Shown here: in pieces, positions 1 through 44,187 of the stretch
Numbering within the stretch: the first letter of the stretch is position 1
How the letters are laid out: every line of letters starts with the position of its first letter
IMG/VR virus record: IMGVR_UViG_3300038758_000056
Source: a virus
Direction: 5' to 3' (one strand)
DNA: 44,187 bases
Position numbers and translations under genes: made by a program
The notes under the pieces: model-generated
Told to the model about the DNA's origin: nothing
Database searches by the model: none
What the model saw: the letters and a program-made list of their open reading frames with translations, nothing else

Positions 1-91
1 ACGTCTCGAAGGATATTAACCCATTGCTTTCAACGTACAGGTCTGGGTTTAGCAGTAGTGAACCTATTACTTTCGCTTCTAGCCTTATGTT
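1..91. repeat. Terminal direct repeat, copy 1 (identical to 44097..44187); overlap left by linearising a circular or terminally redundant assembly
   Basis: Read directly: bases 1..91 (acgtctcgaaggat...agccttatgtt) recur base for base as the last 91 bases. Unique length is therefore 44096 bp. Confidence 0.95.
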
Positions 92-106
92 GTTTGGTTG
101 GTTCAT
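1..106 (-). CDS. dnaB: 5' end of the replicative DNA helicase gene (ATG at 104..106, MNQPNNIRLEAKVIGSLLLNPDLYVE...); joins 42871..44187 across the circular junction
   Basis: Manual translation of the minus strand. The ATG overlaps the TGA of ORF 103..846 (ATGA). The frame runs without a stop through the repeat into 44187..42871. Confidence 0.8.
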   Translation of the reverse strand, partial: MNQPNNIRLEAKVIGSLLLNPDLYVESNGLISFET

Positions 107-846
107 CCTACTTTCAGATTGCCGTTAGCGTCTAAGGTGGCCAACTTTAACGGCCTTGGTTCTACGCTCTGAGTATTGTCTTTAGCTGCCCACTTTCTAA
201 AAGTAAGGTTTGCGCTCACTACGTTGGTCAATAACTTCTTGTAGTTGTGCATCGAAGTGAACACTTGCTCGATAAGTTCAGACCGGAATTCCTGACTGAT
301 TCTCTCGGCTTCTTCAAAGGTTATCGGCTCTTTAAGTTGTTGAACTCTTGGAGCGTTTTTACTCAGCCATTCAACAAGCGGGTGTATCTCTTCTTTAGTT
401 TCATTTAGTTTAGTATCCTTTACTTTACTTTTCTTTGTGGTTTTATACCTCCCTAAACCTAGTAAATGACCCCGTAAACTCTCTAAACTCATACATTCAT
501 TACTCCTTTTGGCGTATGCGTCCCGTAAACTCTCTATCAACTTAGGCGACCAAATTACTTTTGATTGCTTCCAAATGTCAGAATCAAACTCTCCTAGCTT
601 GGTAATTGCCTCTATTATTTCAAGTAGTCTGTCCTCATCAATTTTACACCTTGCGGCTACAAACATCAGATTACCCTCGTCCTCTAAATCCAACCAATGA
701 TCGTCAGTCTTTGCTAAGATTTCAAGAATCTTAAACCAAGTTGCATAGCCATCGTTGCCAAACTTGGATTCGATGACAAACATCTTCTTGCCGTCTGATA
801 TGTAATGAGGAAAGTAATCCACGTTATGCCTTTGGGGTCTAGCCAT
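103..846 (-). CDS. DUF4373 (Lin1244/Lin1753-like) replication-associated protein
   Basis: N-terminal motif DYFPHYISDGKKMFVIESKFGNDGYATWFKILEILA is typical of DUF4373. Translationally coupled (ATGA) to dnaB. Confidence 0.65.
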   Translation of the reverse strand: MARPQRHNVDYFPHYISDGKKMFVIESKFGNDGYATWFKILEILAKTDDHWLDLEDEGNLMFVAARCKIDEDRLLEIIEAITKLGEFDSDIWKQSKVIWSPKLIESLRDAYAKRSNECMSLESLRGHLLGLGRYKTTKKSKVKDTKLNETKEEIHPLVEWLSKNAPRVQQLKEPITFEEAERISQEFRSELIEQVFTSMHNYKKLLTNVVSANLTFRKWAAKDNTQSVEPRPLKLATLDANGNLKVG

Positions 847-944
847 TATAAATCGTTGCGGGTGGCGTTGACGCGCCCCATCCGTCCGATACCAGAAGCA
901 ATCGGTCGGTCAGTTTTACCCGCGTTAAGATGAATCTTTTGCAT
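846..944 (-). CDS. Micro-ORF, 32 aa (MQKIHLNAGKTDRPIASGIGRMGRVNATRNDL)
   Basis: Found by manual translation. Its stop overlaps the ATG of 103..846 (TAATG). Below the ORF-track cutoff. Confidence 0.3.
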   Translation of the reverse strand: MQKIHLNAGKTDRPIASGIGRMGRVNATRNDL

Positions 945-961
945 TTCTTCTGGGTTTAAGA

Positions 962-985
962 CGTTCAGCGTGTCAATTCTGAACG
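962..985. repeat. Closed GTT...AAC hairpin: CGTTCAG - 10 nt - CTGAACG
   Basis: 7-bp perfect inverted repeat read directly, sitting between two minus-strand genes. Confidence 0.6.
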
Positions 986-1000
986 GTACAAATATAAGCA

Positions 1001-1270
1001 TTATTCCAATAAGCTCAACAAATACATAGTATCAGTTTGCTTGACCTCAATCTGGTTGCTTACGTAGTCAAATGCATGGGCAGCGGAGCATCTATTCTGA
1101 TTGAATCGCTTTGACGTAACCCTAAACGGTTCGCCCGTCTTTTTGCGTATCAGGTACATAGCTACGTGCCTAGCACATACCGCGTCTCTTTTTCTATCTC
1201 CGCTTTTCATTCGGCCTATTGGAACTCCAGAAGCGTCTGATACTGCTTGTGTTATCTGGTCGGGGGTCAT
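1001..1270 (-). CDS. DnaA C-terminal (domain IV)-like DNA-binding protein
   Basis: SGDRKRDAVCARHVAMYLIRKKTGEPFRVTSKRFNQNRCSAAHAFDYV follows the DnaA domain IV pattern (R.R..V..R..AMYL.R..T....I...F......V.HA). Confidence 0.55.
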   Translation of the reverse strand: MTPDQITQAVSDASGVPIGRMKSGDRKRDAVCARHVAMYLIRKKTGEPFRVTSKRFNQNRCSAAHAFDYVSNQIEVKQTDTMYLLSLLE

Positions 1271-3447
1271 TAGAATAGAGTTAAAACAGAATCACGTTCT
1301 TGAACTGCGGATCTATGGTTAGCTTCATTCAATTTAAAGTAACTCTCTTTCAGCTCGATACTGATTGACTTCCTATTCATCTTCAATGCTTGAAAACCCT
1401 CTGAACCTATGCCTCCAAATGGGCTGAAAACCGTCTCACCCTCATTTGAATATAAGTGAATGATTCTTTCTATCGTATCAAGCTGTAAAGGACAGATGTG
1501 CTTCTCATCATTACCGTCCCTACCAGACCTGTATTGAAGCGTTCTGGAGTAATCAATATCCATCCAAACTGGACTAGCATACTTCTGCCAAAGATCAACA
1601 GGTAAATAGTTGGGTTCGTTTGGGTCTGTGTCTTGGTGTGTTATAGGGGTTTCGTTTTCTCCTTCATTCCTAAAAAACAGAATGTAATCAGGTATACCCA
1701 CTCGCGACATTGCGCTATCCTTTTTAATAGTCTTATGCAGCAATCCTAGTGCCTTTGTTCGCTGCATTTCCGTAACCGGATTCTTCCATACTGTAGTCTT
1801 TGCGTGGTAAATAAACCCTTGATCAGAAAACCAATCAATCAACATTCCGCTAAAATCTCTTAGCCCGATAAATCCCTCTTTTCCTTTTTGTATTGGTAAG
1901 TCCATACAATGAACTGCGCAAATACGCCCCGACTTTAGGACTCGTTTCAATTCTGGAATCAGGTATTTGAAGTGCTGCTCAAATTCCTTGTAGTTTCTTA
2001 CATTACCCATGTCAGCCTCCTTATCTGAATACACATAAAGCTCAGCAAAGGGCGGGCTAAAAACAACCAGATCAGCGGAGTTGTCTTCTAGTTTTTTGGA
2101 TTCCGTAACGCAGTCCCCGTTTATAATTTTGTAGTCGTTGGTGTTCATTTCCTTGTTTATTACTTTGAAGTTTGATTTTAGTGTTTTGTAGTCAGCATTA
2201 GCGGAGTATTGGCTCATTTCATGAATCATTGTTTTATGCTTCAACTCCTTATTGAGAATGGTCTTTCTAACATTCACCTGACTCTCAGGTATGAGGATAT
2301 GGACATTGACCTTATTGGTTTGACCGAACCGATAGCACCTTCTTACAGCCTGGTAGAACGCCTCAAACTTGAAATCGTAAGACATAAATACCATATTGTG
2401 GCATTGCTGGTAATTCATGCCAAATGATGCAATTGATGTTTTCGTGACCAACACTCGAAAGTCTTTATTAGCAAACCCATTTAAATGTTTAGCCTTGTAT
2501 TCTGGGGAATCAGACCCTTGCACGTTTACAGAATCATTCAGAACCTTTGCGAGCGCATCCGTTTCCGCGTTCTTTAACCCCCACACGATCCACTGTTCGT
2601 CATTTGAATTAACCAACTCAACTGTCTTATCAACCCTTTTGTCAAACGATCTATTCAAATCCTTGTGTAGGTCGGTGGCTGAAACCGCAACATCTCCGAA
2701 TAAGGTCATTGTGTTGTTTTCAACCGGAATGACATGTTCAATGTATTCAATCTGTGGTAGATCATACCCGCACATTTCAAAGCCAAGTGTTGCGGGATTG
2801 TCTAGTGAAATAGACCACGTACATACGTACTTCCAAAAGTCGTCAGTTGCATGCTTTCTTAATCTCCATTTAGATGTTTCGCCACCATCATGCACAAAGT
2901 ACATTGCGAGCATTTCAAGATAGCTCATTGCTCCTAAAAACTCTGAGTGTTGGCCTAGCTCCATGTGGTCATTAGGGCTTGGCGTTGCAGTACAAGCTAA
3001 CTTGTATGGGGTGTCCTTGAATGTTTCGATTATCAACGAAGATAACTTACCGTCTCGCCCTTTTAAGATTGAACTTTCATCTAACACAACACCAGAATAT
3101 AATCTAGTATCCGTGTTTTTTAGTTGGTCGTAATTCGTAATATCAAAGCTATCTGTATTGATGCCGAATTGGACGGCCTCTTTTTTAGTCTGTTCCACAA
3201 CTGCCAGAGGTGCAAGTATCAGAACTTTTGCGCCCGTGTGATTGAATACAGCCTCCGCCCAAGCTAACTGCTGAATGGTCTTTCCTAATCCACAATCCTC
3301 AAATATTGCAAATCGCCCCTTCTGTAAAGCTATCTCAACGATATGCTTTTGAAATGGGAATAGGTTTTTATTTAGTAAATCGGGCTTGAATCCAGAAGAT
3401 ATAAACCCCTTCTTTTTGGTTTGCAGGAATTGTTCGTAGTCGTTCAT
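1270..3447 (-). CDS. SNF2-family helicase fused to a beta-class N4/N6 DNA methyltransferase
   Basis: Helicase motifs GLGKT, VLDESS, TATPSPN, QAVRRCYRFGQ in the N-terminal 2/3. C-terminal methylase motif IV (VVFSPPF) precedes motif I (FSPFGGIGSEG). Confidence 0.85.
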   Translation of the reverse strand: MNDYEQFLQTKKKGFISSGFKPDLLNKNLFPFQKHIVEIALQKGRFAIFEDCGLGKTIQQLAWAEAVFNHTGAKVLILAPLAVVEQTKKEAVQFGINTDSFDITNYDQLKNTDTRLYSGVVLDESSILKGRDGKLSSLIIETFKDTPYKLACTATPSPNDHMELGQHSEFLGAMSYLEMLAMYFVHDGGETSKWRLRKHATDDFWKYVCTWSISLDNPATLGFEMCGYDLPQIEYIEHVIPVENNTMTLFGDVAVSATDLHKDLNRSFDKRVDKTVELVNSNDEQWIVWGLKNAETDALAKVLNDSVNVQGSDSPEYKAKHLNGFANKDFRVLVTKTSIASFGMNYQQCHNMVFMSYDFKFEAFYQAVRRCYRFGQTNKVNVHILIPESQVNVRKTILNKELKHKTMIHEMSQYSANADYKTLKSNFKVINKEMNTNDYKIINGDCVTESKKLEDNSADLVVFSPPFAELYVYSDKEADMGNVRNYKEFEQHFKYLIPELKRVLKSGRICAVHCMDLPIQKGKEGFIGLRDFSGMLIDWFSDQGFIYHAKTTVWKNPVTEMQRTKALGLLHKTIKKDSAMSRVGIPDYILFFRNEGENETPITHQDTDPNEPNYLPVDLWQKYASPVWMDIDYSRTLQYRSGRDGNDEKHICPLQLDTIERIIHLYSNEGETVFSPFGGIGSEGFQALKMNRKSISIELKESYFKLNEANHRSAVQERDSVLTLF

Positions 3448-3459
3448 CGTTTTTTTTGT

Positions 3460-3792
3460 TTAACCTATCAAAGTCTTTTTGAAGTTCGTACTCATCACGC
3501 TTTGGGCTATCCAAACAGTAGGTGGTTTCAACTCGTTTTGAATAGCCCTTAGCGTCTCCATCGTTCGCGGGTCTTTCGTTGTGATACGATAGCTGATAAG
3601 ATTCTTTGCGTACAGGATCGTTGCGTAATTAAACCCTAATACCCTACCAGCGTGTTCTAACGTTAGCCCTGCCTGAGTTGTGAGGAGATAGGCTAAGACG
3701 TGCCTGATAACAACCCTTTCAGCTTTGCGGTCTTTCTCTTTGGGCGTGTACCCGAAAGCGTTAAAGGCCGCTTGTAGTAGTCTCTTTTTCAT
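3460..3792 (-). CDS. Second DnaA domain IV-like DNA-binding protein
   Basis: DRKAERVVIRHVLAYLLTTQAGLTLEHAGRVLGFNYATILYAKNLI fits the same DnaA_C pattern as 1001..1270. Confidence 0.5.
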   Translation of the reverse strand: MKKRLLQAAFNAFGYTPKEKDRKAERVVIRHVLAYLLTTQAGLTLEHAGRVLGFNYATILYAKNLISYRITTKDPRTMETLRAIQNELKPPTVWIAQSVMSTNFKKTLIG

Positions 3793-4115
3793 CGTCCTAA
3801 CGTTATACCCCTCGGAATAGAGATAGTGTTCGGTATCTTATCCTTGAGCCTTTTGATGCTGTAGTTTTTGGCTTTCAGAATGTCTATCTGACGCTTAACC
3901 CTGTCTAGCCTGACTGTTAGCTGACTTCGCTCTCTCGCCAGTTGCAAAAACTGAGGCATCGTTAGCTTTGGTTCTCGCAGGGTATTGGCGTACCAGTTGA
4001 GTTTTAACAGGATGTCATCGCGTTCAGTCTCTAAACACCATTTAGCTTTCTTAGTGCTTGGAATGTCCCAACTTGGGGAGCTGTTGAAGTGCTTATCTAG
4101 TTCTTTCTTGTTCAT
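3789..4115 (-). CDS. Hypothetical protein (coiled-coil rich)
   Basis: ORF in operon context with a 4-nt overlap with the downstream gene. Confidence 0.6.
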   Translation of the reverse strand: MNKKELDKHFNSSPSWDIPSTKKAKWCLETERDDILLKLNWYANTLREPKLTMPQFLQLARERSQLTVRLDRVKRQIDILKAKNYSIKRLKDKIPNTISIPRGITLGR

Positions 4116-4272
4116 TTCGCTTTCGTTTTAGGCAGTATTTACAGACGTAAGGATCATCGTAGTCTACGTTGTCTGACTTCTCATCACACTCTACGCAGTA
4201 TTCGGGGTTGATGGTTTCAGAGTAATCCTCTTCACCCGCTGCTATTTCGTCTCTGTGCTTTTGGGTTTTCAT
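4093..4272 (-). CDS. Small zinc-ribbon-like protein, 59 aa (CVEC...CKYC)
   Basis: Manual translation: MKTQKHRDEIAAGEEDYSETINPEYCVECDEKSDNVDYDDPYVCKYCLKRKRNEQERTR. First gene after promoter P2; just under the track cutoff. Confidence 0.5.
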   Translation of the reverse strand: MKTQKHRDEIAAGEEDYSETINPEYCVECDEKSDNVDYDDPYVCKYCLKRKRNEQERTR

Positions 4273-4296
4273 CGTTTTGTGTTTTGATTACATCGG

Positions 4297-4359
4297 CTAA
4301 AGTAACACTATTTGAATAAAGTGCAAACAAGAATCGTTATTTAGAATGATTCCAGATAA
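4297..4359 (-). promoter_or_regulatory. Early promoter P2 with upstream palindromic operator
   Basis: Minus sense: operator TTATCTGGAATCATTCTAAATAA (4359..4337, 9/11 palindrome), -33 TTTG within TTTGCAC (4327..4321), 19-nt spacer, -7 TACTTTAG (4304..4297). Near-duplicate of 7315..7388. Confidence 0.55.
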
Positions 4360-4362
4360 GGG

Positions 4363-4749
4363 TTATAGGTCTTTAATCTTTTCCTTATAAACCTCAATCA
4401 TTTGTTTCAGCTCGTCATTGGAAAACTTTACCGTTTGATTTGAGCGCAATAACAATGCGTCTGACGAGCCTTCTCCGTACCGTTGGTCTAAGTGTATGCT
4501 AAACTTGAATTGCTCGCCCTGATTGAAGATATTGCATTTTTTACATTGCGTTCCACAATTTTGCTCGTCCCATCTTGTGGCGTATTTACCTCTCGACATG
4601 AAATGACCGCACTGTAAACTCTTCCATTGGTCAACCTTTCCGCAAGTAACACACTCAGCGAAGCCGTCCAGGTTAGCGTCTCTCATTCTTATGTAGATTG
4701 AAAACACGCGGTCAAGTTCGCGAACAAGTTTAGAACGGGTCTTAGCCAC
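4363..4749 (-). CDS. ninG: NinG/Rap-like recombination protein
   Basis: LDRVFSIYIRMRD...CVTCGK...LQCGHFMSRGKYATRWDEQNCGTQCKKCN matches the lambda NinG family signature. Confidence 0.8.
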   Translation of the reverse strand: MAKTRSKLVRELDRVFSIYIRMRDANLDGFAECVTCGKVDQWKSLQCGHFMSRGKYATRWDEQNCGTQCKKCNIFNQGEQFKFSIHLDQRYGEGSSDALLLRSNQTVKFSNDELKQMIEVYKEKIKDL

Positions 4750-5054
4750 TAGAACGGCAAACTTTGACCTTCCTCTTTAGGCTGCTCGCTTTCAACCTTC
4801 TCAATCTTCGCAAGTCTCAGGTTTACAAAGTGTCTACCCTCCCACTCTCTGCCGTTAACGAACACATCTGCGCTTACTTCATCGCCTACGCTAAACCCGT
4901 CCATCTTGCTTATTCCGTCTTTGACAGCTTCAACCGGAAGAGGGTTAGGGTATTCGCCTGGTTCTTCGATTACCATTTCTTTTTTGGTGAACCCAGAAGA
5001 GAACTCTTGAACGTCTCCTATCTGTGTAATTGTTCCTTTGATTGTGTGTGCCAT
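4749..5054 (-). CDS. DUF3127 OB-fold, single-stranded-DNA-binding-like protein
   Basis: IKGTITQIGDVQEFSSGFTKKEMVIEE...FSVGDEVSADVFVNGREWEGRHFVNLRL is the typical DUF3127 pattern. Confidence 0.7.
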   Translation of the reverse strand: MAHTIKGTITQIGDVQEFSSGFTKKEMVIEEPGEYPNPLPVEAVKDGISKMDGFSVGDEVSADVFVNGREWEGRHFVNLRLAKIEKVESEQPKEEGQSLPF

Positions 5055-5416
5055 TAGTCCTCTATTTTCTCTTTAAGATGTGAAATGATTTGATTCGTTT
5101 TATGATTGTAATAGGCTTCCGATGTTTCAAAGCCCTCGTTATTCTGCTTCCAAAGTACGTAAAGCACGTCTCTAATTCGTTTGCTTTGGGATTTCTGTCC
5201 TGGGATTGAGTCAATGCCGAACTTATTATCCCTTAGCAAGTCAACCTCTTCTGACGTTAGCGAGTTTCTAGCAATGCCTAAACCTACTAACTCATTCTGC
5301 ATACCGAATAACTCACCCGCGTCTTTAGGTGGTAGTTCCTGAGTTACGAAAGTAAGTTTGATGGTTTTATCGACTTTAGATGTGATATTCTGCACACTTG
5401 CGTTTAGAATTATCAT
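5054..5416 (-). CDS. Hypothetical protein
   Basis: ORF in a tightly overlapped operon (ATGA-type junctions on both sides). Confidence 0.6.
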   Translation of the reverse strand: MIILNASVQNITSKVDKTIKLTFVTQELPPKDAGELFGMQNELVGLGIARNSLTSEEVDLLRDNKFGIDSIPGQKSQSKRIRDVLYVLWKQNNEGFETSEAYYNHKTNQIISHLKEKIED

Positions 5417-5643
5417 TGCTCTGCTCTTATTCGCGCTTCAATTTCAGCGCGGGTTTTGTAAAGCTCTTTTAGCTGGTCGTTAACATCGTTCCACAGCTTG
5501 TCCTTTTTATAGATAGGCTTCATGTGAGCGTAGTCTATTTTCTTGGTCTTTATCTGGTCTCTAAGGTGTTCGGGTATCTGTTGGAAGATTTCCGCGTCCA
5601 TCTCTGCGTTGAGTTGTATTGACCAATCGTTGACCCTACTCAT
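5413..5643 (-). CDS. Hypothetical protein
   Basis: ORF in operon context, overlapping its neighbours. Confidence 0.6.
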   Translation of the reverse strand: MSRVNDWSIQLNAEMDAEIFQQIPEHLRDQIKTKKIDYAHMKPIYKKDKLWNDVNDQLKELYKTRAEIEARIRAEQ

Positions 5644-5777
5644 TTTGATTTGATCTTAATATTAGGCGTGAACACCAAAGCCCACAGAGGCCAGCCCGTC
5701 CCAGTAATGTAGATTCCCAAGCCAATCACGCCAAAGAATAGCCCGTAAAATGATAGTGAGATTATCGCGTTTTTCAT
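5640..5777 (-). CDS. Small membrane protein, 45 aa
   Basis: Manual translation MKNAIISLSFYGLFFGVIGLGIYITGTGWPLWALVFTPNIKIKSK. ATGA overlaps with both neighbours. Confidence 0.45.
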   Translation of the reverse strand: MKNAIISLSFYGLFFGVIGLGIYITGTGWPLWALVFTPNIKIKSK

Positions 5778-6409
5778 GCTAATACGATTGCCATTAGTTT
5801 CTCCTCAACGTCTTTACTTATCTCATAACCTTCCTTTAGTTTGGTCATTGAGCCAGCACCTTTGAGATACTTGATGCACTCATTGTACTTAGGGTGGTTG
5901 GCTGTTAAGACTTGCTTTGCTTTCGCTTGTGGGGTTTGAATTTCGTTAGAGTGTGTTGTCTCTGTATCGTCAATTTTCCCAACAGGTGTAAGGAATGTAT
6001 AGAGTAGAGCGTTTTTCATTGCGTAAGTTGTCGCCTTTCCCGCTCCCTTATCTTGCGGATCAACCCCGTGCCCGTATCCGCAAACGACTATTGATTGACC
6101 GCTTACGTGGTATAGATTATACTTAACTACAACCTTTGTAAACACAGACTGGAACATCTTAGTATCCTTTGGCGTTGATTTGCTCCACGGGTCTACACCC
6201 TCCCACCTATCAACCTGAGTTGACTCTTCAATGTCAAAAGGTATCATTGCTAGACCATGCTTAGATAGTGCGTCATTAAATACCTCTTTAACGTCTTGGT
6301 CTTTTGTTCCGTTGTAGGCGTTTTTGGAATTGCCACCAACGCGGCTGTTTTTTTCCATTCCCTTTACTTCTTTCATTACCGAGTTAACGGCTGTTATTAG
6401 TTCTTTCAT
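5774..6409 (-). CDS. erf: ERF-family single-strand annealing protein
   Basis: N-terminal pattern VMKEVKGMEKNSRVGG..AYNGTKDQDVKEVFNDALSKHGL resembles the ERF superfamily. Sits next to the SSB-like and NinG genes. Confidence 0.55.
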   Translation of the reverse strand: MKELITAVNSVMKEVKGMEKNSRVGGNSKNAYNGTKDQDVKEVFNDALSKHGLAMIPFDIEESTQVDRWEGVDPWSKSTPKDTKMFQSVFTKVVVKYNLYHVSGQSIVVCGYGHGVDPQDKGAGKATTYAMKNALLYTFLTPVGKIDDTETTHSNEIQTPQAKAKQVLTANHPKYNECIKYLKGAGSMTKLKEGYEISKDVEEKLMAIVLA

Positions 6410-6428
6410 CGCTTTAAGATAGTTGTTT

Positions 6429-6686
6429 TTAGTTGTTTGACAAGGTTATTGTGCCGTTGAAATCTTCAACTTCTAAAACCCACCCTTCATCATAAGCCCC
6501 AACGTCACTCGCCACACCAACTAAGGAGTGTATAATCATACCTCGCACCAAGCCGCCCTCAGTCTCACCTGTGGCTAAAAGTATCACGCGCTTATCGTCC
6601 ATGTACATTAATTTTGGGTATTTGCTGTTTGGCGACTTCTCTACTTCTTTTACTTCTATTTTCATCGCTGTTGTTTTGGTTGCCAT
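6429..6686 (-). CDS. Hypothetical protein
   Basis: ORF in operon context. Confidence 0.55.
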   Translation of the reverse strand: MATKTTAMKIEVKEVEKSPNSKYPKLMYMDDKRVILLATGETEGGLVRGMIIHSLVGVASDVGAYDEGWVLEVEDFNGTITLSNN

Positions 6687-6970
6687 TCAAGGCTGTTCTT
6701 AAATTCGTTCCACACTTTGTACTCATCACAGTCGGTCAACCCCGCCAGCTCCAAGAGCTTCAATCCGGTGAATGATTGCTCGACCGTCTCCGAACTTTCG
6801 AGAACGCTCAAAGCCCAATCTTTTACTCTTTGCGAGTGTTGCTTTACTTTTGGCAAGCGTCCATTCGAGGCTTCGGATTTCTGCCCTGCAATCTTCTTGC
6901 TGTCTATCCAGCCATGATAAGTACCGATCAATGTGTTCAGCCATTTCATCTTATTTGAGTTTAAAGCCAA
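6662..6970 (-). CDS. Hypothetical protein
   Basis: ORF in operon context. Several overlapping alternative-frame ORFs here are judged to be shadows. Confidence 0.55.
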   Translation of the reverse strand: MALNSNKMKWLNTLIGTYHGWIDSKKIAGQKSEASNGRLPKVKQHSQRVKDWALSVLESSETVEQSFTGLKLLELAGLTDCDEYKVWNEFKNSLEWQPKQQR

Positions 6971-7208
6971 GGTCTTTTAGTTTGTCCTCAGCGAGTTTAT
7001 AAAGTTGTTGTCTTGATTCAAAGTTGCCGTAGCCTTTCTTATTAACTGCGCTAAACGCATAACGGGCTGTTGTGTACTTCATGCCAACCTGACGCGCTAG
7101 GTCTGCTAACATTCCAGCGGGTAGCCTATCTCGTAGTTGGGTTATCTGTTCGGGGGTATAGGTCATGTCATTGAGGCTACAATCCAAATCAAACAGACAA
7201 CCATCCAT
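6951..7208 (-). CDS. Putative helix-turn-helix DNA-binding protein (start may be the internal ATG at 7166)
   Basis: GMLADLARQVGMKYTTARYAFS looks like an HTH. The internal Met overlaps the stop of micro-ORF 7163..7297 as ATGA. Confidence 0.45.
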   Translation of the reverse strand: MDGCLFDLDCSLNDMTYTPEQITQLRDRLPAGMLADLARQVGMKYTTARYAFSAVNKKGYGNFESRQQLYKLAEDKLKDLGFKLK

Positions 7209-7297
7209 GTGCGCACCCGCCTATCTTTTTCAATTATAACCCCAACACCCACCGCTGCTAGGGCTATGATGTGAATTATGTGATGTAATATATCCAT
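7163..7297 (-). CDS. Small membrane protein, 44 aa (MDILHHIIHIIALAAVGVGVIIEK...)
   Basis: Manual translation. First ORF after promoter P1; hydrophobic core. Confidence 0.35.
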   Translation of the reverse strand: MDILHHIIHIIALAAVGVGVIIEKDRRVRTWMVVCLIWIVASMT

Positions 7298-7314
7298 CGC
7301 TTTATTTGTTTCTC

Positions 7315-7388
7315 CAAACATACAACTATTTACATAAAGTGCAAAGAAAGGCTTCGTTTAATGCTTATTTGGAATGTTTCTAAATAAG
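7315..7388 (-). promoter_or_regulatory. Early promoter P1 with upstream palindromic operator
   Basis: Minus sense: operator CTTATTTAGAAACATTCCAAATAAG (7388..7364, 10/12 palindrome), -33 TTTG within TTTGCAC (7345..7339), 19-nt spacer, -7 TATGTTTG (7322..7315). Confidence 0.6.
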
Positions 7389-7802
7389 GTTCACTCTTAA
7401 ACATACCGACTCTATCTAAGCATTAGGGGGAGTAGTGCCTATTTGGTTAGCGTATACCTTCCTTACATTAGTCGTGGCCTCCTCAATCCTTTGTGCCGCC
7501 ACTTGATACTGGTTTAGTATCGTTTGGAATAACCCCTTGTTTTAACCGTTGGCACGTATGCTTTAGCTTGGTGTTGTCAGTCGGACGACATTGCACCTAC
7601 GGGGCTTTCTACACTATGAAAATTGGTTGAGCTTGTTCGCGGTTTGCCTTCGCTGTCGGTCAACTCTTATTAACCCCGACAATTATAGGTACAAATATAG
7701 AAAAAAATTAGCCCCATCCAACAGGACAGGGCCGCAATTTTGGCAAACCGCTAACCCGAAACGGGCTGCTGTAAAAGTACTATTAAATACTGTATAACAA
7801 AA

Positions 7803-8018
7803 TTAGTTCTGAGAAGCCGTTATCTGCTCCTGCTGTGCCTGATACGCTAACAACTCATCAGTATTAGCGCACGTGTCGAATATCCCATCCACTTGGTCTC
7901 TTAGATTGCGATACTTGTAGTGCATCCAGATTAAAAGGCAAAGACCTATAAAACTGAATAGCAGGACTACTAGGTTGATTATCAGGATTATCGTTATGAT
8001 AAAAACAACCTCACTCAT
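7803..8018 (-). CDS. Small membrane protein
   Basis: One long hydrophobic segment (VVFIITIILIINLVVLLFSFIGLCLLIW). 4-nt overlap with the upstream gene. Confidence 0.6.
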   Translation of the reverse strand: MSEVVFIITIILIINLVVLLFSFIGLCLLIWMHYKYRNLRDQVDGIFDTCANTDELLAYQAQQEQITASQN

Positions 8019-9046
8019 CGAATCTTGCCGTCAATAATCGAAAGGTTATCAACTTCAAATTCACCTTTTTCATCTACGTAAACAAACGCAAACCCGTGAT
8101 TCCACTTATTAACGGGCATGTACTGAGGGTGCATCTCACAAAGACAACCAGTAGACCAAGTTGTAACTACCTTACCTTCCATATTCTTTTCAGTATGGCT
8201 AGACGTTTGGTGATTGTGTCCACAGATTACTGTAGTCTTTGACCTCATGTAGTAACCTCGTGCTGGATTAACAGGACTAAAGACAGACCGCCCGAACTCG
8301 TGGCCGTGCATGATGTTCAGTTTACCAGCCTTTATGATCCGCTTATCCTGTATTAGATCACAACCCAGCTCACCAAACCTTAATAAGGTGTCTAAGGTGA
8401 ACTCAGGCGCGCCCAATAACTCAGGCGCTTTTGATCTCATGTAAGCCTCATACCTTTCTTCATGGTTGCCAAGTTTGAAGTAAAAAGGAACTCCAGGAAA
8501 CTGCTCTCTAAAGACCTTTAAAAGCTGTCTGGTGGCTTCTAACTCTTCTGCGAATCTTCGCTTTCGTGGGTCTTTTTCGTATCGAGACAAGGCGTAACAG
8601 TCCACCGTATCGCCATTGAATACAATCGCGTTGGCTTTCTTTTCCTTTCCGTACTCAATCGCTTTCGTAATTGCCTCAATATTATGGTATGGTACGTGAA
8701 TATCAGAAAGAAGTAGGATTCTAGTACACGCTTTTGGCAATACATACGCATCCCATTCGTCCTCATCTGAATCAGGTAACCCGTAGGGGTTTGGTATGCC
8801 TAAAGCAATAGCCGCCTCTGCTCTTTTTGTTGTGTGCGACCTATCTGATAACTTCTCACGAAGTTCTTTACCCGATTGACCCTTATAGTATCTAAGCCTA
8901 GCACGAACATGCTCAACATCTCGAAATACCTCTGGATTCTCTTTATAGATTAACTTAGCTAATGACTTAGTAGGGGTGTTCTTCCATCTTGAATCATTAA
9001 GATATTCTAAGATAGTCTCACCTGATACTGTTCGTTTTCCTGCCAT
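8015..9046 (-). CDS. Calcineurin-like metallophosphoesterase
   Basis: Motifs LLLSDIHVPYH, NGDTVDC, GNHE, GHEF, CGHNH in the canonical order. Confidence 0.8.
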   Translation of the reverse strand: MAGKRTVSGETILEYLNDSRWKNTPTKSLAKLIYKENPEVFRDVEHVRARLRYYKGQSGKELREKLSDRSHTTKRAEAAIALGIPNPYGLPDSDEDEWDAYVLPKACTRILLLSDIHVPYHNIEAITKAIEYGKEKKANAIVFNGDTVDCYALSRYEKDPRKRRFAEELEATRQLLKVFREQFPGVPFYFKLGNHEERYEAYMRSKAPELLGAPEFTLDTLLRFGELGCDLIQDKRIIKAGKLNIMHGHEFGRSVFSPVNPARGYYMRSKTTVICGHNHQTSSHTEKNMEGKVVTTWSTGCLCEMHPQYMPVNKWNHGFAFVYVDEKGEFEVDNLSIIDGKIR

Positions 9047-9050
9047 GTTT

Positions 9051-9260
9051 TCAGTCGTCTTGGGCGTGTAGCGTGTTAGCTAAAACAGGGTCTAGTATCC
9101 TTATCAATTCAAGGTCTTTTAACCACTCGTCCTTAGCCGCTTGTTTCTCTTCGTCTGTTGAGCCTATTCCTAGCTTCGCCTGTCTCGCTGCGTTTATCTT
9201 TAGAAAGTGGTCAACGAACCGCTTAACGCATTTGCAGGAAGGGTAGCAGGTCTCGGTCAT
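9051..9260 (-). CDS. Hypothetical protein
   Basis: ORF in operon context. Confidence 0.55.
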   Translation of the reverse strand: MTETCYPSCKCVKRFVDHFLKINAARQAKLGIGSTDEEKQAAKDEWLKDLELIRILDPVLANTLHAQDD

Positions 9261-9427
9261 TTTGATTTAGATAACCACTTCGGGTAAATGATTTCACCGT
9301 TACCATAGCACTCAATATGCGTAATGGTATTCTTCCTCGCAAATTTCAGCAAGTCCAAAGCCTCACTCATAGATAGGTTGGGGTGAAGTTTTCTAATATG
9401 GTCTAGTCGTAACCTTCCGTTGTTCAT
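9257..9427 (-). CDS. Hypothetical protein, 56 aa
   Basis: Manual translation MNNGRLRLDHIRKLHPNLSMSEALDLLKFARKNTITHIECYGNGEIIYPKWLSKSK. ATGA overlaps on both sides. Confidence 0.45.
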   Translation of the reverse strand: MNNGRLRLDHIRKLHPNLSMSEALDLLKFARKNTITHIECYGNGEIIYPKWLSKSK

Positions 9428-10008
9428 CGTTTAAGTCTTATTACTTGTCCTACTCTTAACGTGGCAAAGTGTGACTCCCCAGCCATGTAGCCTAATGAGA
9501 AATAAGTCCCACTTTTAAACTTCAATCCTAAGTCCACGCCCCCAAATATAGAGTTAAATTCGTTATTGTAACTAATACCCGTTCCCATCTGAGCCGATAA
9601 GATTAACTGAAAACGGTCTGGTTTGTAGGTGTTTACTATCGTTGGTCTTAGAATCTTGTAAGCAAATGAACGCCCAACAATCTCATTTTGATAGATGGTA
9701 TCAGTAATAGTAGCCTCTATATTAGTGTCCCGCCTAACGTCCTCAAACGTCTTTAGACTGTCCATCCATTGCGTTACTATCGCTAACGTGTCGTGCTTGG
9801 TTAGCGTAATAGTATCTCTTATTAGTTTTGGGACTTCGCGGTAGTGTATCGTTTCAACAACCTTTGGAATCTCCTTAATAATAACACGCTCGGTTGTGTC
9901 GTAGATGTATTCAGTTTCAACTCTAACGTTATCAGGGCCACAACCTCTGAACAGGAAGAAAGCGATTAGTAGTGCAACGGCTATAATGTAACCTAGATAC
10001 TTTTGCAT
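9424..10008 (-). CDS. Putative lipoprotein or membrane protein
   Basis: N-terminal signal/TM segment ending in FRGC (lipobox-like). First gene of the minus-strand operon. Confidence 0.5.
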   Translation of the reverse strand: MQKYLGYIIAVALLIAFFLFRGCGPDNVRVETEYIYDTTERVIIKEIPKVVETIHYREVPKLIRDTITLTKHDTLAIVTQWMDSLKTFEDVRRDTNIEATITDTIYQNEIVGRSFAYKILRPTIVNTYKPDRFQLILSAQMGTGISYNNEFNSIFGGVDLGLKFKSGTYFSLGYMAGESHFATLRVGQVIRLKR

Positions 10009-10009
10009 T

Positions 10010-10034
10010 TGTCAAAAATAACGTTTATTATTGA
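10010..10034. promoter_or_regulatory. 25-bp imperfect palindrome GTCAAAAATAAC-G-TTTATTATTGAC in the divergent promoter region
   Basis: 10 of 12 arm positions are complementary. Shares the 11-mer TATTATTGACG with 20849..20859. Confidence 0.35.
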
Positions 10035-10182
10035 CGGGTGAATGTAGACCGATTTTCATTCAACGATGTAGCTATGGCACGTATCCCGAAGGGTATGGGC
10101 TATAGCGTGTGTTGTACACTGGCACGGTATATCAGCACAAAACTAACTACGAAGCAATACAGTAATAATTAAATATTGAGCG

Positions 10183-10422
10183 ATGGCCTTAGAGAAATTA
10201 GACGAAAAAGGGTTTGTATTCATCGATGGTAACAATAGACCGTATTGGTGCAGAATGTACTACGGAAAGCCAGTATGGATGAGGTGGAACGAAGGAACAA
10301 AATCATGGATTACATACAGAGAAATAACGCAGAGCGAGGTGTGGCAATCTGAACTTATGAAGATACCCGATGAGCAAGCAAACATCTACCACGAAAAGCA
10401 TGATAAATTCATAAACGGATGA
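10183..10422 (+). CDS. Hypothetical protein
   Basis: ORF. Its leader is near-identical to that of 40882..41655. Confidence 0.6.
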   Translation: MALEKLDEKGFVFIDGNNRPYWCRMYYGKPVWMRWNEGTKSWITYREITQSEVWQSELMKIPDEQANIYHEKHDKFING

Positions 10423-10634
10423 GAGTTAAATGGAAATATGTTAGGCCATTGCATACTATACCAGAAATGTATTGGAGTGAAGATTTATCATTGCTTGATG
10501 TTGATTACGAGGGCGATGTTATCGGGACAACCAAAAGTTTTTGGGGAACGACATACCTAACAGTTGCTTGCGATGATGGAAAGGTTAGAGAATGCCCCAT
10601 ACGCAAAGCCGTAATTGTGCGTGGGAATATTTAA
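10419..10634 (+). CDS. Hypothetical protein
   Basis: ORF overlapping the previous gene by 4 nt. Confidence 0.6.
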   Translation: MRVKWKYVRPLHTIPEMYWSEDLSLLDVDYEGDVIGTTKSFWGTTYLTVACDDGKVRECPIRKAVIVRGNI

Positions 10635-10886
10635 TTATGGACGCTAAACACCTACACCCGAACGATGCACTGACAGAGCATGTGTTTTTATCTGATGTTG
10701 GCAAAAACGAAGTGTCGTTTTAATGTTTGCCAACGGTTTGATAAGTGGCGCGATAGTGGCATTTATCACAGGTTGACGGAAATTGATTAATTTTGTACCA
10801 ATGACACCACTACAGATACTGGCTATTATCATGACGGCTTACGTCTTGGGGAGCATTGCGTATGAGTGTCTTAAATCGAGGCGGTA

Positions 10887-11246
10887 ATGGCTGATCTAAA
10901 AGCGAGGGCTTTAGAAGCAATACAAGAGAACAACCTAATGTTCTTTGATGAAATACAGCACTACGTTAAAGAATGTAGGGCAACGCTGTATAACAAGGGC
11001 TTAGATAAAATAGACGAGATAAAAGAGGCTTTAGATTCTAACAAGGTTAGTACTAAGGTTAGTATGCGAAAGAAGTGGTATGCATCAGACAATGCGACTC
11101 TTCAAGTAGCCCTAATGAAATTGATCTGCTCCGACGATGAAGCACACCGATTAAACGGAAGTAGAACAGAGTCTAAGATTGACTTCGATAAAGAAGACCT
11201 CAAGAAGCTAAGTGTAGAATTTATAAACGGAAAAGATGGCGTGTGA
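10887..11246 (+). CDS. Hypothetical protein (weak resemblance to HTH-type small terminase subunits)
   Basis: The ORF is clear. The TerS idea rests only on size and a loose helical pattern. Confidence 0.5.
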   Translation: MADLKARALEAIQENNLMFFDEIQHYVKECRATLYNKGLDKIDEIKEALDSNKVSTKVSMRKKWYASDNATLQVALMKLICSDDEAHRLNGSRTESKIDFDKEDLKKLSVEFINGKDGV

Positions 11247-11610
11247 AGCGTGTACACAAATGAAGCCTTTAACTAGGTGTAACGGTAGAATATCAATGGG
11301 TAGGTACACTTCCAACACTACCAACCTTTACGTTTACTTTGAGAACCTAGCTACTAGACAGGTAAAGAGGTATGAGACCACCACGGACGGGGCTAGCCTC
11401 ATAACTCTACAACACGAAGATTCATTAGCACCTAACACGACTTATAGAATCTGGCTTAACGAGGAATCATTAACGCAATCCGAGCAAGTTAATTGGACGC
11501 TCCCAGACCTGACAACTTCGGTTAGTTGTGTGATTCAAAGATTTGTTGATGTATTTGATGCGGATGGAAATAGAGTAGAACAGTCAACCGTAACAATGGA
11601 AGCGGCATGA
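11236..11610 (+). CDS. Hypothetical protein
   Basis: ORF in operon context. Confidence 0.6.
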   Translation: MACEACTQMKPLTRCNGRISMGRYTSNTTNLYVYFENLATRQVKRYETTTDGASLITLQHEDSLAPNTTYRIWLNEESLTQSEQVNWTLPDLTTSVSCVIQRFVDVFDADGNRVEQSTVTMEAA

Positions 11611-11945
11611 TATTACTCTGCCTTGTTATTGCAGCCGCCTGTGTTGGTACGCATATCGTCATTAATGCACTACTAAGCCATTTCACGAGCTATAACGCAG
11701 AAGATTGGTATGAGGAGTTGCATGATGTAGATGAGTTGTTTCGACCCGTTAAGAACTGGAAGACCCATCTAGCAAAGCCTTTATTCGCGTGTGTAACCTG
11801 CATGGCTTCGATATGGGGAACTTTTTACTACATCTTACTAGCTCCAATACACTTGAGGGAGTGGGAGTTGGTATTTTGCTACGTGCCTACGTTGATGATA
11901 GTGGCACTGCTTAACACTTGGATTTACAAGATGTACAACAGGTGA
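11607..11945 (+). CDS. Membrane protein (3-4 predicted TM segments)
   Basis: Hydrophobic stretches LLCLVIAAACVGTHIVINALL, FACVTCMASIWGTFYYILLAPI, VFCYVPTLMIVALLNTWI. Confidence 0.6.
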   Translation: MILLCLVIAAACVGTHIVINALLSHFTSYNAEDWYEELHDVDELFRPVKNWKTHLAKPLFACVTCMASIWGTFYYILLAPIHLREWELVFCYVPTLMIVALLNTWIYKMYNR

Positions 11946-12136
11946 GAAAGTTCGGGGGGAAAACGTCAGGCTTTGCAAGCCGAGCAGAAGAAGCCTTTGA
12001 AAAGAGACACCTAAAAGCATATCTTGCGGGAAAGTCTTATTTTCGTTGCGGGTATAAGATTGAGAAGGGGCGAAAGCGTCCTGTCTTTTACAAGGTTAAA
12101 GTGATTTATGAGGGCATTGATATTCAAACTCCTTAA
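11918..12136 (+). CDS. Small basic hypothetical protein (start uncertain)
   Basis: ORF; a GTG overlapping the preceding stop is an alternative start. Confidence 0.4.
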   Translation: MDLQDVQQVRKFGGKTSGFASRAEEAFEKRHLKAYLAGKSYFRCGYKIEKGRKRPVFYKVKVIYEGIDIQTP

Positions 12137-12761
12137 CTGGATAGGCCGCGAAACCGTCTTAGAGTGGGTTAATGATAAGTTGACCAGACCAGACGGAGGT
12201 AACCAATTAGAGTTGGCGTTCTTGGACGACAAGGGCCGCGCTTACTACAGATACCCAGACGGGTTGATGCCTGTTGTTAGGATGGGTGAGATTCAAACGT
12301 ACACAAGCTACTTAGCCGTTTCATTAACATCAGACCTGATAAACCAAGCGTTTGATGACTGCGAGGTCTATCTAGCCAAGGGTGAAACAATGAAGGTAGG
12401 GGCTGTTTTAACGTCTCTAAAGGACTTTCAGCGTAGATGCGTTAATATAGACGCAATGCTTAATATCCTCGCAGCAAGCTACGTTAGAGAAGATGAGAAC
12501 GCTAATGGGTTCGACACTAGGGTTCACGATGAGAAATTAAAGTTTCTAGATTCAAAGATTGACGATACCGCTTTTTTTTTCAATCAACGGGAATCGAGAG
12601 AACTATTCAAAAGGTACAATCTTTCCACAAAGGATGCGTTGGAATTACAGAAAAGCTACCAGGCAATGAAAAGTCAACACCTAAACAGGATGGAAGCTAT
12701 CGGTGGCACGAAGTACATCAGAACATCCAGCGAAACGCCTACACCTTCCGAAAGTTCGTGA
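12108..12761 (+). CDS. Putative tail assembly chaperone (G-like)
   Basis: Sits immediately upstream of the tape measure gene. Contains a T9 slippery run at 12572..12580 with an open -1 frame. Confidence 0.5.
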   Translation: MRALIFKLLNWIGRETVLEWVNDKLTRPDGGNQLELAFLDDKGRAYYRYPDGLMPVVRMGEIQTYTSYLAVSLTSDLINQAFDDCEVYLAKGETMKVGAVLTSLKDFQRRCVNIDAMLNILAASYVREDENANGFDTRVHDEKLKFLDSKIDDTAFFFNQRESRELFKRYNLSTKDALELQKSYQAMKSQHLNRMEAIGGTKYIRTSSETPTPSESS

Positions 12762-12883
12762 GAATGGTAGCGGGGGACGATGCGACCTTTGATAGATTCT
12801 GGTCTAAACCATCTAGCGAGTTCTTAGTAGAATTGACTATTTTTGTAGACGAAAAGGCAAAGGCTATCAAAGCTCAATCCTAA
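12572..12883 (+). CDS. -1 frame extension of the chaperone (putative G-T-like frameshift product, C-terminal part)
   Basis: The -1 frame is open from 12563 to the TAA at 12881..12883 (checked codon by codon). It covers the otherwise non-coding 12762..12883 gap and ends 41 nt before the tape measure ATG. Confidence 0.45.
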   Translation, partial: FFFQSTGIERTIQKVQSFHKGCVGITEKLPGNEKSTPKQDGSYRWHEVHQNIQRNAYTFRKFVRMVAGDDATFDRFWSKPSSEFLVELTIFVDEKAKAIKAQS

Positions 12884-12924
12884 GTTGCCGCTGTCAGGCA
12901 TTAAACGACTGCTAAACGCATCGA

Positions 12925-15120
12925 ATGGCTGACGAAGTAATTGCTAAATATAAGGCAGACCTAAAAGACTATAATTCCCAAATAGACAAGGGAACGAAGC
13001 AAGCTCAGAAAGACTTTGACAAGGTCGATGAGTCTGCGTCTGGTCTTAATAAGACTATGGGTAAGTTGGGCGCGGCTGTTGCGGCTGCGTTTGCAGTTGA
13101 TAGGATTGTGGCGTTTACTGCTGAGGCTTCTAAGTTAGCTGCTGAGGGTGAGGGTGTGAGAAGGGCGTTTGAGCGAATAGGCGACCCTAAATTACTACAA
13201 GGATTAAGAGACGCAACGAGAGGGACGGTATCCGACCTTGAGTTGATGAAGAGCGCGGTAAGGGCTTCTAACTTTAAGATACCACTTCAAGACCTTGCTA
13301 AGTTATTTGAGTTCGCAAGACGTAGAGCGAAGGAGACGGGGGAGGAGGTTGACTACCTAGTTAACTCTATCGTGCTTGGTATTGGCCGTAAGTCTCCGCT
13401 AATACTTGACAACCTTGGAATATCAGCGGTCGAGCTTAGAAAGAAGCTAAAGGGCGTTGGTGTTGAAGCTGCTAGTGTTGGCGACATCTCTAAGATTATT
13501 GGAGAGATAGCAACCGAGGAAATGCGTAAAATGGGTAATGAGGTTGTTACAACCAAAGACCGCATGGATCAGCTGGCCGCATCGACAGCCAACTTCAAAG
13601 AGAAATTCGGTGCTATCATAAACGAGAACATAGTTCTAACCGCCTTTGACCAGTTAGAGAAGTTCAATAGTGAGGTGCAAGAGACCAATGATGTGCTAGC
13701 TAAGTTAGCTGAAAGGTATGATGGTTTCGATGGGTTCACGACTGTAGTAACAAACGTTGTTAACGGCCTATTAGAGCCGTTCAAGGTGGCTAATAGAATC
13801 ACTAAGGAGTTCGCTGATAATATTGATGCGGCAACCTTGAAGCTAGATGAGTTTAGAATGATCTCGGATATGCTCTCAAGAGGGCGCATTGATGAGATAC
13901 AGAAATTTCTAAAGTTGAGCGATGAAGCTCAGGAAATGCAAATCAGGAGGTATGGTAGAGAGGCCGAGGCGTTAGATATAACAGAGGATGCATTAAGAAT
14001 GCAAGAGCGTCTAAGAAAGGAGATGCAGAAGCAATTCGAGGTTAAGAAGGCCGCGCAAGTAATACAGGCCAACACAATTAAGAACGCTGCTTATTGGGCT
14101 AAGATCGTCAAAGACCTACAGGCAGAGCAGATGGCGCAAAACACTACGTTAGAGCGTCAAGCTGCTATCATTCCTGAGTTGTCTCACGCAATGTCTGAGT
14201 TGAACAGGTTACTAGGTAAGGCTGCGAAGTCATCTAAAGCATTTAACGACACGTTAGATAAAGAGGATAAGCATAACGTAGAAGGCATGACGGGCGCGGT
14301 TTACGGGCTTGCAGACGCTTTGAAGGAGGCTAATAAAGGGTTTGACGCTGCCGCTGCTGTAGCGTCTGAAAATCAGAAGCAAATGGATGCGGCTGATGAA
14401 CAGATAAGGATTGACAACAAGGTAACAGCGCAACGCAAACAGAACTTCCTTACATACGTAGATGCGGCTAGTAGTGCTTTCGGTCAGGTTGCGGCTATTG
14501 CAATGGAGCAGACCAGGCAGCAAGTAGAGTTTGAACAGAACCTATTGAATCAGAAGTTTCAGCAAGGGCTACTAACTGAGGAAGAGTTCACTAGACAATC
14601 AGGTGAATTAAAGAGAAAGCAAGCGCAACAGGCTAAAGATCTTCGTTTGTTTGAAACCATAATCAACACAGCATCGGGTATTGTATCAGCATTAGCACAG
14701 ACACCACCTAACGTGCCGCAATCTATCGCCACGGGCGTTGCGGGTGCTTTACAGGCTGGTTTGATAGCTAGTCAGCCAATACCACAATTTGCAAGGGGGA
14801 CGCTAGATGCGCCCGCTGGATTTAAGATAGTGGGAGAGGAAGGGCCAGAGCTTATCTATGATGGTGGGGGCTATCCTGTTATTACCCATGAAGAATCAAT
14901 GAAGATTCTGGAAAAGTATCACATTCCAACGGTTGATATTGGTAGAATAGAATCAGGCGGCTTTGAGGGAATGGCTGAATCTGCGAAGCTGAATGGTTTT
15001 AATGATATGAACCTATTGCAAGCCACCGATAGGCTTAGACAGTCTAACAAGCAAGGGTTTGTCTACATGGCCGACCGTATATCAGAATCACTAAAGAAGT
15101 CTAGTAGAAATGAGTGGTAA
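12925..15120 (+). CDS. Tail tape measure protein
   Basis: 731 aa, long Ala/Gln/Glu-rich helical protein, in the canonical position after the chaperone. Confidence 0.85.
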   Translation: MADEVIAKYKADLKDYNSQIDKGTKQAQKDFDKVDESASGLNKTMGKLGAAVAAAFAVDRIVAFTAEASKLAAEGEGVRRAFERIGDPKLLQGLRDATRGTVSDLELMKSAVRASNFKIPLQDLAKLFEFARRRAKETGEEVDYLVNSIVLGIGRKSPLILDNLGISAVELRKKLKGVGVEAASVGDISKIIGEIATEEMRKMGNEVVTTKDRMDQLAASTANFKEKFGAIINENIVLTAFDQLEKFNSEVQETNDVLAKLAERYDGFDGFTTVVTNVVNGLLEPFKVANRITKEFADNIDAATLKLDEFRMISDMLSRGRIDEIQKFLKLSDEAQEMQIRRYGREAEALDITEDALRMQERLRKEMQKQFEVKKAAQVIQANTIKNAAYWAKIVKDLQAEQMAQNTTLERQAAIIPELSHAMSELNRLLGKAAKSSKAFNDTLDKEDKHNVEGMTGAVYGLADALKEANKGFDAAAAVASENQKQMDAADEQIRIDNKVTAQRKQNFLTYVDAASSAFGQVAAIAMEQTRQQVEFEQNLLNQKFQQGLLTEEEFTRQSGELKRKQAQQAKDLRLFETIINTASGIVSALAQTPPNVPQSIATGVAGALQAGLIASQPIPQFARGTLDAPAGFKIVGEEGPELIYDGGGYPVITHEESMKILEKYHIPTVDIGRIESGGFEGMAESAKLNGFNDMNLLQATDRLRQSNKQGFVYMADRISESLKKSSRNEW

Positions 15121-17038
15121 TGCCATACGTTTTTATTTAGACGGCACTCAGTACGACAGCCCTGATGGCTGGATGGAAACATCTACAGAAGTGTCTGTTG
15201 ACCACAACAGTCAAATTATAGCTATAGACTACACTCAGGAATACACGTGGCATGGGGGCGCGTTCACGTATCTATACAACAAGGCTTTGTCGGGCGCGTG
15301 TGAGTTGGTGGATGTGCTGATTGAGATTGAAAGCGATGGGCTACATGAATTGAATGGGGTTATTTTTTTACCATCAATCGTGTTTAACGAAACTGAGAGA
15401 AGCTGCACATGCAAGGTCGAGGACGATGCTTTTAGCGCAAGGATTCAAAACAACAAGTCAACAGAGATAGACTTAGGCTCTGAAACATCAAAGAACGGGG
15501 TCGCCATAAGCACCGTTAGGCATGAGGTGTCTGTGTTCAAGCCTTCTGATGGCACTTACTACACAGACGAAGCTACAGGGTTCAAAGTTTACTGGGCGTT
15601 CTCTAAGTTGGTTCATTGGATGTCTGACTTCAAAGTTGGGTTTAAGTCTGACTACTTCAACACGGGTGACGGCTCTAACGCTTGGATAACATCCGCTCCT
15701 AACTTAAGAGGCAGGGCAAACGCGGAAGACCCTACTTGTTCATTTAAGCAGCTTTACGACACGTTCAGAGCGTTGCGTAATATCGCTATGGGCTTTGAAA
15801 GGATAAACGGCGCACCTTACGTTGTGATTGAGCATATCAGTTATTTTAGAGCCTCATCCAATGCGGTTATCATAAGCGATGCGCACGAGACAGAGCTTAG
15901 TTTTATTCAAGACTTGCTGTATTCAAGGGTTGAAGTAGGCGGTGAGATTCTAAGAGACTTCCAATGCGACTCAGGAAACACAGCATGCGATGCTTCTAAT
16001 AACATATTGAACTATGGCTTTGAGCGTGAGGTTTACCCGATAACCGGAGAGTGTAATAGAGACCAGAGATTAGACCTATCAATAGACTCTAAGTTTATTG
16101 TTGACACCAACAAGATACAAGAGGTTGTAGAGTTTGAAAGCGAAGCGTACGATGACAAGGTTTTCATAATAGAAACAGACACAACCCTCACCACTTTTGC
16201 AGATAAAAGCGACCCGTTGAACCTTGATGAGAATTGGTATAACGAAGCCTACACGAATCGAAAGGTTATTGAGAGGTATCAAGACTACCTAACGGGTTCT
16301 TTGACGGCTTACGGGGTTAACAATGGCGTTCACCAATTCCAAGCTGAGAAGGTTGGTGGTATACTAATAAACGTGGTTCAAGCTCCTGCGTGGACTAATA
16401 ATGGAATTGTATTTGACGATGAGACAACCCCGCCTAACTTTGACCAAGACGGAGCTTATGATAATGTGACGGGTGAATACACACCAGGAGACGAGGGAGC
16501 ATATAAGTTTCAGTTTACAGGAATCTGGCAGTCAATAACACCTCCAACGGTTGCGGGTAACATTATCACATTCAGAATACAAATAGACCACTACGATTCA
16601 GGCGGGACACTTCTAACAACATACAACGGCACACAGTATAGTCAAACCACAAATTTCGGGGCAACTGCGATAACTCACGACACTGATTACATCAGTATGG
16701 ATGAGAACGACTATTTAAAAGTAAGATTAGAAACACAGCAGAGTTTACCAGTTGGAACACACCCCGCGCAAGTTCAATTCGATGACTTTACATGGTTGAC
16801 AACTGACGTTAGGGCTGTTCAAATAGTGGGGCAAACCAACACGGGAAACCTTCGCGCCCCGCTAAAGACATCTACTAATTTTCCATTATCAATAGAGGAA
16901 GGTGTAGCATATTTGAACGACACGAAGAAAACGCTGAGGATTCAAAACCAGAACATAGATAGAAGTGGATGGGTTCACAGATTCAAGCAGAACCTTTACA
17001 CGGGTGAATCAGAAATTGAAATGATAAGCAATGGCTAA
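15110..17038 (+). CDS. Tail or baseplate protein (distal tail protein position)
   Basis: Large ORF overlapping the tape measure stop. Assigned by position only. Confidence 0.45.
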   Translation: MSGNAIRFYLDGTQYDSPDGWMETSTEVSVDHNSQIIAIDYTQEYTWHGGAFTYLYNKALSGACELVDVLIEIESDGLHELNGVIFLPSIVFNETERSCTCKVEDDAFSARIQNNKSTEIDLGSETSKNGVAISTVRHEVSVFKPSDGTYYTDEATGFKVYWAFSKLVHWMSDFKVGFKSDYFNTGDGSNAWITSAPNLRGRANAEDPTCSFKQLYDTFRALRNIAMGFERINGAPYVVIEHISYFRASSNAVIISDAHETELSFIQDLLYSRVEVGGEILRDFQCDSGNTACDASNNILNYGFEREVYPITGECNRDQRLDLSIDSKFIVDTNKIQEVVEFESEAYDDKVFIIETDTTLTTFADKSDPLNLDENWYNEAYTNRKVIERYQDYLTGSLTAYGVNNGVHQFQAEKVGGILINVVQAPAWTNNGIVFDDETTPPNFDQDGAYDNVTGEYTPGDEGAYKFQFTGIWQSITPPTVAGNIITFRIQIDHYDSGGTLLTTYNGTQYSQTTNFGATAITHDTDYISMDENDYLKVRLETQQSLPVGTHPAQVQFDDFTWLTTDVRAVQIVGQTNTGNLRAPLKTSTNFPLSIEEGVAYLNDTKKTLRIQNQNIDRSGWVHRFKQNLYTGESEIEMISNG

Positions 17039-18590
17039 CACGATAGACCACCACCCTATAAGATTTGATTACTCAGCAGAGTGTAATCTGGTTGACCATA
17101 ACTGGATGCAGTACGCGGAGTATGGGGACGTTCAGCAGTTTCAATTAGAGATAGGCCCGTGCGCTTACGAACAAAACGCTATAAGTAACGGTTCGTTTAC
17201 GTCATCAAGTGATTGGACAATATCAGGCTCTACGTTTACAATCGATACGGTAAACGGTTGGGCGCAGAAAGTAACCGGAAGCGCGTCTAATATACGCCAA
17301 ACGTTACCAAGTGCTGACGATGTTTATTGGAGGGTTACAATGGACTTCGTTGTAACTACAGGGCAATTTGCGGTAACATACGGAACGGAGGTTAACATAG
17401 TTGATTCTAGTGGGTCTTATGAGTTTTGGATAACAGCCGACTCGGTTACTTCTTTGATAGTCTCCGCTGACGGTGCTGCTTCAGGAACGTTTACTAATGT
17501 AGTCGCAGTCCCGATTAACCTGAACTTCGAGGTTTATGTAGTAGACGCGAACGGGACAACCCAACACACTTACGATAAATCTGATTTCAACTTTACTAAC
17601 CAATGGGCTACACTTGGAGTTGATTGGCAGGATATAGCAGTAGGCGAGGGGTGTTACACTTTACAAGTATCAGACCCGTGTAATTGTGTGCAAGGTGGGT
17701 TTGTGCAAGAAGATTTCGAGACTGATACAGGGGCTTGGTCAACTGATAGTACATGGACAATCTCAGGCGGTTCAGCCGATTTCAACGGGTCAAGTGCAAC
17801 GGGTCAAGCCCTTATGTCTGGTGTGCTTTGCGCGGGGACTGAGTATGAGGTAGAATATACCCTAGCTAATATGGCGGGGAATACGTTTTACGTTCAGTTA
17901 GGTTCTGCAACAGGCACAACCCAAAATAGCAACGGTACGTTTACTGAGACGATCACATGTACTAACTCTTCATCTTTCAAGATGGTTGGCGGTGGTCTTA
18001 CATCTTCTCTATCTGTTACAGACCTGACAATAAGAGCAACCGCGCGAACGGTTCAACATACAAGTGTACCTATTCGAGTTCTTGAAAGCGCAGCCGACTG
18101 TACCCACAAGATTACAGTTTGCAACGATTCGGATGGAATGGGTGCTGGCTTTGAGTTTACAGGGTTCAGTCCAATGCTTAGAATCGGCTGTCAGTACGCT
18201 CACGGAGGCGCAACGGCCACAAGAAATAGTTATGAGTTCAGCACGGGCAAGAAGTCGACAACGTATTACAGAGGCCGCAAGAACAAGTCTCTAACGTTTG
18301 CAGCCCCTAGCTATGTACACGACTTCATGATTCACTTAGGAGGCTACGACCACGTTTATATTGACGGTACGGAGGTGTTTATTGAAGACGATGAATACCC
18401 TACAATAAGTTGGAATAAAGAGACTGATATGGGTGGGGTTACGCTTACGTTGAGGGAGAAAGATGTGTTGATTGAGAATAGAAGAAAGTCGAGCAAGGTA
18501 GAGGCTTGCGACCCTAACGGAAACCCGATCACAACAGGAAACAATGAAATCATATTCCTCCCAGACGGAGGAAGACTAACAACAGGATAA
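17031..18590 (+). CDS. Tail-tip or receptor-binding candidate with two similar modules
   Basis: Internal repeat of a motif (SSSDWTISGSTFTIDT and TDSTWTISGGSADFNG). Position follows the Dit-like gene. Confidence 0.4.
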   Translation: MANTIDHHPIRFDYSAECNLVDHNWMQYAEYGDVQQFQLEIGPCAYEQNAISNGSFTSSSDWTISGSTFTIDTVNGWAQKVTGSASNIRQTLPSADDVYWRVTMDFVVTTGQFAVTYGTEVNIVDSSGSYEFWITADSVTSLIVSADGAASGTFTNVVAVPINLNFEVYVVDANGTTQHTYDKSDFNFTNQWATLGVDWQDIAVGEGCYTLQVSDPCNCVQGGFVQEDFETDTGAWSTDSTWTISGGSADFNGSSATGQALMSGVLCAGTEYEVEYTLANMAGNTFYVQLGSATGTTQNSNGTFTETITCTNSSSFKMVGGGLTSSLSVTDLTIRATARTVQHTSVPIRVLESAADCTHKITVCNDSDGMGAGFEFTGFSPMLRIGCQYAHGGATATRNSYEFSTGKKSTTYYRGRKNKSLTFAAPSYVHDFMIHLGGYDHVYIDGTEVFIEDDEYPTISWNKETDMGGVTLTLREKDVLIENRRKSSKVEACDPNGNPITTGNNEIIFLPDGGRLTTG

Positions 18591-19117
18591 TGGCTACATC
18601 AATATCACAATTACCAAGCGCGTCAACGGCAGAGATAGTCGATGGTGCTGAGATCATTATAAACACAACGGACAACGAAACTAAGACTACCACTTTAGGA
18701 CAGCTAAGAAGCACGTTCTTTTGTGAGACACTTTGCACGTCTGTTACTATTGCAAGTGCTGATGTGTTGACCCTAAATTCAACACCAGTTGAGCTTATAT
18801 CCGCGCAAGGTGCTGGAACGGTCATTGAGATTATAAGCGCGTTTTATCAGTTTGACTTCAATTCGGTATCATACGCTACTAATACAGACCTTTACGTTAG
18901 GCACGCAACAACATCTTCGTTGGTTGCTATAATGTCAGGAGGCCTTGCCGTTAACGATAGCACCCCGACTAAAATGGCATTAAAGAGTTCCGCTTCCCTG
19001 GTCACTAAAGATATGCCAGCAAACACAAAGATTGAAGCCTACACACCAACGGGCAACCCCACGGCTGGGGATTCAGATCTTACCATACATCTTTTTTACA
19101 GAGTAGTCACACTCTAA
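18590..19117 (+). CDS. Putative tail fibre-like structural protein
   Basis: N-terminus ISQLPSASTAEIVDGAEIII..T.KTTTLGQL resembles fibre N-termini. Weak call. Confidence 0.35.
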   Translation: MATSISQLPSASTAEIVDGAEIIINTTDNETKTTTLGQLRSTFFCETLCTSVTIASADVLTLNSTPVELISAQGAGTVIEIISAFYQFDFNSVSYATNTDLYVRHATTSSLVAIMSGGLAVNDSTPTKMALKSSASLVTKDMPANTKIEAYTPTGNPTAGDSDLTIHLFYRVVTL

Positions 19118-19120
19118 TGA

Positions 19121-20035
19121 ATGGCACTACCAAAGCGGTTAGCCGACATATTAAGGGAAAAGAACGAACGGTTAGAGTCCGTCCCAGATGCTTTCGTGAA
19201 TCAAATGGTATTGGTTCAACGAGAGATATTAGCGGAATTAACCACAGCCCTTGGTACGTTAGACAGAAGCGGAGGTTTTATAACTCTGAATCAAAGCAAT
19301 CTTATACGAGTAGAGGAGATAAGCAACCTGTTAGAGCAGTTGTTCACATCACAAGGCGAGTACCTTGAGGCCGTTGCTGGTTTAGCTGAGGAGTTTGACA
19401 CACAAGCCCTTATAAACGATAACTACTTTAAGGAGCTAGACATTGACTTTACCGCGCCTGTAATAGCTGAGGAAGTGTTCTTAGCCCGTAAGGCCGAAGC
19501 GTTAAACCTTTTACTTGGCGATGGAATAAGTGCGACCGTACAAGCTCCGATAAGAAGGGAGCTGGTCAACGCTGTAACATCGGGCGCAAGCTACACAGAC
19601 ACTTTAGTAAACCTTCAAGAACTGATAAACGGAACGCCTGAGAGAGATGGGCTGTTAATGCGATATGCCAGACAAACGGTTAGTGATTCGTTTGCAATTA
19701 CCGATAGGAGTTACACATCCACCATTACCGAGGAAGAGGGTTATGAATGGTTCTTGTATTCGGGTGGACTGATGGACACTACTAGACCGTTCTGTAAGAC
19801 CAGGAATGGCAAGTTCTACCACAAGAAAGAGGTAGAGGCTTGGGGCGAGTTAGGGGATTGGCAAGGCCGAATGAAGGGAACGGATAAGCGAACTATTTTT
19901 GTGACGTGCGGAGGCTACAACTGCCAGCACTCAATTCAGCCTGTGAGCGTCTTCGCTGTTCCTAAAGTAGATATAGAAAGGAATATCTCAAACGGTAATT
20001 ACGAGCCGTCAGCGGTTGAGGCTGGTCTATTATAA
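19121..20035 (+). CDS. Mu F / SPP1 gp7-like head morphogenesis (minor capsid) protein
   Basis: C-terminal WFLYSGGLMDTTRPFCKTRNGKFY matches the D.R.C..C..L.GK.F core of the family. Unusual location after the tail genes. Confidence 0.55.
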   Translation: MALPKRLADILREKNERLESVPDAFVNQMVLVQREILAELTTALGTLDRSGGFITLNQSNLIRVEEISNLLEQLFTSQGEYLEAVAGLAEEFDTQALINDNYFKELDIDFTAPVIAEEVFLARKAEALNLLLGDGISATVQAPIRRELVNAVTSGASYTDTLVNLQELINGTPERDGLLMRYARQTVSDSFAITDRSYTSTITEEEGYEWFLYSGGLMDTTRPFCKTRNGKFYHKKEVEAWGELGDWQGRMKGTDKRTIFVTCGGYNCQHSIQPVSVFAVPKVDIERNISNGNYEPSAVEAGLL

Positions 20036-20066
20036 AAACCCCCGAACGCTACCAAACGTCCGAGGG
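20034..20066 (-). terminator. Intrinsic terminator for the minus-strand 20152..20739 unit
   Basis: Minus sense: CCCTCGGACG - 8 nt - CGTTCGGGGG (8/10 pairs) followed by TTTTT. Confidence 0.45.
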
Positions 20067-20151
20067 TAACTGAAGAAAGAACTGAGCCGTAAAATTACAC
20101 AACTGCGGCCAAATCTCACTACGCGAGTATTTAGCCATGTGTTGTATTTAA

Positions 20152-20499
20152 TTAACCCCCCCCTCGCCAATCTCTGTTGTGCTTACTTAATACCTCTCTT
20201 CCAATTTTTCTCACGGCTTCACAATCTTCACCCTGCATTTTTAGTCGTGCTATTGGTGTGTCAAAGTACCCCATTAGGTTATGTATGCAATCCAGTAATT
20301 CCTTATCGGGGTTTAACTCCGTTCGTTCCTCACTTAATACAACATCAGCTAAAGCATCAGAATTAACTTGTTCTAGGCGGTCGCAGTATGCTTCTAGTTC
20401 TTTTACAAATCTCATAACATCCGAAATAGGCACATTTGTCTCAACGCCTTTGTCAGTCACTTTTGGCTTTCCGTAATATTCTAGTTTTGGTCGTTTCAT
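20152..20499 (-). CDS. Hypothetical protein
   Basis: ORF; ends in a G8 run on the sense strand. Confidence 0.6.
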   Translation of the reverse strand: MKRPKLEYYGKPKVTDKGVETNVPISDVMRFVKELEAYCDRLEQVNSDALADVVLSEERTELNPDKELLDCIHNLMGYFDTPIARLKMQGEDCEAVRKIGREVLSKHNRDWRGGG

Positions 20500-20547
20500 C
20501 AGTATCTATTTAACCGTTAATACCGCTGTTTAGCTGCCTCCGTTGTG

Positions 20548-20739
20548 TCAATTCCTCACAAGCACGTTAACAGGTTCTCTACCCTCCTTAATCAACAAAA
20601 GGTCTGAATACTTAGCCGCTGCCCTTTCGCCTTCATCGGTTGGCGGGAATAGTTTAGTCTTACTTCCCACCCTTGCTTGCCAGAACCTACGCCCTTGGTA
20701 TTTAGTCCATCGAATGTACTTGTAATCACTTTTACTCAT
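20548..20739 (-). CDS. AP2-domain DNA-binding protein
   Basis: YKYIRWTKYQGRRFWQARVGSKTKLFPPTDEGERAAAKYSDLLLIKEG follows the AP2/ERF-type pattern (Y.G......W.A.......lG.F.t.e.AA.aYd). Confidence 0.55.
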   Translation of the reverse strand: MSKSDYKYIRWTKYQGRRFWQARVGSKTKLFPPTDEGERAAAKYSDLLLIKEGREPVNVLVRN

Positions 20740-20743
20740 TCGG

Positions 20744-20751
20744 CAAACATA
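20744..20751 (-). promoter_or_regulatory. -7 box TATGTTTG placed 4 nt before the ATG of the AP2 gene
   Basis: Perfect TAnnTTTG on the minus strand. The spacing implies a leaderless or near-leaderless mRNA. Confidence 0.45.
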
Positions 20752-20753
20752 AT

Positions 20754-20836
20754 AAAAAAAGCCCCAACTCTAGGTTAGGGCTAAAGCGGGGAGAAAAACA
20801 AGTAAAACCCCCGCAACGATGAACACTTCAAAGTTA
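20754..20836 (-). ncRNA. Candidate sRNA of about 70 nt (promoter box, two stem-loops, U7 tail)
   Basis: Minus sense: TAACTTTG box (20836..20829), stem GCGGGG/CCCCGC (20814..20786), stem GCCCTAAC/GTTGGGGC (20781..20761), then TTTTTTT (20760..20754). No ORF. Confidence 0.3.
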
Positions 20837-20860
20837 GATAATAATTTGTATTATTGACGC

Positions 20861-21526
20861 ATGATTCACATTGCAATGATGCACGTCCCTAGAGACGTTG
20901 AAACATTACCAGAGGCTTATGAGTCTGTATTGGATAAGTTTACTCACACCGAGGTATTTATCTCAGTTGACGGGCCGCACGACATAGGAACAGGCGGACA
21001 CACAATGCTAGTCGAGAAATATGTTAGCCAGTTGGGATGCTTTAAGCACTATGCAAGAACATTAAGAGAATTGGTTAATGGCAGTAAGGATGGTGATATT
21101 GTAGGCGTTCTACCCGATGATTTAGTGTTCAAATACAATATAGAAGTTCAGAAGACAATTGAACAAGCGTTGAACCCCGACTTAGTAGGTTATTGCGCTG
21201 TTTACACTCCGAGAGAGTTAGGTCGAAGAAACAAGTGGAAGAACGGAGGATGGCAACCTGTAGCGGGTGGGTGGGATTCTAGTTACGGAGGCGGTTACTT
21301 TTTCAGAAGAGAAGTAGCTCAGAAAGTACTTGAACACCCGTTCTTTATCAATCACAGAGACAACTACGAAGCGAATCAACAGATTGACCATTGCATACCG
21401 CAAGTGATGCACGAACTAGGGTTGAAACAGTTGTTTCACGTACCTTCACTATCTAAACACATAGGAATGACAAGCACAATAGGACACGTACACACAGAAG
21501 CAGAGGACGCATGGGGATGGAAATAA
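20861..21526 (+). CDS. Putative GT-A fold glycosyltransferase-like protein
   Basis: Leading beta-strand IHIAMM and a DxD-like VLPDDLVF. Weak call, supported by neighbouring GT genes. Confidence 0.35.
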   Translation: MIHIAMMHVPRDVETLPEAYESVLDKFTHTEVFISVDGPHDIGTGGHTMLVEKYVSQLGCFKHYARTLRELVNGSKDGDIVGVLPDDLVFKYNIEVQKTIEQALNPDLVGYCAVYTPRELGRRNKWKNGGWQPVAGGWDSSYGGGYFFRREVAQKVLEHPFFINHRDNYEANQQIDHCIPQVMHELGLKQLFHVPSLSKHIGMTSTIGHVHTEAEDAWGWK

Positions 21527-21673
21527 GCGCGATTAAATCTATTCATGTTTGTAAAAGCAATGATTTATTTCTTATCCATGTTGGGTTTAAGCACTATGAT
21601 TTAGGGCTTCAATTACATGGGTGGGGATTGAGAATAATGTTAATATGGTGGCACGTTTGTGTGCATATTAGAG

Positions 21674-22297
21674 ATGAAGATTAGTATCATAATTCCATAC
21701 GTTAAAGACAGAGGCTACTTGTCTGAGGCCGTTGAATCAGCGGAAGAGGCTATTAAATTCGCGGACGTTGAAGGTGAGGTAATACTAAGCCAATCGGACA
21801 ACGGGGTGAGCTACAACCTGAACAGAGGCATAGAGCGCGCTAAAGGCGAGTTTATAACCTATCTATGCGATGACGACCTACTACCACCAGAAGCGATTAA
21901 ACACACGTTAGAAGGCATGAGGGGTTACGACTTCATTCATGGAAACTCAAACTGTATTTACGAGGATAATTTCACCTTCAAAGAACCGAGGATAAGAAAG
22001 TGGAAACCTGAGATAAGACGACCCAGGTTAAAGGATATGCTACAAAACAACTGTATCCACGGCGGAACGGTTACATATCGAGCCGACTTAACAGAGGGTG
22101 AGTGGTTTGATGAAGAACTTTGGACGGGTGAAGAATATGACTTTAATTTGTGGTTATTAAGTCAGGGTAAGAGTATCGGTTACATTGACGCTACTTTGTA
22201 CACTTACAGACACCACGCCACTCAAAAGAGTAAGCAAATGAATAACCAGAGCGAACGTAGAATTGCTATTGACGCTATTAAAGACAAGTACCGATGA
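21674..22297 (+). CDS. Family 2 glycosyltransferase
   Basis: ISIIIPYVKDRGYLSEAVESA ... GEFITYLCDDDLLPPEAI is the typical GT2 N-terminal domain. I take the ATG at 21674 rather than the GTG at 21659. Confidence 0.75.
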   Translation: MKISIIIPYVKDRGYLSEAVESAEEAIKFADVEGEVILSQSDNGVSYNLNRGIERAKGEFITYLCDDDLLPPEAIKHTLEGMRGYDFIHGNSNCIYEDNFTFKEPRIRKWKPEIRRPRLKDMLQNNCIHGGTVTYRADLTEGEWFDEELWTGEEYDFNLWLLSQGKSIGYIDATLYTYRHHATQKSKQMNNQSERRIAIDAIKDKYR

Positions 22298-22396
22298 CCA
22301 ACAAACTAGCAAACCTATACTTACAACTGAGCCACGCGGTCAATCCTATTAAGCGGTGGAATCTCAAGAACCAGATACAAGCGGAACTATTAAAAG

Positions 22397-22594
22397 ATGA
22401 CAATAAAAAACGAGTTCGATATTGACCAGATTGTGTATCTCAAGACAGATAGAAACCAAGATCCAAGAATGGTTACGCAATTAGTAGTAAGCAAATCAGA
22501 AGTTCTTTATGGGTTGTCTAGCGGGGTTGAGTTTTCAGTTCACCATGATTACGAGATAAGCGCAGAAGAAAACACTTTAATGAGAGTAGGATGA
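22397..22594 (+). CDS. Hypothetical protein
   Basis: ORF overlapping the next gene by 4 nt. Confidence 0.5.
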   Translation: MTIKNEFDIDQIVYLKTDRNQDPRMVTQLVVSKSEVLYGLSSGVEFSVHHDYEISAEENTLMRVG

Positions 22595-23292
22595 AACGCT
22601 CCGCAAACATAGCTTCCTACCCAAGCCGCGAAGATTGCTTATTAGAGATGCTTGAAAGCATTAAAGGTCAATTCGACTACACGCGGGTTTATTGGAACGG
22701 TAAAGACGCTTCTTTTATTCCTGAGTGGGTTGAGGTAATGAACCGAGACGGTGATTTAACCGACCTTGGTAAGTTTCGGTTTCTGGTTGGTAACGGATTT
22801 CCAAGAGACAAGCACGAGTATTACTTTACACTAGACGATGACCTTATTTATCCTGAGACTTACGCAGACGATATGGTTTCATCTATCAAAGAACATGGTT
22901 GTATAGTCACACACCACGGGCGAAGGTTGCTAGGTAAAGGGTTGCCATATTACAAAGGCCACGAGCTTACAATGTGTTTGAACGCTAACCCAACAGACCA
23001 CAAAGTTGACGTGGGTGGTACGGGTGTAATGGCTTTCAACACTCATTATTACAGGCCGTTGATATTCAGATATTCGCGGCAATGTATGGCCGACCTTGTA
23101 TTGGCGGAGGATGCTAGCCTTAAGGGTAAAGACATCGTTTGTTTAGCGCACCCATCGGATTACTTTGGCTATCTCAATCCGAAGGAAACGATACACGACA
23201 CCGAACACAGAACAGACCAACAGCGACTTATAAGGGTTGCCGATAAGATATTCCAGAACAATGCAACACGTAATACTAACCCGATTCAATAA
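22591..23292 (+). CDS. GT-A fold glycosyltransferase
   Basis: NIASYPSREDCLLEMLESI ... YYFTLDDDLIYPETY (DxD motif). Confidence 0.55.
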   Translation: MKRSANIASYPSREDCLLEMLESIKGQFDYTRVYWNGKDASFIPEWVEVMNRDGDLTDLGKFRFLVGNGFPRDKHEYYFTLDDDLIYPETYADDMVSSIKEHGCIVTHHGRRLLGKGLPYYKGHELTMCLNANPTDHKVDVGGTGVMAFNTHYYRPLIFRYSRQCMADLVLAEDASLKGKDIVCLAHPSDYFGYLNPKETIHDTEHRTDQQRLIRVADKIFQNNATRNTNPIQ

Positions 23293-23827
23293 CGGTATCT
23301 ACGACCGTCCTGACGCTGACGAGTGGATGAACCACCGTTTAGAGTTGTTCAAAGCAACTAAGGAATCTGTGTTAAGTCAGGACGCTGCGTTTGACTGGGT
23401 TGTTTCATTTGACCCTAGAACGCCACAAGATTTAATGGATGAGCTTTGTCCATTCCCAGTCATGTTTCCCGTTACGGATTTAGTTCAAACATTTCAACCT
23501 GACGGATGGTTGCTATCTACTAGGCTAGACAATGACGATATTCTATTGCCAGGAGCGTTAGAGGAAATCCAAACAGCGGCCAAGATGTTTAAAGGCCGTG
23601 AAATGGTAATTGATATAGATTACAGAAAGAGAGATTCTAAGGGCGTTTACCCTTCAAACAGGCCACGAGCTAACAGTCCGTTCCTAAGCCTTATGAGCGA
23701 CCGCAAAAACTGCTATTGTCGGCCTCACACGTTTATGCCCGATGACTTCCCGTCATACAAGGTTGATAAGGTCTTAGCTGAGATGGTTATCCACGATAGG
23801 AATGTGGCCAATACGGTCAACTCATAA
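23261..23827 (+). CDS. Putative rhamnosyltransferase-family glycosyltransferase
   Basis: VILTRFN...DEWMNHRLELFKATKESVLSQDAAFDWVVSFD...STRLDNDDILLPGALEEI resembles the Rhamno_transf family. ATG at 23261 preferred over the TTG at 23237. Confidence 0.5.
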   Translation: MQHVILTRFNNGIYDRPDADEWMNHRLELFKATKESVLSQDAAFDWVVSFDPRTPQDLMDELCPFPVMFPVTDLVQTFQPDGWLLSTRLDNDDILLPGALEEIQTAAKMFKGREMVIDIDYRKRDSKGVYPSNRPRANSPFLSLMSDRKNCYCRPHTFMPDDFPSYKVDKVLAEMVIHDRNVANTVNS

Positions 23828-23839
23828 CGATAAATTGTT

Positions 23840-23847
23840 TAATTTTG
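23840..23847 (+). promoter_or_regulatory. -7 box TAATTTTG upstream of 23921..24469
   Basis: Perfect TAnnTTTG, about 70 nt upstream of the ATG. Confidence 0.4.
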
Positions 23848-23920
23848 TAGTGTCGTTAGAAAGTTGCCGAAACTACTCAAGGCAATAAAACAGAGTATTT
23901 ACATCTAACATTCATTTGAG

Positions 23921-24469
23921 ATGGGTTGTACTAATTACAACTGCTCTGATATTTCTCCACAGGTATTGAATGATTGCGGTAATCCGCTAGAAGGTGGGTT
24001 TGACCAAGCTGTAGTCTTTGACTGCGATGCTACGACAACCGACTTCACTAACGGGATTACGATAGCGGCTGATATAGCTGCGGGTCGAGCAATACTCTAC
24101 AAGAACATCAAGGCAGGAATCGAAGCAGCTTCTCCGAATGAGATAGACGTTATGGTAGCTGGTCAAGAAGCACGGGCCGTCAACTATTCGCGTACTGCGA
24201 CTTGGGTTGATGCGAACGTGAACACTTCGAGTTCGGCAGCTTATGACACCTTGGATGCAACTTCTGGAATCACAGCTAAGGCCGTGTTGTTTCACCTCGC
24301 AAGTGGTGATAACGCTGTTTTGGTTGATCCTCCAAAGGGAGCTATCTTCAAAGGTGGATTGATTGTACCAAATGACACTTCTGACGCGGCTCGTTACGAG
24401 TACACGGTTGCATGGAAAGACCCAAGCAACCCTGCGATTCAGGCAGTGCCATCAGGCGTATTCTCATAA
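23921..24469 (+). CDS. Virion structural protein candidate (possibly the major tail protein)
   Basis: 182-aa ORF with its own promoter box and a strong terminator. No tube gene is visible beside the chaperone. Function inferred only. Confidence 0.3.
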   Translation: MGCTNYNCSDISPQVLNDCGNPLEGGFDQAVVFDCDATTTDFTNGITIAADIAAGRAILYKNIKAGIEAASPNEIDVMVAGQEARAVNYSRTATWVDANVNTSSSAAYDTLDATSGITAKAVLFHLASGDNAVLVDPPKGAIFKGGLIVPNDTSDAARYEYTVAWKDPSNPAIQAVPSGVFS

Positions 24470-24493
24470 GGAGTTGAGCGATCGACTTTGAGA

Positions 24494-24519
24494 GGGCTGG
24501 CTTATTGCTGGCCCTTTTT
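24494..24519 (+). terminator. Intrinsic terminator
   Basis: GGGCTGGC - ttatt - GCTGGCCC (8 bp including 2 G-T pairs) followed by TTTTT. Confidence 0.7.
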
Positions 24520-24584
24520 CGTTTGCTACAACTGCCGCTAAATTCCATGCTACGCACGTCTATTTAGCGAGGTGTTGGCGGTAA

Positions 24585-24950
24585 TTACTCCACCAACTTA
24601 GCTATGTAAGTATTTTTATCTTTCCAGCCATCAGCATACTTTTTAGCGTCATCAAGTGTTTCAAACTTGTTGCTAAGTTGTATCATGCCTTCAACCCCTT
24701 CGTCTGAACCGTCTTCAAAAACAATGTAACTACCGCCAACAATGGGTATAGCACATATTTTTACTACTTCATCGAGAAAACTATCAAAGTCTTCTTCCAA
24801 AAGGGCGTTGGTGTGTTTGCTTGTTCCGCTTGGATAAGTGCTTTTTACTTTATCCCAAAGTGCTAGTTTCAATTTATCTTTCATGTTATTTAATTTTAGT
24901 GTTTCAATTCCGTAAAAATACGATGCCATACCCGAAGCCGTTATATGCAA
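24585..24950 (-). CDS. Hypothetical protein (true start probably the ATG at 24884 or 24929)
   Basis: The ORF-track start is a TTG lying inside the conserved intergenic element. Internal Mets give MKDKLKLALWDK... Confidence 0.55.
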   Translation of the reverse strand: MHITASGMASYFYGIETLKLNNMKDKLKLALWDKVKSTYPSGTSKHTNALLEEDFDSFLDEVVKICAIPIVGGSYIVFEDGSDEGVEGMIQLSNKFETLDDAKKYADGWKDKNTYIAKLVE

Positions 24951-24953
24951 TGG

Positions 24954-25502
24954 CTACCATCCGTCCATCACATAGGTGATTTTACAATCACCCACAAAGC
25001 CTTTTTGGTAGTGTAAACATCCAACGGGGAAGCCAAATCCAAATCCGTGTTTACTGCCTCCGCCCATATACACTATCTCTTTTAACCCACCGTATTCAAG
25101 CACCATCTTTTGTACTTTGTTGCTTTTAAAGGCTTTGGCTATCGGCACAAAGAACACAACATTGTCAGCAATAGAAAATGCCTTTTGAAGAAAGTGGTCA
25201 TAAATACTGTAAGGTGGGTTTGTAATTATCCAATCTACTTTCTTATCCCAATCAAAGAAGTCAAGTCCTTCGTCAATTTCACATCTGTATTTATTCTCGC
25301 TTTCAAATAAATCGTAAAAGGCATTTTCCCCAGCAGCAGGTTCTAAAATTGAGCCTTGTGGTTTAAAGTAATCTACAATCCATTTTGCTGTTGTGTTTTT
25401 AGTAAACACTCTGTCAGCAGCAGTAGCCGTCTTTGTCTTATTCGGCTTTGTTGGTGTTCCATTTCTTGTCATAATTTCATTTTTAATTAACCGCCACAGC
25501 AT
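24954..25502 (-). CDS. N6-adenine DNA methyltransferase, gamma-like class (start probably the ATG at 25472)
   Basis: Motif I ILEPAAGENAF and motif IV IITNPPYS. Confidence 0.8.
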   Translation of the reverse strand: MLWRLIKNEIMTRNGTPTKPNKTKTATAADRVFTKNTTAKWIVDYFKPQGSILEPAAGENAFYDLFESENKYRCEIDEGLDFFDWDKKVDWIITNPPYSIYDHFLQKAFSIADNVVFFVPIAKAFKSNKVQKMVLEYGGLKEIVYMGGGSKHGFGFGFPVGCLHYQKGFVGDCKITYVMDGW

Positions 25503-25569
25503 ATAACACAGAGTATAAATAACCCTACGGGTCGCTATCGCTTATTCATACCCACGTCCGTTATGCCCC
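25499..25569. repeat. Palindromic intergenic unit U2 (YAAC - L arm - loop - L arm - GTTR)
   Basis: GCATATAAC aca GAGTATAAATAA [19 nt] TTATTCATACCC acgtcc GTTATGCCCC. L arms complementary at 10/12; AAC pairs with GTT. Confidence 0.8.
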
Positions 25570-25571
25570 AT

Positions 25572-26114
25572 TTAAGAAAGCACCTCGAAAACGAATTTGC
25601 TTGGTAATAATTGACTGCATAAATAAATGCTTTTGAATGTAGCACCTTTTTTAATTACACCGTCTTTTATATAGTTAATTCGCTTATCAAAAACCATTAT
25701 TTCAAAAGGATTGTTTTTTAGCATTTCATACCTTTTCTTAGTATCAAATAATCCACTTTCATTTATCAATAAAGCAAATGGTTTGCCTATCAAAAATAAC
25801 CTATCTAAAATCGGTGTTCTTAAACTATATGGTGGGTTGCTAATAATGTAATCGTAATTTTGTGGCTCATATTCAAAAAAGTTTTTACCGTCTTCAATGT
25901 GTCCGTAAATTACAGTATTCCCATTTTCTCGGAGCAACTTTACAAAATTACTTTCTTCTTTATCAAATGGACACCATACAGTTTTATCACTTGGGATGTA
26001 TTTCAATAATGGCTTTATAGCATATTCAAGCGTATAAAATTCGTCTGATTTATTTATTTTGTCTTGTGCAAATTCGTGATTCATAAAATAAAGAATAAAA
26101 ACGGGGCATAACAC
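25572..26114 (-). CDS. EcoRI-methylase-like adenine DNA methyltransferase (start probably the ATG at 26084)
   Basis: SDEFYTLEYAIKPLLKYIP..KTVWCPFDKEESNFVKLL...YDYIISNPPYSLRTPILDRL matches the EcoRI_methylase-type family. Confidence 0.7.
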   Translation of the reverse strand: MLCPVFILYFMNHEFAQDKINKSDEFYTLEYAIKPLLKYIPSDKTVWCPFDKEESNFVKLLRENGNTVIYGHIEDGKNFFEYEPQNYDYIISNPPYSLRTPILDRLFLIGKPFALLINESGLFDTKKRYEMLKNNPFEIMVFDKRINYIKDGVIKKGATFKSIYLCSQLLPSKFVFEVLS

Positions 26115-26237
26115 ACGGTATAAAAAATTGGGGCGTGTGTAGTTTCCCGAAGGTTAATACTATTATTTATCATTGTGGCGGTGCGAAAGTTTATCTCTTT
26201 TAATCCCCAACTTTTCATACCGCAAAACGTTAGCTGC
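26103..26237. repeat. Palindromic intergenic unit U5
   Basis: GGGGCATAAC aca CGGTATAAAAAA [84 nt] TTTTCATACCG caaaac GTTAGCTGC. L arms complementary at 10/11. Confidence 0.75.
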
Positions 26238-26448
26238 AAGCGAGTGGTCGCCAAGCAATACATTCAGCAAAAGGCATATCGTCATCGTAAAATTCGCAAA
26301 CACTACCGTCATCAAATAGCATTTCAAAGTTTTCGCCCGTAGGCATTTCAATTAGGTTCACTTCGTTTTGCTCACCTTTGATAAATCGCCAGCAGCTAAC
26401 ATCCGCTACAGTGCATGGCTGTTGGTTGTTTTCTGATACTGTACTCAT
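26230..26448 (-). CDS. Small acidic hypothetical protein
   Basis: ORF rich in Asp/Glu (EFYDDDMPFAE). Confidence 0.55.
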   Translation of the reverse strand: MSTVSENNQQPCTVADVSCWRFIKGEQNEVNLIEMPTGENFEMLFDDGSVCEFYDDDMPFAECIAWRPLACS

Positions 26449-26507
26449 AATTCAAAGTTTATTTTTGTTTAGATGCGTTGTTGAAAGCCACGCACCATAG
26501 CTTTTAC

Positions 26508-26545
26508 GTTGTATGCCATTGAAACGGTACGCTTCGCCATACAAC
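26508..26545. repeat. Closed GTT...AAC hairpin: GTTGTATG - 22 nt - CATACAAC
   Basis: 8-bp perfect inverted repeat read directly. Same end motifs as the gene-bracketing arms but with nothing inside. Confidence 0.7.
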
Positions 26546-26565
26546 ATGGTATATAAGCAAAAAAC

Positions 26566-26808
26566 TTAACTACCATTCTCCTTTTCATTAAGGTACTCGA
26601 AATAAGAAAGGGCAGCCGTGAATGAACACCAACCTATTTTCTTACCAATACCCTCCCAAACTGCTTTACAATAAGTCATATCATTTCCATACTCATTATC
26701 GTTCCACCTTTTTAATTCTGCTTCTATGGTCGGGATATGCCCTTGTGCTTCCAAACCAAATACTACTTTAAGCCCTTTCTTTTCGACTTCTTCAAATAAT
26801 TCTTTCAT
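26566..26808 (-). CDS. Hypothetical protein
   Basis: ORF in the accessory island. Confidence 0.6.
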   Translation of the reverse strand: MKELFEEVEKKGLKVVFGLEAQGHIPTIEAELKRWNDNEYGNDMTYCKAVWEGIGKKIGWCSFTAALSYFEYLNEKENGS

Positions 26809-26864
26809 AATTTATCCGTTAAGTTTTCTACTCATATACCTGTCTGTTGGTAGTAATAGTTTTG

Positions 26865-27068
26865 CTATCTATTAACTTGATAAATAGCTATTGCACCAAT
26901 AGAGGTAATAGCACCTTCTATCGCTACTAAAAACCTAATGTTTTGTTCCCAATTTGCAAAATTCATTTCAAGCAATACAAATGCATTTCCTAGATACCAA
27001 ACCGCAAAACCACATACTACCAACAAAGTATAAAGTGCATAGCTTTTAAGTGTTTTAATTATGTCCAT
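26865..27068 (-). CDS. Small membrane protein (2 TM)
   Basis: Two hydrophobic segments: YALYTLLVVCGFAVWYLGNAFVLL and FLVAIEGAITSIGAIAIY. Confidence 0.6.
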   Translation of the reverse strand: MDIIKTLKSYALYTLLVVCGFAVWYLGNAFVLLEMNFANWEQNIRFLVAIEGAITSIGAIAIYQVNR

Positions 27069-27126
27069 TTTTTTTATTTAAGTTATTTTTAATTCAGTTA
27101 TTCGTGCTGTTTAGGTCGCTACGACA

Positions 27127-27153
27127 CCTTATACAAACCGTTACCCACAATAC
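27127..27153. repeat. Half unit (L arm CCTTATACAAA - cc - GTTACCCACAATAC) 3' of gene 27164..27691
   Basis: Carries the left arm of the 13/14 inverted repeat whose partner is at 27725..27738. Confidence 0.7.
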
Positions 27154-27163
27154 TACGTGAGTG

Positions 27164-27691
27164 CTACCAATTGAATTTTTCAGCGTTTAAGTAAACTTGT
27201 GTGTGTATTCTTCTTTGATTGACATTTATAGTGGTTGGGTGTATGAACTTCTTTGGTATTACACGAATAAAACACCTCCAAGTATGTTCATTACTCATAA
27301 TACCTCTATGTAAATCATTTTGAGTGAACGTATGCCATTTCTGTTCTTCTTTAAAGTAGTTGTTTCCCTCCTTATCTTTGTATTCTGTTAGCGGAGGGCC
27401 ACTTAACCACATATACATTTTCTCGCCTGTTATACCTCTAAAATCTCTTTTCAAGTTTTCATCTCTTGGTACAAAATCTCTGTGCCAATTTGGAATACAA
27501 GGGAATTGCTTCGGCATAAGCATATGTATTTTTACATCAACTGCATATTCCTCTTTAGGTAATTCAAGTAGTCCAGATTCCAACAACTCGTTTATTATAG
27601 GTTCTACTTCGGGCATTAATTCTATTGTCTTTTCAAACGAGCAAAGCATAACTCCATTTGTACTTTTACTCCAATCAATATTATGTTTCAT
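27164..27691 (-). CDS. Hypothetical protein with HxD...H motifs (possible Fe(II)/2-oxoglutarate dioxygenase or cupin-like fold)
   Basis: NWHRDFVP ... NDLHRG ... WRCFIRV could form a facial triad plus Arg. No confident family match by eye. Confidence 0.3.
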   Translation of the reverse strand: MKHNIDWSKSTNGVMLCSFEKTIELMPEVEPIINELLESGLLELPKEEYAVDVKIHMLMPKQFPCIPNWHRDFVPRDENLKRDFRGITGEKMYMWLSGPPLTEYKDKEGNNYFKEEQKWHTFTQNDLHRGIMSNEHTWRCFIRVIPKKFIHPTTINVNQRRIHTQVYLNAEKFNW

Positions 27692-27724
27692 TATCTGTTT
27701 TTTTAAATTTTATACTAAAAACCC

Positions 27725-27769
27725 GTACTGTGGGTAACACTAAATATACCCCATATTCCGTTGCACTAC
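27725..27769. repeat. Short palindromic unit U1
   Basis: GTACTGTGGGTAAC acta AATAT accccc... ATATT cc GTTGCACTAC. AAC pairs with GTT, and the AATAT/ATATT arms pair. Confidence 0.6.
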
Positions 27770-27821
27770 ATACGGTGCATATTCTCAACGTTGTGTCTTG
27801 CTTAGTTTCGCGCAATATACT

Positions 27822-27829
27822 TAAATTTG
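27822..27829 (+). promoter_or_regulatory. -7 box TAAATTTG placed 4 nt before the ATG of 27834
   Basis: Perfect TAnnTTTG; head of the packaging/head operon. Confidence 0.5.
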
Positions 27830-27833
27830 CAAT

Positions 27834-28736
27834 ATGGCAAAAAAGCAAAGAGGGATTTTACTTTTAGCGTTCGGAGCTAAAGGTTACGCAGAGTTGGCGG
27901 CTAATCTAGCTTACTCACTCAAAAGACATTCAAATGTTCATATTACTTTAGCGGTTCAACCCGACTTGATGGACTACATTTTCGCAGAGGATTACCAATA
28001 CTTCGACAATATCATCGACCTCAAAGAAGATGACTACATGAAGGATGGAAAGGTAGACCCAGCACGTGCTAAAGTTCGTATCTATGACATAGGCTCAAAG
28101 CTATACAAGGAGTTCATCTATTTAGACGTTGACGCGCTTTGCTGGCATGACATCGAAGGGCTATTCACTCAATGTTCTGAAAGTGAGAAGTATTACATCA
28201 CAGACGTTAAGGGAGTTGGCAGTCAGGACGAGGTGGTTAATTACTCAATCTGGGCTAAGAATGAGGACATTACGGAGTTCTTCGGATTGAAAAAGAAAGA
28301 CAAGATAGTAGCGATTCAATCGAGTTGGTGCTACTTCAAGACGTGTCCAGATACTAAGAAGTTCGCAACCGAGGTTAAGAAATACTATAACAAGGGCTTC
28401 GACCTATTGAAACTGCAAGAAAAGTGGGGCGGTACGTTACCTGATGAGCTTATCTTCTCAGGTGTGCTTTCTAAGATGGGTTTAGACGCTTCTCACGAGT
28501 TCTACCCTGCTCCTATACACTTTGGCAACCATCACCCTAAAAAGGGCATGACAGAGCTTGCGGAGGATTCTTACCTATTGAGTGTTTACGGGAATGGCAA
28601 CGGCCAAACGCTTACCAAAGTCGCCTATTTAGAGTATTACGACAGGGTGTTGATTCAATGGAAAAAGGAACACGGTCAGAATCACAAGTACAAGATAGGT
28701 CAAGCGAACAAGGATAAACACGCTAATAAGCATTGA
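27834..28736 (+). CDS. GT8-like nucleotide-sugar glycosyltransferase
   Basis: GILLLAFGAKGYAELAANLAYSLKRHS ... KEFIYLDVDALCWHDIEGLF (DxD), as in family 8 enzymes. Confidence 0.45.
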   Translation: MAKKQRGILLLAFGAKGYAELAANLAYSLKRHSNVHITLAVQPDLMDYIFAEDYQYFDNIIDLKEDDYMKDGKVDPARAKVRIYDIGSKLYKEFIYLDVDALCWHDIEGLFTQCSESEKYYITDVKGVGSQDEVVNYSIWAKNEDITEFFGLKKKDKIVAIQSSWCYFKTCPDTKKFATEVKKYYNKGFDLLKLQEKWGGTLPDELIFSGVLSKMGLDASHEFYPAPIHFGNHHPKKGMTELAEDSYLLSVYGNGNGQTLTKVAYLEYYDRVLIQWKKEHGQNHKYKIGQANKDKHANKH

Positions 28737-30025
28737 TTAAGCTATTAGAGGTCTACAAGCCTGCTTGGTTCACATCTAAACGGTATGTGATAAAGGTAGG
28801 TGGTAGAGGCGGTGGAAAGTCTCACGATGAGGCTTACTTTCACGTTATTAAGTGCCGTCAACCCGAATACTACAGAGGGGTTTTAGTTCGTGAGATTCAC
28901 GGATCAATCAGAGATTCCCAGTTTGCTGAAATCAAATCAGCAATAGAAGCACTTGACATCGGTAACGAGTTCATCATTCGTGAAAACACGATGGAAGTTG
29001 AGCATCGTATCACAGGCAACAAGATACTAGCTAAGGGTTTAAAGAAGTCGAGCAGCCACGAGGTCGCCAAATTCAAGTCGATTAAAGACCCTACGCACGT
29101 ATGGTTTGAAGAACCGACCGAAACAACTAAACCAGACTTTGACCAGGTTGATGAATCTGTAAGGACGTTAAAGAGCGATGTTCTTCAAATTCGCATGACC
29201 ATGAACACCGACATCGGCCCTGACCATTGGATTCGTAAAGAGTTCTTTGATGTTGAGCGACCAGATGCAGAGATTGTTTGGAGTACCTACCTTGATAATC
29301 AAGTAAATCTATCGCCTTCGTTCATCGCTTTGATGGATAGAATGAAAGAGACGGATTTCGAGAGGTGGAAAGTAACCGCTATGGGGGGATGGGGAAAGCG
29401 GGACGTTCAAAACCCTTTCGCTACTCAATTCGACTATTTAAAGCACGTTAAAACCTGTTCTTATCAGCCTCAGAAGGTTCTGCGTATCAACTTTGATTTC
29501 AATATTTCGCCTTTCGCTATTACGTTTTCCCACTTCTGGAGGGATAAAGAAGGATACCACCACCACACGTTTGACGAAGCAACGATTGAAGACGGGACTA
29601 TTGACAAGGCTTGTGATTACATTCTAAGCGCGTATAAGCCTAGTTTACCTACCTGTGTTATTCACGGGGACGCTTCGGGCAACGCTAGGCAGTTAAGCCA
29701 ACGCGATCACGCTAATCTTTATAAACTGATTGAAAGGAAGTTAAATCTAAGGGGTAGGCAGTTCAAAATAAAGAAGTCAAACCCTAGACATACTAACTCA
29801 AGGAATGACGTTAACTATTTATTGATGCACTTCCCAGACCTGAGAATAAGCCCCGATTGCCCTAATCTGATAAGTGATCTGGAAACGGTTGAGGTGAATG
29901 CAGAAGGTAAGATAATAAAGGCCCAAAGAACTAAGAAAGAACAAAGGGCCGACCACTTAGATGCGGCTCGTTATGATTACGATTCAACTGAACTTAATGA
30001 TTGGATTGCTAACCATCAAAGATAA
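28733..30025 (+). CDS. terL: Terminase large subunit
   Basis: Walker A KVGGRGGGKSH, Walker B-like HVWFEEPTE, C-terminal nuclease-like region. TTG start overlapping the GT8 stop (TTGA). Confidence 0.85.
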   Translation: MIKLLEVYKPAWFTSKRYVIKVGGRGGGKSHDEAYFHVIKCRQPEYYRGVLVREIHGSIRDSQFAEIKSAIEALDIGNEFIIRENTMEVEHRITGNKILAKGLKKSSSHEVAKFKSIKDPTHVWFEEPTETTKPDFDQVDESVRTLKSDVLQIRMTMNTDIGPDHWIRKEFFDVERPDAEIVWSTYLDNQVNLSPSFIALMDRMKETDFERWKVTAMGGWGKRDVQNPFATQFDYLKHVKTCSYQPQKVLRINFDFNISPFAITFSHFWRDKEGYHHHTFDEATIEDGTIDKACDYILSAYKPSLPTCVIHGDASGNARQLSQRDHANLYKLIERKLNLRGRQFKIKKSNPRHTNSRNDVNYLLMHFPDLRISPDCPNLISDLETVEVNAEGKIIKAQRTKKEQRADHLDAARYDYDSTELNDWIANHQR

Positions 30026-30098
30026 TTTTGTAAGTTTGTCTTATCGTTAGTCCGCATGCTAACATTGAAGGCTTTGATTGACCTGTAAGAACAGGCTT

Positions 30099-30137
30099 AA
30101 ACCCCAGATAGTTGTGCGGAACTTGACGGGGTTTTTT
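30099..30137 (+). terminator. Terminator-like hairpin after terL
   Basis: AAACCCC - 22 nt - GGGGTTT followed by TTTTATTT. The long loop lowers confidence. Confidence 0.45.
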
Positions 30138-30427
30138 ATTTAGGGTGTTTTCAAAGTCCGACCCGATAAGCTGAACAGATAGACGCTTTCTACCACTCAG
30201 ACAATGTTTTTATACGTGAGCGGCCACGATAAATCTAGGCTCTGTCCGAGCGACCGACAACCTAGTCACGACATGACCGAAAGGTTTACTATCTAAGTGG
30301 TGTTAGCAAAGCCCGTTGTCAGGGGTAAGGGTAATAAAAGCGCATTCAGGGTTTCTGTTTTAACCTTGTCTATATTGACTCTAATAGATAGATGTCAGTA
30401 TAGGGTCGCTATATCCTAATAATATAT

Positions 30428-30435
30428 TAATTTTG
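30428..30435 (+). promoter_or_regulatory. -7 box TAATTTTG placed 5 nt before micro-ORF 30441
   Basis: Perfect TAnnTTTG. Confidence 0.5.
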
Positions 30436-30440
30436 TACTT

Positions 30441-30533
30441 ATGAAGATAGTTTGGTCTTGTTGCGGTCGTCCTAAGACAGGAAATGGCAGCGGTTACTTA
30501 GAAGAGTTTTACATCCTAGCGAAAGCGGCTTAA
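30441..30533 (+). CDS. Micro-ORF, 30 aa (MKIVWSCCGRPKTGNGSGYLEEFYILAKAA) coupled to the portal gene
   Basis: Manual translation. Its TAA overlaps the portal ATG (TAATG). Confidence 0.35.
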   Translation: MKIVWSCCGRPKTGNGSGYLEEFYILAKAA

Positions 30534-32380
30534 TGGAACAACAGGAGGTTGAGGTTATAATCAATCATGTTCTAGCTAAATCGAAAGCAGCCTATAAGGT
30601 TACTTACGACAACGGCAACTATAACACGCACTTCGAGTACGTGCCTGATTATTACGAAGGGTATCGGAAAGCGGTAAACCAAATGCGTAGGATTTCACCA
30701 CATGCTGACGTTGACGTGTTTCCTGAGATGCTTTTCAAGCACCGCGCCCCTAATCAATCTGAGGAAGAAGCTAAGTATTTAAGAAACACTTATCGCTGTA
30801 CTACTCACCCCGTGTTCGTTGACTTCGTTTCTAGCGTTTCCAACGTAACCAATGAAGCCAATTGGTCGTGGGAGTTCGCAGAAGAAGGTGGAGATAATAC
30901 ATTACAGGAATATCTATTCACGGGCGTTCCTGTTTATCGGTCTGCTACTTCGTATCTAAAGACCATGATACCAGCGTTGAAAGCAAAAGACGCTAACGGG
31001 GTTATTTCGGTTAAGCCTAAACACATCCCGACCCGAATGACAGAGGAAGGTGAATTGGTCGTTGATGATCTTGAGTATTATGAGCCTATGCCTTTCTACT
31101 ACTCAAGCGAACAAGTGGTAGGGTATAAGGATTCGGTTTACGTAGCTATTGAGAGCAAGGAAAAGAGCGTGGTTGAATACGCTGGAAAGCCTCATAAAGT
31201 AGGAAGGGTGTTCGAGGTTTACGATGACACCTACATTTGGAGGGTTGAGCAAGTAGGGAAGTTCACAGACCACACCTTTAGTTATGCGGTTTACTTCCAT
31301 CATGATTCAGGAAAGATTCCAGCGGAGCGTCTAAAGGGTTTGGCCGATGTTCAAGACAACGGAGAAGTTTATTGGACTTCATTATTTTACTATTCGACCG
31401 ACCTACTTGATAGGGCGTTAGCAAAGGACAACAACGTAGAGGTTTCTATTAACCGCATCGTGTTTCCTACGGCTATTATTGAGGCCGATGAGTGTGATTT
31501 CCAAAACGATGAGGGAAGGTGTCAGAACGGAGCATGGTTAGTAGAGGGCGACATATCAGGAACGTGTAAGAGTTGTAACGGGACGGGGTATAAGATGAAC
31601 CTTAGCCCGATGAAGAACTACTATAAAAAGAAAAAGCAAGGTGTAGACGCGGGTACAGATACAACCGTACCACTTCAATTCGTAACACCAGACACAAGCG
31701 GCTTAGAGTTCGTTAGAGAGACTTCCCAACAGGACAAGATTGAAGCCCGTCAGATGCTTCACTTAAGAACGTCAAGCACAGTAGCGCAACCGTCAGACGA
31801 TACTGCAATAGGTGGACTGTTAGACCAGGACGCTTACTTTAGGTTTATTGCCACGTTCTCAGATCAGACGTTTGATACTTTCGAGTTTATTGTGGAGCAG
31901 ATGGCAATTCAGCGATACGGAGTAGATAAGGAATTACCAAGCGTTAACCGTCCTAAGTCGTTCTCTTTCAAGACAACCGATGATTATTTGAACGATATTA
32001 AGACGGCTAAAGAAGCTGGTTTACCTGATACGGCTGTTAATATGCTTATTTTCAAGTTTTTTAGGTCGATACACTACGGCAACAGCCAAACTACTAAAGC
32101 CTTCGACTTGATGGCTAAGGCTGATAGATTGCTTACATTAAGCTCTGACGATATAAATGTAAAGGTTGCTCAACAGTTGGTAGAGCCTTGGGAGGTTGTG
32201 TTACACGATTCAGCTAACTACATCGTTACAGAGTTGGTGGCAGAAGACCCAAGTATCTTAGATTTGGATATTGACGAGCAGATTAAGAGAGTTCACGAAC
32301 GCGCTAAGGAGTTGGTGAGGGACGTGGATTCAAGTACAACCAAAGTAATTGACTTTCTAACTACCAGAAAGACTGCATAA
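30533..32380 (+). CDS. Portal protein candidate
   Basis: 615-aa ORF, the first large gene after terL. Assigned by size and position. Carries a CxxCxGxG zinc-finger-like insert. Confidence 0.55.
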   Translation: MEQQEVEVIINHVLAKSKAAYKVTYDNGNYNTHFEYVPDYYEGYRKAVNQMRRISPHADVDVFPEMLFKHRAPNQSEEEAKYLRNTYRCTTHPVFVDFVSSVSNVTNEANWSWEFAEEGGDNTLQEYLFTGVPVYRSATSYLKTMIPALKAKDANGVISVKPKHIPTRMTEEGELVVDDLEYYEPMPFYYSSEQVVGYKDSVYVAIESKEKSVVEYAGKPHKVGRVFEVYDDTYIWRVEQVGKFTDHTFSYAVYFHHDSGKIPAERLKGLADVQDNGEVYWTSLFYYSTDLLDRALAKDNNVEVSINRIVFPTAIIEADECDFQNDEGRCQNGAWLVEGDISGTCKSCNGTGYKMNLSPMKNYYKKKKQGVDAGTDTTVPLQFVTPDTSGLEFVRETSQQDKIEARQMLHLRTSSTVAQPSDDTAIGGLLDQDAYFRFIATFSDQTFDTFEFIVEQMAIQRYGVDKELPSVNRPKSFSFKTTDDYLNDIKTAKEAGLPDTAVNMLIFKFFRSIHYGNSQTTKAFDLMAKADRLLTLSSDDINVKVAQQLVEPWEVVLHDSANYIVTELVAEDPSILDLDIDEQIKRVHERAKELVRDVDSSTTKVIDFLTTRKTA

Positions 32381-32390
32381 ATGAGGAAAA

Positions 32391-32789
32391 ATGGCAGAAA
32401 AACCAAAGAGAAAAAGAAGAACTAAAGCACAAATAGCGGCTGATAAGGCTAAGGAGTTTAAGCATCAAAAGGCTGTTAAAGAACAGCTAGATAAAGTTGC
32501 TGATACTGCGGCTAAAATCAATGAGGTGATTGAGGATCAAAAGGCCGAAAGAATCACAAGTCCCATTATCGGAATTACCAAAAACCCAGAGATTCGCTTC
32601 CTAAAGAAAAACGGAAAACCATCATTGCTCACGCTGTCTCAGTGTTTAGACGCTCAGACAATGAAAGAACGAGCCTACGCGCTTGGATATGCTGAGACAT
32701 TTGCAGACCCAGAAGCGGAGGTAAAAACCAAAGGCATAGACTACAAAGGCGAAGACGCATGGGCTATCATACAACGTACATACCTATGA
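32391..32789 (+). CDS. Hypothetical protein with a Lys/Arg-rich N-terminus
   Basis: ORF between the portal and scaffold genes. Confidence 0.6.
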   Translation: MAEKPKRKRRTKAQIAADKAKEFKHQKAVKEQLDKVADTAAKINEVIEDQKAERITSPIIGITKNPEIRFLKKNGKPSLLTLSQCLDAQTMKERAYALGYAETFADPEAEVKTKGIDYKGEDAWAIIQRTYL

Positions 32790-32826
32790 ACTATTATTCA
32801 ACAACTACTTACCAAATCAATTTTCA

Positions 32827-33663
32827 ATGGCTAACGAGGGATTAACAGCACAAGAAATATTTGAATACACAGGCGTAAAAGCCGAGAACCTAGAAGAGTT
32901 TAAGACAGCATTTGACTCTAAGTTCCTGACCCGCGAAAACGCGGCTAATGACGATGAGATTCGTTCAAAGTTGACGGGGCGTGTAACGGGCTCGATCACT
33001 ACCCACCTTAAGAGACAAGCAAAAGACGCTTTCGGGGTTGAGGTTTCAAAGGATGAGATTGAAGGGAAGAAGGTCGAAGAGATAATTGACCTTGTAACGG
33101 GTCGTGCAAAAGAAACTTACGAGGCTCAGATTTCAGAACTAAGTGAAAAGGTTGCTAAGTCGCCAAAGGTTGAGGAGGTAGCGAAAGAGTGGGAAGATAA
33201 GTATAATAAGGTTGTGGCGGAAAAGTCCAACTTTGAAAGTCTATTGAACCAGACCAAGCAAGAATTTGAAGCCAAAGAAAACGAGTGGTTGACCAAGCAA
33301 AAGACATCGACCATTGACGCTAAAAAAGAGGGCTTGATGGGTTCTTTATCGTTTTCAAAACAAGTTGATGACCTTAAGAAGATCGGGTTTGATACGTACA
33401 TGAATAAGACCTATGCACTTGACCTTTCAGACGATGGAAAGTTGCAGATCAAAAAGGACGGTAATCTAATTCCAAACCCTTCAAAGCATGGTGAGTTTAT
33501 GAACCCGAAAGACGTATTCGAGATGGAGGCAAAAGAGAAGGGTCTTTTAGCCGCGCCTAATACTGAAAAAAATAGTAACTTTGTAAGCAAGCCAGCGGCT
33601 GTGAATACTGACGGTCTACCTAATAACAGACCAAGCAGGGCCACAGCTAACAGGGCTTTCTAA
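32827..33663 (+). CDS. Scaffolding protein candidate
   Basis: Glu/Lys-rich, predicted coiled coil, immediately upstream of the capsid gene. Confidence 0.5.
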   Translation: MANEGLTAQEIFEYTGVKAENLEEFKTAFDSKFLTRENAANDDEIRSKLTGRVTGSITTHLKRQAKDAFGVEVSKDEIEGKKVEEIIDLVTGRAKETYEAQISELSEKVAKSPKVEEVAKEWEDKYNKVVAEKSNFESLLNQTKQEFEAKENEWLTKQKTSTIDAKKEGLMGSLSFSKQVDDLKKIGFDTYMNKTYALDLSDDGKLQIKKDGNLIPNPSKHGEFMNPKDVFEMEAKEKGLLAAPNTEKNSNFVSKPAAVNTDGLPNNRPSRATANRAF

Positions 33664-33774
33664 GGGCTTCGCCCGACTAGCGACACGTTGTCATAGCTGA
33701 CACAAAAAGGCTAAAGGTTGTCTGACCAACATTACAGGTCAACATTTATTTACTAACCTTTAATCCTAATTAAT

Positions 33775-34848
33775 ATGTCAGCAGGATCAGGATTGACAGC
33801 GTGTACAAACATACAAGAGCGCCTCAATCAACTTTGGGATTCCAACGGGTCTGCAACCTTTCGCGAGGAGCAGCCTTTTATGGAATATTTGCTAAGTGCC
33901 GAAAACAGAAACGGCCTACAGCAGGAAATTAACGGCAAGGGGAAACTCAGAACCGTTGAAGTGGTTTACTTTCCACGCGTACTAGAATCTAGCGTAGATT
34001 CAGACCAGTCGCGAACTTGTACAGCTTCGGACACTATTGACGATTGCTCCGCAACCTACCCAATGGACACGTCTGTAAACGAGCAGGCTCAGTTCACCTT
34101 CTCTTATGGAGACTTGGTATCTTATTGCCAAGATAATGAGATGTTCTACGCGGAACAGGTACAGCGATACATGGACGCACTTGTGAGAAAGGTGGCCACT
34201 AAGTCAGCTACTCAAGCGTCTGCATTGCTCGGAGAGTGGAATACGCACGTAGAGAACATTCAGGACTCAAGCCTTTCACCAGATTGGAAGACGTTTACTA
34301 CCCGTACACGTTTGGCCGATTCTGGTGCAGATGGCTACGCTGAATACCCTTACACTTTCGCTAATATTCGCAGAGCAGCGGATATGTCAAACTTCGGCCC
34401 AACAAGATTGTTCGGAGGGCTTGAGTTGGCAGAATCTTTCATGCAGCGAGTTACAGGTGGAGGTCTAAGCGACCAAGGAATGAATATTGATGTACTTGCG
34501 GCCCGTATGGGAATCGCAGCTCAGTATGATCGCTCAGTGGTTGCGGCTAACTCTAATGACTACTCTAAGTCTTGGGCAGTTGGCCAGGGTGCTTTGCAGC
34601 TATTGCAGTTCAATATGTATGATGAGAGTTTTAACGGTCGAAATGATGACACCGTTAAGCTAGGAATTATTCAAGACCCACGTACAGGATTGATGGCAGA
34701 CATCAGCTTTAAGATTGACTGCGAGACCGTTCACACGGTTCTTACAGCCACTACTAAGGTTGTTGGATTGCCTAGCGACATCTACCAAGCGGGTGATGAC
34801 CTTTCTGGGGTTACTCGATTCGCAGCGGTTGACGTTGACAATTCGTAA
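33775..34848 (+). CDS. Major capsid protein candidate
   Basis: 357 aa, follows the scaffold candidate, and is followed by a strong terminator. Confidence 0.6.
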   Translation: MSAGSGLTACTNIQERLNQLWDSNGSATFREEQPFMEYLLSAENRNGLQQEINGKGKLRTVEVVYFPRVLESSVDSDQSRTCTASDTIDDCSATYPMDTSVNEQAQFTFSYGDLVSYCQDNEMFYAEQVQRYMDALVRKVATKSATQASALLGEWNTHVENIQDSSLSPDWKTFTTRTRLADSGADGYAEYPYTFANIRRAADMSNFGPTRLFGGLELAESFMQRVTGGGLSDQGMNIDVLAARMGIAAQYDRSVVAANSNDYSKSWAVGQGALQLLQFNMYDESFNGRNDDTVKLGIIQDPRTGLMADISFKIDCETVHTVLTATTKVVGLPSDIYQAGDDLSGVTRFAAVDVDNS

Positions 34849-34856
34849 ATCTAATC

Positions 34857-34885
34857 GGGGAGGACGTATGAGCCTCCCCTTTTTT
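34857..34885 (+). terminator. Intrinsic terminator
   Basis: GGGGAGG - 9 nt - CCTCCCC followed by TTTTTT. Confidence 0.8.
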
Positions 34886-34893
34886 AACCATAC

Positions 34894-35901
34894 ATGGCCT
34901 GTTTAGATAACCTTCTGGGTATAAAGTCGGAATGTACCGACACTACGCCTACTGTATCACTTTACATTGATTCGCTTGTTACTTCTTCTGAGATGGAGAA
35001 GTTCTACGATGCTCCACACGAGACCGTTAAGGCGATGTTTGATGATAAGCTGAACGATGCAATAAACGTTGTAAAGAATGATGTTTACAGTCAGTTCACG
35101 GGTAATTATATCACTCATTCGGTTATCGACAGCAAGCGGGTAGGTATTTATGACGAGAGAAACGCGGCCAGTGATGCAATAGCGGCTACTTATAAAGGCT
35201 TGGAGATAAAGATGGATCAGAGTAAAAGTTCTTTGAAGTTGGTTATTTCTTCAATCAAGTTCTATGGCAATCACACGGGAAACATTGACGTAAAGATATT
35301 CAACACGCTAACAGGTGAGACACTAGCAACAGAGACTATCGCAGCGGTAGCGGGTGAAGTTGTAGAGGCATTTACTAATTACGAATACTCAGGCAATTTA
35401 GAACCAATGTTTATCGGTGTGATGTATGATTCAACGGGTGTTGATGCGTATAAATCTACCGTGGGCTTAACAGGCTGCACAAGCTGCTCGGATACGGCTT
35501 ACAATCAGGTCAATTCTTACTTGGGCGTAAGGGCTGTGAACAACTCGACAGGTTCAAGTGTAGTTCAATCGAACTTGACAGGAACAGCCGACACGGGCGG
35601 TCTTTCTATTGTTTATTCGGTCGAGTGCGACCATAAAGGCTGGATGTGTAATCAAAAGAATGTATTAGCGATGCCCGTACTTTATAAGACGGCTGAGTTG
35701 CTAATGGAATACGCGCTGTTTAACTCTTCCAGGTTTAACGATCATTCGACTAATCGGGACAAGTACGTTGAACGCCAAATGATGTATAAGGATAAGTACG
35801 ATGAAACAATGAAGGGTGTTTTGAATAACATGGTTTTGCCCGTTAATGATATTTGCTTGAAATGCGAAAGGACAAACAGGCTTGTAACGTCATTTCCGTA
35901 A
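34894..35901 (+). CDS. Hypothetical structural protein
   Basis: 335-aa ORF in the head/neck module. Confidence 0.6.
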   Translation: MACLDNLLGIKSECTDTTPTVSLYIDSLVTSSEMEKFYDAPHETVKAMFDDKLNDAINVVKNDVYSQFTGNYITHSVIDSKRVGIYDERNAASDAIAATYKGLEIKMDQSKSSLKLVISSIKFYGNHTGNIDVKIFNTLTGETLATETIAAVAGEVVEAFTNYEYSGNLEPMFIGVMYDSTGVDAYKSTVGLTGCTSCSDTAYNQVNSYLGVRAVNNSTGSSVVQSNLTGTADTGGLSIVYSVECDHKGWMCNQKNVLAMPVLYKTAELLMEYALFNSSRFNDHSTNRDKYVERQMMYKDKYDETMKGVLNNMVLPVNDICLKCERTNRLVTSFP

Positions 35902-35962
35902 GCAAGGGCGTTAAGGAATTTAGGGTAGTCTCTAAAGGAGATACTATTAAGGTAGTTCAGAT

Positions 35963-36538
35963 ATGGCTCAACTGACATTAGAGGAACACTTCGCGAAAAT
36001 GAAAAGGCAAGCCAGAACACTTGCTAAAGAGAACGTGCCTTTAAGAATCGCAGCTAGAACGACACACGGATTAATAACTAACAGGATATTTCACGAAGGG
36101 AAGAACTCGGCAGGCGGTTCTATCGGGAACTACAACACTACTACCGAGCTTTGGGTAGAGGACAAAAACCTAAGAAGGGCGGGAACGCACCGAGGCAAGA
36201 CGGGCAAGCCGACTAAAACAAGTTACTATCGGAATTACCGAGCGTTAAAACAACAACAAGGGTTCAACCCGCCTGTGGTTAATTTGAGGCTACAGAACGA
36301 ATTACAAAGCGACTTCGCTAATGTACCACTGGGGCCAAGTAATGACGGAAGCCCAGAACCTAACACGATCAAAGTAAGCGTGAATGAGTACGTGATTAAG
36401 CTAAGAAAGGAAGTCAATGTACAAAAGGTGAACGGCTTAGAAGAAAAGTACGGTTCAATCTTCAAGCATACCAAGAAAGAAAAGAAACGATTTCGCAAGG
36501 TAGCTCAAAAGGAACTGATTAAGTTTTTGAACAAATGA
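35963..36538 (+). CDS. Hypothetical head-completion or neck protein
   Basis: ORF; assigned by position only. Confidence 0.5.
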   Translation: MAQLTLEEHFAKMKRQARTLAKENVPLRIAARTTHGLITNRIFHEGKNSAGGSIGNYNTTTELWVEDKNLRRAGTHRGKTGKPTKTSYYRNYRALKQQQGFNPPVVNLRLQNELQSDFANVPLGPSNDGSPEPNTIKVSVNEYVIKLRKEVNVQKVNGLEEKYGSIFKHTKKEKKRFRKVAQKELIKFLNK

Positions 36539-38385
36539 AGCAGACGATAGTAGATTATCTAAATGCTAAGATTGACCTTATCGGGTACTTTGATAAGCGG
36601 TACTGCCTTACTGAGTTAAAGAGCGAAGGTGATAATGTCTTTCCTGTTCACTACAAGCAAGATGGCAACTTTGAAAGGATAGAAATAGACCAATGGTCGG
36701 GTGTTACGTATTGGCGCAAAGGTGACGTAACGAGTTCAGAGATTCAAAACACACTAACTACCGATATACTTTATCAATGGACTATTCCATTCAAGCTGAT
36801 AGCCTATAAGAGACGTGGAGATGTAGGAACAGATGACGAGTTTACGGCAGACCGATTAAGTGAGGTTTTAACCAAACAGCTAACGTTTAGAAACGAGACC
36901 TTGCGAAGCGATATAAAGGCGCGAAAAGTTGAATGTATAGTAAGTAATAGTTCAACCGATTCAGCAGCGATATACGCAGAGGAATACAGCCCAGCACCCG
37001 CTAAAGACATTCCGTTTAAGTGGACAGTTGTCTCGCTTGATGTTGATGTGGTAGTAGAGGGCAGGGCTGAGTGTATGGACAGTTGTCCAACAGATCAGGA
37101 CATTTTGCACGGGTTTGACTTTTGCTCGGACGAGGTGGCGGAGAGGTTAACACCAGAACAGGTTACTTGCTTGCAAGCTAGATACGCAGGAGATTGCGAC
37201 CCTGTTACGGTTAATGTCAATGGCATTGAAAGCGGAACGCCAGCAAGTGGGGACACTTACGATATTGACGTACACTCAGAGGACGGGGACGATGTAGGTA
37301 GTGTATCGGGGGCGACCGTTACTATTTCGGATTCGGCAATAACCGTAAACGGTTCAGCCTTTGCGAGCGTAGATTCTGAGGATTCTTTGGACGTGTTAGT
37401 TGAGTATGAAAATGGCACGTCTGTAGGGACTATCGTAGGCGATACAGTAGAGATTCCAAATGTACCTTCGATAACTACAACCGTTTCAGACGATGCCCCA
37501 ACGATAGGCGACACTATCACAATCACGGGAACGGTTACTGATTTCACGCCAACGGTTTACTATTACTTCTCTTCCACGGGTTCAGATATTACCTACATAA
37601 CCCAACAGGCGGGTAACGCTTATAATTGGTTTGTTGATAGGGCTGGCACGTTTGAAATTCATGTAATGGCCTCAGATGGCTCAAGTAGTATAGCCGACTG
37701 TGTTGAGGTTACGAGTGATGGAATCACCTTTGACAAGTCTACCGAGTTTGATGGGGTTAACGAGTATGTATCAGTAGCGAATGACGCTAGTTTAGAATTT
37801 GGAACGGGCGCGAGGTCATACTCGATATGGGTAAAGACAGATACCATAAGTGGCAACCACGGCATCATTGACAATCTGGATGCGGGTTCACCATTTGACG
37901 GGTTCATGTTGCTTCAACTAGGCGCAAACTTACAGATATACGCTAGCGGTGGTAGTGCGCTCATCAATCACTCAGGCTACTTTACGGGGGAGGTAGGTAA
38001 CTGGGTTCACATTGCCGTAACCCGCAGCGCAGCAGGAACGTGGAAACTCTACAAGAATGGCGTTTACGTTACGCAGGCTACGGACACGGACGACACAAAC
38101 ACGGGACTACCTTACGTTTTCGGAAAGCGAGGATCATGGTATTGGGACGGCAAAATGGCTTTAGCTGTGATAACAGATTCAGAAATGAGCGCGGCAGAGA
38201 TCACGGAGTTATACAACTCAGGGTCATTGATTGACGTTAGGCTGTTGTCTTTCTATTCGGACGTGGTAAGCTGGTGGCCTGCGGGTTCTGGCGATACTTC
38301 TCCAACGTGGACGGACGTTAAAGCCTCTAATGACGGCACAATGACAAATATGGACGCTTCAAACTTCGTATCAGATGTCCCGTAA
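36535..38385 (+). CDS. Fibre or decoration protein with Ig-like middle region and C-terminal LamG (concanavalin A-like) domain
   Basis: C-terminus FDGVNEYVSVANDASLEF..ARSYSIWVKTD...WVHIAVTRSAAGTWKLYKNGV...WDGKMALAVI is a classical LamG pattern. Confidence 0.7.
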   Translation: MKQTIVDYLNAKIDLIGYFDKRYCLTELKSEGDNVFPVHYKQDGNFERIEIDQWSGVTYWRKGDVTSSEIQNTLTTDILYQWTIPFKLIAYKRRGDVGTDDEFTADRLSEVLTKQLTFRNETLRSDIKARKVECIVSNSSTDSAAIYAEEYSPAPAKDIPFKWTVVSLDVDVVVEGRAECMDSCPTDQDILHGFDFCSDEVAERLTPEQVTCLQARYAGDCDPVTVNVNGIESGTPASGDTYDIDVHSEDGDDVGSVSGATVTISDSAITVNGSAFASVDSEDSLDVLVEYENGTSVGTIVGDTVEIPNVPSITTTVSDDAPTIGDTITITGTVTDFTPTVYYYFSSTGSDITYITQQAGNAYNWFVDRAGTFEIHVMASDGSSSIADCVEVTSDGITFDKSTEFDGVNEYVSVANDASLEFGTGARSYSIWVKTDTISGNHGIIDNLDAGSPFDGFMLLQLGANLQIYASGGSALINHSGYFTGEVGNWVHIAVTRSAAGTWKLYKNGVYVTQATDTDDTNTGLPYVFGKRGSWYWDGKMALAVITDSEMSAAEITELYNSGSLIDVRLLSFYSDVVSWWPAGSGDTSPTWTDVKASNDGTMTNMDASNFVSDVP

Positions 38386-38596
38386 ATATGTAATAGTGAA
38401 TAAAAAAGACCTGACAGGTAAAGAAAATTGGGATCAGGTAGGAGATGTAACGGATGTTCGTGAAAGTCTAAAGGGGGACAAATGTCTGTTTAAATTCGAC
38501 AAACTTCCAAAAGACCTACCAAAGTCGGCTGAGTGTGTTGAGGATATAATAGACTTTTTAAATAGTAGTGAATGGACTAAAACAGAAGTACCATGA
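38375..38596 (+). CDS. Hypothetical protein
   Basis: ORF overlapping both neighbours. Confidence 0.55.
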   Translation: MSRKYVIVNKKDLTGKENWDQVGDVTDVRESLKGDKCLFKFDKLPKDLPKSAECVEDIIDFLNSSEWTKTEVP

Positions 38597-38973
38597 TAAC
38601 TAAAATACTATTTCTGATACGAGCGTTATTTAATCCCGACCTAACCTTTGGGCTTATGCTCATCCATGAAATAGACAGCCAAGGCCAAGTAATTGCAGAT
38701 GTAAAGACAGACCGGATTATTTACGCAAACAAAGCATTTCTTAAGCACATAGGGCGTAGCATTAAAGAGATGAGGAGTAAGCCGTTCATTGACTTTGTAT
38801 CTGACCAATACAAAGGGAAAACAATGAAAGCGTCTGACGATCTTGTACACGGTATGACTGTGTATGATTTCGAGAACGCATACCAACGACCAGACGGGTC
38901 TGACGCTTATTTAAAGTGGAGGGCGATTGTGTTTGGGGGGTTGTATGCGTGCAATGTTGAGCTAATTAAATGA
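38593..38973 (+). CDS. Stand-alone PAS-domain protein
   Basis: RIIYANKAFLKHIGRSIKEMRSKPFIDFVS...FENAYQRPDGSDAYLKW follows the PAS fold pattern (i.y.N.af....G.s..e..g......, f..r..r.DGs..w..). Confidence 0.55.
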   Translation: MITKILFLIRALFNPDLTFGLMLIHEIDSQGQVIADVKTDRIIYANKAFLKHIGRSIKEMRSKPFIDFVSDQYKGKTMKASDDLVHGMTVYDFENAYQRPDGSDAYLKWRAIVFGGLYACNVELIK

Positions 38974-39263
38974 CAACCCCTATGTATAATGAAACTTGGA
39001 ACTTTCTAATAACCAGCGGCCAGGTCGCTATCCCTTTGATGGGTGGTACGGTCGTTGGCTCTGCTATTTCTTCACCACCTTCTGACCTGATAGGTTGGGT
39101 AATTGGCCCAGCGGGTGCGTTGGTCTTACTTGTTTATGTTTCTTGGAAGCTGTGGGATCACGCTAAAAAGAAACAAGATGAGGTCAATGGTCTCAGGGAT
39201 AAGATTGAGCAGGATCAGGCTAAGAGGATTGAAGAACTTGAGCGTAAACTAAATGATAAATGA
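38970..39263 (+). CDS. Holin candidate
   Basis: Two hydrophobic segments, then a highly charged coiled-coil tail. Directly upstream of the endolysin. Confidence 0.45.
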   Translation: MTTPMYNETWNFLITSGQVAIPLMGGTVVGSAISSPPSDLIGWVIGPAGALVLLVYVSWKLWDHAKKKQDEVNGLRDKIEQDQAKRIEELERKLNDK

Positions 39264-39682
39264 GACAGATAAGTAAAATCGTAGTTCATTGCACAGCAAC
39301 ACCCGAAGGCCGTGAGGTTACTAAGGAAGATTTGTACAGGTGGCACGTAACCGATAACGGATGGAGCGATATTGGTTATCATTGGTTTATAGACTTAAAT
39401 GGTGAACGCCACGAGTGCAGACCAGAACACAAGTCAGGCGCACACGCCAAAGGCCATAACAGCGATTCTATCGGTATTTGTTATGCTGGCGGGTGTGATA
39501 CGTCAATGAATCCAAAAGACACACGTACAGACGCGCAAAAGGAAGGGTTAAGGTGTATGATTCAAGACCTATTAGATAGGTATAGGAGCGCGGAGGTTAT
39601 TGGCCACAGAGATATAAGCTCTAAGGCGTGTCCATCGTTTGATGCTAAAGAAGAGTATAAGGATATGACGCCAAGCGTCTAG
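39260..39682 (+). CDS. N-acetylmuramoyl-L-alanine amidase (amidase_2/PGRP, T7-lysozyme-like endolysin)
   Basis: IVVHCTATPEG...GWSDIGYHWFIDLNGE...GAHAKGHNSDSIGICYAGG...VIGHRDISSKACPSFD. Confidence 0.9.
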   Translation: MRQISKIVVHCTATPEGREVTKEDLYRWHVTDNGWSDIGYHWFIDLNGERHECRPEHKSGAHAKGHNSDSIGICYAGGCDTSMNPKDTRTDAQKEGLRCMIQDLLDRYRSAEVIGHRDISSKACPSFDAKEEYKDMTPSV

Positions 39683-39729
39683 GGTGTCTGCTTCGGGTTT
39701 CCCTCAACCCGCGCAGCCCCGCTAAAGGC

Positions 39730-39759
39730 CGTTGCGATCATTAAAACGGATCGCTAACG
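39730..39759. repeat. Closed GTT...AAC hairpin: CGTTGCGATC - 9 nt - GATCGC(t)AACG
   Basis: 10-bp stem with one bulge, in the convergent intergenic region. Confidence 0.65.
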
Positions 39760-39765
39760 TTCCAT

Positions 39766-39795
39766 AAAAGGCATGGCGAAAAGCCACGTCCTTTT
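39766..39795. terminator. Bidirectional intrinsic terminator between convergent units
   Basis: AAAAGGCATGGC - gaaaa - GCCACGTCCTTTT. A-run on one side and T-run on the other. Confidence 0.65.
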
Positions 39796-39816
39796 ATCGA
39801 GACGTTGTGCGCAATA

Positions 39817-40065
39817 TTACCTACTACGCATATCTACACAAGCAATAATAGCGGTTTTAGTATGGTAAACATAAATTTGCCACTCACTATTACCCGTGTT
39901 GCTTTCTTTAACCCAAAGAACACCATGATACCAACCTTCTTTCTTTTCTGCCATATATCTCTCTTCAAATTCTATGGCTTTCTGTAATGCTTCGGTTCTT
40001 AAAAAACCGCTATTAGCGTCTGCTTTTATAATTATTTTTTTCATATAAAAATAAATACTGCGCAC
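39817..40065 (-). CDS. Hypothetical protein (start probably the ATG at 40044)
   Basis: The ORF-track start is a GTG lying inside the inverted-repeat arm. MKKIIIKADANSG... from the ATG. Confidence 0.55.
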   Translation of the reverse strand: MRSIYFYMKKIIIKADANSGFLRTEALQKAIEFEERYMAEKKEGWYHGVLWVKESNTGNSEWQIYVYHTKTAIIACVDMRSR

Positions 40066-40195
40066 AACATTGTATATAAATCAGTGGCGTTGTACGTCTT
40101 TTTAACCACTTTTAGCTGTTTAATTTAGTTTAAGCGTGTCGGCAATCTTACAGCTATTAATCGCCACCGCTTCATATACTTAACCGTTAGCGGTA
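40054..40195. repeat. Palindromic intergenic unit U4
   Basis: AATACTGCGCACAAC att GTATATAAA [90 nt] TTCATATAC ttaacc GTTAGCGG. L arms complementary at 8/9. Confidence 0.7.
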
Positions 40196-40405
40196 ATTCT
40201 CCCAATCAATACCATACTTCTCACAAATTTCAATTGCATCTCTACCAATTATTCCAACTGTTGAGCCAGCATAATCTTTTCCCCAACGTTGAGCAGCAAC
40301 TACTATTACCCTTTCAATTTTTAAGGGCAAAGAACTACCGCTAACATCGGCTATAAAATCATTGCCGTTTTCGTGATTATTCAAAGTTTTTTTCTCTTTA
40401 TTCAT
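40187..40405 (-). CDS. Hypothetical protein
   Basis: ORF in the accessory island. Confidence 0.6.
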   Translation of the reverse strand: MNKEKKTLNNHENGNDFIADVSGSSLPLKIERVIVVAAQRWGKDYAGSTVGIIGRDAIEICEKYGIDWENYR

Positions 40406-40477
40406 GTCGTTTATAATTTAAAAGTTATAGTCTTTTTATCAGCAACGCTTCATAGCCGTATCCCGTTGTGTGTAATG

Positions 40478-40729
40478 CTACGCAAATTCTAATTCGAGCT
40501 TTAATCGTTCTATTTCGGTCTTTGCCTTATCAATGTAGTGGTTCAATGTAGCTATCCTACTTTCAGCCCAAGCAGAATTATCTAAACAATCCTTTGCCCA
40601 ATCATTCATTTTAGAGTGTTTTAGTCGCTTAGAATTATTTCTGCCATTCACTTCTTTTTTCAATTGCCTTAGTTCAGCAATACCTTTTCTAAGCTCTACA
40701 ATCCGTGTTATTTTCTCGTCTTTTGTCAT
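40478..40729 (-). CDS. Hypothetical coiled-coil protein
   Basis: ORF in the accessory island. Confidence 0.6.
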   Translation of the reverse strand: MTKDEKITRIVELRKGIAELRQLKKEVNGRNNSKRLKHSKMNDWAKDCLDNSAWAESRIATLNHYIDKAKTEIERLKLELEFA

Positions 40730-40757
40730 TTCAATTAAGTTTTATAGTTAAAAATCA

Positions 40758-40840
40758 GCACTCCCCACAACACTTTGTATAGTGCATAGCTCGTGCCTCA
40801 CTACGACACCATACAAGATGCCGTTGTACACAAGCACTAC
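40758..40840. repeat. Palindromic intergenic unit U3
   Basis: GCACTCCCCACAAC a CTTTGTATAGTG [22 nt] CACCATACAAG atgcc GTTGTACACAAGCACTAC. L arms pair with one bulge and one mismatch. Confidence 0.7.
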
Positions 40841-40877
40841 CGAATCGCTTCGTAGACACTTTTGCGTCAACTTAACC

Positions 40878-40892
40878 ATAATTAAATATTTT
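40878..40892. repeat. AT-rich inverted-repeat arm ATAATTAAATATTTT (partner 41661..41675)
   Basis: Perfect 15/15 complement of 41661..41675; overlaps the stop codon of 40882..41655. Confidence 0.8.
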
Positions 40893-41655
40893 CTCCCACC
40901 CGCTCAAAAGGTAATTCTCTTACCAAGTATTCTTCGGGTATTTCCTGTACCTTATCTATTTGCTTAAAAAAGTAAGGAACATTTTGGCTTCTACATTCTA
41001 ATTTCAATCGGTCAGCCCAAAGCAAATCAAACGGTCTTTTTCCGTGTCCGCTTTCACCGCCTTGAATTACCCAGCCAATCCCAGATAAATCAATATTCTT
41101 TATTTCTGCCAATTGTGGTTCTACACTCAAAAACAAATTTCCATTTACCTGTTGAAGGATTGGTACAAGGTTTTCAAATGTCTTTTGGTCAACAGGAGAG
41201 CATCCGAACCAAACGTTTTTTGGTGGGTAATTTTGCCAATCTAAAGGAATTTGTTTGTTGATATTGCTTGGTCTTTTAGTCAAAAAAAGGAAAGTAAGAT
41301 TGTTGTATTTACCATTTGAAATTCTATTGAATAATTCGTTTCTCAAATCTTCGGTAGTTTCAGCCAATAAGTGCTTGTTTGATATTGGTTTTGACTTCTC
41401 GAAAATATCCATCATTGACCCAACAAATACTCTTACATCAATTCCTTTTTCTTCAGCTTCCTTTTGATATTTATTTAAATCATTGAAAGCTGATTTAATT
41501 CTTTTGCGGTCTTTTCCTTCACCCCAAATGTCATTACCCCATCTATGCGATAATGTTTCTGCATAGCAGTTATCACATCCAGCGTGTACTTTAGTACATC
41601 CCCACCAAAGATTAACCGTGTGTTCTGTCCATTCTATTTTACTGTTTTTTGCCAT
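40882..41655 (-). CDS. Phage Gp37/Gp68 family protein (DUF5131)
   Basis: N-terminus SKIEWTEHTVNLWWGCTKVHAGCDNCYAE is the family signature. Confidence 0.85.
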   Translation of the reverse strand: MAKNSKIEWTEHTVNLWWGCTKVHAGCDNCYAETLSHRWGNDIWGEGKDRKRIKSAFNDLNKYQKEAEEKGIDVRVFVGSMMDIFEKSKPISNKHLLAETTEDLRNELFNRISNGKYNNLTFLFLTKRPSNINKQIPLDWQNYPPKNVWFGCSPVDQKTFENLVPILQQVNGNLFLSVEPQLAEIKNIDLSGIGWVIQGGESGHGKRPFDLLWADRLKLECRSQNVPYFFKQIDKVQEIPEEYLVRELPFERVGENI

Positions 41656-41660
41656 CGCTC

Positions 41661-41675
41661 AAAATATTTAATTAT
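41661..41675. repeat. AT-rich inverted-repeat arm AAAATATTTAATTAT (partner 40878..40892)
   Basis: Lies in the 5' leader of 40882..41655. The same leader occurs at 10161..10187. Confidence 0.8.
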
Positions 41676-41738
41676 TACTTCTGTTCTCGTATCAAGTTCA
41701 GTGCGTAATTCCCGCATGTTTTTTATCTGTACCGTTGA

Positions 41739-41858
41739 CTACAACACAAACACCTGATAAGCCATGCCACCGGCCAAAGTCCAGCAGAGAAGAATCACAA
41801 CCGTTAGAATCTTCTTAGCCTTGATTCCGTTTGCTCGTGCTTGCCAGTTGGTTTTCAT
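41739..41858 (-). CDS. Small membrane protein, 39 aa
   Basis: Manual translation MKTNWQARANGIKAKKILTVVILLCWTLAGGMAYQVFVL. Confidence 0.4.
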   Translation of the reverse strand: MKTNWQARANGIKAKKILTVVILLCWTLAGGMAYQVFVL

Positions 41859-41918
41859 TTCAGCGTAAGTTCTTCACCCGTTAAAGCGTGGTAAAGGTTC
41901 TGGAGTTGGTGGACGTGG

Positions 41919-42077
41919 TCAACAGGGTTTCTTATCTATGTAAATGAACTCTTTCATCGGTGCGGATTTGAATAACCTCTTATACCAAGGCTGCCTATAG
42001 AAGTCGATCACTTCTTTGTAATTTACAAGAGCGACAGGATGATCGTTGAGCCTAACCGTGTAAGATGTTGCTTTCAT
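41919..42077 (-). CDS. Hypothetical protein, 52 aa
   Basis: Manual translation MKATSYTVRLNDHPVALVNYKEVIDFYRQPWYKRLFKSAPMKEFIYIDKKPC. ATGA overlap with the upstream gene. Confidence 0.4.
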   Translation of the reverse strand: MKATSYTVRLNDHPVALVNYKEVIDFYRQPWYKRLFKSAPMKEFIYIDKKPC

Positions 42078-42382
42078 ATTTCAAGTGCTTTTTCTATTCC
42101 TGCTATTAGTGCTTCGTTTCTTGTCTTACCATGTTTGAAATCAATAATAACAGGCAGTACCTCTGTCCTCTTTTCTATACACGTTGCAAATGAATCATCT
42201 TCCCCGCTATATTGAGCAGACACTACAAAGTCCCCCTCCACCTCCAACCACTCCACAACAAGCGCAGTCCGGCACGTCTCAGGCAGCATGTCAAACCATT
42301 CTTTCCTCTCACGTAGGTAGACGATATGCGGGTGCTTTAGCTTTCTAAGCCACTCGTAAAACTCTTTCGGTAGGTTGTTCAT
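42074..42382 (-). CDS. Hypothetical protein
   Basis: ORF in operon context. Confidence 0.6.
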   Translation of the reverse strand: MNNLPKEFYEWLRKLKHPHIVYLRERKEWFDMLPETCRTALVVEWLEVEGDFVVSAQYSGEDDSFATCIEKRTEVLPVIIDFKHGKTRNEALIAGIEKALEI

Positions 42383-42723
42383 CCTTCTGTCTTAGGTGGT
42401 TGGGGTAATGGTTGCCAATGGGTGCAGTCGTTGTTGCTACTTGACCATCCTGACCCGTTCCATTGTTCTGAGTGTTGTTTATTGCATCCCTGACGATAAA
42501 TCCAATACTTACCAGCTTTAGGTGGATGACTGTCTTTATCTTCCCATGAATATCTCACCCACTTCTTGGAGTCTTTCAGCCCTTCGATTTTCTTAACTGT
42601 GTTTATTGCCATGTTCATTGCGTCAACATATCCAAGATTATACTCGCCAGAATTGTCATTCGGCAATTCATGGGCTGTTTTCAGCTTCTCGAATAAAGCC
42701 TTTGCTTCGTGTGTCTTGCTCAT
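42379..42723 (-). CDS. DUF551-like protein
   Basis: C-terminus WNGSGWSSSNNDCTHWQPLPQPP resembles the DUF551 ending (..THWMPLP.PP). Confidence 0.45.
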   Translation of the reverse strand: MSKTHEAKALFEKLKTAHELPNDNSGEYNLGYVDAMNMAINTVKKIEGLKDSKKWVRYSWEDKDSHPPKAGKYWIYRQGCNKQHSEQWNGSGWSSSNNDCTHWQPLPQPPKTEG

Positions 42724-42863
42724 TGCTTTGTTTTTATCTCAACCCTTAGTCTACGCACCTCATCCCTAGCTAGTTGGTTTTTGCGCTGGAATATTTCGAG
42801 CGTGTCCTTTGTAGGGTTGTCAATCATTGCCTTTAATGCTTCTGAACTATCGTCTAGCAGCAT
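42720..42863 (-). CDS. Hypothetical protein, 47 aa
   Basis: Manual translation MLLDDSSEALKAMIDNPTKDTLEIFQRKNQLARDEVRRLRVEIKTKQ. ATGA overlap with the next gene. Confidence 0.4.
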   Translation of the reverse strand: MLLDDSSEALKAMIDNPTKDTLEIFQRKNQLARDEVRRLRVEIKTKQ

Positions 42864-42870
42864 ATTCAAA

Positions 42871-44187
42871 TTAGAAGTGTTCACTCTGGACATCTATTCT
42901 AGTGTTTTCTATTGGTGGTAAACTGTTTGGGTCATCGAATCTAGTACATTCCGCTTGAAAATCAAACTCAACATCCAATGTTGATCCATGTCTGTTCTTA
43001 GCTATTAATACAAATGCCTTCCCCACTTGGTCGCCTTCTTGGTAATACTCTGGCCGGAAAAGGAACTCAACCACGTCTGCATCCTGTTCAATCGCGCCTG
43101 ATTCTCTAAGGTCTGCCAAAACGGGACGGTTGCCGCTGCGGGTGTCTGAGTTTCGGTTCAACTGCGACAAAGCAATAACAGGAACTTGCAAGTCTTTAGC
43201 CATCATTTTTAGTGTTCGACTTATCTCACTTACCTCATTTTCCCTACTTCGTCCCCTCGCAACTGAGTGTTGAACCAGACCAATGTAGTCAATAAACACC
43301 GCGTCTAGTTGGCCTTTCATTTTCAGCTTCTTACACCGTGTTCGGATTCCTGACAATTGGTAAACATCGTCAATTATCATAAGGTTATCGCTTTGAACTC
43401 CTCCGCTTTGAGCGTTGAATATGCCCCATTGGTCTTTGGTTAGTAGTCCAGACCTTAAATCTTTGATCGGTATTCGGGTGTGAACGCTCACAAGCCTTTG
43501 CATCAATTCCTCCGCGCTCATTTCCAACGAAAAGAAAGCTACTCTGTAATTGTAGTCGAACGCCATGTGATAGGCTTCGCAAAGTGCGTTGGCAGTCTTA
43601 CCCATTGCGGGGCGACCCGCTTTAATTATCAAATGTGCTGGCTGTCTGCCTCCGTAAATAGTGTCCAGAATCTTGTAGCCTGTTCTTAGACCTGTAACCC
43701 CACCTTTTGTCATTGCCTTTTCCATCCGTTCGGATAGCGAAGCAACGAGCGCGGTATTAGTTTTAGGTTGGCTCATATCTGTCAGGCTGACGATGCGTTC
43801 AGTCTCTGACATTAGGTGGTTGTTCGTTTCTAGCGGGTCGTTAGCGTCATCAATCGCAAGGTTTGATATTTCGTAGCCTAGTTTCAGTTGCTCCCGTTGT
43901 ATCTCAATCTGCCTCAGCATCAGACAGTCCTCCGCGAATGTTCGGGAAGTACCGCCATCTGTTGTCAGTTTATAGACATCAACCTTCTCATTGGATCGGT
44001 TTATTTCCTGCTGGATTGATTCGAGCGATACGATTCTACCTTGCAGCGAAAGCGTTTCAAGTGCCTTGTACGTAACTTGGTTTTCTAGTTTGTAGAACGT
44101 CTCGAAGGATATTAACCCATTGCTTTCAACGTACAGGTCTGGGTTTAGCAGTAGTGAACCTATTACTTTCGCTTCTAGCCTTATGTT
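42871..44187 (-). CDS. dnaB: Replicative DNA helicase, DnaB family (5'-truncated by the window edge; full gene about 443 aa)
   Basis: Walker A GRPAMGKTANAL, Walker B-like AVFIDYIGLV, RecA-like C-terminal domain. The frame stays open upstream of the listed Met to the window end (checked codon by codon). Confidence 0.9.
   Translation of the reverse strand, partial: NIRLEAKVIGSLLLNPDLYVESNGLISFETFYKLENQVTYKALETLSLQGRIVSLESIQQEINRSNEKVDVYKLTTDGGTSRTFAEDCLMLRQIEIQREQLKLGYEISNLAIDDANDPLETNNHLMSETERIVSLTDMSQPKTNTALVASLSERMEKAMTKGGVTGLRTGYKILDTIYGGRQPAHLIIKAGRPAMGKTANALCEAYHMAFDYNYRVAFFSLEMSAEELMQRLVSVHTRIPIKDLRSGLLTKDQWGIFNAQSGGVQSDNLMIIDDVYQLSGIRTRCKKLKMKGQLDAVFIDYIGLVQHSVARGRSRENEVSEISRTLKMMAKDLQVPVIALSQLNRNSDTRSGNRPVLADLRESGAIEQDADVVEFLFRPEYYQEGDQVGKAFVLIAKNRHGSTLDVEFDFQAECTRFDDPNSLPPIENTRIDVQSEHF
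44097..44187. repeat. Terminal direct repeat, copy 2 (identical to 1..91)
   Basis: Same 91-nt string as 1..91; lies inside the dnaB-like reading frame. Confidence 0.95.

Follow-up and report, generated by a model that had tools for sequence, protein, structure and literature searches.

The window, meaning the whole 44,187-nt stretch of viral DNA analysed here (IMG/VR record IMGVR_UViG_3300038758_000056), carries a main array at 24574-27789 and a second array at 39725-40345, the parts of which are collected in Table 1. Their cargo comprises two DNA methyltransferases, a phrog_1843 protein and several small ORFs, and the main array ends in ...CGCCAAC/ACCTCG, where the slash marks the boundary. 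The original prediction described three of the genes as each bracketed by an inverted repeat of its own, with one arm 0-15 nt past the stop codon and the other 10-35 nt upstream of the likely ATG. These repeats and distances were recovered, and on the minus strand each pair extends to 15 positions. Four pairs with the same signature had been overlooked (26400/26229, 24740/24574, 40345/40186 and 40068/39804), and the window holds seven signature-bearing arm pairs, all on the minus (coding) strand. One segment of the main array, 26543..27139, departs from the standard layout of a unit: its 80-aa gene lies between the arms of a 23-nt inverted repeat (26818-26840 with 26548-26570) with the opposite polarity.

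Table 1. Units, spacer hairpins and arm pairs of the two arrays in the window.
Feature	Coordinates	Strand	Details
Short spacer hairpin 5' of first unit (tentative)	27739..27789	-	Read from sequence; preceded by ...ACAAC/; AATATGCACC pairs with GGGGTATATT, one G·T included; weakest of the spacers
Cassette 1	27140..27738	-	5' arm 27724-27738; gene 27164-27691 (175 aa, phrog_1843); 3' arm 27140-27154; arms of 10 bp, G·T, then 3-4 bp
Irregular segment, two small genes	26543..27139	-	26865-27068 (67 aa); 26566-26808 (80 aa)
ORF-less hairpin unit	26508..26545	-	GTTGTATGGC, g, 16-nt loop, t, GGCATACAAC; GTT...AAC stem, position 11 G opposite T, loop without gene
Spacer hairpin	26401..26507	-	Stem GCTATGGTGCGTGGC with GCCATGCACTGTAGC, 15 bp, three G·T pairs on minus strand; loop contains ATG (26448) of 72-aa ORF
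Short cassette, 172 nt	26229..26400	-	5' arm 26386-26400, within ORF 26230-26448; 3' arm 26229-26243, overlapping the stop codon
Spacer hairpin of MTase-B unit, 116 nt	26113..26228	-	
Cassette MTase-B	25560..26112	-	5' arm 26098-26112; gene 25572-26084 (EcoRI-type N6A methyltransferase, phrog_799); 3' arm 25560-25574
Short spacer hairpin of MTase-A unit, 52 nt	25508..25559	-	
Cassette MTase-A	24940..25507	-	5' arm 25493-25507; gene 24954-25472 (phrog_799); 3' arm 24940-24954; arm position 10 T·T, position 11 G·T
Spacer hairpin, 199 nt	24741..24939	-	Stem GGGTATGGCA.CGTATTTTTAC with GTAAAAATATG.TGCTATACCC; loop contains start (24887) of 100-aa ORF
Last short cassette, 167 nt	24574..24740	-	5' arm 24726-24740; 3' arm 24574-24588
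Short cassette, 160 nt (second array)	40186..40345	-	Arms 40331-40345 (within ORF 40187-40405) and 40186-40200 (at its end)
Spacer hairpin, 117 nt	40069..40185	-	
Cassette, 75-aa gene	39804..40068	-	Gene 39817-40044; arms 40054-40068 and 39804-39818
Trailing short hairpins after last AAC	39725..39803	-	One with conserved loop CGTTTTAATG
Arm pair, cassette 1	27738->27724 with 27154->27140	-	GTTACCCACAgTACG with AGTAtTGTGGGTAAC; inverted repeat 14 nt, 93%
Arm pair, MTase-B	26112->26098 with 25574->25560	-	GTTATGCCCCgTTTT with TAAAtGGGGCATAAC; inverted repeat 19 nt, 84%
Arm pair, MTase-A	25507->25493 with 24954->24940	-	GTTATATGCTgTGGC with GCCAtTGCATATAAC; inverted repeat 15 nt, 87%

The 15 positions of an arm are composed of GTT and seven further pairs, a G opposite T at position 11, and four more pairs, and the mirror arm ends in ...AAC. 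Positions 1-10 and 12-15 are Watson-Crick in 94-100% of cases except for position 10 (77%), all four pair types are seen, and the pairing ends abruptly at position 16. At position 11, G·T accounts for 57 of 62 cases and Watson-Crick pairs for none; most scans demanded G and T at this position and instance counts depend on that filter, while the bias itself is real, as shown by a scan without the filter and by an anchored test. The stop codon mostly falls within or beside the inner portion of the 3' arm.

As had been claimed, the arm pairs are genuine and occur far more often than chance would allow. The strict signature matches eight times in the window, seven of them on the minus strand, against 0.096 on average and never more than 2 in 500 local shuffles, and perfect 10-nt inverted repeats bracket 3 of 63 genes, compared with 0.3-0.8% per gene under two null models. 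When sites were chosen by spacer sequence alone, 47% had a partner arm no more than 3 kb away that formed 13 or 14 of the 14 possible Watson-Crick pairs, versus 0.4% in a control with arms swapped between loci, and G stood opposite T at position 11 in 42/42.

The spacers between the cassettes are themselves hairpins with a stem of ~20 bp, mostly 116-122 nt in total (about 118), and shorter forms have 40-85 nt. Each arises from pairing of the 3' flank of one unit with the 5' flank of the next. Many spacer loops hold an ATG whose ORF reads across the stem, and spacer identity is ~95% between unrelated contigs. The 116-nt spacer of the MTase-B unit and the unit's own arms fold into one continuous hairpin: as single-stranded DNA, arm, spacer and arm joined as in a circle give -24.6 kcal/mol (z -3.65), versus -14.9 kcal/mol (z -0.54) in the array context. 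For MTase-A, the corresponding values are -15.3 kcal/mol (z -3.9) and -7.6 (z -0.8).

Hundreds of like elements are present in IMG/VR phage contigs, in cultured Flavobacterium and Polaribacter phages and in Bacteroidota chromosomes. Nine isolates of Lillamyvirus, a Flavobacterium phage, are 99.4-100% identical in their shared sequence (at least 99.8% among the nine genomes retrieved) and differ by whole units (spacer hairpin, arm, gene, arm), which are present, missing or moved, the upstream spacer travelling together with its gene. In four isolates, for example, a 320-nt unit follows cassette D; in lillamy9-7 it comes after the last cassette. The indel junctions in these phages number more than eight; each lies exactly after ...RTAAC, with 7-12 identical bases in common, and both junctions of a unit lie within the conserved (R)TAAC. 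Gain and loss of genes as units with breakpoints at the AAC end supports the cassette reading of the original prediction. The same is true of compensatory substitutions in the arms, which are seen in the MTase-B homologous cassettes of contigs L004, L006, L022, L023 and L143. Their arms read GCCCC/GGGGC in the window and GTGCC/GGCAC in L004, L006 and L143; L023 is of the latter type, with the 5' arm only seen, and L022 has a TCCCC 5' arm and a 3' end beyond the contig. Unrelated genes are also enclosed by identical spacer and arm frames, for which simple whole-unit mobility is insufficient, and a cassette-genesis or second-crossover step is therefore needed.

A Xer/IntI-like tyrosine recombinase is encoded in 11 of 120 bacterial 8-kb loci that were found by spacer sequence alone, and at loci with detected cassettes it lies mostly within a few hundred nt of the array. 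Two homologues picked blindly on long Flavobacterium contigs were each followed by an array of 8-9 cassettes, and phage contigs with a recombinase homologue also have arrays. The enzyme lacks the IntI-specific insertion, scores below integron-integrase cut-offs and is named in databases only as 'XerD' or 'tyrosine-type recombinase'. No recombinase match was obtained in the window, in the Lillamyvirus array regions or in the other viral loci collected before the recombinase search. The predicted lack of such enzymes in this genome is confirmed for tyrosine recombinases (recombinase search, Pfam and PHROG scans), and no serine recombinase was found among the ~45 larger ORFs scanned.

The arms are probably the boundary repeats of mobile cassettes, belonging to an integron-like, DNA-level system that is native to Bacteroidota and also found in their phages. 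A unit on the G·T strand runs from a spacer hairpin through GTT and the 5' arm, one gene, and the 3' arm ending in AAC. Once excised as a circle, it would have its own 3' arm joined to its own spacer and 5' arm, and as single-stranded DNA it may form one long hairpin made of the 15-position arm stem, a small internal loop and the spacer stem. This hairpin would be the recombination substrate, like the folded bottom strand of attC in integrons. Each gene would have its own co-varying inverted repeat because selection for arm pairing acts on the circle and not on the array. The G·T at position 11 and the other fixed non-Watson-Crick pairs of the spacer stem would let one strand fold better than its complement, thereby marking the strand that reacts. 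The most likely enzyme is the Xer/IntI-like tyrosine recombinase that adjoins arrays in Bacteroidota chromosomes and some phage contigs; as the window has none, it would have to come from the host or a co-resident element and act in trans. By means of such cassettes, common to Bacteroidota and their phages, single genes would be gained, lost or moved as units.

The turnover of units could also come from homology or microhomology, without a site-specific enzyme, if spacers and RTAAC/GTTAY cores served as short homologies for the phage's own proteins, of which the window encodes Erf (5774-6409), NinG/Rap (4363-4749) and an SbcD-like phosphoesterase (8015-9046) that would act as nuclease. The similarity of spacers between unrelated contigs, the bases common to each junction and the virulent phages without recombinase fit such a route, and a precedent exists in T4-type phages, where conserved intergenic stem-loops (PeSLs) flank small accessory genes in hyperplastic regions with modular gene shuffling (PMC2839356, PMC4122927). 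PeSLs resemble the present elements as stem-loop modules beside small accessory genes in virulent phages, tied to gene shuffling, but they are direct repeats serving as homology and have no cassette-specific inverted arms, crossover core or associated site-specific recombinase. We consider this explanation unlikely, since it neither needs nor maintains cassette-specific complementary arms that have a constant G·T and end sharply at 15 positions, and since moving one unit to the end of the array, with junctions exactly after AAC, requires excision and reinsertion. The specific tyrosine recombinase adjoining the arrays and the conserved strand asymmetry also stand against it.

This asymmetry bears on a role in RNA as well, which was the other reading originally offered: the flanks of each transcript would pair into a stalk of ~15 bp that is processed by RNase III or another nuclease, or that stabilises or regulates a monocistronic mRNA, with the conserved G·U as a recognition feature. 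Of 99 cassettes in viral contigs, 91 have their ORF on the G·T strand, so that the transcript would hold the G·U form of every stem; the stop codons within the 3' arm, the A/U-rich leaders after the 5' arm, and the ORFs starting in spacer loops, which could couple translation to unfolding, would also suit an RNA function. However, in bacterial genomes 141 of 166 cassettes have the ORF on the other strand (141 antisense versus 13 sense), and their mRNAs would have A·C at position 11 while the asymmetry is still conserved, which assigns it to the DNA site and not to the mRNA. No Rfam family matched, and pairing of transcripts leaves the gain, loss and relocation of units after RTAAC and the association with a recombinase unaccounted for. 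The processing stalk is thus disfavoured, and RNA structure as the explanation of the arms is quite improbable, though it may play an additional part in phages, where the G·T strand is also the mRNA strand. The integron-cassette reading is supported.

IS608 inserts 3' of TTAC, and non-autonomous single-stranded DNA transposons of the IS200/IS605 or REP/RAYT type, with subterminal hairpins, a Y1 HUH enzyme and insertion 3' of TAAC, would agree with the constant insertion after TAAC, the strand-specific hairpins with fixed mismatches and a target duplication not being seen, but they are very improbable here, as the window yielded no Y1 or HUH transposase and none was noticed beside arrays, the co-occurring enzyme is a tyrosine recombinase, and tandem single-gene units beside one recombinase are a trait of integrons and not of IS200.

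Among known systems, the pdif (Xer) modules of Acinetobacter plasmids are gene modules between inverted sites on which Xer-type recombinases are thought to act. Unlike the cassettes of the window, pdif sites are conserved 28-bp double-stranded XerC/XerD sites with no cassette-specific co-varying arms and hairpin. Integron cassettes, including those of sedentary chromosomal integrons and of CALINs (attC clusters without integrase), are likewise single-gene units in tandem arrays, with one imperfect-palindrome site per unit, outer boxes ending in AAC and GTT, boundaries inside the core, and a strand-asymmetric structure. In both, each site is complementary to the beginning of the cassette it belongs to, which makes the arms co-vary from cassette to cassette, and the ~118 nt site is within the attC length range. 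Bacterial arrays of the present family adjoin a Xer/IntI-family tyrosine recombinase at an attI-like junction (AAC/T...), their sites are homogeneous within one genome, as are Vibrio VCRs, and ORF-less as well as toxin-antitoxin-like reversed cassettes occur. The original cassette reading was essentially right, as borne out by the mobile units, the AAC breakpoints, the compensatory arms and, in bacteria and some phages, the accompanying recombinase, but the sites differ from canonical attC. Where attC has a 7-bp R box, the arm stem here spans 15 positions with an obligatory G opposite T at the eleventh; of 293 arms, only 16 conform to the expected GTTRRRY. The spacer forms a stem of 20 bp topped by a large A-rich loop that is unpaired, and it contains fixed G·T and C·A pairs in place of the bulged extrahelical bases of attC. 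In addition, the hairpin site lies upstream of the phage gene, with the ORF inverted relative to the site, phage arrays combine many site types, and the recombinase is without the IntI-specific insertion.

The closest described case is a CALIN of the virulent Polaribacter phage P12002L, with two methyltransferases and two sites found with attC finders, one of which, P12002L_attC1, was called an attC site by HattCI and was the one site that IntI1 did not recombine in E. coli (Qi et al. 2023, PMC9892861). P12002L_attC1 (TGCTAAC-GG..GGCTAAACGG-TCGTTTTAATG-CCGTTTTAGCC-AT-TGTTAGGCG) is a short spacer of the window's element family, and the loop CGTTTTAATG recurs in it and in a 40-nt spacer of contig L027. 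As the only family member tested experimentally, its failure with IntI1 counts against the integron reading. That study (PMC9892861) describes neither the 15-position arms that bracket genes nor the class of 118-nt spacers, and it does not deal with the turnover of units between isolates, the reversed orientation of the ORFs, the Bacteroidota-wide spread or the associated recombinase. Like the window, the P12002L CALIN has DNA methyltransferase cargo and no integrase in a virulent phage, and it belongs to the same element family as the arrays described here.

The region of interest is taken up by accessory genes in one minus-strand block (27691->24585), with a plus-strand module that ends at 24469 on one side and the packaging genes, also on the plus strand, on the other. 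The three arm pairs of the original prediction are present in it (repeats I22, I5 and I23 of the repeat search) and follow a shared signature, which on the coding (minus) strand reads 5'-GTT, seven paired positions, G, and at least three paired positions, and on the far side of the gene at least three paired positions, T, seven paired positions, and AAC-3'. The G is opposite T in every pair of the window. Seven pairs carry this signature, all on the minus strand and within minus-strand gene blocks, and the stop codon is usually located within the inner portion of the 3' arm. The comparison with shuffled sequence that had been proposed came out clearly, with eight matches to the strict signature in the window against a mean of 0.096 over 500 local shuffles.

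Arm pairs, an ORF-less hairpin and a neighbouring packaging gene in the window
Feature	Position	Strand	Remark
Arm pair	27738/27140	-	
Arm pair	26400/26229	-	
Arm pair	26112/25560	-	
Arm pair	25507/24940	-	
Arm pair	24740/24574	-	
Arm pair	40345/40186	-	
Arm pair	40068/39804	-	
ORF-less hairpin	26545-26508	-	of the same kind as the arm pairs
TerL	28733-30025	+	among the packaging genes beside the accessory block

The closest IMG/VR relative of the window, L001, whose TerL protein is 80% identical, keeps synteny on either side of the cassette block and lacks the whole of it: about 0.9 kb of unrelated, plus-strand small genes with a higher G+C content (L001 7360-8273) replace the 3.4-kb block (window 24470-27866). 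This shows that the cassette block is accessory, and only that. A megablast search of 12 kb of the window against the INPHARED phages gave no match, a metagenome scan with the neighbouring 300-aa protein returned only 37-39% relatives, which are useless for mapping junctions, and Rfam yielded no relevant family for 24.3-28.0 kb at E<=10.

Two small genes without standard arms are found at 26543-27139 (-), one coding for 67 aa with a predicted membrane helix and the other for 80 aa. The latter is bracketed by a 23-nt, 87% inverted repeat of opposite polarity (26818-26840 with 26548-26570), which reads ..CTTAAC gene GTTAAG.., and the two genes could lie inside a giant spacer loop or represent tandem units of one arm type. 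A weaker candidate unit at 20141-20343 (-), with 6/7 core pairs, the G·T and 2/3 extension pairs, surrounds the minus-strand ORF 20152-20499 within a plus-strand module, and could represent either a decayed cassette or a coincidental match. A G+C-rich inverted repeat (24490-24526, GGGCTGGCTTATTGCTGGCCC) with runs of T and A on its sides separates the convergent plus and minus blocks and has the appearance of a bidirectional terminator.

Homologues of the methyltransferases in IMG/VR have like arms with compensatory differences, GCCCC/GGGGC in the window and GTGCC/GGCAC in loci L004 and L006, which is the kind of substitution that had been sought; in L023 (GTGCC) and L022 (TCCCC) only the 5' arm is visible because the contigs end. 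A motif scan of IMG/VR revealed loci with arrays of up to seven cassettes in a row, and where GTT...AAC inverted repeats are perfect over 10 bp, position 11 has G facing T in the overwhelming majority. Cultured phages have such units as well: at least 13 follow one another in Flavobacterium phage vB_FspS_morran9-1, and several are present in Polaribacter phage P12002L.

The spacer between two cassettes is a local hairpin, because the 3' flank of one unit (n) pairs with the 5' flank of the next (n+1). It begins with RTAAC-G-N3-4, continues with a stem of about 20 bp that encloses the loop, and closes with N1-2 and GTTAY, and 45 distinct spacers fold in this manner. The most common length is 118 nt in the viral and bacterial sets alike, and the loop is either about 70 nt long and A-rich, or short with a conserved CGTTTTAATG. 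In this they agree with attC sites, which are imperfect inverted repeats with a conserved outer AAC/GTT core and can form hairpins of roughly 57-141 nt. The non-Watson-Crick pairs of the stem are position-specific and confined to one strand, with G·T in 'TATG/TATA' and 'CAGT/ATTG', and a C·A pair in the 'GGCTT' spacer class. Direct alignment of the stem halves gave 71 G·T against 28 A·C, again at specific positions; the count of G·U pairs in sense versus antisense minimum-free-energy folds was uninformative (168 vs 160). Two other interpretations of the flanks were discarded: TATAY-N5 upstream of the arms is not a promoter or -10 box, being missing in many spacer classes and forming the right half of the spacer stem, and the TATAC/GTATG flanks do not pair across their own gene, since the 3' flank of unit n pairs with unit n+1 instead.

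Many spacer loops hold an ATG, often as 'ACAAATG', with encoded peptides like MSNEEQ... (window 26448->26230, 24887->24585 and 40405->40187, all -; also L027, L035, L056, L083, L116 and L142). The ORF runs through the right half-stem of the spacer and the GTT (in frame, Val) into a short cassette of 160-175 nt, so that part of the coding sequence of these short-cassette proteins would belong to the recombination site. A solo hairpin without an ORF (GTTGGCAAA...CGTTTTAATG TTTGCCAAC-GG) is located between plus-strand genes at 10690-10737 (+); its loop, CGTTTTAATG, is also present at window 39739-39748, in P12002L_attC1, which is a short spacer of phage P12002L, in a 40-nt spacer of L027 and in an empty hairpin of L009 (3581-3610).

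Pairing of the arms was assessed at sites from bacterial genomes that were chosen by the spacer pattern only, so that arm pairing was not presupposed. A partner arm with at least 13/14 Watson-Crick pairs was found within 3 kb at 47% of the sites, compared to 0.4% in the swapped-arm control. The arm helix covers positions 1-10 and 12-15, its variable columns containing each of the four pair types, and stops sharply at position 16; position 11 is G·T in 57/62 and Watson-Crick in none.

A natural experiment that is decisive for mobility is offered by Lillamyvirus, of which about 46 records have a common backbone (99.4-100% identical among the closer records) and arrays that differ. In the nine records examined, units are present or absent as a whole. 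The 320-nt unit F is placed between D/E and G in four isolates, and after the last unit in lillamy9-7. With the caret marking the junction, loss of E gives D...ACATAAC^GCTTTGCAAC, where GCTTTGCAAC is the spacer of F; lillamy9-7 reads M...TTATAAC^GCTTTGCAAC...F...GAGTTATAAC^TACAATATT, and loss of M gives L...TTATAAC^TACAATATT. Insertions of N, O and P+Q, as well as the swap of L and M for R and S, have their junctions at ...RTAAC^ too, as do all of the more than eight indel and relocation junctions among these isolates, which bears out the suggestion that genes come and go as units with breakpoints at the arm ends. The spacer upstream of a gene moves together with that gene. From this junction rule it follows that the mobile unit is composed of spacer hairpin, GTT-arm, gene and arm-AAC, and the crossover is inside (R)TAAC; as with attC sites, crossover falls within the GTT/AAC core and ORF-plus-site units move. 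In lillamy9-7 the relocated F sits at the array end where some phage contigs carry a recombinase homologue, which is where a unit reinserted at a primary attI-like site would be expected.

The same frames occur around different genes. One identical 118-nt spacer with arms GTTATATGCTgTTTT / AAAAtAGCATATAAC accompanies four unrelated ORFs in four contigs, and the arm types GTTATGCCCC, GTTATGTGCC and GTTATAAAAC are each found again with unrelated genes, which rules out gene-specific arms. Arms are absent from the L002 homologue of the 175-aa gene and from several methyltransferase homologues (L009-L021), and therefore belong to the phage or host lineage and not to the gene. Arrays on bacterial chromosomes have a single spacer type each (AAC^gtcccgccggct..., L356 10230-17053 and L357 10216-17681), like the VCRs of Vibrio; phage arrays (L115, L143) mix many spacer and arm types, which suggests that phages gather cassettes from many sources.

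In the proposed mechanism the unit would circularise, with its own 3' arm joining its own spacer and 5' arm. Circular-junction constructs of the window fold as one continuous hairpin. As single-stranded DNA, the construct of MTase-B (cassette 25560..26112, -) folds at -24.6 kcal/mol (z -3.65), and at -14.9 kcal/mol (z -0.54) with the arm of the neighbouring unit; for MTase-A (cassette 24940..25507, -) the values are -15.3 (z -3.9) and -7.6 kcal/mol (z -0.8), respectively. Integron cassettes follow the same logic, with R''/R' complementarity in the circular cassette over 7 positions, whereas in this family the start of the cassette pairs with the R'' box of that cassette's site over 15. This part of the integron geometry in the original prediction stands; the TTRRRY consensus does not, as only 16/293 distinct 5' arms fit GTTRRRY and their consensus is GTTA[T/G]NNGC[A]G.

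The window was correctly described as free of tyrosine recombinases: a profile search of all 235 open frames detected none at E<=10, and Pfam and PHROG scans agree. It encodes Erf, NinG/Rap and an SbcD-like nuclease. The spacer-only pattern matched more than 120 loci, nearly all from Bacteroidota, where arrays are present too, and a Xer/IntI-like tyrosine recombinase is found beside the elements in 11/120 bacterial 8-kb loci, mostly no more than a few hundred nt from the array in those loci with detected cassettes; one of these genes is followed by an SSB gene. The recombinase falls just short of two profile cut-offs, with scores of 211-213 against NF040815 (XerA/integron integrase; cut-off 220) and 190-209 against TIGR02249 (integron integrase; cut-off 265). 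About 57 profile positions (178-255), which are the site of the IntI-specific insertion, have no counterpart in it. An adjacent IntI with the IntI-specific additional domain, a mark of the complete integron, is thus provided neither by the window nor by the recombinase beside the bacterial arrays. Its closest solved relatives are XerA and IntI4, and databases name the family only 'XerD' or 'tyrosine-type recombinase'. In the converse test, two recombinase homologues were picked on long Flavobacterium contigs and each was followed by 8-9 cassettes; these arrays have homogeneous sites per genome and a recombinase-side junction AAC^T.... In some phage contigs the array is immediately followed by a shorter homologue.

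A gene for a single-strand DNA-binding protein lies between recombinase and first cassette in Arundinibacter roseus (L172 3933-4280), and a homologue of it lies beside a recombinase fragment in L197 (2403-2651). This proximity is suggestive, and fits a single-strand hairpin substrate.

The original prediction had also offered an RNA reading, in which the two flanks of each transcript pair into a processing stalk that may be an RNase III substrate. The ORF lies on the G·T strand, on which the stems carry G·T, in 91/99 cassettes of viral contigs, and on the opposite strand in 141/166 cassettes of bacterial genomes. The strand asymmetry is the same in both sets despite the opposite gene orientation, and is therefore a property of the DNA site. 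An RNase III stalk implies a structure selected on the sense strand everywhere, and in most bacterial cassettes the G·T strand is antisense; the RNA reading is thus disfavoured, a processing stalk cannot be the primary explanation, and the stems may have a secondary role in the RNA of phages. In bacterial arrays the ORF is upstream of the site and co-oriented with its top strand, as in attC cassettes; in phage cassettes, including those of the window, this orientation is reversed. By analogy, the G·T strand would be the counterpart of the bottom strand that recombines in integrons, and the cleaved box would be the AAC on the 5' side of the hairpin, a mapping that draws on established integron knowledge.

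One bacterial cassette (L220 923-2507) has three ORFs on the G·T strand, opposite to its neighbours, one of them coding for an HTH_3 protein, and is similar to the reversed toxin-antitoxin/regulator cassettes of chromosomal integrons. In the tail module of P12002L (L144 14622-15197), a plus-strand unit encloses gp24, a gene with a minus-strand annotation; it is either an inverted-gene unit or a mis-called ORF.

IS200/IS605 or REP/RAYT elements are very unlikely, as no Y1 HUH transposase was found in the window and the enzyme beside the arrays is a Xer/IntI-type tyrosine recombinase. The PeSLs of T4 are a functional analogue, but they act by direct-repeat homology; cassettes of this type, with direct repeats, a promoter and a stem-loop, do not match the window, where the repeats are inverted and cassette-specific and TATAC is a spacer half-stem. 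A chance origin of the arms is ruled out by the bracketing-repeat nulls, the swapped-arm test and the local shuffles.

The integron-cassette reading is supported in substance. A wider proposal, to which we give slightly less than even credence, is that Bacteroidota harbor a distinct, largely unannotated integron-like branch, whose recombinase is of the Xer type and lacks the IntI insertion, whose sites are hairpins of about 118 nt, and whose arm stems span 15 positions and always include a G·T. Under this proposal their virulent phages keep arrays of the same sites with inverted genes and, with a recombinase borrowed in trans, shuffle methyltransferases and further accessory genes, which probably serve in counter-defence, from phage to phage. 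If so, identical frames around unrelated genes bear on the origin of cassettes, an open problem of integron biology, and would expose the long-sought cassette-making step. The cassette reading itself offers a concrete mechanism for the gene-by-gene turnover of accessory genes in virulent phages, already seen in otherwise 99.9% identical isolates, with DNA methyltransferases countering restriction and small unknown ORFs as the cargo in the window. It connects the accessory regions of phages with cassette arrays on the chromosomes of an entire phylum, and it points to a generically labelled family of Xer/IntI-like recombinases. Flavobacterium phage-host pairs in culture make excision, the choice of the G·T strand and cassette origin directly testable, and the sharp signature can be used by annotators to delimit cassettes in Bacteroidota phages and genomes.

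Bacteroidota integrons in general are on record; literature searches turned up no account of sites of this class, of arms with 15 positions, of the inverted orientation in phages or of the association with the recombinase, and the Flavobacterium phage paper does not mention the repeats. Qi et al. (2023; PMC9892861) reported 'CALINs' in virulent phages; one of these phages is P12002L, with two methyltransferases. P12002L_attC1, called by HattCI in that work, is a short spacer of the family described here, and was the only one of six phage sites without IntI1 recombination, with no attC x attI1 recombinants (PMC9892861). A CALIN is defined by two or more attC sites called by the attC covariance model or HattCI, with no intI nearby; of the family described here one member, in P12002L, has been called by HattCI, and the window has no integrase. 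The system departs from canonical integrons in the R-box consensus, the IntI-specific domain, the ORF orientation in phages and recombination by IntI1, and is therefore filed as an integron-like system and not as a canonical integron.

Follow-up and report, generated by a model that had tools for sequence, protein, structure and literature searches.

The 44,187-nt viral stretch analysed here (IMG/VR record IMGVR_UViG_3300038758_000056; hereafter, the window) carries, between short genes, long imperfect palindromes that recall the attC sites of integrons. Are these palindromes recombination sites and, if so, which enzyme could act on them? An earlier note, made from the sequence, had proposed the attC-like reading on the basis of two units, U2 and U5 (here A6 and A5), whose sequences are as it gave them and whose exact limits are listed in Table 1.

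Units, arrays and cassette helices

The minus strand of the window, which is the sense strand of the genes, holds 13 units in three arrays: eight in array A, four in array B and at least one in array C, which spans about 20036-20860. Arrays A and C are missing from the closest relative, L321. Read on the sense strand, a unit starts with x'-TAAC and a spacer of 3-6 nt; a stem of 9-23 bp and its return strand enclose a loop of 13-247 nt, and a spacer of 1-4 nt then leads to GTT-x. AAC...GTT was found in all 13 units. The spacer asymmetry claimed for both original units (3 nt on one side, 6 nt on the other) holds for U2 but not for U5, whose best pairing gives 1 and 4 nt. The supposed half units at 24925-24948, 27127-27153 and 40451-40470 turned out to be full units, with 3' arms (24744-24754, 27028-27038 and 40348-40358) that lie within called ORFs. 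The loop of unit A3 contains a whole gene, 26566-26808. Several ORFs begin within loops and run through the 3' arm and GTT-x, which is unusual for integron cassettes.

The pattern CATACC-N7-GTTA has three exact matches on the + strand of the window. At one mismatch it has eight matches vs 2.5 expected (0 of 100 shuffles reached eight), and ATAACACANNGTATAAA occurs twice, vs 0.15 expected. The sequence outside AAC/GTT was said to match that across the adjacent gene, and it does: for nine of ten pairs of successive units, the ten bases that follow GTT and the ten that end with the next AAC are reverse complements at 9-10 of 10 positions, the cassette helix after unit B1 being a 7/10 match only. 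Perfect GTTN7/N7AAC pairs within 1.5 kb number nine, vs 1.4 expected and a maximum of six in 100 shuffles. This complementarity is the geometry of an integron cassette. Inside one unit, as also claimed, the outer sequence is not complementary, 47% of the outer 6 nt being paired, near the 32-41% of slid controls.

Table 1. Coordinates of units and cassette helices in the window.
Feature	Coordinates	Strand	Sequence and remarks
Unit A1, first of array A	27729..27799	-	AAGACACAAC-GTTGA-(15 bp stem)-AGT-GTTACCCACA
Cassette helix	27140..27738	-	GTTACCCACA / TGTGGGTAAC (10/10); surrounds gene 27164-27691 (phrog_1843)
Unit A2 (earlier 'half unit')	27015..27149	-	TGTGGGTAAC-GGTTT-GTATAAGGTGT...GCACTTTATAC-TTT-GTTGGTAGTA; 85-nt loop contains start of ORF 26865-27068
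Unit A3	26536..26855	-	23-bp stem 26818-26840 / 26548-26570, 3 G.U, no mismatch
Empty cassette	26508..26545	-	GTTGTATGGC, 18 nt, GGCATACAAC (9/10)
Unit A4	26391..26517	-	16-bp stem, 3 G.U; loop contains start of ORF 26230-26448
Cassette helix after unit A4			GTTAGCTGC / GCAGCTAAC
Unit A5 (= U5)	26103..26238	-	TGCAGCTAAC-GTTT-(20 bp stem, 4 G.U)-T-GTTATGCCCC
Cassette helix	25560..26112	-	GTTATGCCCC / GGGGCATAAC (10/10); surrounds DNA methyltransferase 1 (25572-26084)
Unit A6 (= U2)	25498..25569	-	GGGGCATAAC-GGACGT-GGGTATGAATAA...TTATTTATACTC-TGT-GTTATATGCT
Cassette helix	24940..25507	-	GTTATATGC / GCATATAAC; surrounds DNA methyltransferase 2 (24954-25472)
Unit A7 (earlier 'half unit')	24731..24949	-	11-bp stem 24923-24933 / 24744-24754; 168-nt loop
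Cassette helix after unit A7	24574-24740		GTTGGCGGTA / TACCGCCAAC (10/10)
Unit A8, terminal in array A	24523..24583	-	3-nt spacer, stem TCGCTAAAT / ATTTAGCGG, then CA-GTTGTAGCAA
Unit B1	40762..40832	-	TGTGTACAAC-GGCATC-TTGTATGGTGT...GCACTATACAA-AGT-GTTGTGGGGA
Unit B2 (earlier 'half unit')	40336..40474	-	stem CGGCTATGAAG / TTTTATAGCCG; then cassette helix GTTAGCGGTA / TACCGCTAAC (10/10)
Unit B3	40059..40195	-	18-bp stem; then cassette helix GTTGTGCGCA / TGCGCACAAC (10/10) around ORF 39817-40044
Unit B4, terminal in array B	39749..39813	-	
Terminal unit of array C	20094..20150	-	sequence resembles unit A8
Single + strand unit	10055..10120	+	same orientation as + genes; TTCATTCAAC-GATGTA-(16 bp stem)-GTGT-GTTGTACACT

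Strand of folding and covariation in the stems

A stable fold, proposed in the earlier note as a check, is found on one strand: z is about -2 to -2.5 (range -1.8 to -2.5) for the sense strand vs about 0 (-0.7 to +0.8) for the other. The account given before needs correction here, since these are elements of one strand only, the minus (gene-sense) strand. Under neutral scoring, 18 G.T wobbles were counted vs one A.C. Moreover, 12 of 14 stem pairs are altered on both sides, and stem covariation is 0.549 vs 0.178 in shuffles, none of 500 being as high. TAAC/GTTA pairing occurs in 100% of cells and is invariant across 67 units, where the search required AAC and GTT but neither the T that precedes AAC nor the A that follows GTT. 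Stem pair 14 is a near-invariant G.T (65/67 units), accompanied by other wobbles. Extrahelical bases, which had been expected from the spacers, were not seen in the stems; the inner helix and the asymmetric spacer (4-6 vs 1-3 nt) are present. The only invariant sequence is TAACG and TGTTA; the arms vary from unit to unit and the hairpin halves keep pairing, which points to recognition of structure.

Further copies, also suggested as a check, exist: 378 units were collected in all loci, and the same arrays are present in Bacteroidota contigs and chromosomes. In these 378 units the 5' spacer of the sense strand is 4-6 nt long and the 3' spacer 1-3 nt. The large surveys relied for their units on a purpose-made scanner that required a stem and, for the 378-unit set, a cassette helix as well, so that paired percentages in those surveys are partly by construction. 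An interval survey of all GTTN7/N7AAC pairs with one mismatch consists mostly of chance pairs and served solely to establish which way the G.T bias runs. A scan of viral contigs for the pattern TTTATACNNTGTGTTAT returned single chance matches only.

Two other readings were rejected. Neither terminators nor promoters are enriched (two intrinsic terminators vs 2.2 expected and eight sigma-70-like promoters vs 11.6 expected, none of them in units), and the terminal repeats of a MITE or transposon do not fit, since outside GTTA/TAAC the repeats are cassette-specific, and there are no target-site duplications. The TAnnTTTG motif showed no enrichment and is absent from units, and a tRNA scan found none. 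With no promoter, terminator or TAnnTTTG in the units, each array is probably one transcript.

The units could also be RNA elements, their hairpins and gene-enclosing helices working in a polycistronic mRNA as sites of RNase III-type processing, 3'-end stabilisers or cistron insulators, with cassette exchange as a by-product of short conserved sequences. Because the folding strand is also the transcript, stems with a bias to G.U would suit an RNA role just as well: folding is confined to the transcript-sense strand, whose stems have G.U and never A.C. Bulge-free stems of 17-23 bp are common and match RNase III substrates in length, and units are always oriented as the genes, the + strand unit included. 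However, such a role leaves unaccounted for the x and x' sequences, which are cassette-specific yet perfectly complementary, and no Rfam family matched the arrays at gathering or at E <= 10, where there was only noise.

Cassette movement and the array-linked recombinase

Mosaicism is seen in the two methyltransferase cassettes of array A. Methyltransferase 1 has a counterpart with 94% amino acid identity in L001, and methyltransferase 2 has counterparts with 83-88% identity in L147-L149; these are the only genes that the window has in common with those loci. Both cassettes thus recur in otherwise unrelated phages, and the homology ends at GTTA...TAAC. Each shared methyltransferase is bracketed by its own GTTAx/x'TAAC, the stems differ among the phages, and x and x' show compensatory changes in relatives (GCCCC/GGGGC vs GTGCC/GGCAC). 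In the window's own lineage no recombination event was found, five contigs of the same phage being identical over the arrays; an exact-protein look-up of methyltransferase 1 matched only the same phage (99.98-100% identity), and therefore no cassette variants.

Cassette junction variants, which the earlier note had suggested looking for among relatives, were found in near-identical Flavobacterium phages, at ATAAC|G (the bar marks the junction). In Lillamyvirus phages with backbones 99.8-100% identical, at least seven events (indels, replacements or translocations) have left at least 12 junctions, every one of them at (A/T)TAAC|G, and one hairpin-plus-gene cassette occupies different array positions in morran9-1 and lillamy9-7. 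The junctions fall between the stop codon and the hairpin, so that the hairpin moves with the downstream gene. This crossover position is known from the Lillamyvirus phages, not from the window lineage, and for the window phage itself recombination is inferred. The exact TAAC|G position of junctions in near-identical phages is left unaccounted for by an RNA role.

The events could also arise at hotspots that need no recombinase: hairpins would stall replication or be cut by structure-specific nucleases, and the phage Erf annealing protein, NinG/Rap and an SbcD-like nuclease would join genomes at TAACG by copy-choice or microhomology. Genes for ERF, NinG/Rap, an SSB-like DUF3127 protein and a metallophosphoesterase are present in the window, and genes for NinG/Rap or a DNA repair exonuclease in P12002L and the Lillamyvirus phages; the sequence shared at the Lillamyvirus junctions is only 5-8 nt (once 16 nt), and an integrase is not detectable in any of these lytic phages. 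Selection on x/x' complementarity, as seen in the compensatory changes above, and the strand-specific G.T bias are nevertheless not explained by hotspots, nor is the fact that arrays on bacterial chromosomes are coupled to a recombinase gene, to which we now turn.

An associated recombinase, a further expectation of the attC-like reading, adjoins the same arrays in Bacteroidota. About 50 of the 80 IMG/VR loci that encode the L147 recombinase have arrays, all on its strand and adjoining its 5' end. In L147 the recombinase gene lies at 5580-6380, and Maribacter sp. R77961 has a homolog. Arrays also lie beside the recombinase in isolate genomes of Maribacter, Polaribacter, Seonamhaeicola, Gaetbulibacter and Aquimarina, on varying sides and strands, always with the sense-3' end toward the recombinase. 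The enzyme is a tyrosine recombinase related to Xer and IntI which, in an alignment with VchIntIA, is without about 48 residues of the IntI-specific domain. Integron-like tyrosine recombinases without the insertion have been described (PMC8138268). As judged from gene neighbourhoods, the link between array and recombinase is an association. The array-proximal sequence ...ATAAC-TATYATATATAA... is a candidate attI.

Fixed-orientation arrays beside a tyrosine recombinase in dozens of genomes are a further observation that RNA elements leave unaccounted for, and on balance we regard the RNA reading as unlikely; recombinase-independent hotspots are, in our judgement, distinctly improbable.

The window itself was described as lacking an integrase, and it does: Pfam and PHROGs revealed no integrase, transposase or HUH domain, and tblastn detected no homolog of the array-linked recombinase (E > 4). 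Having no detectable recombinase, the window is CALIN-like, and action in trans is for the same reason an assumption. The 300-aa gene divergent from array A (27834-28736) was considered as a hidden integrase and rejected, as it has no Pfam, NCBIfam or PDB sequence match. It is kept beside TerL in L321, which has no array, and is more likely, from this neighbourhood, to be terminase-associated. Its protein has no relatives in viral contigs, and a metagenome scan gave only 37-39% relatives, without arrays.

A proposed integron-like cassette system

We consider it probable that the palindromes serve as recombination sites recognised by their structure, and that they belong to an integron-like cassette system which is native to Bacteroidota and their phages. 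On the gene-sense strand the mobile unit would read C|G-spacer-(stem-loop)-spacer-GTTA-x-(gene)-x'-TAA|C. Once circularised, its x'-TAAC would pair perfectly with GTTA-x, and the circular form, as single-stranded DNA, would fold into a hairpin in which an R box of about 10 bp is followed by an asymmetric bubble (4-6 vs 1-3 nt) and then by a long second helix with conserved G.T wobbles. The folded sense strand would be the formal counterpart of the attC bottom strand. A tyrosine recombinase would cleave it on the TAAC side, and the outcome would be excision, insertion or reshuffling of cassettes. The window phage would then be a passenger of the CALIN type, and the enzyme acting on it in trans would presumably be the Xer/IntI-related recombinase found beside identical arrays on chromosomes of Flavobacteriia.

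The attC-like reading thus stands as to geometry, covariation, cassette movement and junctions, but not as to canonical attC, given a hairpin 5' of the gene, no Rfam match and a recombinase without the IntI domain. As in attC sites and CALINs, an imperfect hairpin is closed at its base by the conserved ...AAC and GTT... boxes, which an asymmetric unpaired spacer separates from a second helix; loops vary, each outer box is the complement of the first bases of its own cassette (those after GTT), short genes form tandem arrays in one orientation with one folding strand, DNA methyltransferases are among the cargo, and junctions fall at the AAC/GTT box, the attC crossover being G|TT on the top strand and AA|C on the bottom strand. 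Provided that the units count as attC-like, the arrays of eight and four are CALINs in the sense of at least two tandem sites with no integron integrase nearby. In attC cassettes, however, the site is at the 3' end of the ORF, whereas here each cassette gene has its hairpin on the 5' side, so that the genes are inverted relative to attC polarity. Unlike in attC, the stems are long (up to 23-25 bp), with conserved G.T wobbles in place of extrahelical bases, the R box of the circular form is about 10 bp instead of 7, and genes may sit inside the hairpin loop.

The earlier note knew of no description of such units. A two-site CALIN had been reported in Polaribacter phage P12002L (Qi et al., 2023; PMC9892861), and its P12002L_attC1 is a member of the family of units found here; the claim thus holds in part only. 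Our scanner finds at least ten units in P12002L. Could the units then be ordinary attC sites that were picked up from a classical integron and serve IntI-type integrases as substrates? AAC/GTT boxes exist, one P12002L unit was flagged by HattCI, and the sequence that ends the P12002L array was recombined by IntI1 (PMC9892861). Yet the genuine unit tested, P12002L_attC1, gave no recombinants with IntI1 (PMC9892861), the cassette boundary is on the opposite side of the hairpin relative to the gene, the linked recombinase has no IntI-specific additional domain, and IntegronFinder 2.0 found integrons to be almost absent from Bacteroidetes. We judge a canonical origin to be highly improbable.

The proposed cassette system also has features in common with other elements. 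As in IMEX of the CTX-phage type, which use a folded ssDNA attP and XerCD, a Xer-family recombinase is proposed to act on a one-strand hairpin with an unpaired central bubble and one-sided cleavage; unlike there, no dif-like 11-6-11 site with conserved arms is present, and tandem arrays flank single genes, so that cassettes and not whole phage genomes are involved. In the pdif modules of Acinetobacter plasmids, genes lie between inversely oriented short sites, conserved 28-bp duplexes thought to be used by the host Xer, with no dedicated recombinase on the element. The arrays resemble them in that a gene is bracketed by putative recombination sites without such a recombinase, and differ from dif and pdif (two arms of roughly 11 bp and a centre of 6-8 bp) in that the arms vary and only pairing is conserved. 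Like PeSLs, the promoter-stem-loop cassettes of T4-type phages, the units are repeated intergenic stem-loops that flank accessory genes in hyperplastic regions of lytic phages and mark indel or replacement boundaries in close relatives (PMC2839356; PMC4122927). PeSLs, however, are conserved promoter-plus-terminator sequences that recombine by homology (PMC2839356; PMC4122927), whereas here TAACG and TGTTA alone are conserved, junction homology is typically 5-8 nt, promoter and terminator signals are lacking and the flanking complementarity is cassette-specific. Finally, the DUF1874 motif comprises structured, consecutive intergenic regions proposed as possible unusual attC sites without a nearby integrase (Weinberg et al., 2017; PMC5737381); unlike the units, that motif is multistem with a highly conserved internal loop, and no Rfam family gave a sensible match in the arrays, even at E = 10.

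So far, phage CALINs have been regarded as stray fragments of rare occurrence. The present arrays show a high degree of organisation (13 units in a 44-kb phage, at least ten in P12002L), are widespread in Flavobacteriia phages and chromosomes, and are coupled to recombinases of a lineage other than canonical IntI. The palindromic spacers look like integron-like recombination sites common to Bacteroidota and their lytic phages, probably run by a host enzyme that is absent from the phage. A broader proposal, which we hold to be evenly balanced, is that Bacteroidota have an unrecognised integron-type platform, formed by tandem hairpin-plus-gene cassettes and a short Xer-like tyrosine recombinase without the IntI signature domain, with cassettes moving to and fro between virulent phages and the chromosomes of hosts; lytic phages without a recombinase would thus keep exchangeable anti-defence arrays (e.g. 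methyltransferases), served by the host enzyme during infection. Such a host-run system would explain how these phages swap anti-defence genes. If active, it would give a concrete account of how mosaicism arises in lytic phages at the level of single genes, and would explain the fast turnover of methyltransferase genes, which differ among otherwise near-identical Baltic Flavobacterium phages. It would also be a candidate for an independent, or ancestral, solution to structure-specific ssDNA cassette recombination.

Units, arrays and cassette-spanning helices

The minus strand carries all genes across 24585-27691 and, read on this strand, U2 (25498-25569) and U5 (26103-26238), the palindromic intergenic units in which the earlier note saw an ordered layout, do follow a common order: x'-TAAC, a 4-6 nt spacer, a 5' stem arm, a loop, a 3' stem arm, a 1-3 nt spacer and GTTA-x, where x and x' are cassette-specific sequences. 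A purpose-written scanner for AAC-spacer-stem-loop-stem-spacer-GTT (G.T allowed, at most one mismatch, loop of up to 320 nt) found 13 minus-strand units, in arrays A, B and C, plus one on the plus strand. The supposed 'half units' of the earlier note proved to be complete, with 3' arms 85-168 nt downstream, within the ORF called as the next gene. In the unit at 26536-26855, all 23 bp of the stem pair, three of them as G.U, and the loop contains an entire 80-codon gene (26566-26808).

Units and related features of the window
Feature	Position	Strand	Description
Array A	27799 down to 24523	-	eight units (scanner)
Array B	40832 down to 39749	-	four units (scanner)
Terminal unit	20094-20150	-	one unit (scanner)
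Single additional unit	10055-10120	+	upstream of + strand genes (scanner)
'Empty cassette'	26508-26545	-	helix around just 18 nt

In these units, picked by their stems alone, the 10-mer that starts at each GTT is reverse-complementary to the 10-mer that finishes at the following AAC: six such pairs match at 10/10 and three at 9/10, and the sole weak match is B1 to B2 (7/10). Within 1.5 kb there are nine perfect GTTN7/N7AAC pairs vs 1.4 expected (100 shuffles gave no more than 6), and six of these pairs fall on array positions exactly. The earlier note's claim of a match between outer sequences on either side of the adjacent gene is thus borne out and becomes a general rule.

Four small ORFs (26865-27068, 26230-26448, 24585-24884 and 40187-40405; 67-99 aa) have start codons inside hairpin loops and cross the 3' stem arm and GTT-x box; in two, the stop codon is the TAA of the conserved TAAC. 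They may encode real proteins, or shorter ORFs may begin after GTT-x. The array-terminal units (24523-24583, 20094-20150 and 39749-39813) differ from internal units in having a 3-nt 5' spacer and a short stem of 9-11 bp; CA-GTTGT closes two of the three, and two of them are direct repeats of each other (24561-24594 and 20128-20161). The terminal units could be attI-like sites, at which primary insertion into the phage arrays takes place. Short motifs, CTAAACAGC(A/G)..AT(A/T)AAC and (G)TAGCGACC, recur in loops or flanks of several units (27097-27123, 20516-20542, 25524-25538), and other phages (loci L001, L147, L149, L154) share a loop motif, ACAAATGTT(G/T)AAT(AAACCAC); motifs within hairpin loops may be protein-binding or promoter elements. 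Gene 23921-24469 (+) converges on array A (-); in the gap between them, GGGCTGGCTTATTGCTGGCCCTTTTT at 24490-24520 is a classic intrinsic terminator, at which both transcripts probably end.

Elsewhere in the window, an identical 16-mer, GTAATAATTAAATATT (none expected by chance), at 10162-10177 (+) and 41663-41678 (-), stands just ahead of the start codons of genes 10183-10422 (+) and 40882-41655 (-, DUF5131), possibly as a leader or regulatory site common to both. A repeat, ...ATTC(T/C)AAATAA...TTTGCACTTTAT(T/G)(C/T)AAATAGT..., occurs in both of the intergenic regions 4273-4362 and 7209-7802 (minus strand); the second region, at 594 nt the longest non-coding stretch, is a candidate regulatory region, origin or further cassette, and a perfect GTTAGCGTAT/ATACGCTAAC pair is found at 7446/7851.

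Strand bias and stem covariation

As RNA, the units fold with z = -1.8 to -2.5 on the sense strand and -0.7 to +0.8 on the antisense strand. When G.T and A.C were scored alike, sense-strand stems of the window contained 18 G.T and one A.C, and in other loci the G.T bias has the same direction, favouring the strand with the longer 5' spacer. The sense-only folding and the G.T bias indicate that the species that folds is single-stranded, either RNA or ssDNA of the one strand. Over all loci (378 linked units), the commonest (5', 3') spacer pairs are (4,1), (5,1) and (5,2). Among 67 fixed-geometry units, TAACG, T-GTT-A and stem pairs 6 (U-A) and 14 (G.U in 65/67) are invariant or nearly so. Changes on both sides occur at 12 of 14 stem pairs, and the stem covariation score is 0.549, where shuffles reach 0.178 and slid partners 0.08-0.12; because unit selection required a stem, the percentage of paired positions is partly by construction, which does not hold for the diversity of pair types. 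The outer six bases are paired within the unit in just 47% of cells. An RNA role in processing or stability agrees with stems of roughly 20 bp and with a bias to one strand; as the explanation of the units it is unlikely, since it leaves the junctions and the recombinase coupling (see below) unexplained. RNA and DNA roles could coexist.

Cassette mosaicism and the mobile unit

Methyltransferase 1 (25572-26084) recurs at 94% identity in the IMG/VR locus L001 and at 61-92% in L002-L006, L019 and L020, and is the only gene these share with the window. Nucleotide homology with L001 begins at GTTATG and stops at CA(T/C)ATAAC, and the flanking 10-mers show compensatory change (GTTATGCCCC...GGGGCATAAC in the window vs GTTATGTGCC...GGCACATAAC in L001 and L003). 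Stems beside the cassette are unrelated in sequence across phages and alike inside one phage. Methyltransferase 2 (24954-25472) behaves in the same way in L147-L149, L151, L153 and L154. Linked-unit arrays comprise 10 units in L147 and four in L001, and arrays A and C are wholly absent from L321, the closest relative of the window phage (TerL 80%, syntenic). Methyltransferase 1 is found also outside a cassette context, since a copy at L006:5830-6640 (88% aa identity), which abuts or overlaps the upstream ORF, has no flanking unit. Array cargo in related loci (L147, L148-L151, L155-L160, L156) is rich in DNA methyltransferases (N6_N4_Mtase in five proteins, MT-A70 in four); a Tad6 anti-Thoeris homolog and a Mom-like protein are also present, which is consistent with anti-defence cargo in phages.

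Flavobacterium phage morran9-1 carries units and methyltransferase 1 (73.5% identity). It and its relatives lillamy9-7, lillamy9-1, snork6-1 and hemulen6-1, whose backbones are 99.8-100% identical, differ by insertions, replacements and one translocation. All junctions fall at (A/T)TAAC|G(T), between the x'-TAAC end of one gene and the 5' arm of the next hairpin, and share usually just 5-8 nt (16 nt at one). The translocated piece runs from just past TAAC, via the hairpin, GTTATAACTC and the gene, up to GAGTTATAAC, which indicates that the mobile unit is hairpin + gene + x'-TAAC. Once circularised, this unit would restore the hairpin with an R box formed by a perfect x'-TAAC/GTTA-x helix, which would explain why the complementarity is maintained. 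Recombinase-independent copy-choice or microhomology joining by phage Erf and NinG/Rap would agree with the lack of an integrase, but is quite unlikely, as it does not explain the maintained x/x' pairing.

A linked recombinase and the relation to integrons

Searches of the window against Pfam and PHROGs revealed no integrase, transposase or HUH protein, in keeping with the earlier description of a phage without an integrase; the window also has no homolog of the L147 recombinase, and encodes ERF, NinG/Rap, an SSB-like protein and an SbcD-like phosphoesterase. About 60 nt beyond the end of the L147 array begins a gene for a 266-aa tyrosine recombinase, whose best models, below threshold, are XerA/integron integrase (165 bits) and TIGR02249 integron integrase (two stretches, 150 bits); an alignment to VchIntIA shows that it misses about 48 residues of the IntI-specific domain. 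About 50 of 80 IMG/VR loci encoding its relatives have linked arrays, all upstream on the recombinase strand and stopping just before its start; opposite-strand links are just three stray single ones. Relatives in isolate and MAG genomes are all from Bacteroidota except for a few stray MAGs. Arrays adjoin the gene in Maribacter sp. R77961, Polaribacter sp. R77954, Seonamhaeicola, Gaetbulibacter, Aquimarina, Tamlana and Arenibacter, with side and strand varying such that their sense-3' end always faces it, and the Polaribacter chromosome stems resemble those of Polaribacter phage P12002L. The terminal sequence of recombinase-linked arrays (L147, L177) is ...ATAAC-TAT(C/T)ATATATAA(A/G)CAAG. In many draft genomes (L258, L262, L263, L265, L286 and others) only a few kb separate the recombinase gene from the edge of its contig, consistent with assemblies breaking in repetitive arrays, so that array sizes in databases are probably underestimated.

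Bacteroidetes are reported by IntegronFinder 2.0 to be essentially without integrons. A screen of 10,705 phage genomes with IntegronFinder and HattCI yielded 17 CALINs (clusters of attC sites lacking an integrase), one in P12002L 'encoding two DNA methyltransferases' (Qi et al., 2023; PMC9892861). Its attC1 (TGCTAAC GGCTAC GGCTAAACGG...CCGTTTTAGCC ATT GTTAGGC, minus strand 30005-30059) is typical of the units in the window-type family, and attC2 is an array end read on the opposite strand, its 'bottom' strand being the gene-sense strand; our own scan found at least 10 units in this phage. IntI1 recombined all six tested sites except P12002L_attC1, and the 'bottom' strand of attC2 recombined (PMC9892861). 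This two-site report partly anticipated integron-like cassette units. In the literature covered, which is incomplete, so that this is absence of evidence only, we found no description of the array-recombinase platform or of the inverted cassette polarity, nor of window-type elements in Flavobacterium or Polaribacter phage papers.

Formally, reading the mobile unit antisense to its gene gives an integron cassette, in which the attC bottom strand is represented by the folding (G.T) strand; the side that is cut is then the 5' R box, which adjoins the longer spacer. The observation of the earlier note is confirmed and extended, and its attC-like reading is supported in the sense of working like attC, but that the units are canonical attC/IntI sites is very improbable, being contradicted by the polarity, the IntI1 test and the recombinase domain. 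Unit anatomy, strand bias, stem covariation, cassette mosaicism, junction positions in related phages and gene-array coupling are each directly supported. In the inferred mechanism, the units would fold as ssDNA and be acted on in trans by the array-linked recombinase, also in the window lineage. We consider it fairly probable that they are structure-specific recombination sites of an integron-like system, and that the window phage is a CALIN-like carrier dependent on a host recombinase.

Follow-up and report, generated by a model that had tools for sequence, protein, structure and literature searches.

What two distant and mutually complementary sequences do on either side of a single small gene is the question raised by positions 39,804–40,068 of the window, i.e., the whole 44,187-nucleotide stretch of viral DNA (IMG/VR record IMGVR_UViG_3300038758_000056) analyzed here. 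The gene is a minus-strand ORF of 75 aa (39817–40044) with no Pfam family, and it is enclosed by a 5′ arm (40054–40068, minus strand; sense GTTGTGCGCAGTATT) and a 3′ arm (39804–39818, minus strand; sense AATATTGCGCACAAC), which on the plus strand read AATACTGCGCACAAC and GTTGTGCGCAATATT, respectively. The sequences verify the arms described in the initial annotation, including their positions, their complementarity at 14 of 15 positions, and the enclosure of the 75-aa ORF. The lone exception to Watson–Crick pairing, read on the minus (sense) strand, sets a G of the 5′ arm against a T of the 3′ arm. The left arm shares 2 nt with the stop codon (TAA at 39817–39819, plus-strand coordinates), which starts 1 nt ahead of the 3′ arm, and a gap of 9 nt separates the end of the right, or 5′, arm from the ATG (40042–40044). 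The arm pair is real, lies far beyond chance, and is part of a conserved, recurring architecture.

The upstream flank of each of 76 ORFs was compared with the downstream flank of every other ORF, and a match as good as this pair occurs in 0.09% of the non-cognate pairs (p = 0.0009). In the same test, the cognate flank pairs of six minus-strand island genes give p = 0.0002–0.015 against non-cognate pairs. The islands are two low-GC regions at 25–28 kb and 40–42 kb with 35–38% GC versus ~43% elsewhere in the window, and their cargo comprises orphan methyltransferases, DUF5131, and small proteins of no known function. Between the AAC of the previous unit and the GTT of the 5′ arm lies an intergenic element (40069–40185, minus strand) that forms a long hairpin, in which 40162–40179 pairs with 40072–40089; this element, which is tied to the downstream ORF in related loci, is predicted to be the L-type stem and loop of an attC-like site. 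On the other side, a terminator-like hairpin with a T run (39772–39788, minus strand) is located 16 nt beyond the 3′ arm, where the ORF converges with a plus-strand amidase gene, and any transcript of ORF 39817–40044 should therefore include the 3′ arm. A TATATAC box upstream of the GTT was considered as a promoter and rejected, since the box makes up the 3′ half of the hairpin in the intergenic element. The motif AACGG was likewise discarded as a special signal, being common genome-wide on both strands (79 and 57 copies); it shows merely a positional tendency after island stop codons. No Rfam families were found in the window.

Aligned at their GTT and AAC ends, the arm pairs yield a consensus, 5′ GTT-N6-N-G-T-N3 and 3′ N3-A-T-N-N6-AAC, in which positions 1–10 and 12–15 are Watson–Crick pairs and position 11 is a G opposite a T on the sense strand of the ORF. 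The arms of the 75-aa gene fit GTT-N6-NGT-N3 with the G at position 11 and N3-ATN-N6-AAC with the T at position 11. The initial GTT and terminal AAC that were noticed at the outset belong to this consensus, and the tail reported as common to arms of both islands persists in it as a conserved CA(G/A)TA, which includes the invariant G·T. The base preceding GTT is almost always T, and the base following AAC is usually G. A relaxed search of the window (GTT...AAC, at most two mismatches, G·T at position 11) returns nine pairs with the full signature against a mean of 0.33 expected from 30 shuffles. Eight of these pairs are located in the two islands, all on the minus strand, which upholds the proposal of the initial annotation that the bracketing recurs in the second island. 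When position 11 is left free and pairs 100–1600 nt apart are counted in the window together with all 377 kb of fetched loci, 29 distinct GTT...AAC pairs have positions 4–10 and 12–14 all Watson–Crick, compared with none in five shuffles; 28 of the 29 carry G·T at position 11. A table of pair counts drawn from a set selected for pairing is circular with regard to pairing; the weight thus rests on the diversity of N6 and on the unbiased counts, i.e., the 29-pair count and the window search against shuffles.

All the individual units described next are on the minus strand. In the 40–42 kb island, the unit at 40186–40345 bears a perfect signature (GTTAGCGGTAGTTCT / AGAATTACCGCTAAC), with its 5′ arm inside ORF 40187–40405 in the codons V-S-G-S; this pair is absent from the initial annotation. 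The latter had also described two neighboring genes as keeping degenerate 6-bp versions of the arms. One of these (40465/40766) does mark a partly decayed unit around ORF 40478–40729, although it is really a 15-nt pair spanning 40465–40771 (GTTGTGGGGAGTGCT / AGCATTACACACAAC) with 12 Watson–Crick pairs, the G·T, and two mismatches. The other, GTTGTA at 40823 with TACAAC at 41740 around the Gp37/68 gene, is a chance 6-mer, and the real bracket of this Gp37/68 (DUF5131) gene is a perfect AT-rich 15-bp repeat of a different type (40878–40892 / 41661–41675). In the 25–28 kb island, units surround ORF 27164–27691 (27140–27738; GTTACCCACAGTACG / AGTATTGTGGGTAAC), a small N6-adenine methyltransferase-like ORF at 25572–26084 (25560–26112; GTTATGCCCCGTTTT / TAAATGGGGCATAAC), and a methyltransferase-like ORF at 24954–25502 whose start codon lies inside the 5′ arm (24940–25507; GTTATATGCTGTGGC / GCCATTGCATATAAC). 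Two further units have their 5′ arms inside ORFs, namely 26229–26400 in ORF 26230–26448 (GTTAGCTGCTGGCGA / TCGCTTGCAGCTAAC) and 24574–24740 in ORF 24585–24929 (GTTGGCGGTAGTTAC / GTAATTACCGCCAAC). Gene 26566–26808 is framed by a non-GTT bracket of 23 nt (26548–26570 / 26818–26840) with 20 Watson–Crick and three G·U pairs.

Homologues of the 75-aa protein occur almost only on phage-like or metagenome contigs. The bacterial genomes searched yielded one weak match only, in a Lacibacter MAG, and hence no evidence that the cargo originated in chromosomal integrons; exact-peptide searches found no close IMG/VR relatives of the 75-aa gene or of the amidase. The arms are conserved and covary in the homologous loci, a check proposed along with the initial annotation. 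They are unchanged at 95–97% protein identity (L001–L005 and L015), and the 5′ arm is damaged by a deletion in L007 (95%). At 75% identity, the pair of L013 (GTTATGCGCTGCATT / AATGTTGCGCATAAC) has undergone two compensatory double changes with the G·T retained. At 52–57% identity (L017–L021), the arms GTTATAACCAGTGCT / AGCATTGGTTATAAC retain GTT, AGT/ATT, and AAC, and their N6 is wholly different yet matched; L021, within this group, has two extra changes, both to G·T-type pairs. The arms are absent from the more distant L009–L012. Within this one gene family, N6 thus reads GTGCGC in the window and L001, ATGCGC with a second compensatory change in L013, and ATAACC in L017–L021, and the homologues carry at least four different arm pairs. 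The same behavior extends to unrelated phage contigs, Polaribacter phage P12002L, and Cellulophaga phage phi17:1, which together supply ~40 distinct arm pairs whose N6 varies and always has a matched partner.

The boundaries of similarity between genomes delimit these units at the DNA level. In an alignment of five contexts of the cassette with the 75-aa gene, similarity halts exactly at the terminal AAC of the 3′ arm, and on the other side it reaches upstream of the GTT into the intergenic hairpin; L016–L021 show the same pattern at both sides, and homology between contexts breaks off exactly at ...AAC in at least ten junctions. The unit at 40186–40345 has 134 nt in common with phage phi17:1, in a match that opens directly after the AAC of the previous unit, spans the element, the ATG, and 25 codons, and stops at arm position 12. 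The interiors of the two units are unrelated, the last 12 nt of their 3′ arms are identical, and positions 13–15 covary. From these breaks and matches, it follows that the intergenic element belongs to the downstream ORF and that units abut at AAC. A pattern search with the upstream element and 5′ arm of one frame, labeled ‘slot B’, retrieved 20 IMG/VR contigs, in 18 of which the arm pair is identical; the frame encloses ORFs of three unrelated families, and the sequence after AAC varies from contig to contig, even with the same cargo. Additionally, phage PH101 contains two units with common flanks and arms and differing interiors. A single frame can, as judged from these sequences, hold different cargo. 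The view that the core of the arm is gene-specific does not survive these comparisons, given that the same arms and upstream element enclose three unrelated ORFs and that homologues of the 75-aa gene bear at least four arm pairs. Insertion of genes into the loop of a pre-existing hairpin was also considered and rejected, as the arms travel with the genes and searching for short-range ‘empty’ forms of the signature gave essentially nothing.

The architecture also occurs in other genomes. The related P12002L, an isolated lytic siphovirus, has the same genome layout as the window, and its brackets surround a methyltransferase gene, a Mom-like gene, and several small genes. On contig L006, nearly all of ~20 small genes have GTTA... 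on one side and ...TAAC on the other, and hairpins separate the units. The literature search returned no prior account of gene-bracketing arms in phages.

We propose that the low-GC islands of the window are integron-like cassette arrays, in which an attC-like folded site is split by linearization, and we regard this reading as about evenly poised between right and wrong. The arms would represent the two halves of the outer stem of such a site. On the sense strand, each unit would consist of [C + intergenic hairpin element + GTT-N6-NGT-N3 + (leader) ORF + N3-ATN-N6-AA], with neighboring units abutting at ...AA|C. In an excised circle, the 3′ arm, the intergenic hairpin, and the 5′ arm would become contiguous, and the sense strand of the junction could fold into a 15–16-bp stem closed by AAC/GTT (R-box-like), followed by an asymmetric unpaired spacer and, beyond it, a second stem (L-box-like) with a loop. 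Linearization at AA|C upon insertion would then place the outer-stem halves on either side of the ORF, which would be why integron cassettes display the same bracketing. For the unit of the 75-aa gene, the circle junction would read ...GCGCACAA|CGGTTAAG...ACAATGTTGTGCGC..., and marker strings for circle junctions would be, for example, ...TATTGCGCACAA|CGGTTAAGTATATG... joined to ...TATATACAATGTTGTGCGCAG.... Formation of the circle, crossover at AA|C, and a role of the G·T in strand choice are inferred, and the recombinase that would act on these sites is not encoded in the window.

When folded as single-stranded DNA, the predicted junctions of three units do form a stem, an asymmetric spacer, a stem, and a loop, with z values of −4.6 for the unit of the 75-aa gene, −4.4 for 40186–40345, and −7.5 for the ‘slot B’ frame of the 20 contigs. 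In the first of these, the sense strand is predicted to be 7 kcal/mol more stable than its complement because the former carries G·T rather than A·C. In 40186–40345, the codons of the ‘N-terminal leader’ (...NGNDFIADVSGS) coincide with the 3′ half of the inner stem and the 5′ arm, and this role may underlie their conservation at the nucleotide level. Several points count against the cassette model. In the integrated state, the hybrid outer stem, made of the previous 3′ arm and the unit’s own 5′ arm, would have only ~3–4 pairs and might be too short to allow excision; the polarity is the reverse of that in canonical integrons; and there is no recombinase in the window. A domain scan of the window ORFs found no site-specific recombinase, tyrosine recombinases included, and the only recombination functions found are ERF and NinG/Rap. 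Similarly, P12002L has no recombinase annotation.

Pairing on the sense strand and the presence of the stem in the RNA minimum-free-energy (MFE) fold fit an RNA structure too. The main rival is that the arms pair in the transcript as a long-range 5′/3′ helix, which encloses the ORF from its stop codon and would govern stability, RNase III-type processing of a polycistron, or translation. Such a role is compatible with the DNA reading, and it would make cassette shuffling an outcome of ordinary recombination filtered by the need for matched arms; on balance, we consider it a serious explanation but an unlikely one. In silico folding, as proposed with the initial annotation, places the end-to-end stem in both the MFE and centroid structures (273 nt, z = −5.7; 511 nt, z = −8.9), in which the predicted helix begins at the stop codon and extends towards the start codon, and the terminator-like hairpin just beyond the 3′ arm implies that both arms can share one transcript. 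Moreover, 35 of 39 brackets have a long ORF on the G·T strand that terminates at the 3′ arm, and the stop codon is at arm offset −1 or +11, a single frame class, in 26 of 38. However, TAAC stop codons occur in integrons as well, about a quarter of the 5′ arms fall inside ORFs, and some brackets contain convergent ORFs (e.g., 14622–15197 in P12002L), such that the 3′ arm is not the end point of any ORF. Pairing is specific to the sense strand of the ORF, where the non-Watson–Crick transitions in significant bracket stems number 31 G·U against one A·C, compared with 535:504 in null segments, and non-GTT brackets also pair through G·U, as at 26548–26570 / 26818–26840 with 20 Watson–Crick and three G·U pairs. 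This excess was rejected as proof of an RNA function, since it derives mostly from the single conserved position 11 (the remainder being 7:3 within arm positions 4–15) and folded sense-strand DNA explains it equally well. Nor was a promoter placed upstream of the 5′ arm by a scan for sigma-70-type sequences, to whose models Bacteroidota promoters do not belong. An RNA role leaves the GTT/AAC termini and the exact breaks of homology at AAC unexplained, and integron cassettes have an identical architecture without the need for one. Given the bracketing signature of integron-type cassettes, which the initial annotation did not recognize, a recombination site at the DNA level has at least the same likelihood as a structure in the transcript.

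Other rivals dispense with folding or call for a different enzyme. The arms might be linkers only, i.e., short homology anchors for ERF-type annealing exchange between co-infecting genomes, whose inverted orientation merely avoids deletion by single-strand annealing. The ERF and NinG/Rap genes of the window and the coincidence of breakpoints with arm edges agree with this improbable account; however, anchors that flank a module need no mutual complementarity, and the full covariation of N6 over ~40 pairs together with the fixed asymmetry of the G·T favors intrastrand pairing. In addition, 12–15 bp is short for annealing-protein recombination. Modular shuffling of the PeSL type is known in T4-type phages (PMC2839356, PMC4122927) and is in keeping with linkers. 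A PeSL identity itself was rejected, since PeSLs are direct repeats of one motif, whereas the arms in the window are inverted and differ between units; the corresponding test found no excess of sigma-70-type promoters. An invertible segment, of the inverton or phage Mu G-segment type, in which an invertase flips a gene or an alternative C-terminal exon, would account for a segment flanked by inverted repeats, for the convergent ORFs in some brackets, and for 5′ arms located at the junction of a constant N-terminus and a variable C-terminus; across 40186–40345, moreover, an open antisense frame runs to the same NYR stop. Nevertheless, this explanation is very improbable, as no invertase was found in the window, the flipped orientation appears in none of 20 ‘slot B’ contexts and none of seven contexts of the cassette with the 75-aa gene, and a single invertase would not tolerate N6 cores that vary between units. 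Finally, 15-nt inverted repeats hundreds of bases apart are expected somewhere in 44 kb, and the window contains 156 pairs of at least 12 nt. It is nonetheless scarcely credible that the arms reflect a chance match or the terminal inverted repeats of a miniature transposon: the signature is ~27-fold enriched, is confined to the islands in eight of nine pairs, and recurs with covariation in unrelated genomes, and the arm cores vary among copies, unlike transposon ends. A MITE or transposon was also rejected on the ground that no target-site duplication lies beside the arms (flanks gagac / attgt).

A more specific version of the cassette reading attributes to lytic marine Bacteroidota phages, and to a Pseudoalteromonas-phage-like lineage, an integrase-less cassette system of their own, related to integrons in geometry yet distinct. 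Such a system would use the bipartite 15-bp stem with its obligatory G·T as a frame, and signals for expression, at times along with the first ~25 codons, would come from the upstream attC-like element. Either some recombinase or a structure-specific nuclease/annealing pathway would service the system, the stem may in addition serve as an mRNA panhandle, and the whole would form a dedicated shuffling engine for anti-defense genes such as orphan methyltransferases. Taken jointly, these points make a possible but doubtful proposal. More generally, the data suggest that accessory genes are exchanged as discrete cassettes among lytic phages of marine Bacteroidota. If the units are working cassettes, a 44-kb integrase-less lytic phage has no fewer than eight slots in which genes can be exchanged, many uncultured phages employ the same frames again around unrelated genes, and reshuffling of phage accessory and anti-restriction genes has a sequence-defined mechanism. 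If the RNA reading is true, the arms would represent a new systematic end-to-end pairing of mRNAs in organisms without Shine–Dalgarno-led initiation. Any phage genome could be scanned for the consensus, which, with the fixed G·T, has enough specificity for this purpose.

Known RNAs offer a partial parallel. The tac/fbi fold-back of hok-type type I toxin mRNAs and the RNase III-cut long-range stems that flank 16S and 23S rRNA resemble the window in that sequences on either side of a functional RNA or ORF pair into a helix. In contrast to hok-like RNAs, the cargo of the window is mostly not small toxins, and neither of these RNA classes has the conserved GTT/AAC termini or unit boundaries at the DNA level. 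Among phage elements, the PeSL cassettes of T4-type phages, for which mini-circle intermediates have been proposed (Arbiol 2010, PMC2839356; Comeau 2014, PMC4122927), share with the window units the presence of small structured intergenic elements between non-essential genes in hyperplastic regions, where they mark the breakpoints of modular shuffling. However, the motif repeated directly in PeSLs is a promoter–terminator, while each window unit has its own inverted, mutually complementary arm pair.

The closest likeness is to integron gene cassettes. In these, an AAC box, a hairpin, and a GTT box lie between genes, and the sequence after GTT is complementary to that before the next AAC. Three class 1 integron arrays from plasmids, used as a positive control, exhibit GTT.../...AAC bracketing over 8–13 bp, with the stop codon often in TAAC, as for the cassettes of aadA2 (GTTAGACATCAT / ATGATGTCTAAC), aadA5 (GTTAGGCATCA / TGATGCCTAAC), catB3 (GTTAGACGGCAAA / TTTGCCGTCTAAC), arr-3 (GTTATGCA / TGCATAAC), and blaIMP-1 (GTTAGAAA / TTTCTAAC). 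In integron cassettes and phage units alike, the unit’s own upstream GTT... is complementary to its own downstream ...AAC, a relation that the arms of the 75-aa gene also display; a hairpin-forming element separates the AAC box of one unit from the next GTT box; the stop codon often lies inside TAAC; and orphan methyltransferases and small unknown genes are carried in cassettes that are reassorted between genomes. The intergenic elements measure ~75–120 nt; attC is an imperfect palindrome of ~57–141 nt between the AAC and GTT boxes, in which an inner (L) stem, an unpaired spacer, and extrahelical bases occur. There are also differences. The integron core is GTTRRRY / RYYYAAC, whereas GTTGTGC of the 75-aa gene has a Y at the second R, and GTTACCC and GTTATGC of other units also depart from it; some units in other loci, such as that with GTTAGGC in L007, fit. 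The phage arms, at 15 bp, are longer than the 7-bp R box and include the invariant G·T at position 11, which, like the phasing of stop codons, has no known role in integrons. Furthermore, attC lies 3′ of its own ORF with a crossover at G|TT in integrons, whereas the phage element goes with the ORF that follows it and the AAC box marks the boundary on the sense strand; some phage elements additionally carry a start codon and ~25 N-terminal codons, to which the cargo is fused. The hosts of the cassette frames are Bacteroidota phages, unlike those of integron gene cassettes, and the phage arrays have neither integrase nor attI and are thus at most CALIN-type arrays.

This kind of array is partly known from virulent phages, in which Qi et al. 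2023 (PMC9892861) reported integrase-less attC clusters (CALINs), including those of P12002L and PH101; the consensus of the bracket, its polarity, and the repeated use of frames seem to be new to the literature. In that study, attC sites were detected in P12002L, PH101, and TJE1, i.e., phages other than that of the window, and five of six such sites, which are of a type like that described here, were recombined by IntI1. The attC sites of P12002L were reported to run in divergent directions. The cloned attC1 and attC2 of this phage both terminate at an arm (GTTAGGC) of the bracket around the methyltransferase gene, a bracket found here independently of that report. If the window units are working cassettes, the ‘divergent’ attC sites of P12002L are therefore explained as the two arms of one bracket.

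An N-terminal stretch, M..NHENGNDFIADVS or ...ADVS, recurs in unrelated small proteins, where it is joined in frame to C-terminal parts that differ from one protein to the next. It is encoded in the window at 40331-40405 (minus strand) and 26386-26448, at 2270-2335 in the comparison locus L042, and in gp8 of Cellulophaga phage phi17:1 (L024). The codons of this stretch overlie the inner stem and the 5' arm of the attC-like element, i.e., the intergenic hairpin together with its flanking arms; since they coincide with these parts, the stretch may be conserved as nucleic acid and not as protein. Phage phi17:1 also provides the sole megablast match to any deposited phage in the 38.5-42.5 kb region, which covers window positions 40334-40467 (134 nt, 87% identity), starts directly after the AAC that closes one unit (a gene framed by complementary GTT...AAC arms), and stops at position 12 of the 5' arm that follows.

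Some brackets differ from this type or hold more than one open frame. The DUF5131 (Gp37/Gp68) gene at 40882-41655 is framed by a perfect, AT-rich inverted repeat of 15 bp (40878-40892 / 41661-41675), which departs from the GTT...AAC consensus. The ORF at 26566-26808 lies between the arms of a GTATATGA-type repeat of 23 nt (26548-26570 / 26818-26840). The only departures of this repeat from Watson-Crick pairing are three G·T positions, read on the sense strand, and its AAC/GTT are found at the inner and not the outer ends. Two small, convergent and partly overlapping ORFs occupy a single bracket in both Polaribacter phage P12002L (14622-15197) and phage PH101 (10040-10670); the plus-strand ORF of P12002L (14643-14867) lies directly 3' of the 5' arm and is absent from the annotation of the record. 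Within the window, the antisense (plus-strand) frame of unit 40186-40345 is open from arm to arm; since the inverted arm contains the stop codon, this frame and the sense ORF both terminate in an identical ...NYR stop.

A short distance 3' of the 3' arms, small hairpins occur with a conserved (C)GTTTTAAT(G) loop and covarying stems that are frequently based on GTT/AAC. These are found in the window at 39731-39757 (minus strand), at ~4265-4288 in L001 and ~675-700 in L005, two loci carrying homologues of the 75-aa gene 39817-40044, and in attC1 of P12002L as predicted by Qi et al. (2023; PMC9892861). In a predicted RNA fold of 511 nt, 40183-40192 pairs with 39713-39722, joining CCGCUAA directly after the upstream gene to UUAGCGG past the terminator and thereby surrounding the entire unit 39804-40068 and the hairpins 3' of it; this modeled pairing may be due to chance.

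A Bacteroidota host would be consistent with the TAAATTTG box at 27815-27833, located 4 nt upstream of the ATG of the plus-strand gene at 27834, which fits the Bacteroidota -7 promoter motif TAnnTTTG. The nearest matches of the tape measure protein are in Flavobacterium, Porphyromonas, and Polaribacter phages. Elsewhere in the window, a 725-aa protein (1270-3447) fuses SNF2-type helicase domains to an N6/N4 DNA methylase domain; taken with the two small methyltransferase-like cassette genes, it suggests that the phage invests heavily in DNA modification. Among the late/lysis genes, directly upstream of the amidase, is a 126-aa ORF (38593-38973) that matches PAS domains, which is uncommon for a phage.

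In the cassettes of class 1 integrons (plasmid arrays L045-L047), the cassette start is complementary to the start of its own attC over 8-13 bp, which exceeds the 7-bp core usually cited for integrons.

Follow-up and report, generated by a model that had tools for sequence, protein, structure and literature searches.

The palindromic units U3 and U4, which lie in a stretch of 44,187 nucleotides from a circular 44.1-kb Bacteroidota phage (here termed the window), are best explained as two of about a dozen attC-like sites that probably delimit mobile gene cassettes in two accessory islands. This interpretation builds on what was observed of the units, namely their anatomy, their co-variation, the position at which shared blocks end and their association with a recombinase in bacterial genomes. 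Both units, located by the original prediction at 40758-40840 (U3) and 40054-40195 (U4), were re-read in the window and have the sequence and coordinates quoted for them. Their assignment to a palindromic family present 14 kb away is also borne out, as the AAC/GTT ends, a GTAT-type core and unequal spacers are found in the units at 25-26 kb as well.

The family has at least 12 members in the window and populates two low-GC islands on the minus strand. Nested imperfect inverted repeats (R''-L''…L'-R') with outer AAC/GTT were identified in U3, U4 and 10 more units of the window, and in 315 units over all the loci analyzed. Read on the coding strand, the order of elements is a 5' box ending in YAAC, a 5' spacer, an arm, a loop, the complementary arm, a 3' spacer and a 3' box starting with GTTR. 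The spacers are unpaired and, on that strand, comprise 5-7 nt on the 5' side, usually with G first, and 1-3 nt on the 3' side (modes over all loci of 5 and 1 nt, respectively). The arms are 10-20 bp long with a GTATR/YATAC core, and the loop ranges from 4 to about 300 nt and may contain the start of the next gene or a whole ORF; the AAC-to-GTT span is about 45-205 nt in most units and 306 nt in unit c3. Units are located directly past stop codons and ahead of the next start. The motif AACGG-N1-9-TATR is present in 17 copies in the window against 5.5 ± 2.2 in shuffled sequences, with none of 100 shuffles reaching 17, and its intergenic copies occur only on the minus strand, inside both islands. 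A loose hairpin scan (9 pairs, any AAC/GTT) was noisy (149/168 hits versus about 80/72 in shuffled sequence) and the criteria were tightened; the arms given below were chosen by a pairing scan. When compared by BLAST with all fetched loci, the window units yield short matches only, and it is architecture, not sequence, that is common to most other units.

On the minus strand, U3 (unit d1, 40758..40837) presents a 5' box ending in ..GTGTACAAC, with AAC at 40825-40823, followed by the 5' spacer GGCAT(C), the arms (C)TTGTATGGTG(T) and (G)CACTATACAA(AG), which form 11 pairs with no mismatch around a loop of about 20 nt, the 3' spacer (AG)T and the 3' box GTTGTGGGGAGT, with GTT at 40771-40769. Unit d2 (40332..40480, minus strand) has its AAC at 40467-40465 and arms CGGCTATGAAG and TTTTATAGCCG (11 pairs, no mismatch, two G·T) enclosing an 89-nt loop that includes the ATG at 40405, and its 3' box GTTAGCGGTAGT, with GTT at 40345-40343, falls within the ORF 40187-40405. 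In U4 (unit d3, 40054..40201, minus strand) the AAC of the 5' box ..ATTACCGCTAAC (40188-40186) overlaps a TAA stop codon and is followed by the spacer GGTTAA, arms GTATATGAAGCGGTGGCG and CGCCACTGATTTATATAC with a 72-nt loop (17 pairs, one mismatch, two G·T and no T·G), the spacer AAT and the 3' box GTTGTGCGCAGTATT, with GTT at 40068-40066. Read on the plus strand, the outer ends of U3 are CCACAAC/GTTGTAC; those of U4 read GCACAAC/GTTAGCG. The array ends in unit d4 (39720..39818, minus strand), which has AAC at 39806-39804, arms TCGATAAAAGG/CCTTTTATGGA and an 'empty' box pair, that is, a 3' box GTTAGCGATC followed 9 nt later by GATCGCAAC.

The other array (24519..27805, minus strand) holds seven genes, two of them coding for DNA methyltransferases, and eight units, all on the minus strand, with AAC/GTT at 27792/27736 (c1), 27142/27022 (c2), 26848/26543 (c3, the loop of which holds the entire ORF 26566-26808), 26510/26398 (c4), 26231/26110 (c5), 25562/25505 (c6), 24942/24738 (c7) and 24576/24530 (c8). 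Units at 27.1, 24.9 and 40.47 kb that had been taken for half units turn out to be complete, with the 3' arm and GTT box inside the next ORF. Outside the islands, a solitary unit upstream of a plus-strand operon (10050..10125, plus strand) reads AAC-gatgta-GCTATGGCACGTATCC-cgaa-GGGTATGGGCTATAGC-gtgt-GTTGTACAC and has 15 pairs with wobbles that favor the plus strand, while a second one (10721..10786, plus strand) reads AAC-ggtt-TGATAAGTGGCGC-gata-GTGGCATTTATCA-cag-GTTGACGG. A small unit past the minus-strand gene 20152-20499 (20090..20155, minus strand), AAC-aca-TGGCTAAAT-[14]-ATTTGGCCG-ca-GTTGTG, is a less certain member. Hence, the proposal that all copies are oriented with the minus-strand accessory genes holds for the island units, but not for the family-like plus-strand units at 10062-10113 and 10732-10774, which are oriented with plus-strand genes.

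The outer boxes of these units pair across genes. In every unit the 3' box (GTTR+N) matches, over 10-15 nt and in reverse complement, the 5' box (N+YAAC) of the following unit and, therefore, every gene is bracketed by a 10-15-bp inverted repeat, which is the hallmark of integron cassettes. The window contains 9 exact 10-nt GTTR…/…YAAC inverted pairs lying 60-1600 nt apart, versus 0.67 ± 0.78 in 300 shuffles (maximum 3); six of the nine bracket island genes, as do two one-mismatch 10-nt pairs. Over all loci, complementary boxes were found in 83 of 136 adjacent unit pairs, against 2% of random pairs and 3% for the two boxes within one unit; at position 11 of the resulting helix, the 5' box has T in 83/83 cases, and G is opposite in 61. 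Since the outer boxes pair across each gene and not within a unit, the units are to be regarded as cassette boundaries. The GTAGTR element of a longer consensus originally proposed for the segment past each stop codon is not conserved; it belongs to the 5' box, a variable element that changes in concert with the 3' box of the unit before it. The canonical 7-nt RYYYAAC/GTTRRRY is not kept either, as the logos of 137 box pairs reveal conservation of YAAC and GTTR only, without R/Y bias at positions 5-7. The family similarity extends beyond low-complexity AT stretches, with both arms and boxes co-varying, and the elements are abundant in other genomes.

In the c1-c8 array, the box pairs are GTTACCCACA/TGTGGGTAAC, GTTGGTAGTA/TACTACCAAC, GTTAGCTGC/GCAGCTAAC, GTTATGCCCC/GGGGCATAAC, GTTATATGC/GCATATAAC and GTTGGCGGTA/TACCGCCAAC. 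In the array of U3 and U4, an 83-aa gene with no family match (40478..40729, minus strand) lies between U3 and d2, and here the 3' box of U3 matches the d2 5' box TTACACACAAC imperfectly (8 Watson-Crick pairs and one wobble out of 11, by eye). The 72-aa gene (40187..40405, minus strand) is bracketed by the d2 3' box GTTAGCGGTA at 40345 and its exact complement TACCGCTAAC at 40186, and the 75-aa gene (39817..40044, minus strand) by GTTGTGCGCAGTATT (40068) and AATATTGCGCACAAC (39804). For the DUF5131 gene located upstream of U3 (40882..41655, minus strand), no matching 5' partner box was found in the window and no upstream 3' partner box on the minus strand, and homologous genes in other phage contigs have units of this family on their flanks. 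ORFs here overlap both the 3' arm and the 3' box, an arrangement uncommon among attC sites. With two DNA methyltransferases, the DUF5131 protein and small uncharacterized proteins, the cassettes have a cargo of the kind that is typical for accessory cassettes.

Comparison with other loci shows where the homology of these genes ends. The 75-aa gene that follows U4 is 96% identical at the nucleotide level in loci L283/L284 and 88% in L277-L282, within unrelated phage backbones. Its block stops at ..GCGCACAAC, right after the AAC at window position 39804, in the comparison with L277-L282, and two bases further, at ..CACAACGT (39802), in that with L283/L284. The block of the 72-aa gene stops at ATTACCGCTAAC(GGT); its homology to L152 ends with ATTACCGCTAACGGT, and its homology to L154 is exactly the stretch that starts between GTT and AGCGGTA and ends with ACCGCTAA. 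L003 and L005 are 99.9% identical and their indel differences are bounded by AAC, whereas the sole stretch shared by L003 and L004 runs from TAACG to the next TAACG (921 bp at 86.5%). At least 10 independent block or indel boundaries fall within or right after AAC, which fits a crossover between G and TT, or between AA and C on the complementary strand; older boundaries located at the GTT side or inside the core are in the minority, and some block boundaries coincide with the core 3' end. No close relatives of the phage were found in IMG/VR by means of its portal protein or its 300-aa protein, and a search of deposited phages with the window returned a single 134-bp match, to Cellulophaga phage phi17:1.

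It might be argued from these data that the units are passive linkers, that is, conserved intergenic regulatory modules like the PeSL elements, and that the genes between them are shuffled by ordinary homologous recombination. In line with this, cores are about 91% identical across otherwise unrelated contigs (L004/L016, L003/L028 and L024/P12002L), the boundaries at the core 3' end do not coincide with AAC, and the window encodes an ERF-family single-strand annealing protein together with a NinG homologue. Linkers of this kind, however, predict breakpoints anywhere in the shared sequence and not repeated breaks at AAC, beside boxes that differ between cassettes, and they leave unexplained the co-varying flanking boxes, the conserved G·T at box position 11, the strand-asymmetric wobbles and the recombinase-headed bacterial arrays reported below. 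Nor do the window units contain a host-type promoter (TAnnTTTG); such boxes mark the main operons and not the island cassettes, and a sigma-70 promoter scan revealed no enrichment. We therefore consider passive linkers very unlikely.

The units also display a marked strand asymmetry. Over all loci, arm wobbles amount to 649 G·T versus 193 T·G, and high-confidence units typically have at least two G·T and no T·G. Good folding is confined to the coding strand because arm mismatches are G·T wobbles on that strand and C·A on the other; the bias stems from wobbles and a recurrent C·A mismatch, and not from demonstrated extrahelical bases. The minus strand outfolds the plus strand for U3, U4 and c6, with -8.6 kcal/mol (z -1.1) on the minus strand and -6.1 kcal/mol (z -0.7) on the plus strand for U3, and -18.1 kcal/mol (z -2.2) and -12.5 kcal/mol (z -0.1), respectively, for U4, the hairpin of which is absent on the plus strand. 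Given that single-sequence folding energies are weak in terms of z, our case is built on comparative evidence and not on thermodynamics.

A folding strand that coincides with the mRNA-sense strand in the phage, where the wobbles become G·U, could also suggest that the units act mainly as RNA, in the form of intercistronic mRNA hairpins for termination or attenuation, 3'-end protection or RNase III-type processing as in T7. The position of the units right past stop codons and before the next start, the T-rich region past the 3' box and the fact that, at 112 of 122 viral sites, the transcript has the sense of the folding strand are congruent with such a role, and the latter implies that a secondary RNA role in phages may exist. 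Yet the terminator scan of the window was not enriched (13 versus 15.8 expected) and left U3 and U4 unflagged; intrinsic terminators have a short GC-rich hairpin with a T run directly behind it, whereas the units have AT-rich arms and a T-rich tract that begins about 10 nt past the stem. In Rfam 15, no family matches the window units (E <= 1) or the eight array-bearing loci (E <= 0.1). A primary RNA function, moreover, leaves unexplained the 10-15-nt box complementarity across a whole gene, the block ends at AAC and the adjoining tyrosine recombinase, and in bacteria the mRNA would carry the poorly folding strand, since in 86 of 122 cases there the ORFs run antisense to the site. For these reasons, units working chiefly as RNA are unlikely, and the RNA- or protein-binding reading behind the original prediction is not the best supported, given that bacterial sites are antisense to ORFs and adjoin a tyrosine recombinase.

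The bacterial evidence comes from Bacteroidota chromosomes. The pattern of a single sub-family of these sites retrieved at least 120 genome loci from this phylum, and at many of them the sites are densely packed into homogeneous arrays with boxes chained as in the phage. At 11 of these 120 loci, a tyrosine-recombinase box-II motif was detected within 8 kb, in an ORF of at least 150 aa. The NCBIfam scan covered 8 of the 11 ORFs, and all eight match NF040815 ('site-specific tyrosine recombinase/integron integrase'), two of them above its cut-off, as well as the integron integrase model TIGR02249, with 174-214 bits, below its cut-off. The TIGR02249 match is interrupted, with one part at model positions 2-179 and another at about 255-330, suggesting that the IntI-specific insertion, which contacts the extrahelical bases, is missing. 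The array-linked enzyme is hence a tyrosine recombinase of the Xer/integron group that, judging from its sequence, appears to lack the IntI insertion and that is about 90 aa longer at its N terminus, where a WS..W.LPD domain is located; in seven loci it is found at the head of the array, co-directional with the cassettes. The enzyme of locus L140 is a protein of 370 aa, and homologues exist in Lacibacter cauensis and Flavobacterium sp. CF136. The polarity of the arrays, on the other hand, differs between the two genomic settings. In viral contigs the ORFs are on the folding strand at 112/122 sites, whereas in bacterial contigs they are opposite to it at 86/122 sites and on it at 11/122. The window follows the viral pattern, with its ORFs on the folding strand, the reverse of a canonical integron cassette array.

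The nature of this enzyme also bears on the notion that the units represent single-strand transposon ends or remnants, such as REP/RAYT repeats, IS200/IS605 hairpin ends or MITEs. Strand-specific hairpin folding, a conserved short sequence at the 5' foot and intergenic units inserted beside a fixed short sequence would all be expected of such elements, but no HUH/Y1 transposase was detected in the window, and the bacterial arrays adjoin an enzyme that falls in the Xer/integron group of tyrosine recombinases. Furthermore, there is one hairpin per mobile unit and not one per end, and the pairing of boxes across genes fits circular cassettes and not hairpin-ended transposons, so that we deem this origin highly improbable. 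Several other candidates were discarded. The 3' arm does not encode a conserved peptide (..CY..PF..), as the same frame contains a stop (TGTTAG) in other members; invertible promoters are excluded by loops that can be as short as 4-22 nt; CRISPR-like solitary repeats lack support in the form of repeat identity or regular spacing; and ECF-type promoters (AAC … CGT) would have the wrong spacing. A tRNA/tmRNA scan of the window detected none.

Returning to attC-like sites, we infer the enzyme, the strand used and the recombination chemistry as follows. The coding strand, once single-stranded, would fold the site, and a host tyrosine recombinase of the integron-integrase/Xer-like group would cut in the AAC triplet of the 5' box, with the same geometry as the cut between AA and C on the canonical attC bottom strand. 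Strand exchange with another site would then insert, excise or swap a unit composed of the core, the GTT box, the gene and the next box up to its AA. If such an AAC-to-AAC stretch were circularized, pairing of its two boxes would give an extended R-box helix that completes the site. The window does not code for a tyrosine recombinase, nor for any other recombinase that could process sites of this type, and the arrays would therefore behave like CALINs, for which they are candidates; their architecture, with 8 and 4-5 chained sites and no integrase, is CALIN-like. In this phage itself, neither an excised circle nor an empty site was seen.

The closest precedent is the attC cluster in Polaribacter phage P12002L, reported in a study of CALINs in virulent phages (Qi et al. 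2023, PMC9892861). Two sites were predicted there as attC, both called by HattCI and one by Infernal too, and described as divergent in direction; attC2 recombined with IntI1, whereas attC1, the one most like the window units, did not recombine with IntI1 in E. coli (PMC9892861). Box chaining across genes, the wider family and the polarity contrast with bacterial arrays are absent from that report (PMC9892861). The P12002L cluster resembles the window in having units of the same family between methyltransferase genes, with attC1 reading TGCTAAC-GGCTAC-GGCTAAACGG…CCGTTTTAGCC-AT-TGTTAGGC and the neighboring intergenic regions containing window-like AACGG…GTATGG and AACGGTTTGTATAA motifs. Both present the R''/L''…L'/R' layout, AAC/GTT ends, an unpaired spacer, a variable loop and methyltransferase cargo in a phage without integrase; they differ in that RYYYAAC/GTTRRRY is not kept beyond YAAC/GTTR in the window units.

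Sedentary chromosomal integrons, such as the Vibrio VCR arrays, consist of long homogeneous arrays of folded sites that separate small ORFs and are associated with an IntI integrase. As in the present family, the core site at the cassette start complements the inverse core site of the cassette's own attC, and the crossover between G and TT corresponds to one between AA and C on the folding (bottom) strand. The ORFs of Vibrio-type integrons are antisense to the folding strand, as in the bacterial arrays found here, whereas those of the phage arrays are on it. Additional differences are the box helix, which comprises 10-12 bp with a conserved G·T here and 7 bp in Vibrio-type integrons, the strand bias, which arises here from wobbles and mismatches and not from demonstrated extrahelical bases as in integrons, and the recombinase of the bacterial arrays, which differs from IntI in its apparent lack of the insertion, its additional N-terminal stretch of about 90 aa and its co-directionality with the cassettes (seven loci). 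The spacers of classical attC sites comprise 5-6 nt on each side, and those of the window family are more asymmetric.

The comparison can be extended to other modular systems. The pdif (dif) modules of Acinetobacter plasmids are moved by the host XerC/XerD at 28-bp duplex sites (11-6-11). They likewise place accessory-gene modules between inverted recombinase sites, on replicons without a recombinase and with an Xer-like enzyme, but have neither hairpins nor strand-asymmetric wobbles, and an AAC/GTT core is absent. The PeSL (promoter-early stem-loop) cassettes known from T4-type phages contain a promoter and rely on homologous recombination; these repeated intergenic stem-loops also flank small accessory genes in hyperplastic regions, at the boundaries of shuffled genes, while the window units differ in having no discernible host-type promoter, site-specific breakpoints and boxes that co-vary across genes. 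Finally, the RNase III hairpins of T7 are an intergenic hairpin family with an internal asymmetric loop on the phage mRNA-sense strand, like the units described here, but are not known to have cross-gene box pairing, arrays in host chromosomes or a recombinase link. In Bacteroidetes, IntegronFinder 2.0 has reported essentially In0 elements only and one complete integron.

On a more tentative note, it is possible, and could well go either way, that Bacteroidota phages, together with at least one Shine-Dalgarno-using phage, maintain a large pool of integron-type cassettes of their own. The sites of this pool would be of one family with the sites in a so far unrecognized, phylum-wide integron-like system of Bacteroidota chromosomes, which has an IntI/Xer-like recombinase devoid of the IntI insertion and is largely invisible to IntegronFinder, and the phage ORFs would be flipped relative to the site. 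If so, phage and host pools could use the same host enzyme and still be insulated in expression, as any cassette captured from the host by a phage, or by a host array from a phage, would end up antisense and silent. A further effect of the flip may be that the folding strand comes to lie on the non-template, lagging-strand-template side, and so is single-stranded more often and thus more recombinogenic. The polarity rule that separates phage from host (112/122 versus 11/122) invites tests of strand choice, transcription and replication in folded-DNA recombination, and the box-chaining rule (GTTR+N7… …N7+YAAC) provides a simple annotator for cassette boundaries in phage genomes; the sites themselves could become structure-specific recombination tools in Bacteroidota. 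Phage accessory islands have so far been explained by illegitimate or homologous recombination. If the interpretation of U3 and U4 as attC-like sites is right, it would supply a site-specific mechanism for the assembly and exchange of hyperplastic accessory islands in many phages, and would extend integron-type biology to a phylum in which IntegronFinder reported almost nothing, by way of an integrase-like enzyme that apparently lacks the insertion thought to be essential for attC recognition.

Small genes on the minus strand occupy two low-G+C islands, 24.5-27.8 kb and 39.7-41.7 kb (approximately 35% G+C versus 43% elsewhere), the second of which carries the palindromic units U3 (40758-40840) and U4 (40054-40195), and both sequences agree exactly with the original prediction. 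Units of this family exceed chance expectation, since the motif AACGG-N1-9-TATR occurs 17 times in the window (5.5 ± 2.2 expected), a pairing scan of the window recovers U3 (11 pairs, no mismatch), U4 (17 pairs, one mismatch) and the units at 25-27 kb, and exact 10-nt inverted pairs of the GTTR…/…YAAC type number 9 in the window, as opposed to 0.67 ± 0.78 in shuffled sequences. The intergenic copies of the motif lie on the minus strand only and in the islands only. On their own, the folding energies are not impressive: folding is more favorable on the minus than on the plus strand in U3 (-8.6 versus -6.1 kcal/mol), U4 (-18.1 versus -12.5) and c6, a unit of the 24.5-27.8 kb array (-7.6 versus -3.1), and the best z-score is just -2.2.

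Read on the coding (minus) strand, each unit begins with a 5' box ending in YAAC, which often overlaps the TAA stop codon of the preceding gene, continues with a 5-7-nt spacer whose first base is usually G, a 10-20-nt arm, a variable loop and the complementary arm, and closes with a spacer of 1-3 nt and a 3' box beginning with GTTR. The units at 27.1, 24.9 and 40.47 kb, previously regarded as half units, proved to be complete, their 3' arm and GTT box being located 30-170 nt further downstream, where the next ORF has its 5' end; in the unit running from 26848 to 26543 the loop encloses an entire 80-aa ORF. Where the arms pair imperfectly, they form G·T wobbles whose G belongs to the 5' arm; on the other strand these would be C·A mismatches. 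Over 315 units from all loci, 649 G·T wobbles were counted against 193 T·G, a directional bias that escapes the partial circularity of the arm statistics, which derive from a unit scanner that selects for pairing.

Arms and boxes co-vary, and the boxes do so across genes. The two boxes of one unit present no mutual pairing beyond AAC/GTT, but each 3' box is the reverse complement of the 5' box that opens the following unit. On the minus strand, complementary boxes are found, for example, around the gene at 27164-27691 (GTTACCCACA…TGTGGGTAAC), the methylase gene at 25572-26084 (GTTATGCCCC…GGGGCATAAC), the gene at 40187-40405 (GTTAGCGGTA…TACCGCTAAC, the second being the 5' box of U4) and the gene at 39817-40044 (GTTGTGCGCAGTATT…AATATTGCGCACAAC, the first being the 3' box of U4). 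The match between the 3' box of U3 and the next 5' box is weaker (8 Watson-Crick pairs and one wobble out of 11). This chaining rule holds for 83 of 136 adjacent units across all loci retrieved, compared with 2% of random pairs and 3% when both boxes belong to one unit, in a test that is independent of the unit scanner. The consensus box helix pairs 5'-A-T-T-N-C-N3-Y-A-A-C with 5'-G-T-T-R-N3-G-N-A-G-T and harbors a near-invariant T opposite G at position 11. Complementary sequences on either side of a gene are the classical signature of integron cassettes, in which the core site at the cassette start and the inverse core site in the attC of that cassette match, since the two come together once the cassette is circular. 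U3 and U4 most likely serve as recombination sites of folded DNA in an integron-like system. Because phage mRNA corresponds to the folding strand, the units may also have a secondary role at the RNA level, in termination, 3'-end protection or processing; such a role, however, leaves the pairing of boxes across genes unexplained, as it does the AAC boundaries described below. The 3' box GTTGTACAC of a solitary plus-strand unit (10111-10119) is identical to the 5' box of U3 read on the plus strand (40823-40831), forming a direct repeat 30.7 kb apart on oppositely oriented units that could be the trace of an earlier inversion or inter-site exchange, or a coincidence.

The boundaries of blocks shared among phages were compared in other phage contigs, rather than in isogenic relatives of the window phage. 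Homologues of the DUF5131 gene located upstream of U3 occur in 30 IMG/VR contigs with otherwise nothing in common with the window, and in several of these contigs they are flanked by units of the same architecture with different arm sequences. Two otherwise unrelated contigs, L003 and L004, share a single 921-bp block (86.5% identity) that extends from the TAACG of the upstream unit to the TAACG of the downstream unit, and L003 differs from the 99.9% identical L005 by a 560-nt versus 64-nt replacement and a further divergence, with AAC| at every boundary. The gene that follows U4 (75 aa) reappears with 96% nucleotide identity in a ligase-encoding phage (L283/L284) and with 88% in a phage encoding RecA, PhoH and SegE (L277-L282). 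Relative to L277-L282, the shared block stops at ..GCGCACAAC| (window 39804), and relative to L283/L284 it stops two bases beyond, at ..CACAACGT| (39802); the divergence between L277 and L282 themselves starts directly after the AAC at this end. The block of the 72-aa gene, between U4 and the unit at 40.47 kb, ends at ATTACCGCTAAC(GGT) in one contig (L152) and spans exactly GTT|…|TAA in another (L154). The 5' ends of older blocks fall within the upstream core (spacers, arms and loop) or at its 3' end, and hence the gene moves together with its upstream core. In contig L283 (6925-6950, compared with L282 325-410), the core preceding the homologue of the U4 cassette gene has shrunk to TAAC-GGTAG-GTATATG-GTTAGTGCAC, in what looks like an internal deletion between the 5'-arm GTTAGTGCGC and the similar 3' box GTTGTGCGC, indicating that cores can collapse through short-repeat deletion. 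The IMG/VR phage contigs L003 and L005 also contain a run of 15-nt tandem repeats (GGAATAGCGGTNAC…) at 5914-6209, visible as staggered self-matches.

The canonical attC is cut on its bottom strand at AA|C. The block ends place the sharp crossover at the AAC triplet of the 5' box, which on the folded strand would occupy the position of that cut. The mobile unit would then comprise the C, spacer, arms and loop, GTT box, gene and following box up to its AA, with the folded coding strand being cut at AA|C by a host recombinase of the array-associated family described below and exchanged with another site. Were the units instead homologous-recombination linkers, akin to PeSL, breaks at one triplet beside non-homologous boxes would not be predicted.

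Its identical termini (an exact 91-nt direct repeat, 1-91 and 44097-44187) identify the window as a complete, circularly closed contig of 44,096 bp, and its terminase, portal, tape-measure, DnaB, ERF-family annealing protein, NinG, amidase and SNF2-helicase/methylase fusion genes as a tailed phage. Almost certainly, this phage infects Bacteroidota, judging from Cellulophaga phage phi17:1 being the sole DNA match among deposited phages, from the Bacteroidota-type TAnnTTTG boxes that precede its main operons and from the fact that no Shine-Dalgarno sequence was seen upstream of island gene starts. The 725-aa fusion of an SNF2/DEAD-type helicase and an N6/N4 DNA methylase (1270-3447, minus strand), in the replication module, is additional to two cassette-borne methyltransferases. 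Within a leftward operon, 594 nt without ORF (7209-7802; minus as local sense strand) contain a promoter box of the host type (TATATTTG) and, at 7755-7635, a strong local hairpin (GTTAGCGGTTTGCC…GGCAAACCGCGAAC), along with the exact 10-nt inverted pair GTTAGCGTAT…ATACGCTAAC (7851/7446); this stretch yields no Rfam match and might correspond to a non-coding RNA or else to a region resembling an origin. Between convergent genes, a strong terminator-like hairpin, AGCCCTAACC…GGGGCT plus a T run (20753-20796, minus strand), accounts for a weak Rfam match to 'Betaproteobacteria toxic sRNA' (27 bits, E = 0.17) confined to it.

A search of bacterial genomes with a single sub-family pattern from phage contigs, GGCTTGGCGARG-N70-100-TTGCCAAACC, matched at least 120 loci. 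Those listed are nearly all from Bacteroidota (Flavobacteriales, Chitinophagales, Cytophagales, Saprospiraceae, Sphingobacteriales and Bacteroidales), some of them isolates, and many are dense homogeneous arrays of up to 13 units per 8 kb, with the box chaining and wobble bias seen in phage. Within the 8-kb locus, an ORF with the tyrosine-recombinase box-II motif is present in 11 of the 120 genome loci listed, whereas a recombinase motif is present in one of the 120 viral loci listed; at seven of the genome loci the gene for the recombinase stands at the head of the array and points in the same direction as the cassette ORFs. The recombinases of eight of the 11 loci were scanned against NCBIfam, and all eight match both NF040815, 'site-specific tyrosine recombinase/integron integrase' (two above cut-off; top score 233 bits), and the integron integrase TIGR02249 (174-214 bits). 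The TIGR02249 matches are split in two and omit model positions ~180-254, and these HMM coordinates suggest that the array recombinases lack the IntI-specific insertion. The six longest (347-377 aa) are extended at the N terminus by ~90 aa that have no confident Pfam match and might be a site-specific DNA-binding domain; a motif (A/S)(R/L)WS…K.W.LPD appears in this extension in L140 (6172-7284), L059 (2748-3863), L101 (2919-4001), L136 (1828-2871) and L037 (2305-3393). A reading of the units as HUH-transposon ends would require a different hairpin layout, and no HUH enzyme was found; a purely RNA-level role likewise leaves the recombinase unexplained. In Bacteroidetes, IntegronFinder 2.0 reported one complete integron and otherwise only In0 elements, and we found no published description of these arrays. 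In a 108-nt bacterial sub-family (e.g. L050, L137) the loop is conserved too, with two direct repeats ACAAATGT-N5-GCGGAG-(A/C)AC that might be bound by a protein; read on the ORF-sense strand, they give ..CATTTGT.., which resembles the Bacteroidota -7 promoter box, and the viral 102-nt version differs here.

Clusters of attC sites without integrase have been described in virulent phages, including Polaribacter phage P12002L, in which IntI1 recombined one of two tested sites and the site closest to the window's units did not recombine (Qi et al. 2023, PMC9892861). The intergenic spacers between P12002L methyltransferase genes contain the same unit family (e.g. GCTAACGGACGAGTGTATGGCAAG and CAACGGTTTGTATAAAAAATCG, plus attC1), with all units on the coding strand, as in the window. 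An array of ~12 cassettes with three N6_N4 methylases, bearing units of this family with GTATG-type arms, lies at 598-5618 of a 55-kb phage contig (L156, ENA ERZ28669879), where several 5' boxes end in AAT rather than AAC; its host is probably not a member of the Bacteroidota, as every gene has a strong AGGAGG Shine-Dalgarno site. A 53-kb IMG/VR contig derived from an isolate genome (L001), probably a prophage, is a rare viral contig possessing the recombinase (Xer/integron-like, 268 aa, 17276-18082), ~8 kb from family units (9227-9663).

ORFs on the strand opposite to the folding strand constitute the canonical integron geometry, and this is the arrangement of the bacterial arrays, whereas in the window, P12002L and the IMG/VR contigs ORFs lie on the folding strand. 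Scoring coding within ±900 nt of each site for the same sub-family pattern in both collections, again independently of the unit scanner, the viral sites listed comprise 112 same-strand, 5 opposite, 5 mixed and none with little coding, against 11, 86, 21 and 4, respectively, for the genome sites listed; most of the genomic exceptions are contigs shorter than about 5 kb, which could be mis-binned. Length class sets the listed viral copies apart as well (101-102 nt versus 108 nt in genomes). An RNA-level role leaves the antisense polarity in bacteria unexplained. Given the reversed ORF polarity, phage cassettes are not simply borrowed host cassettes, and it may be speculated that the reversal insulates expression between the phage and host pools or, alternatively, puts the folding strand where it is more often single-stranded.
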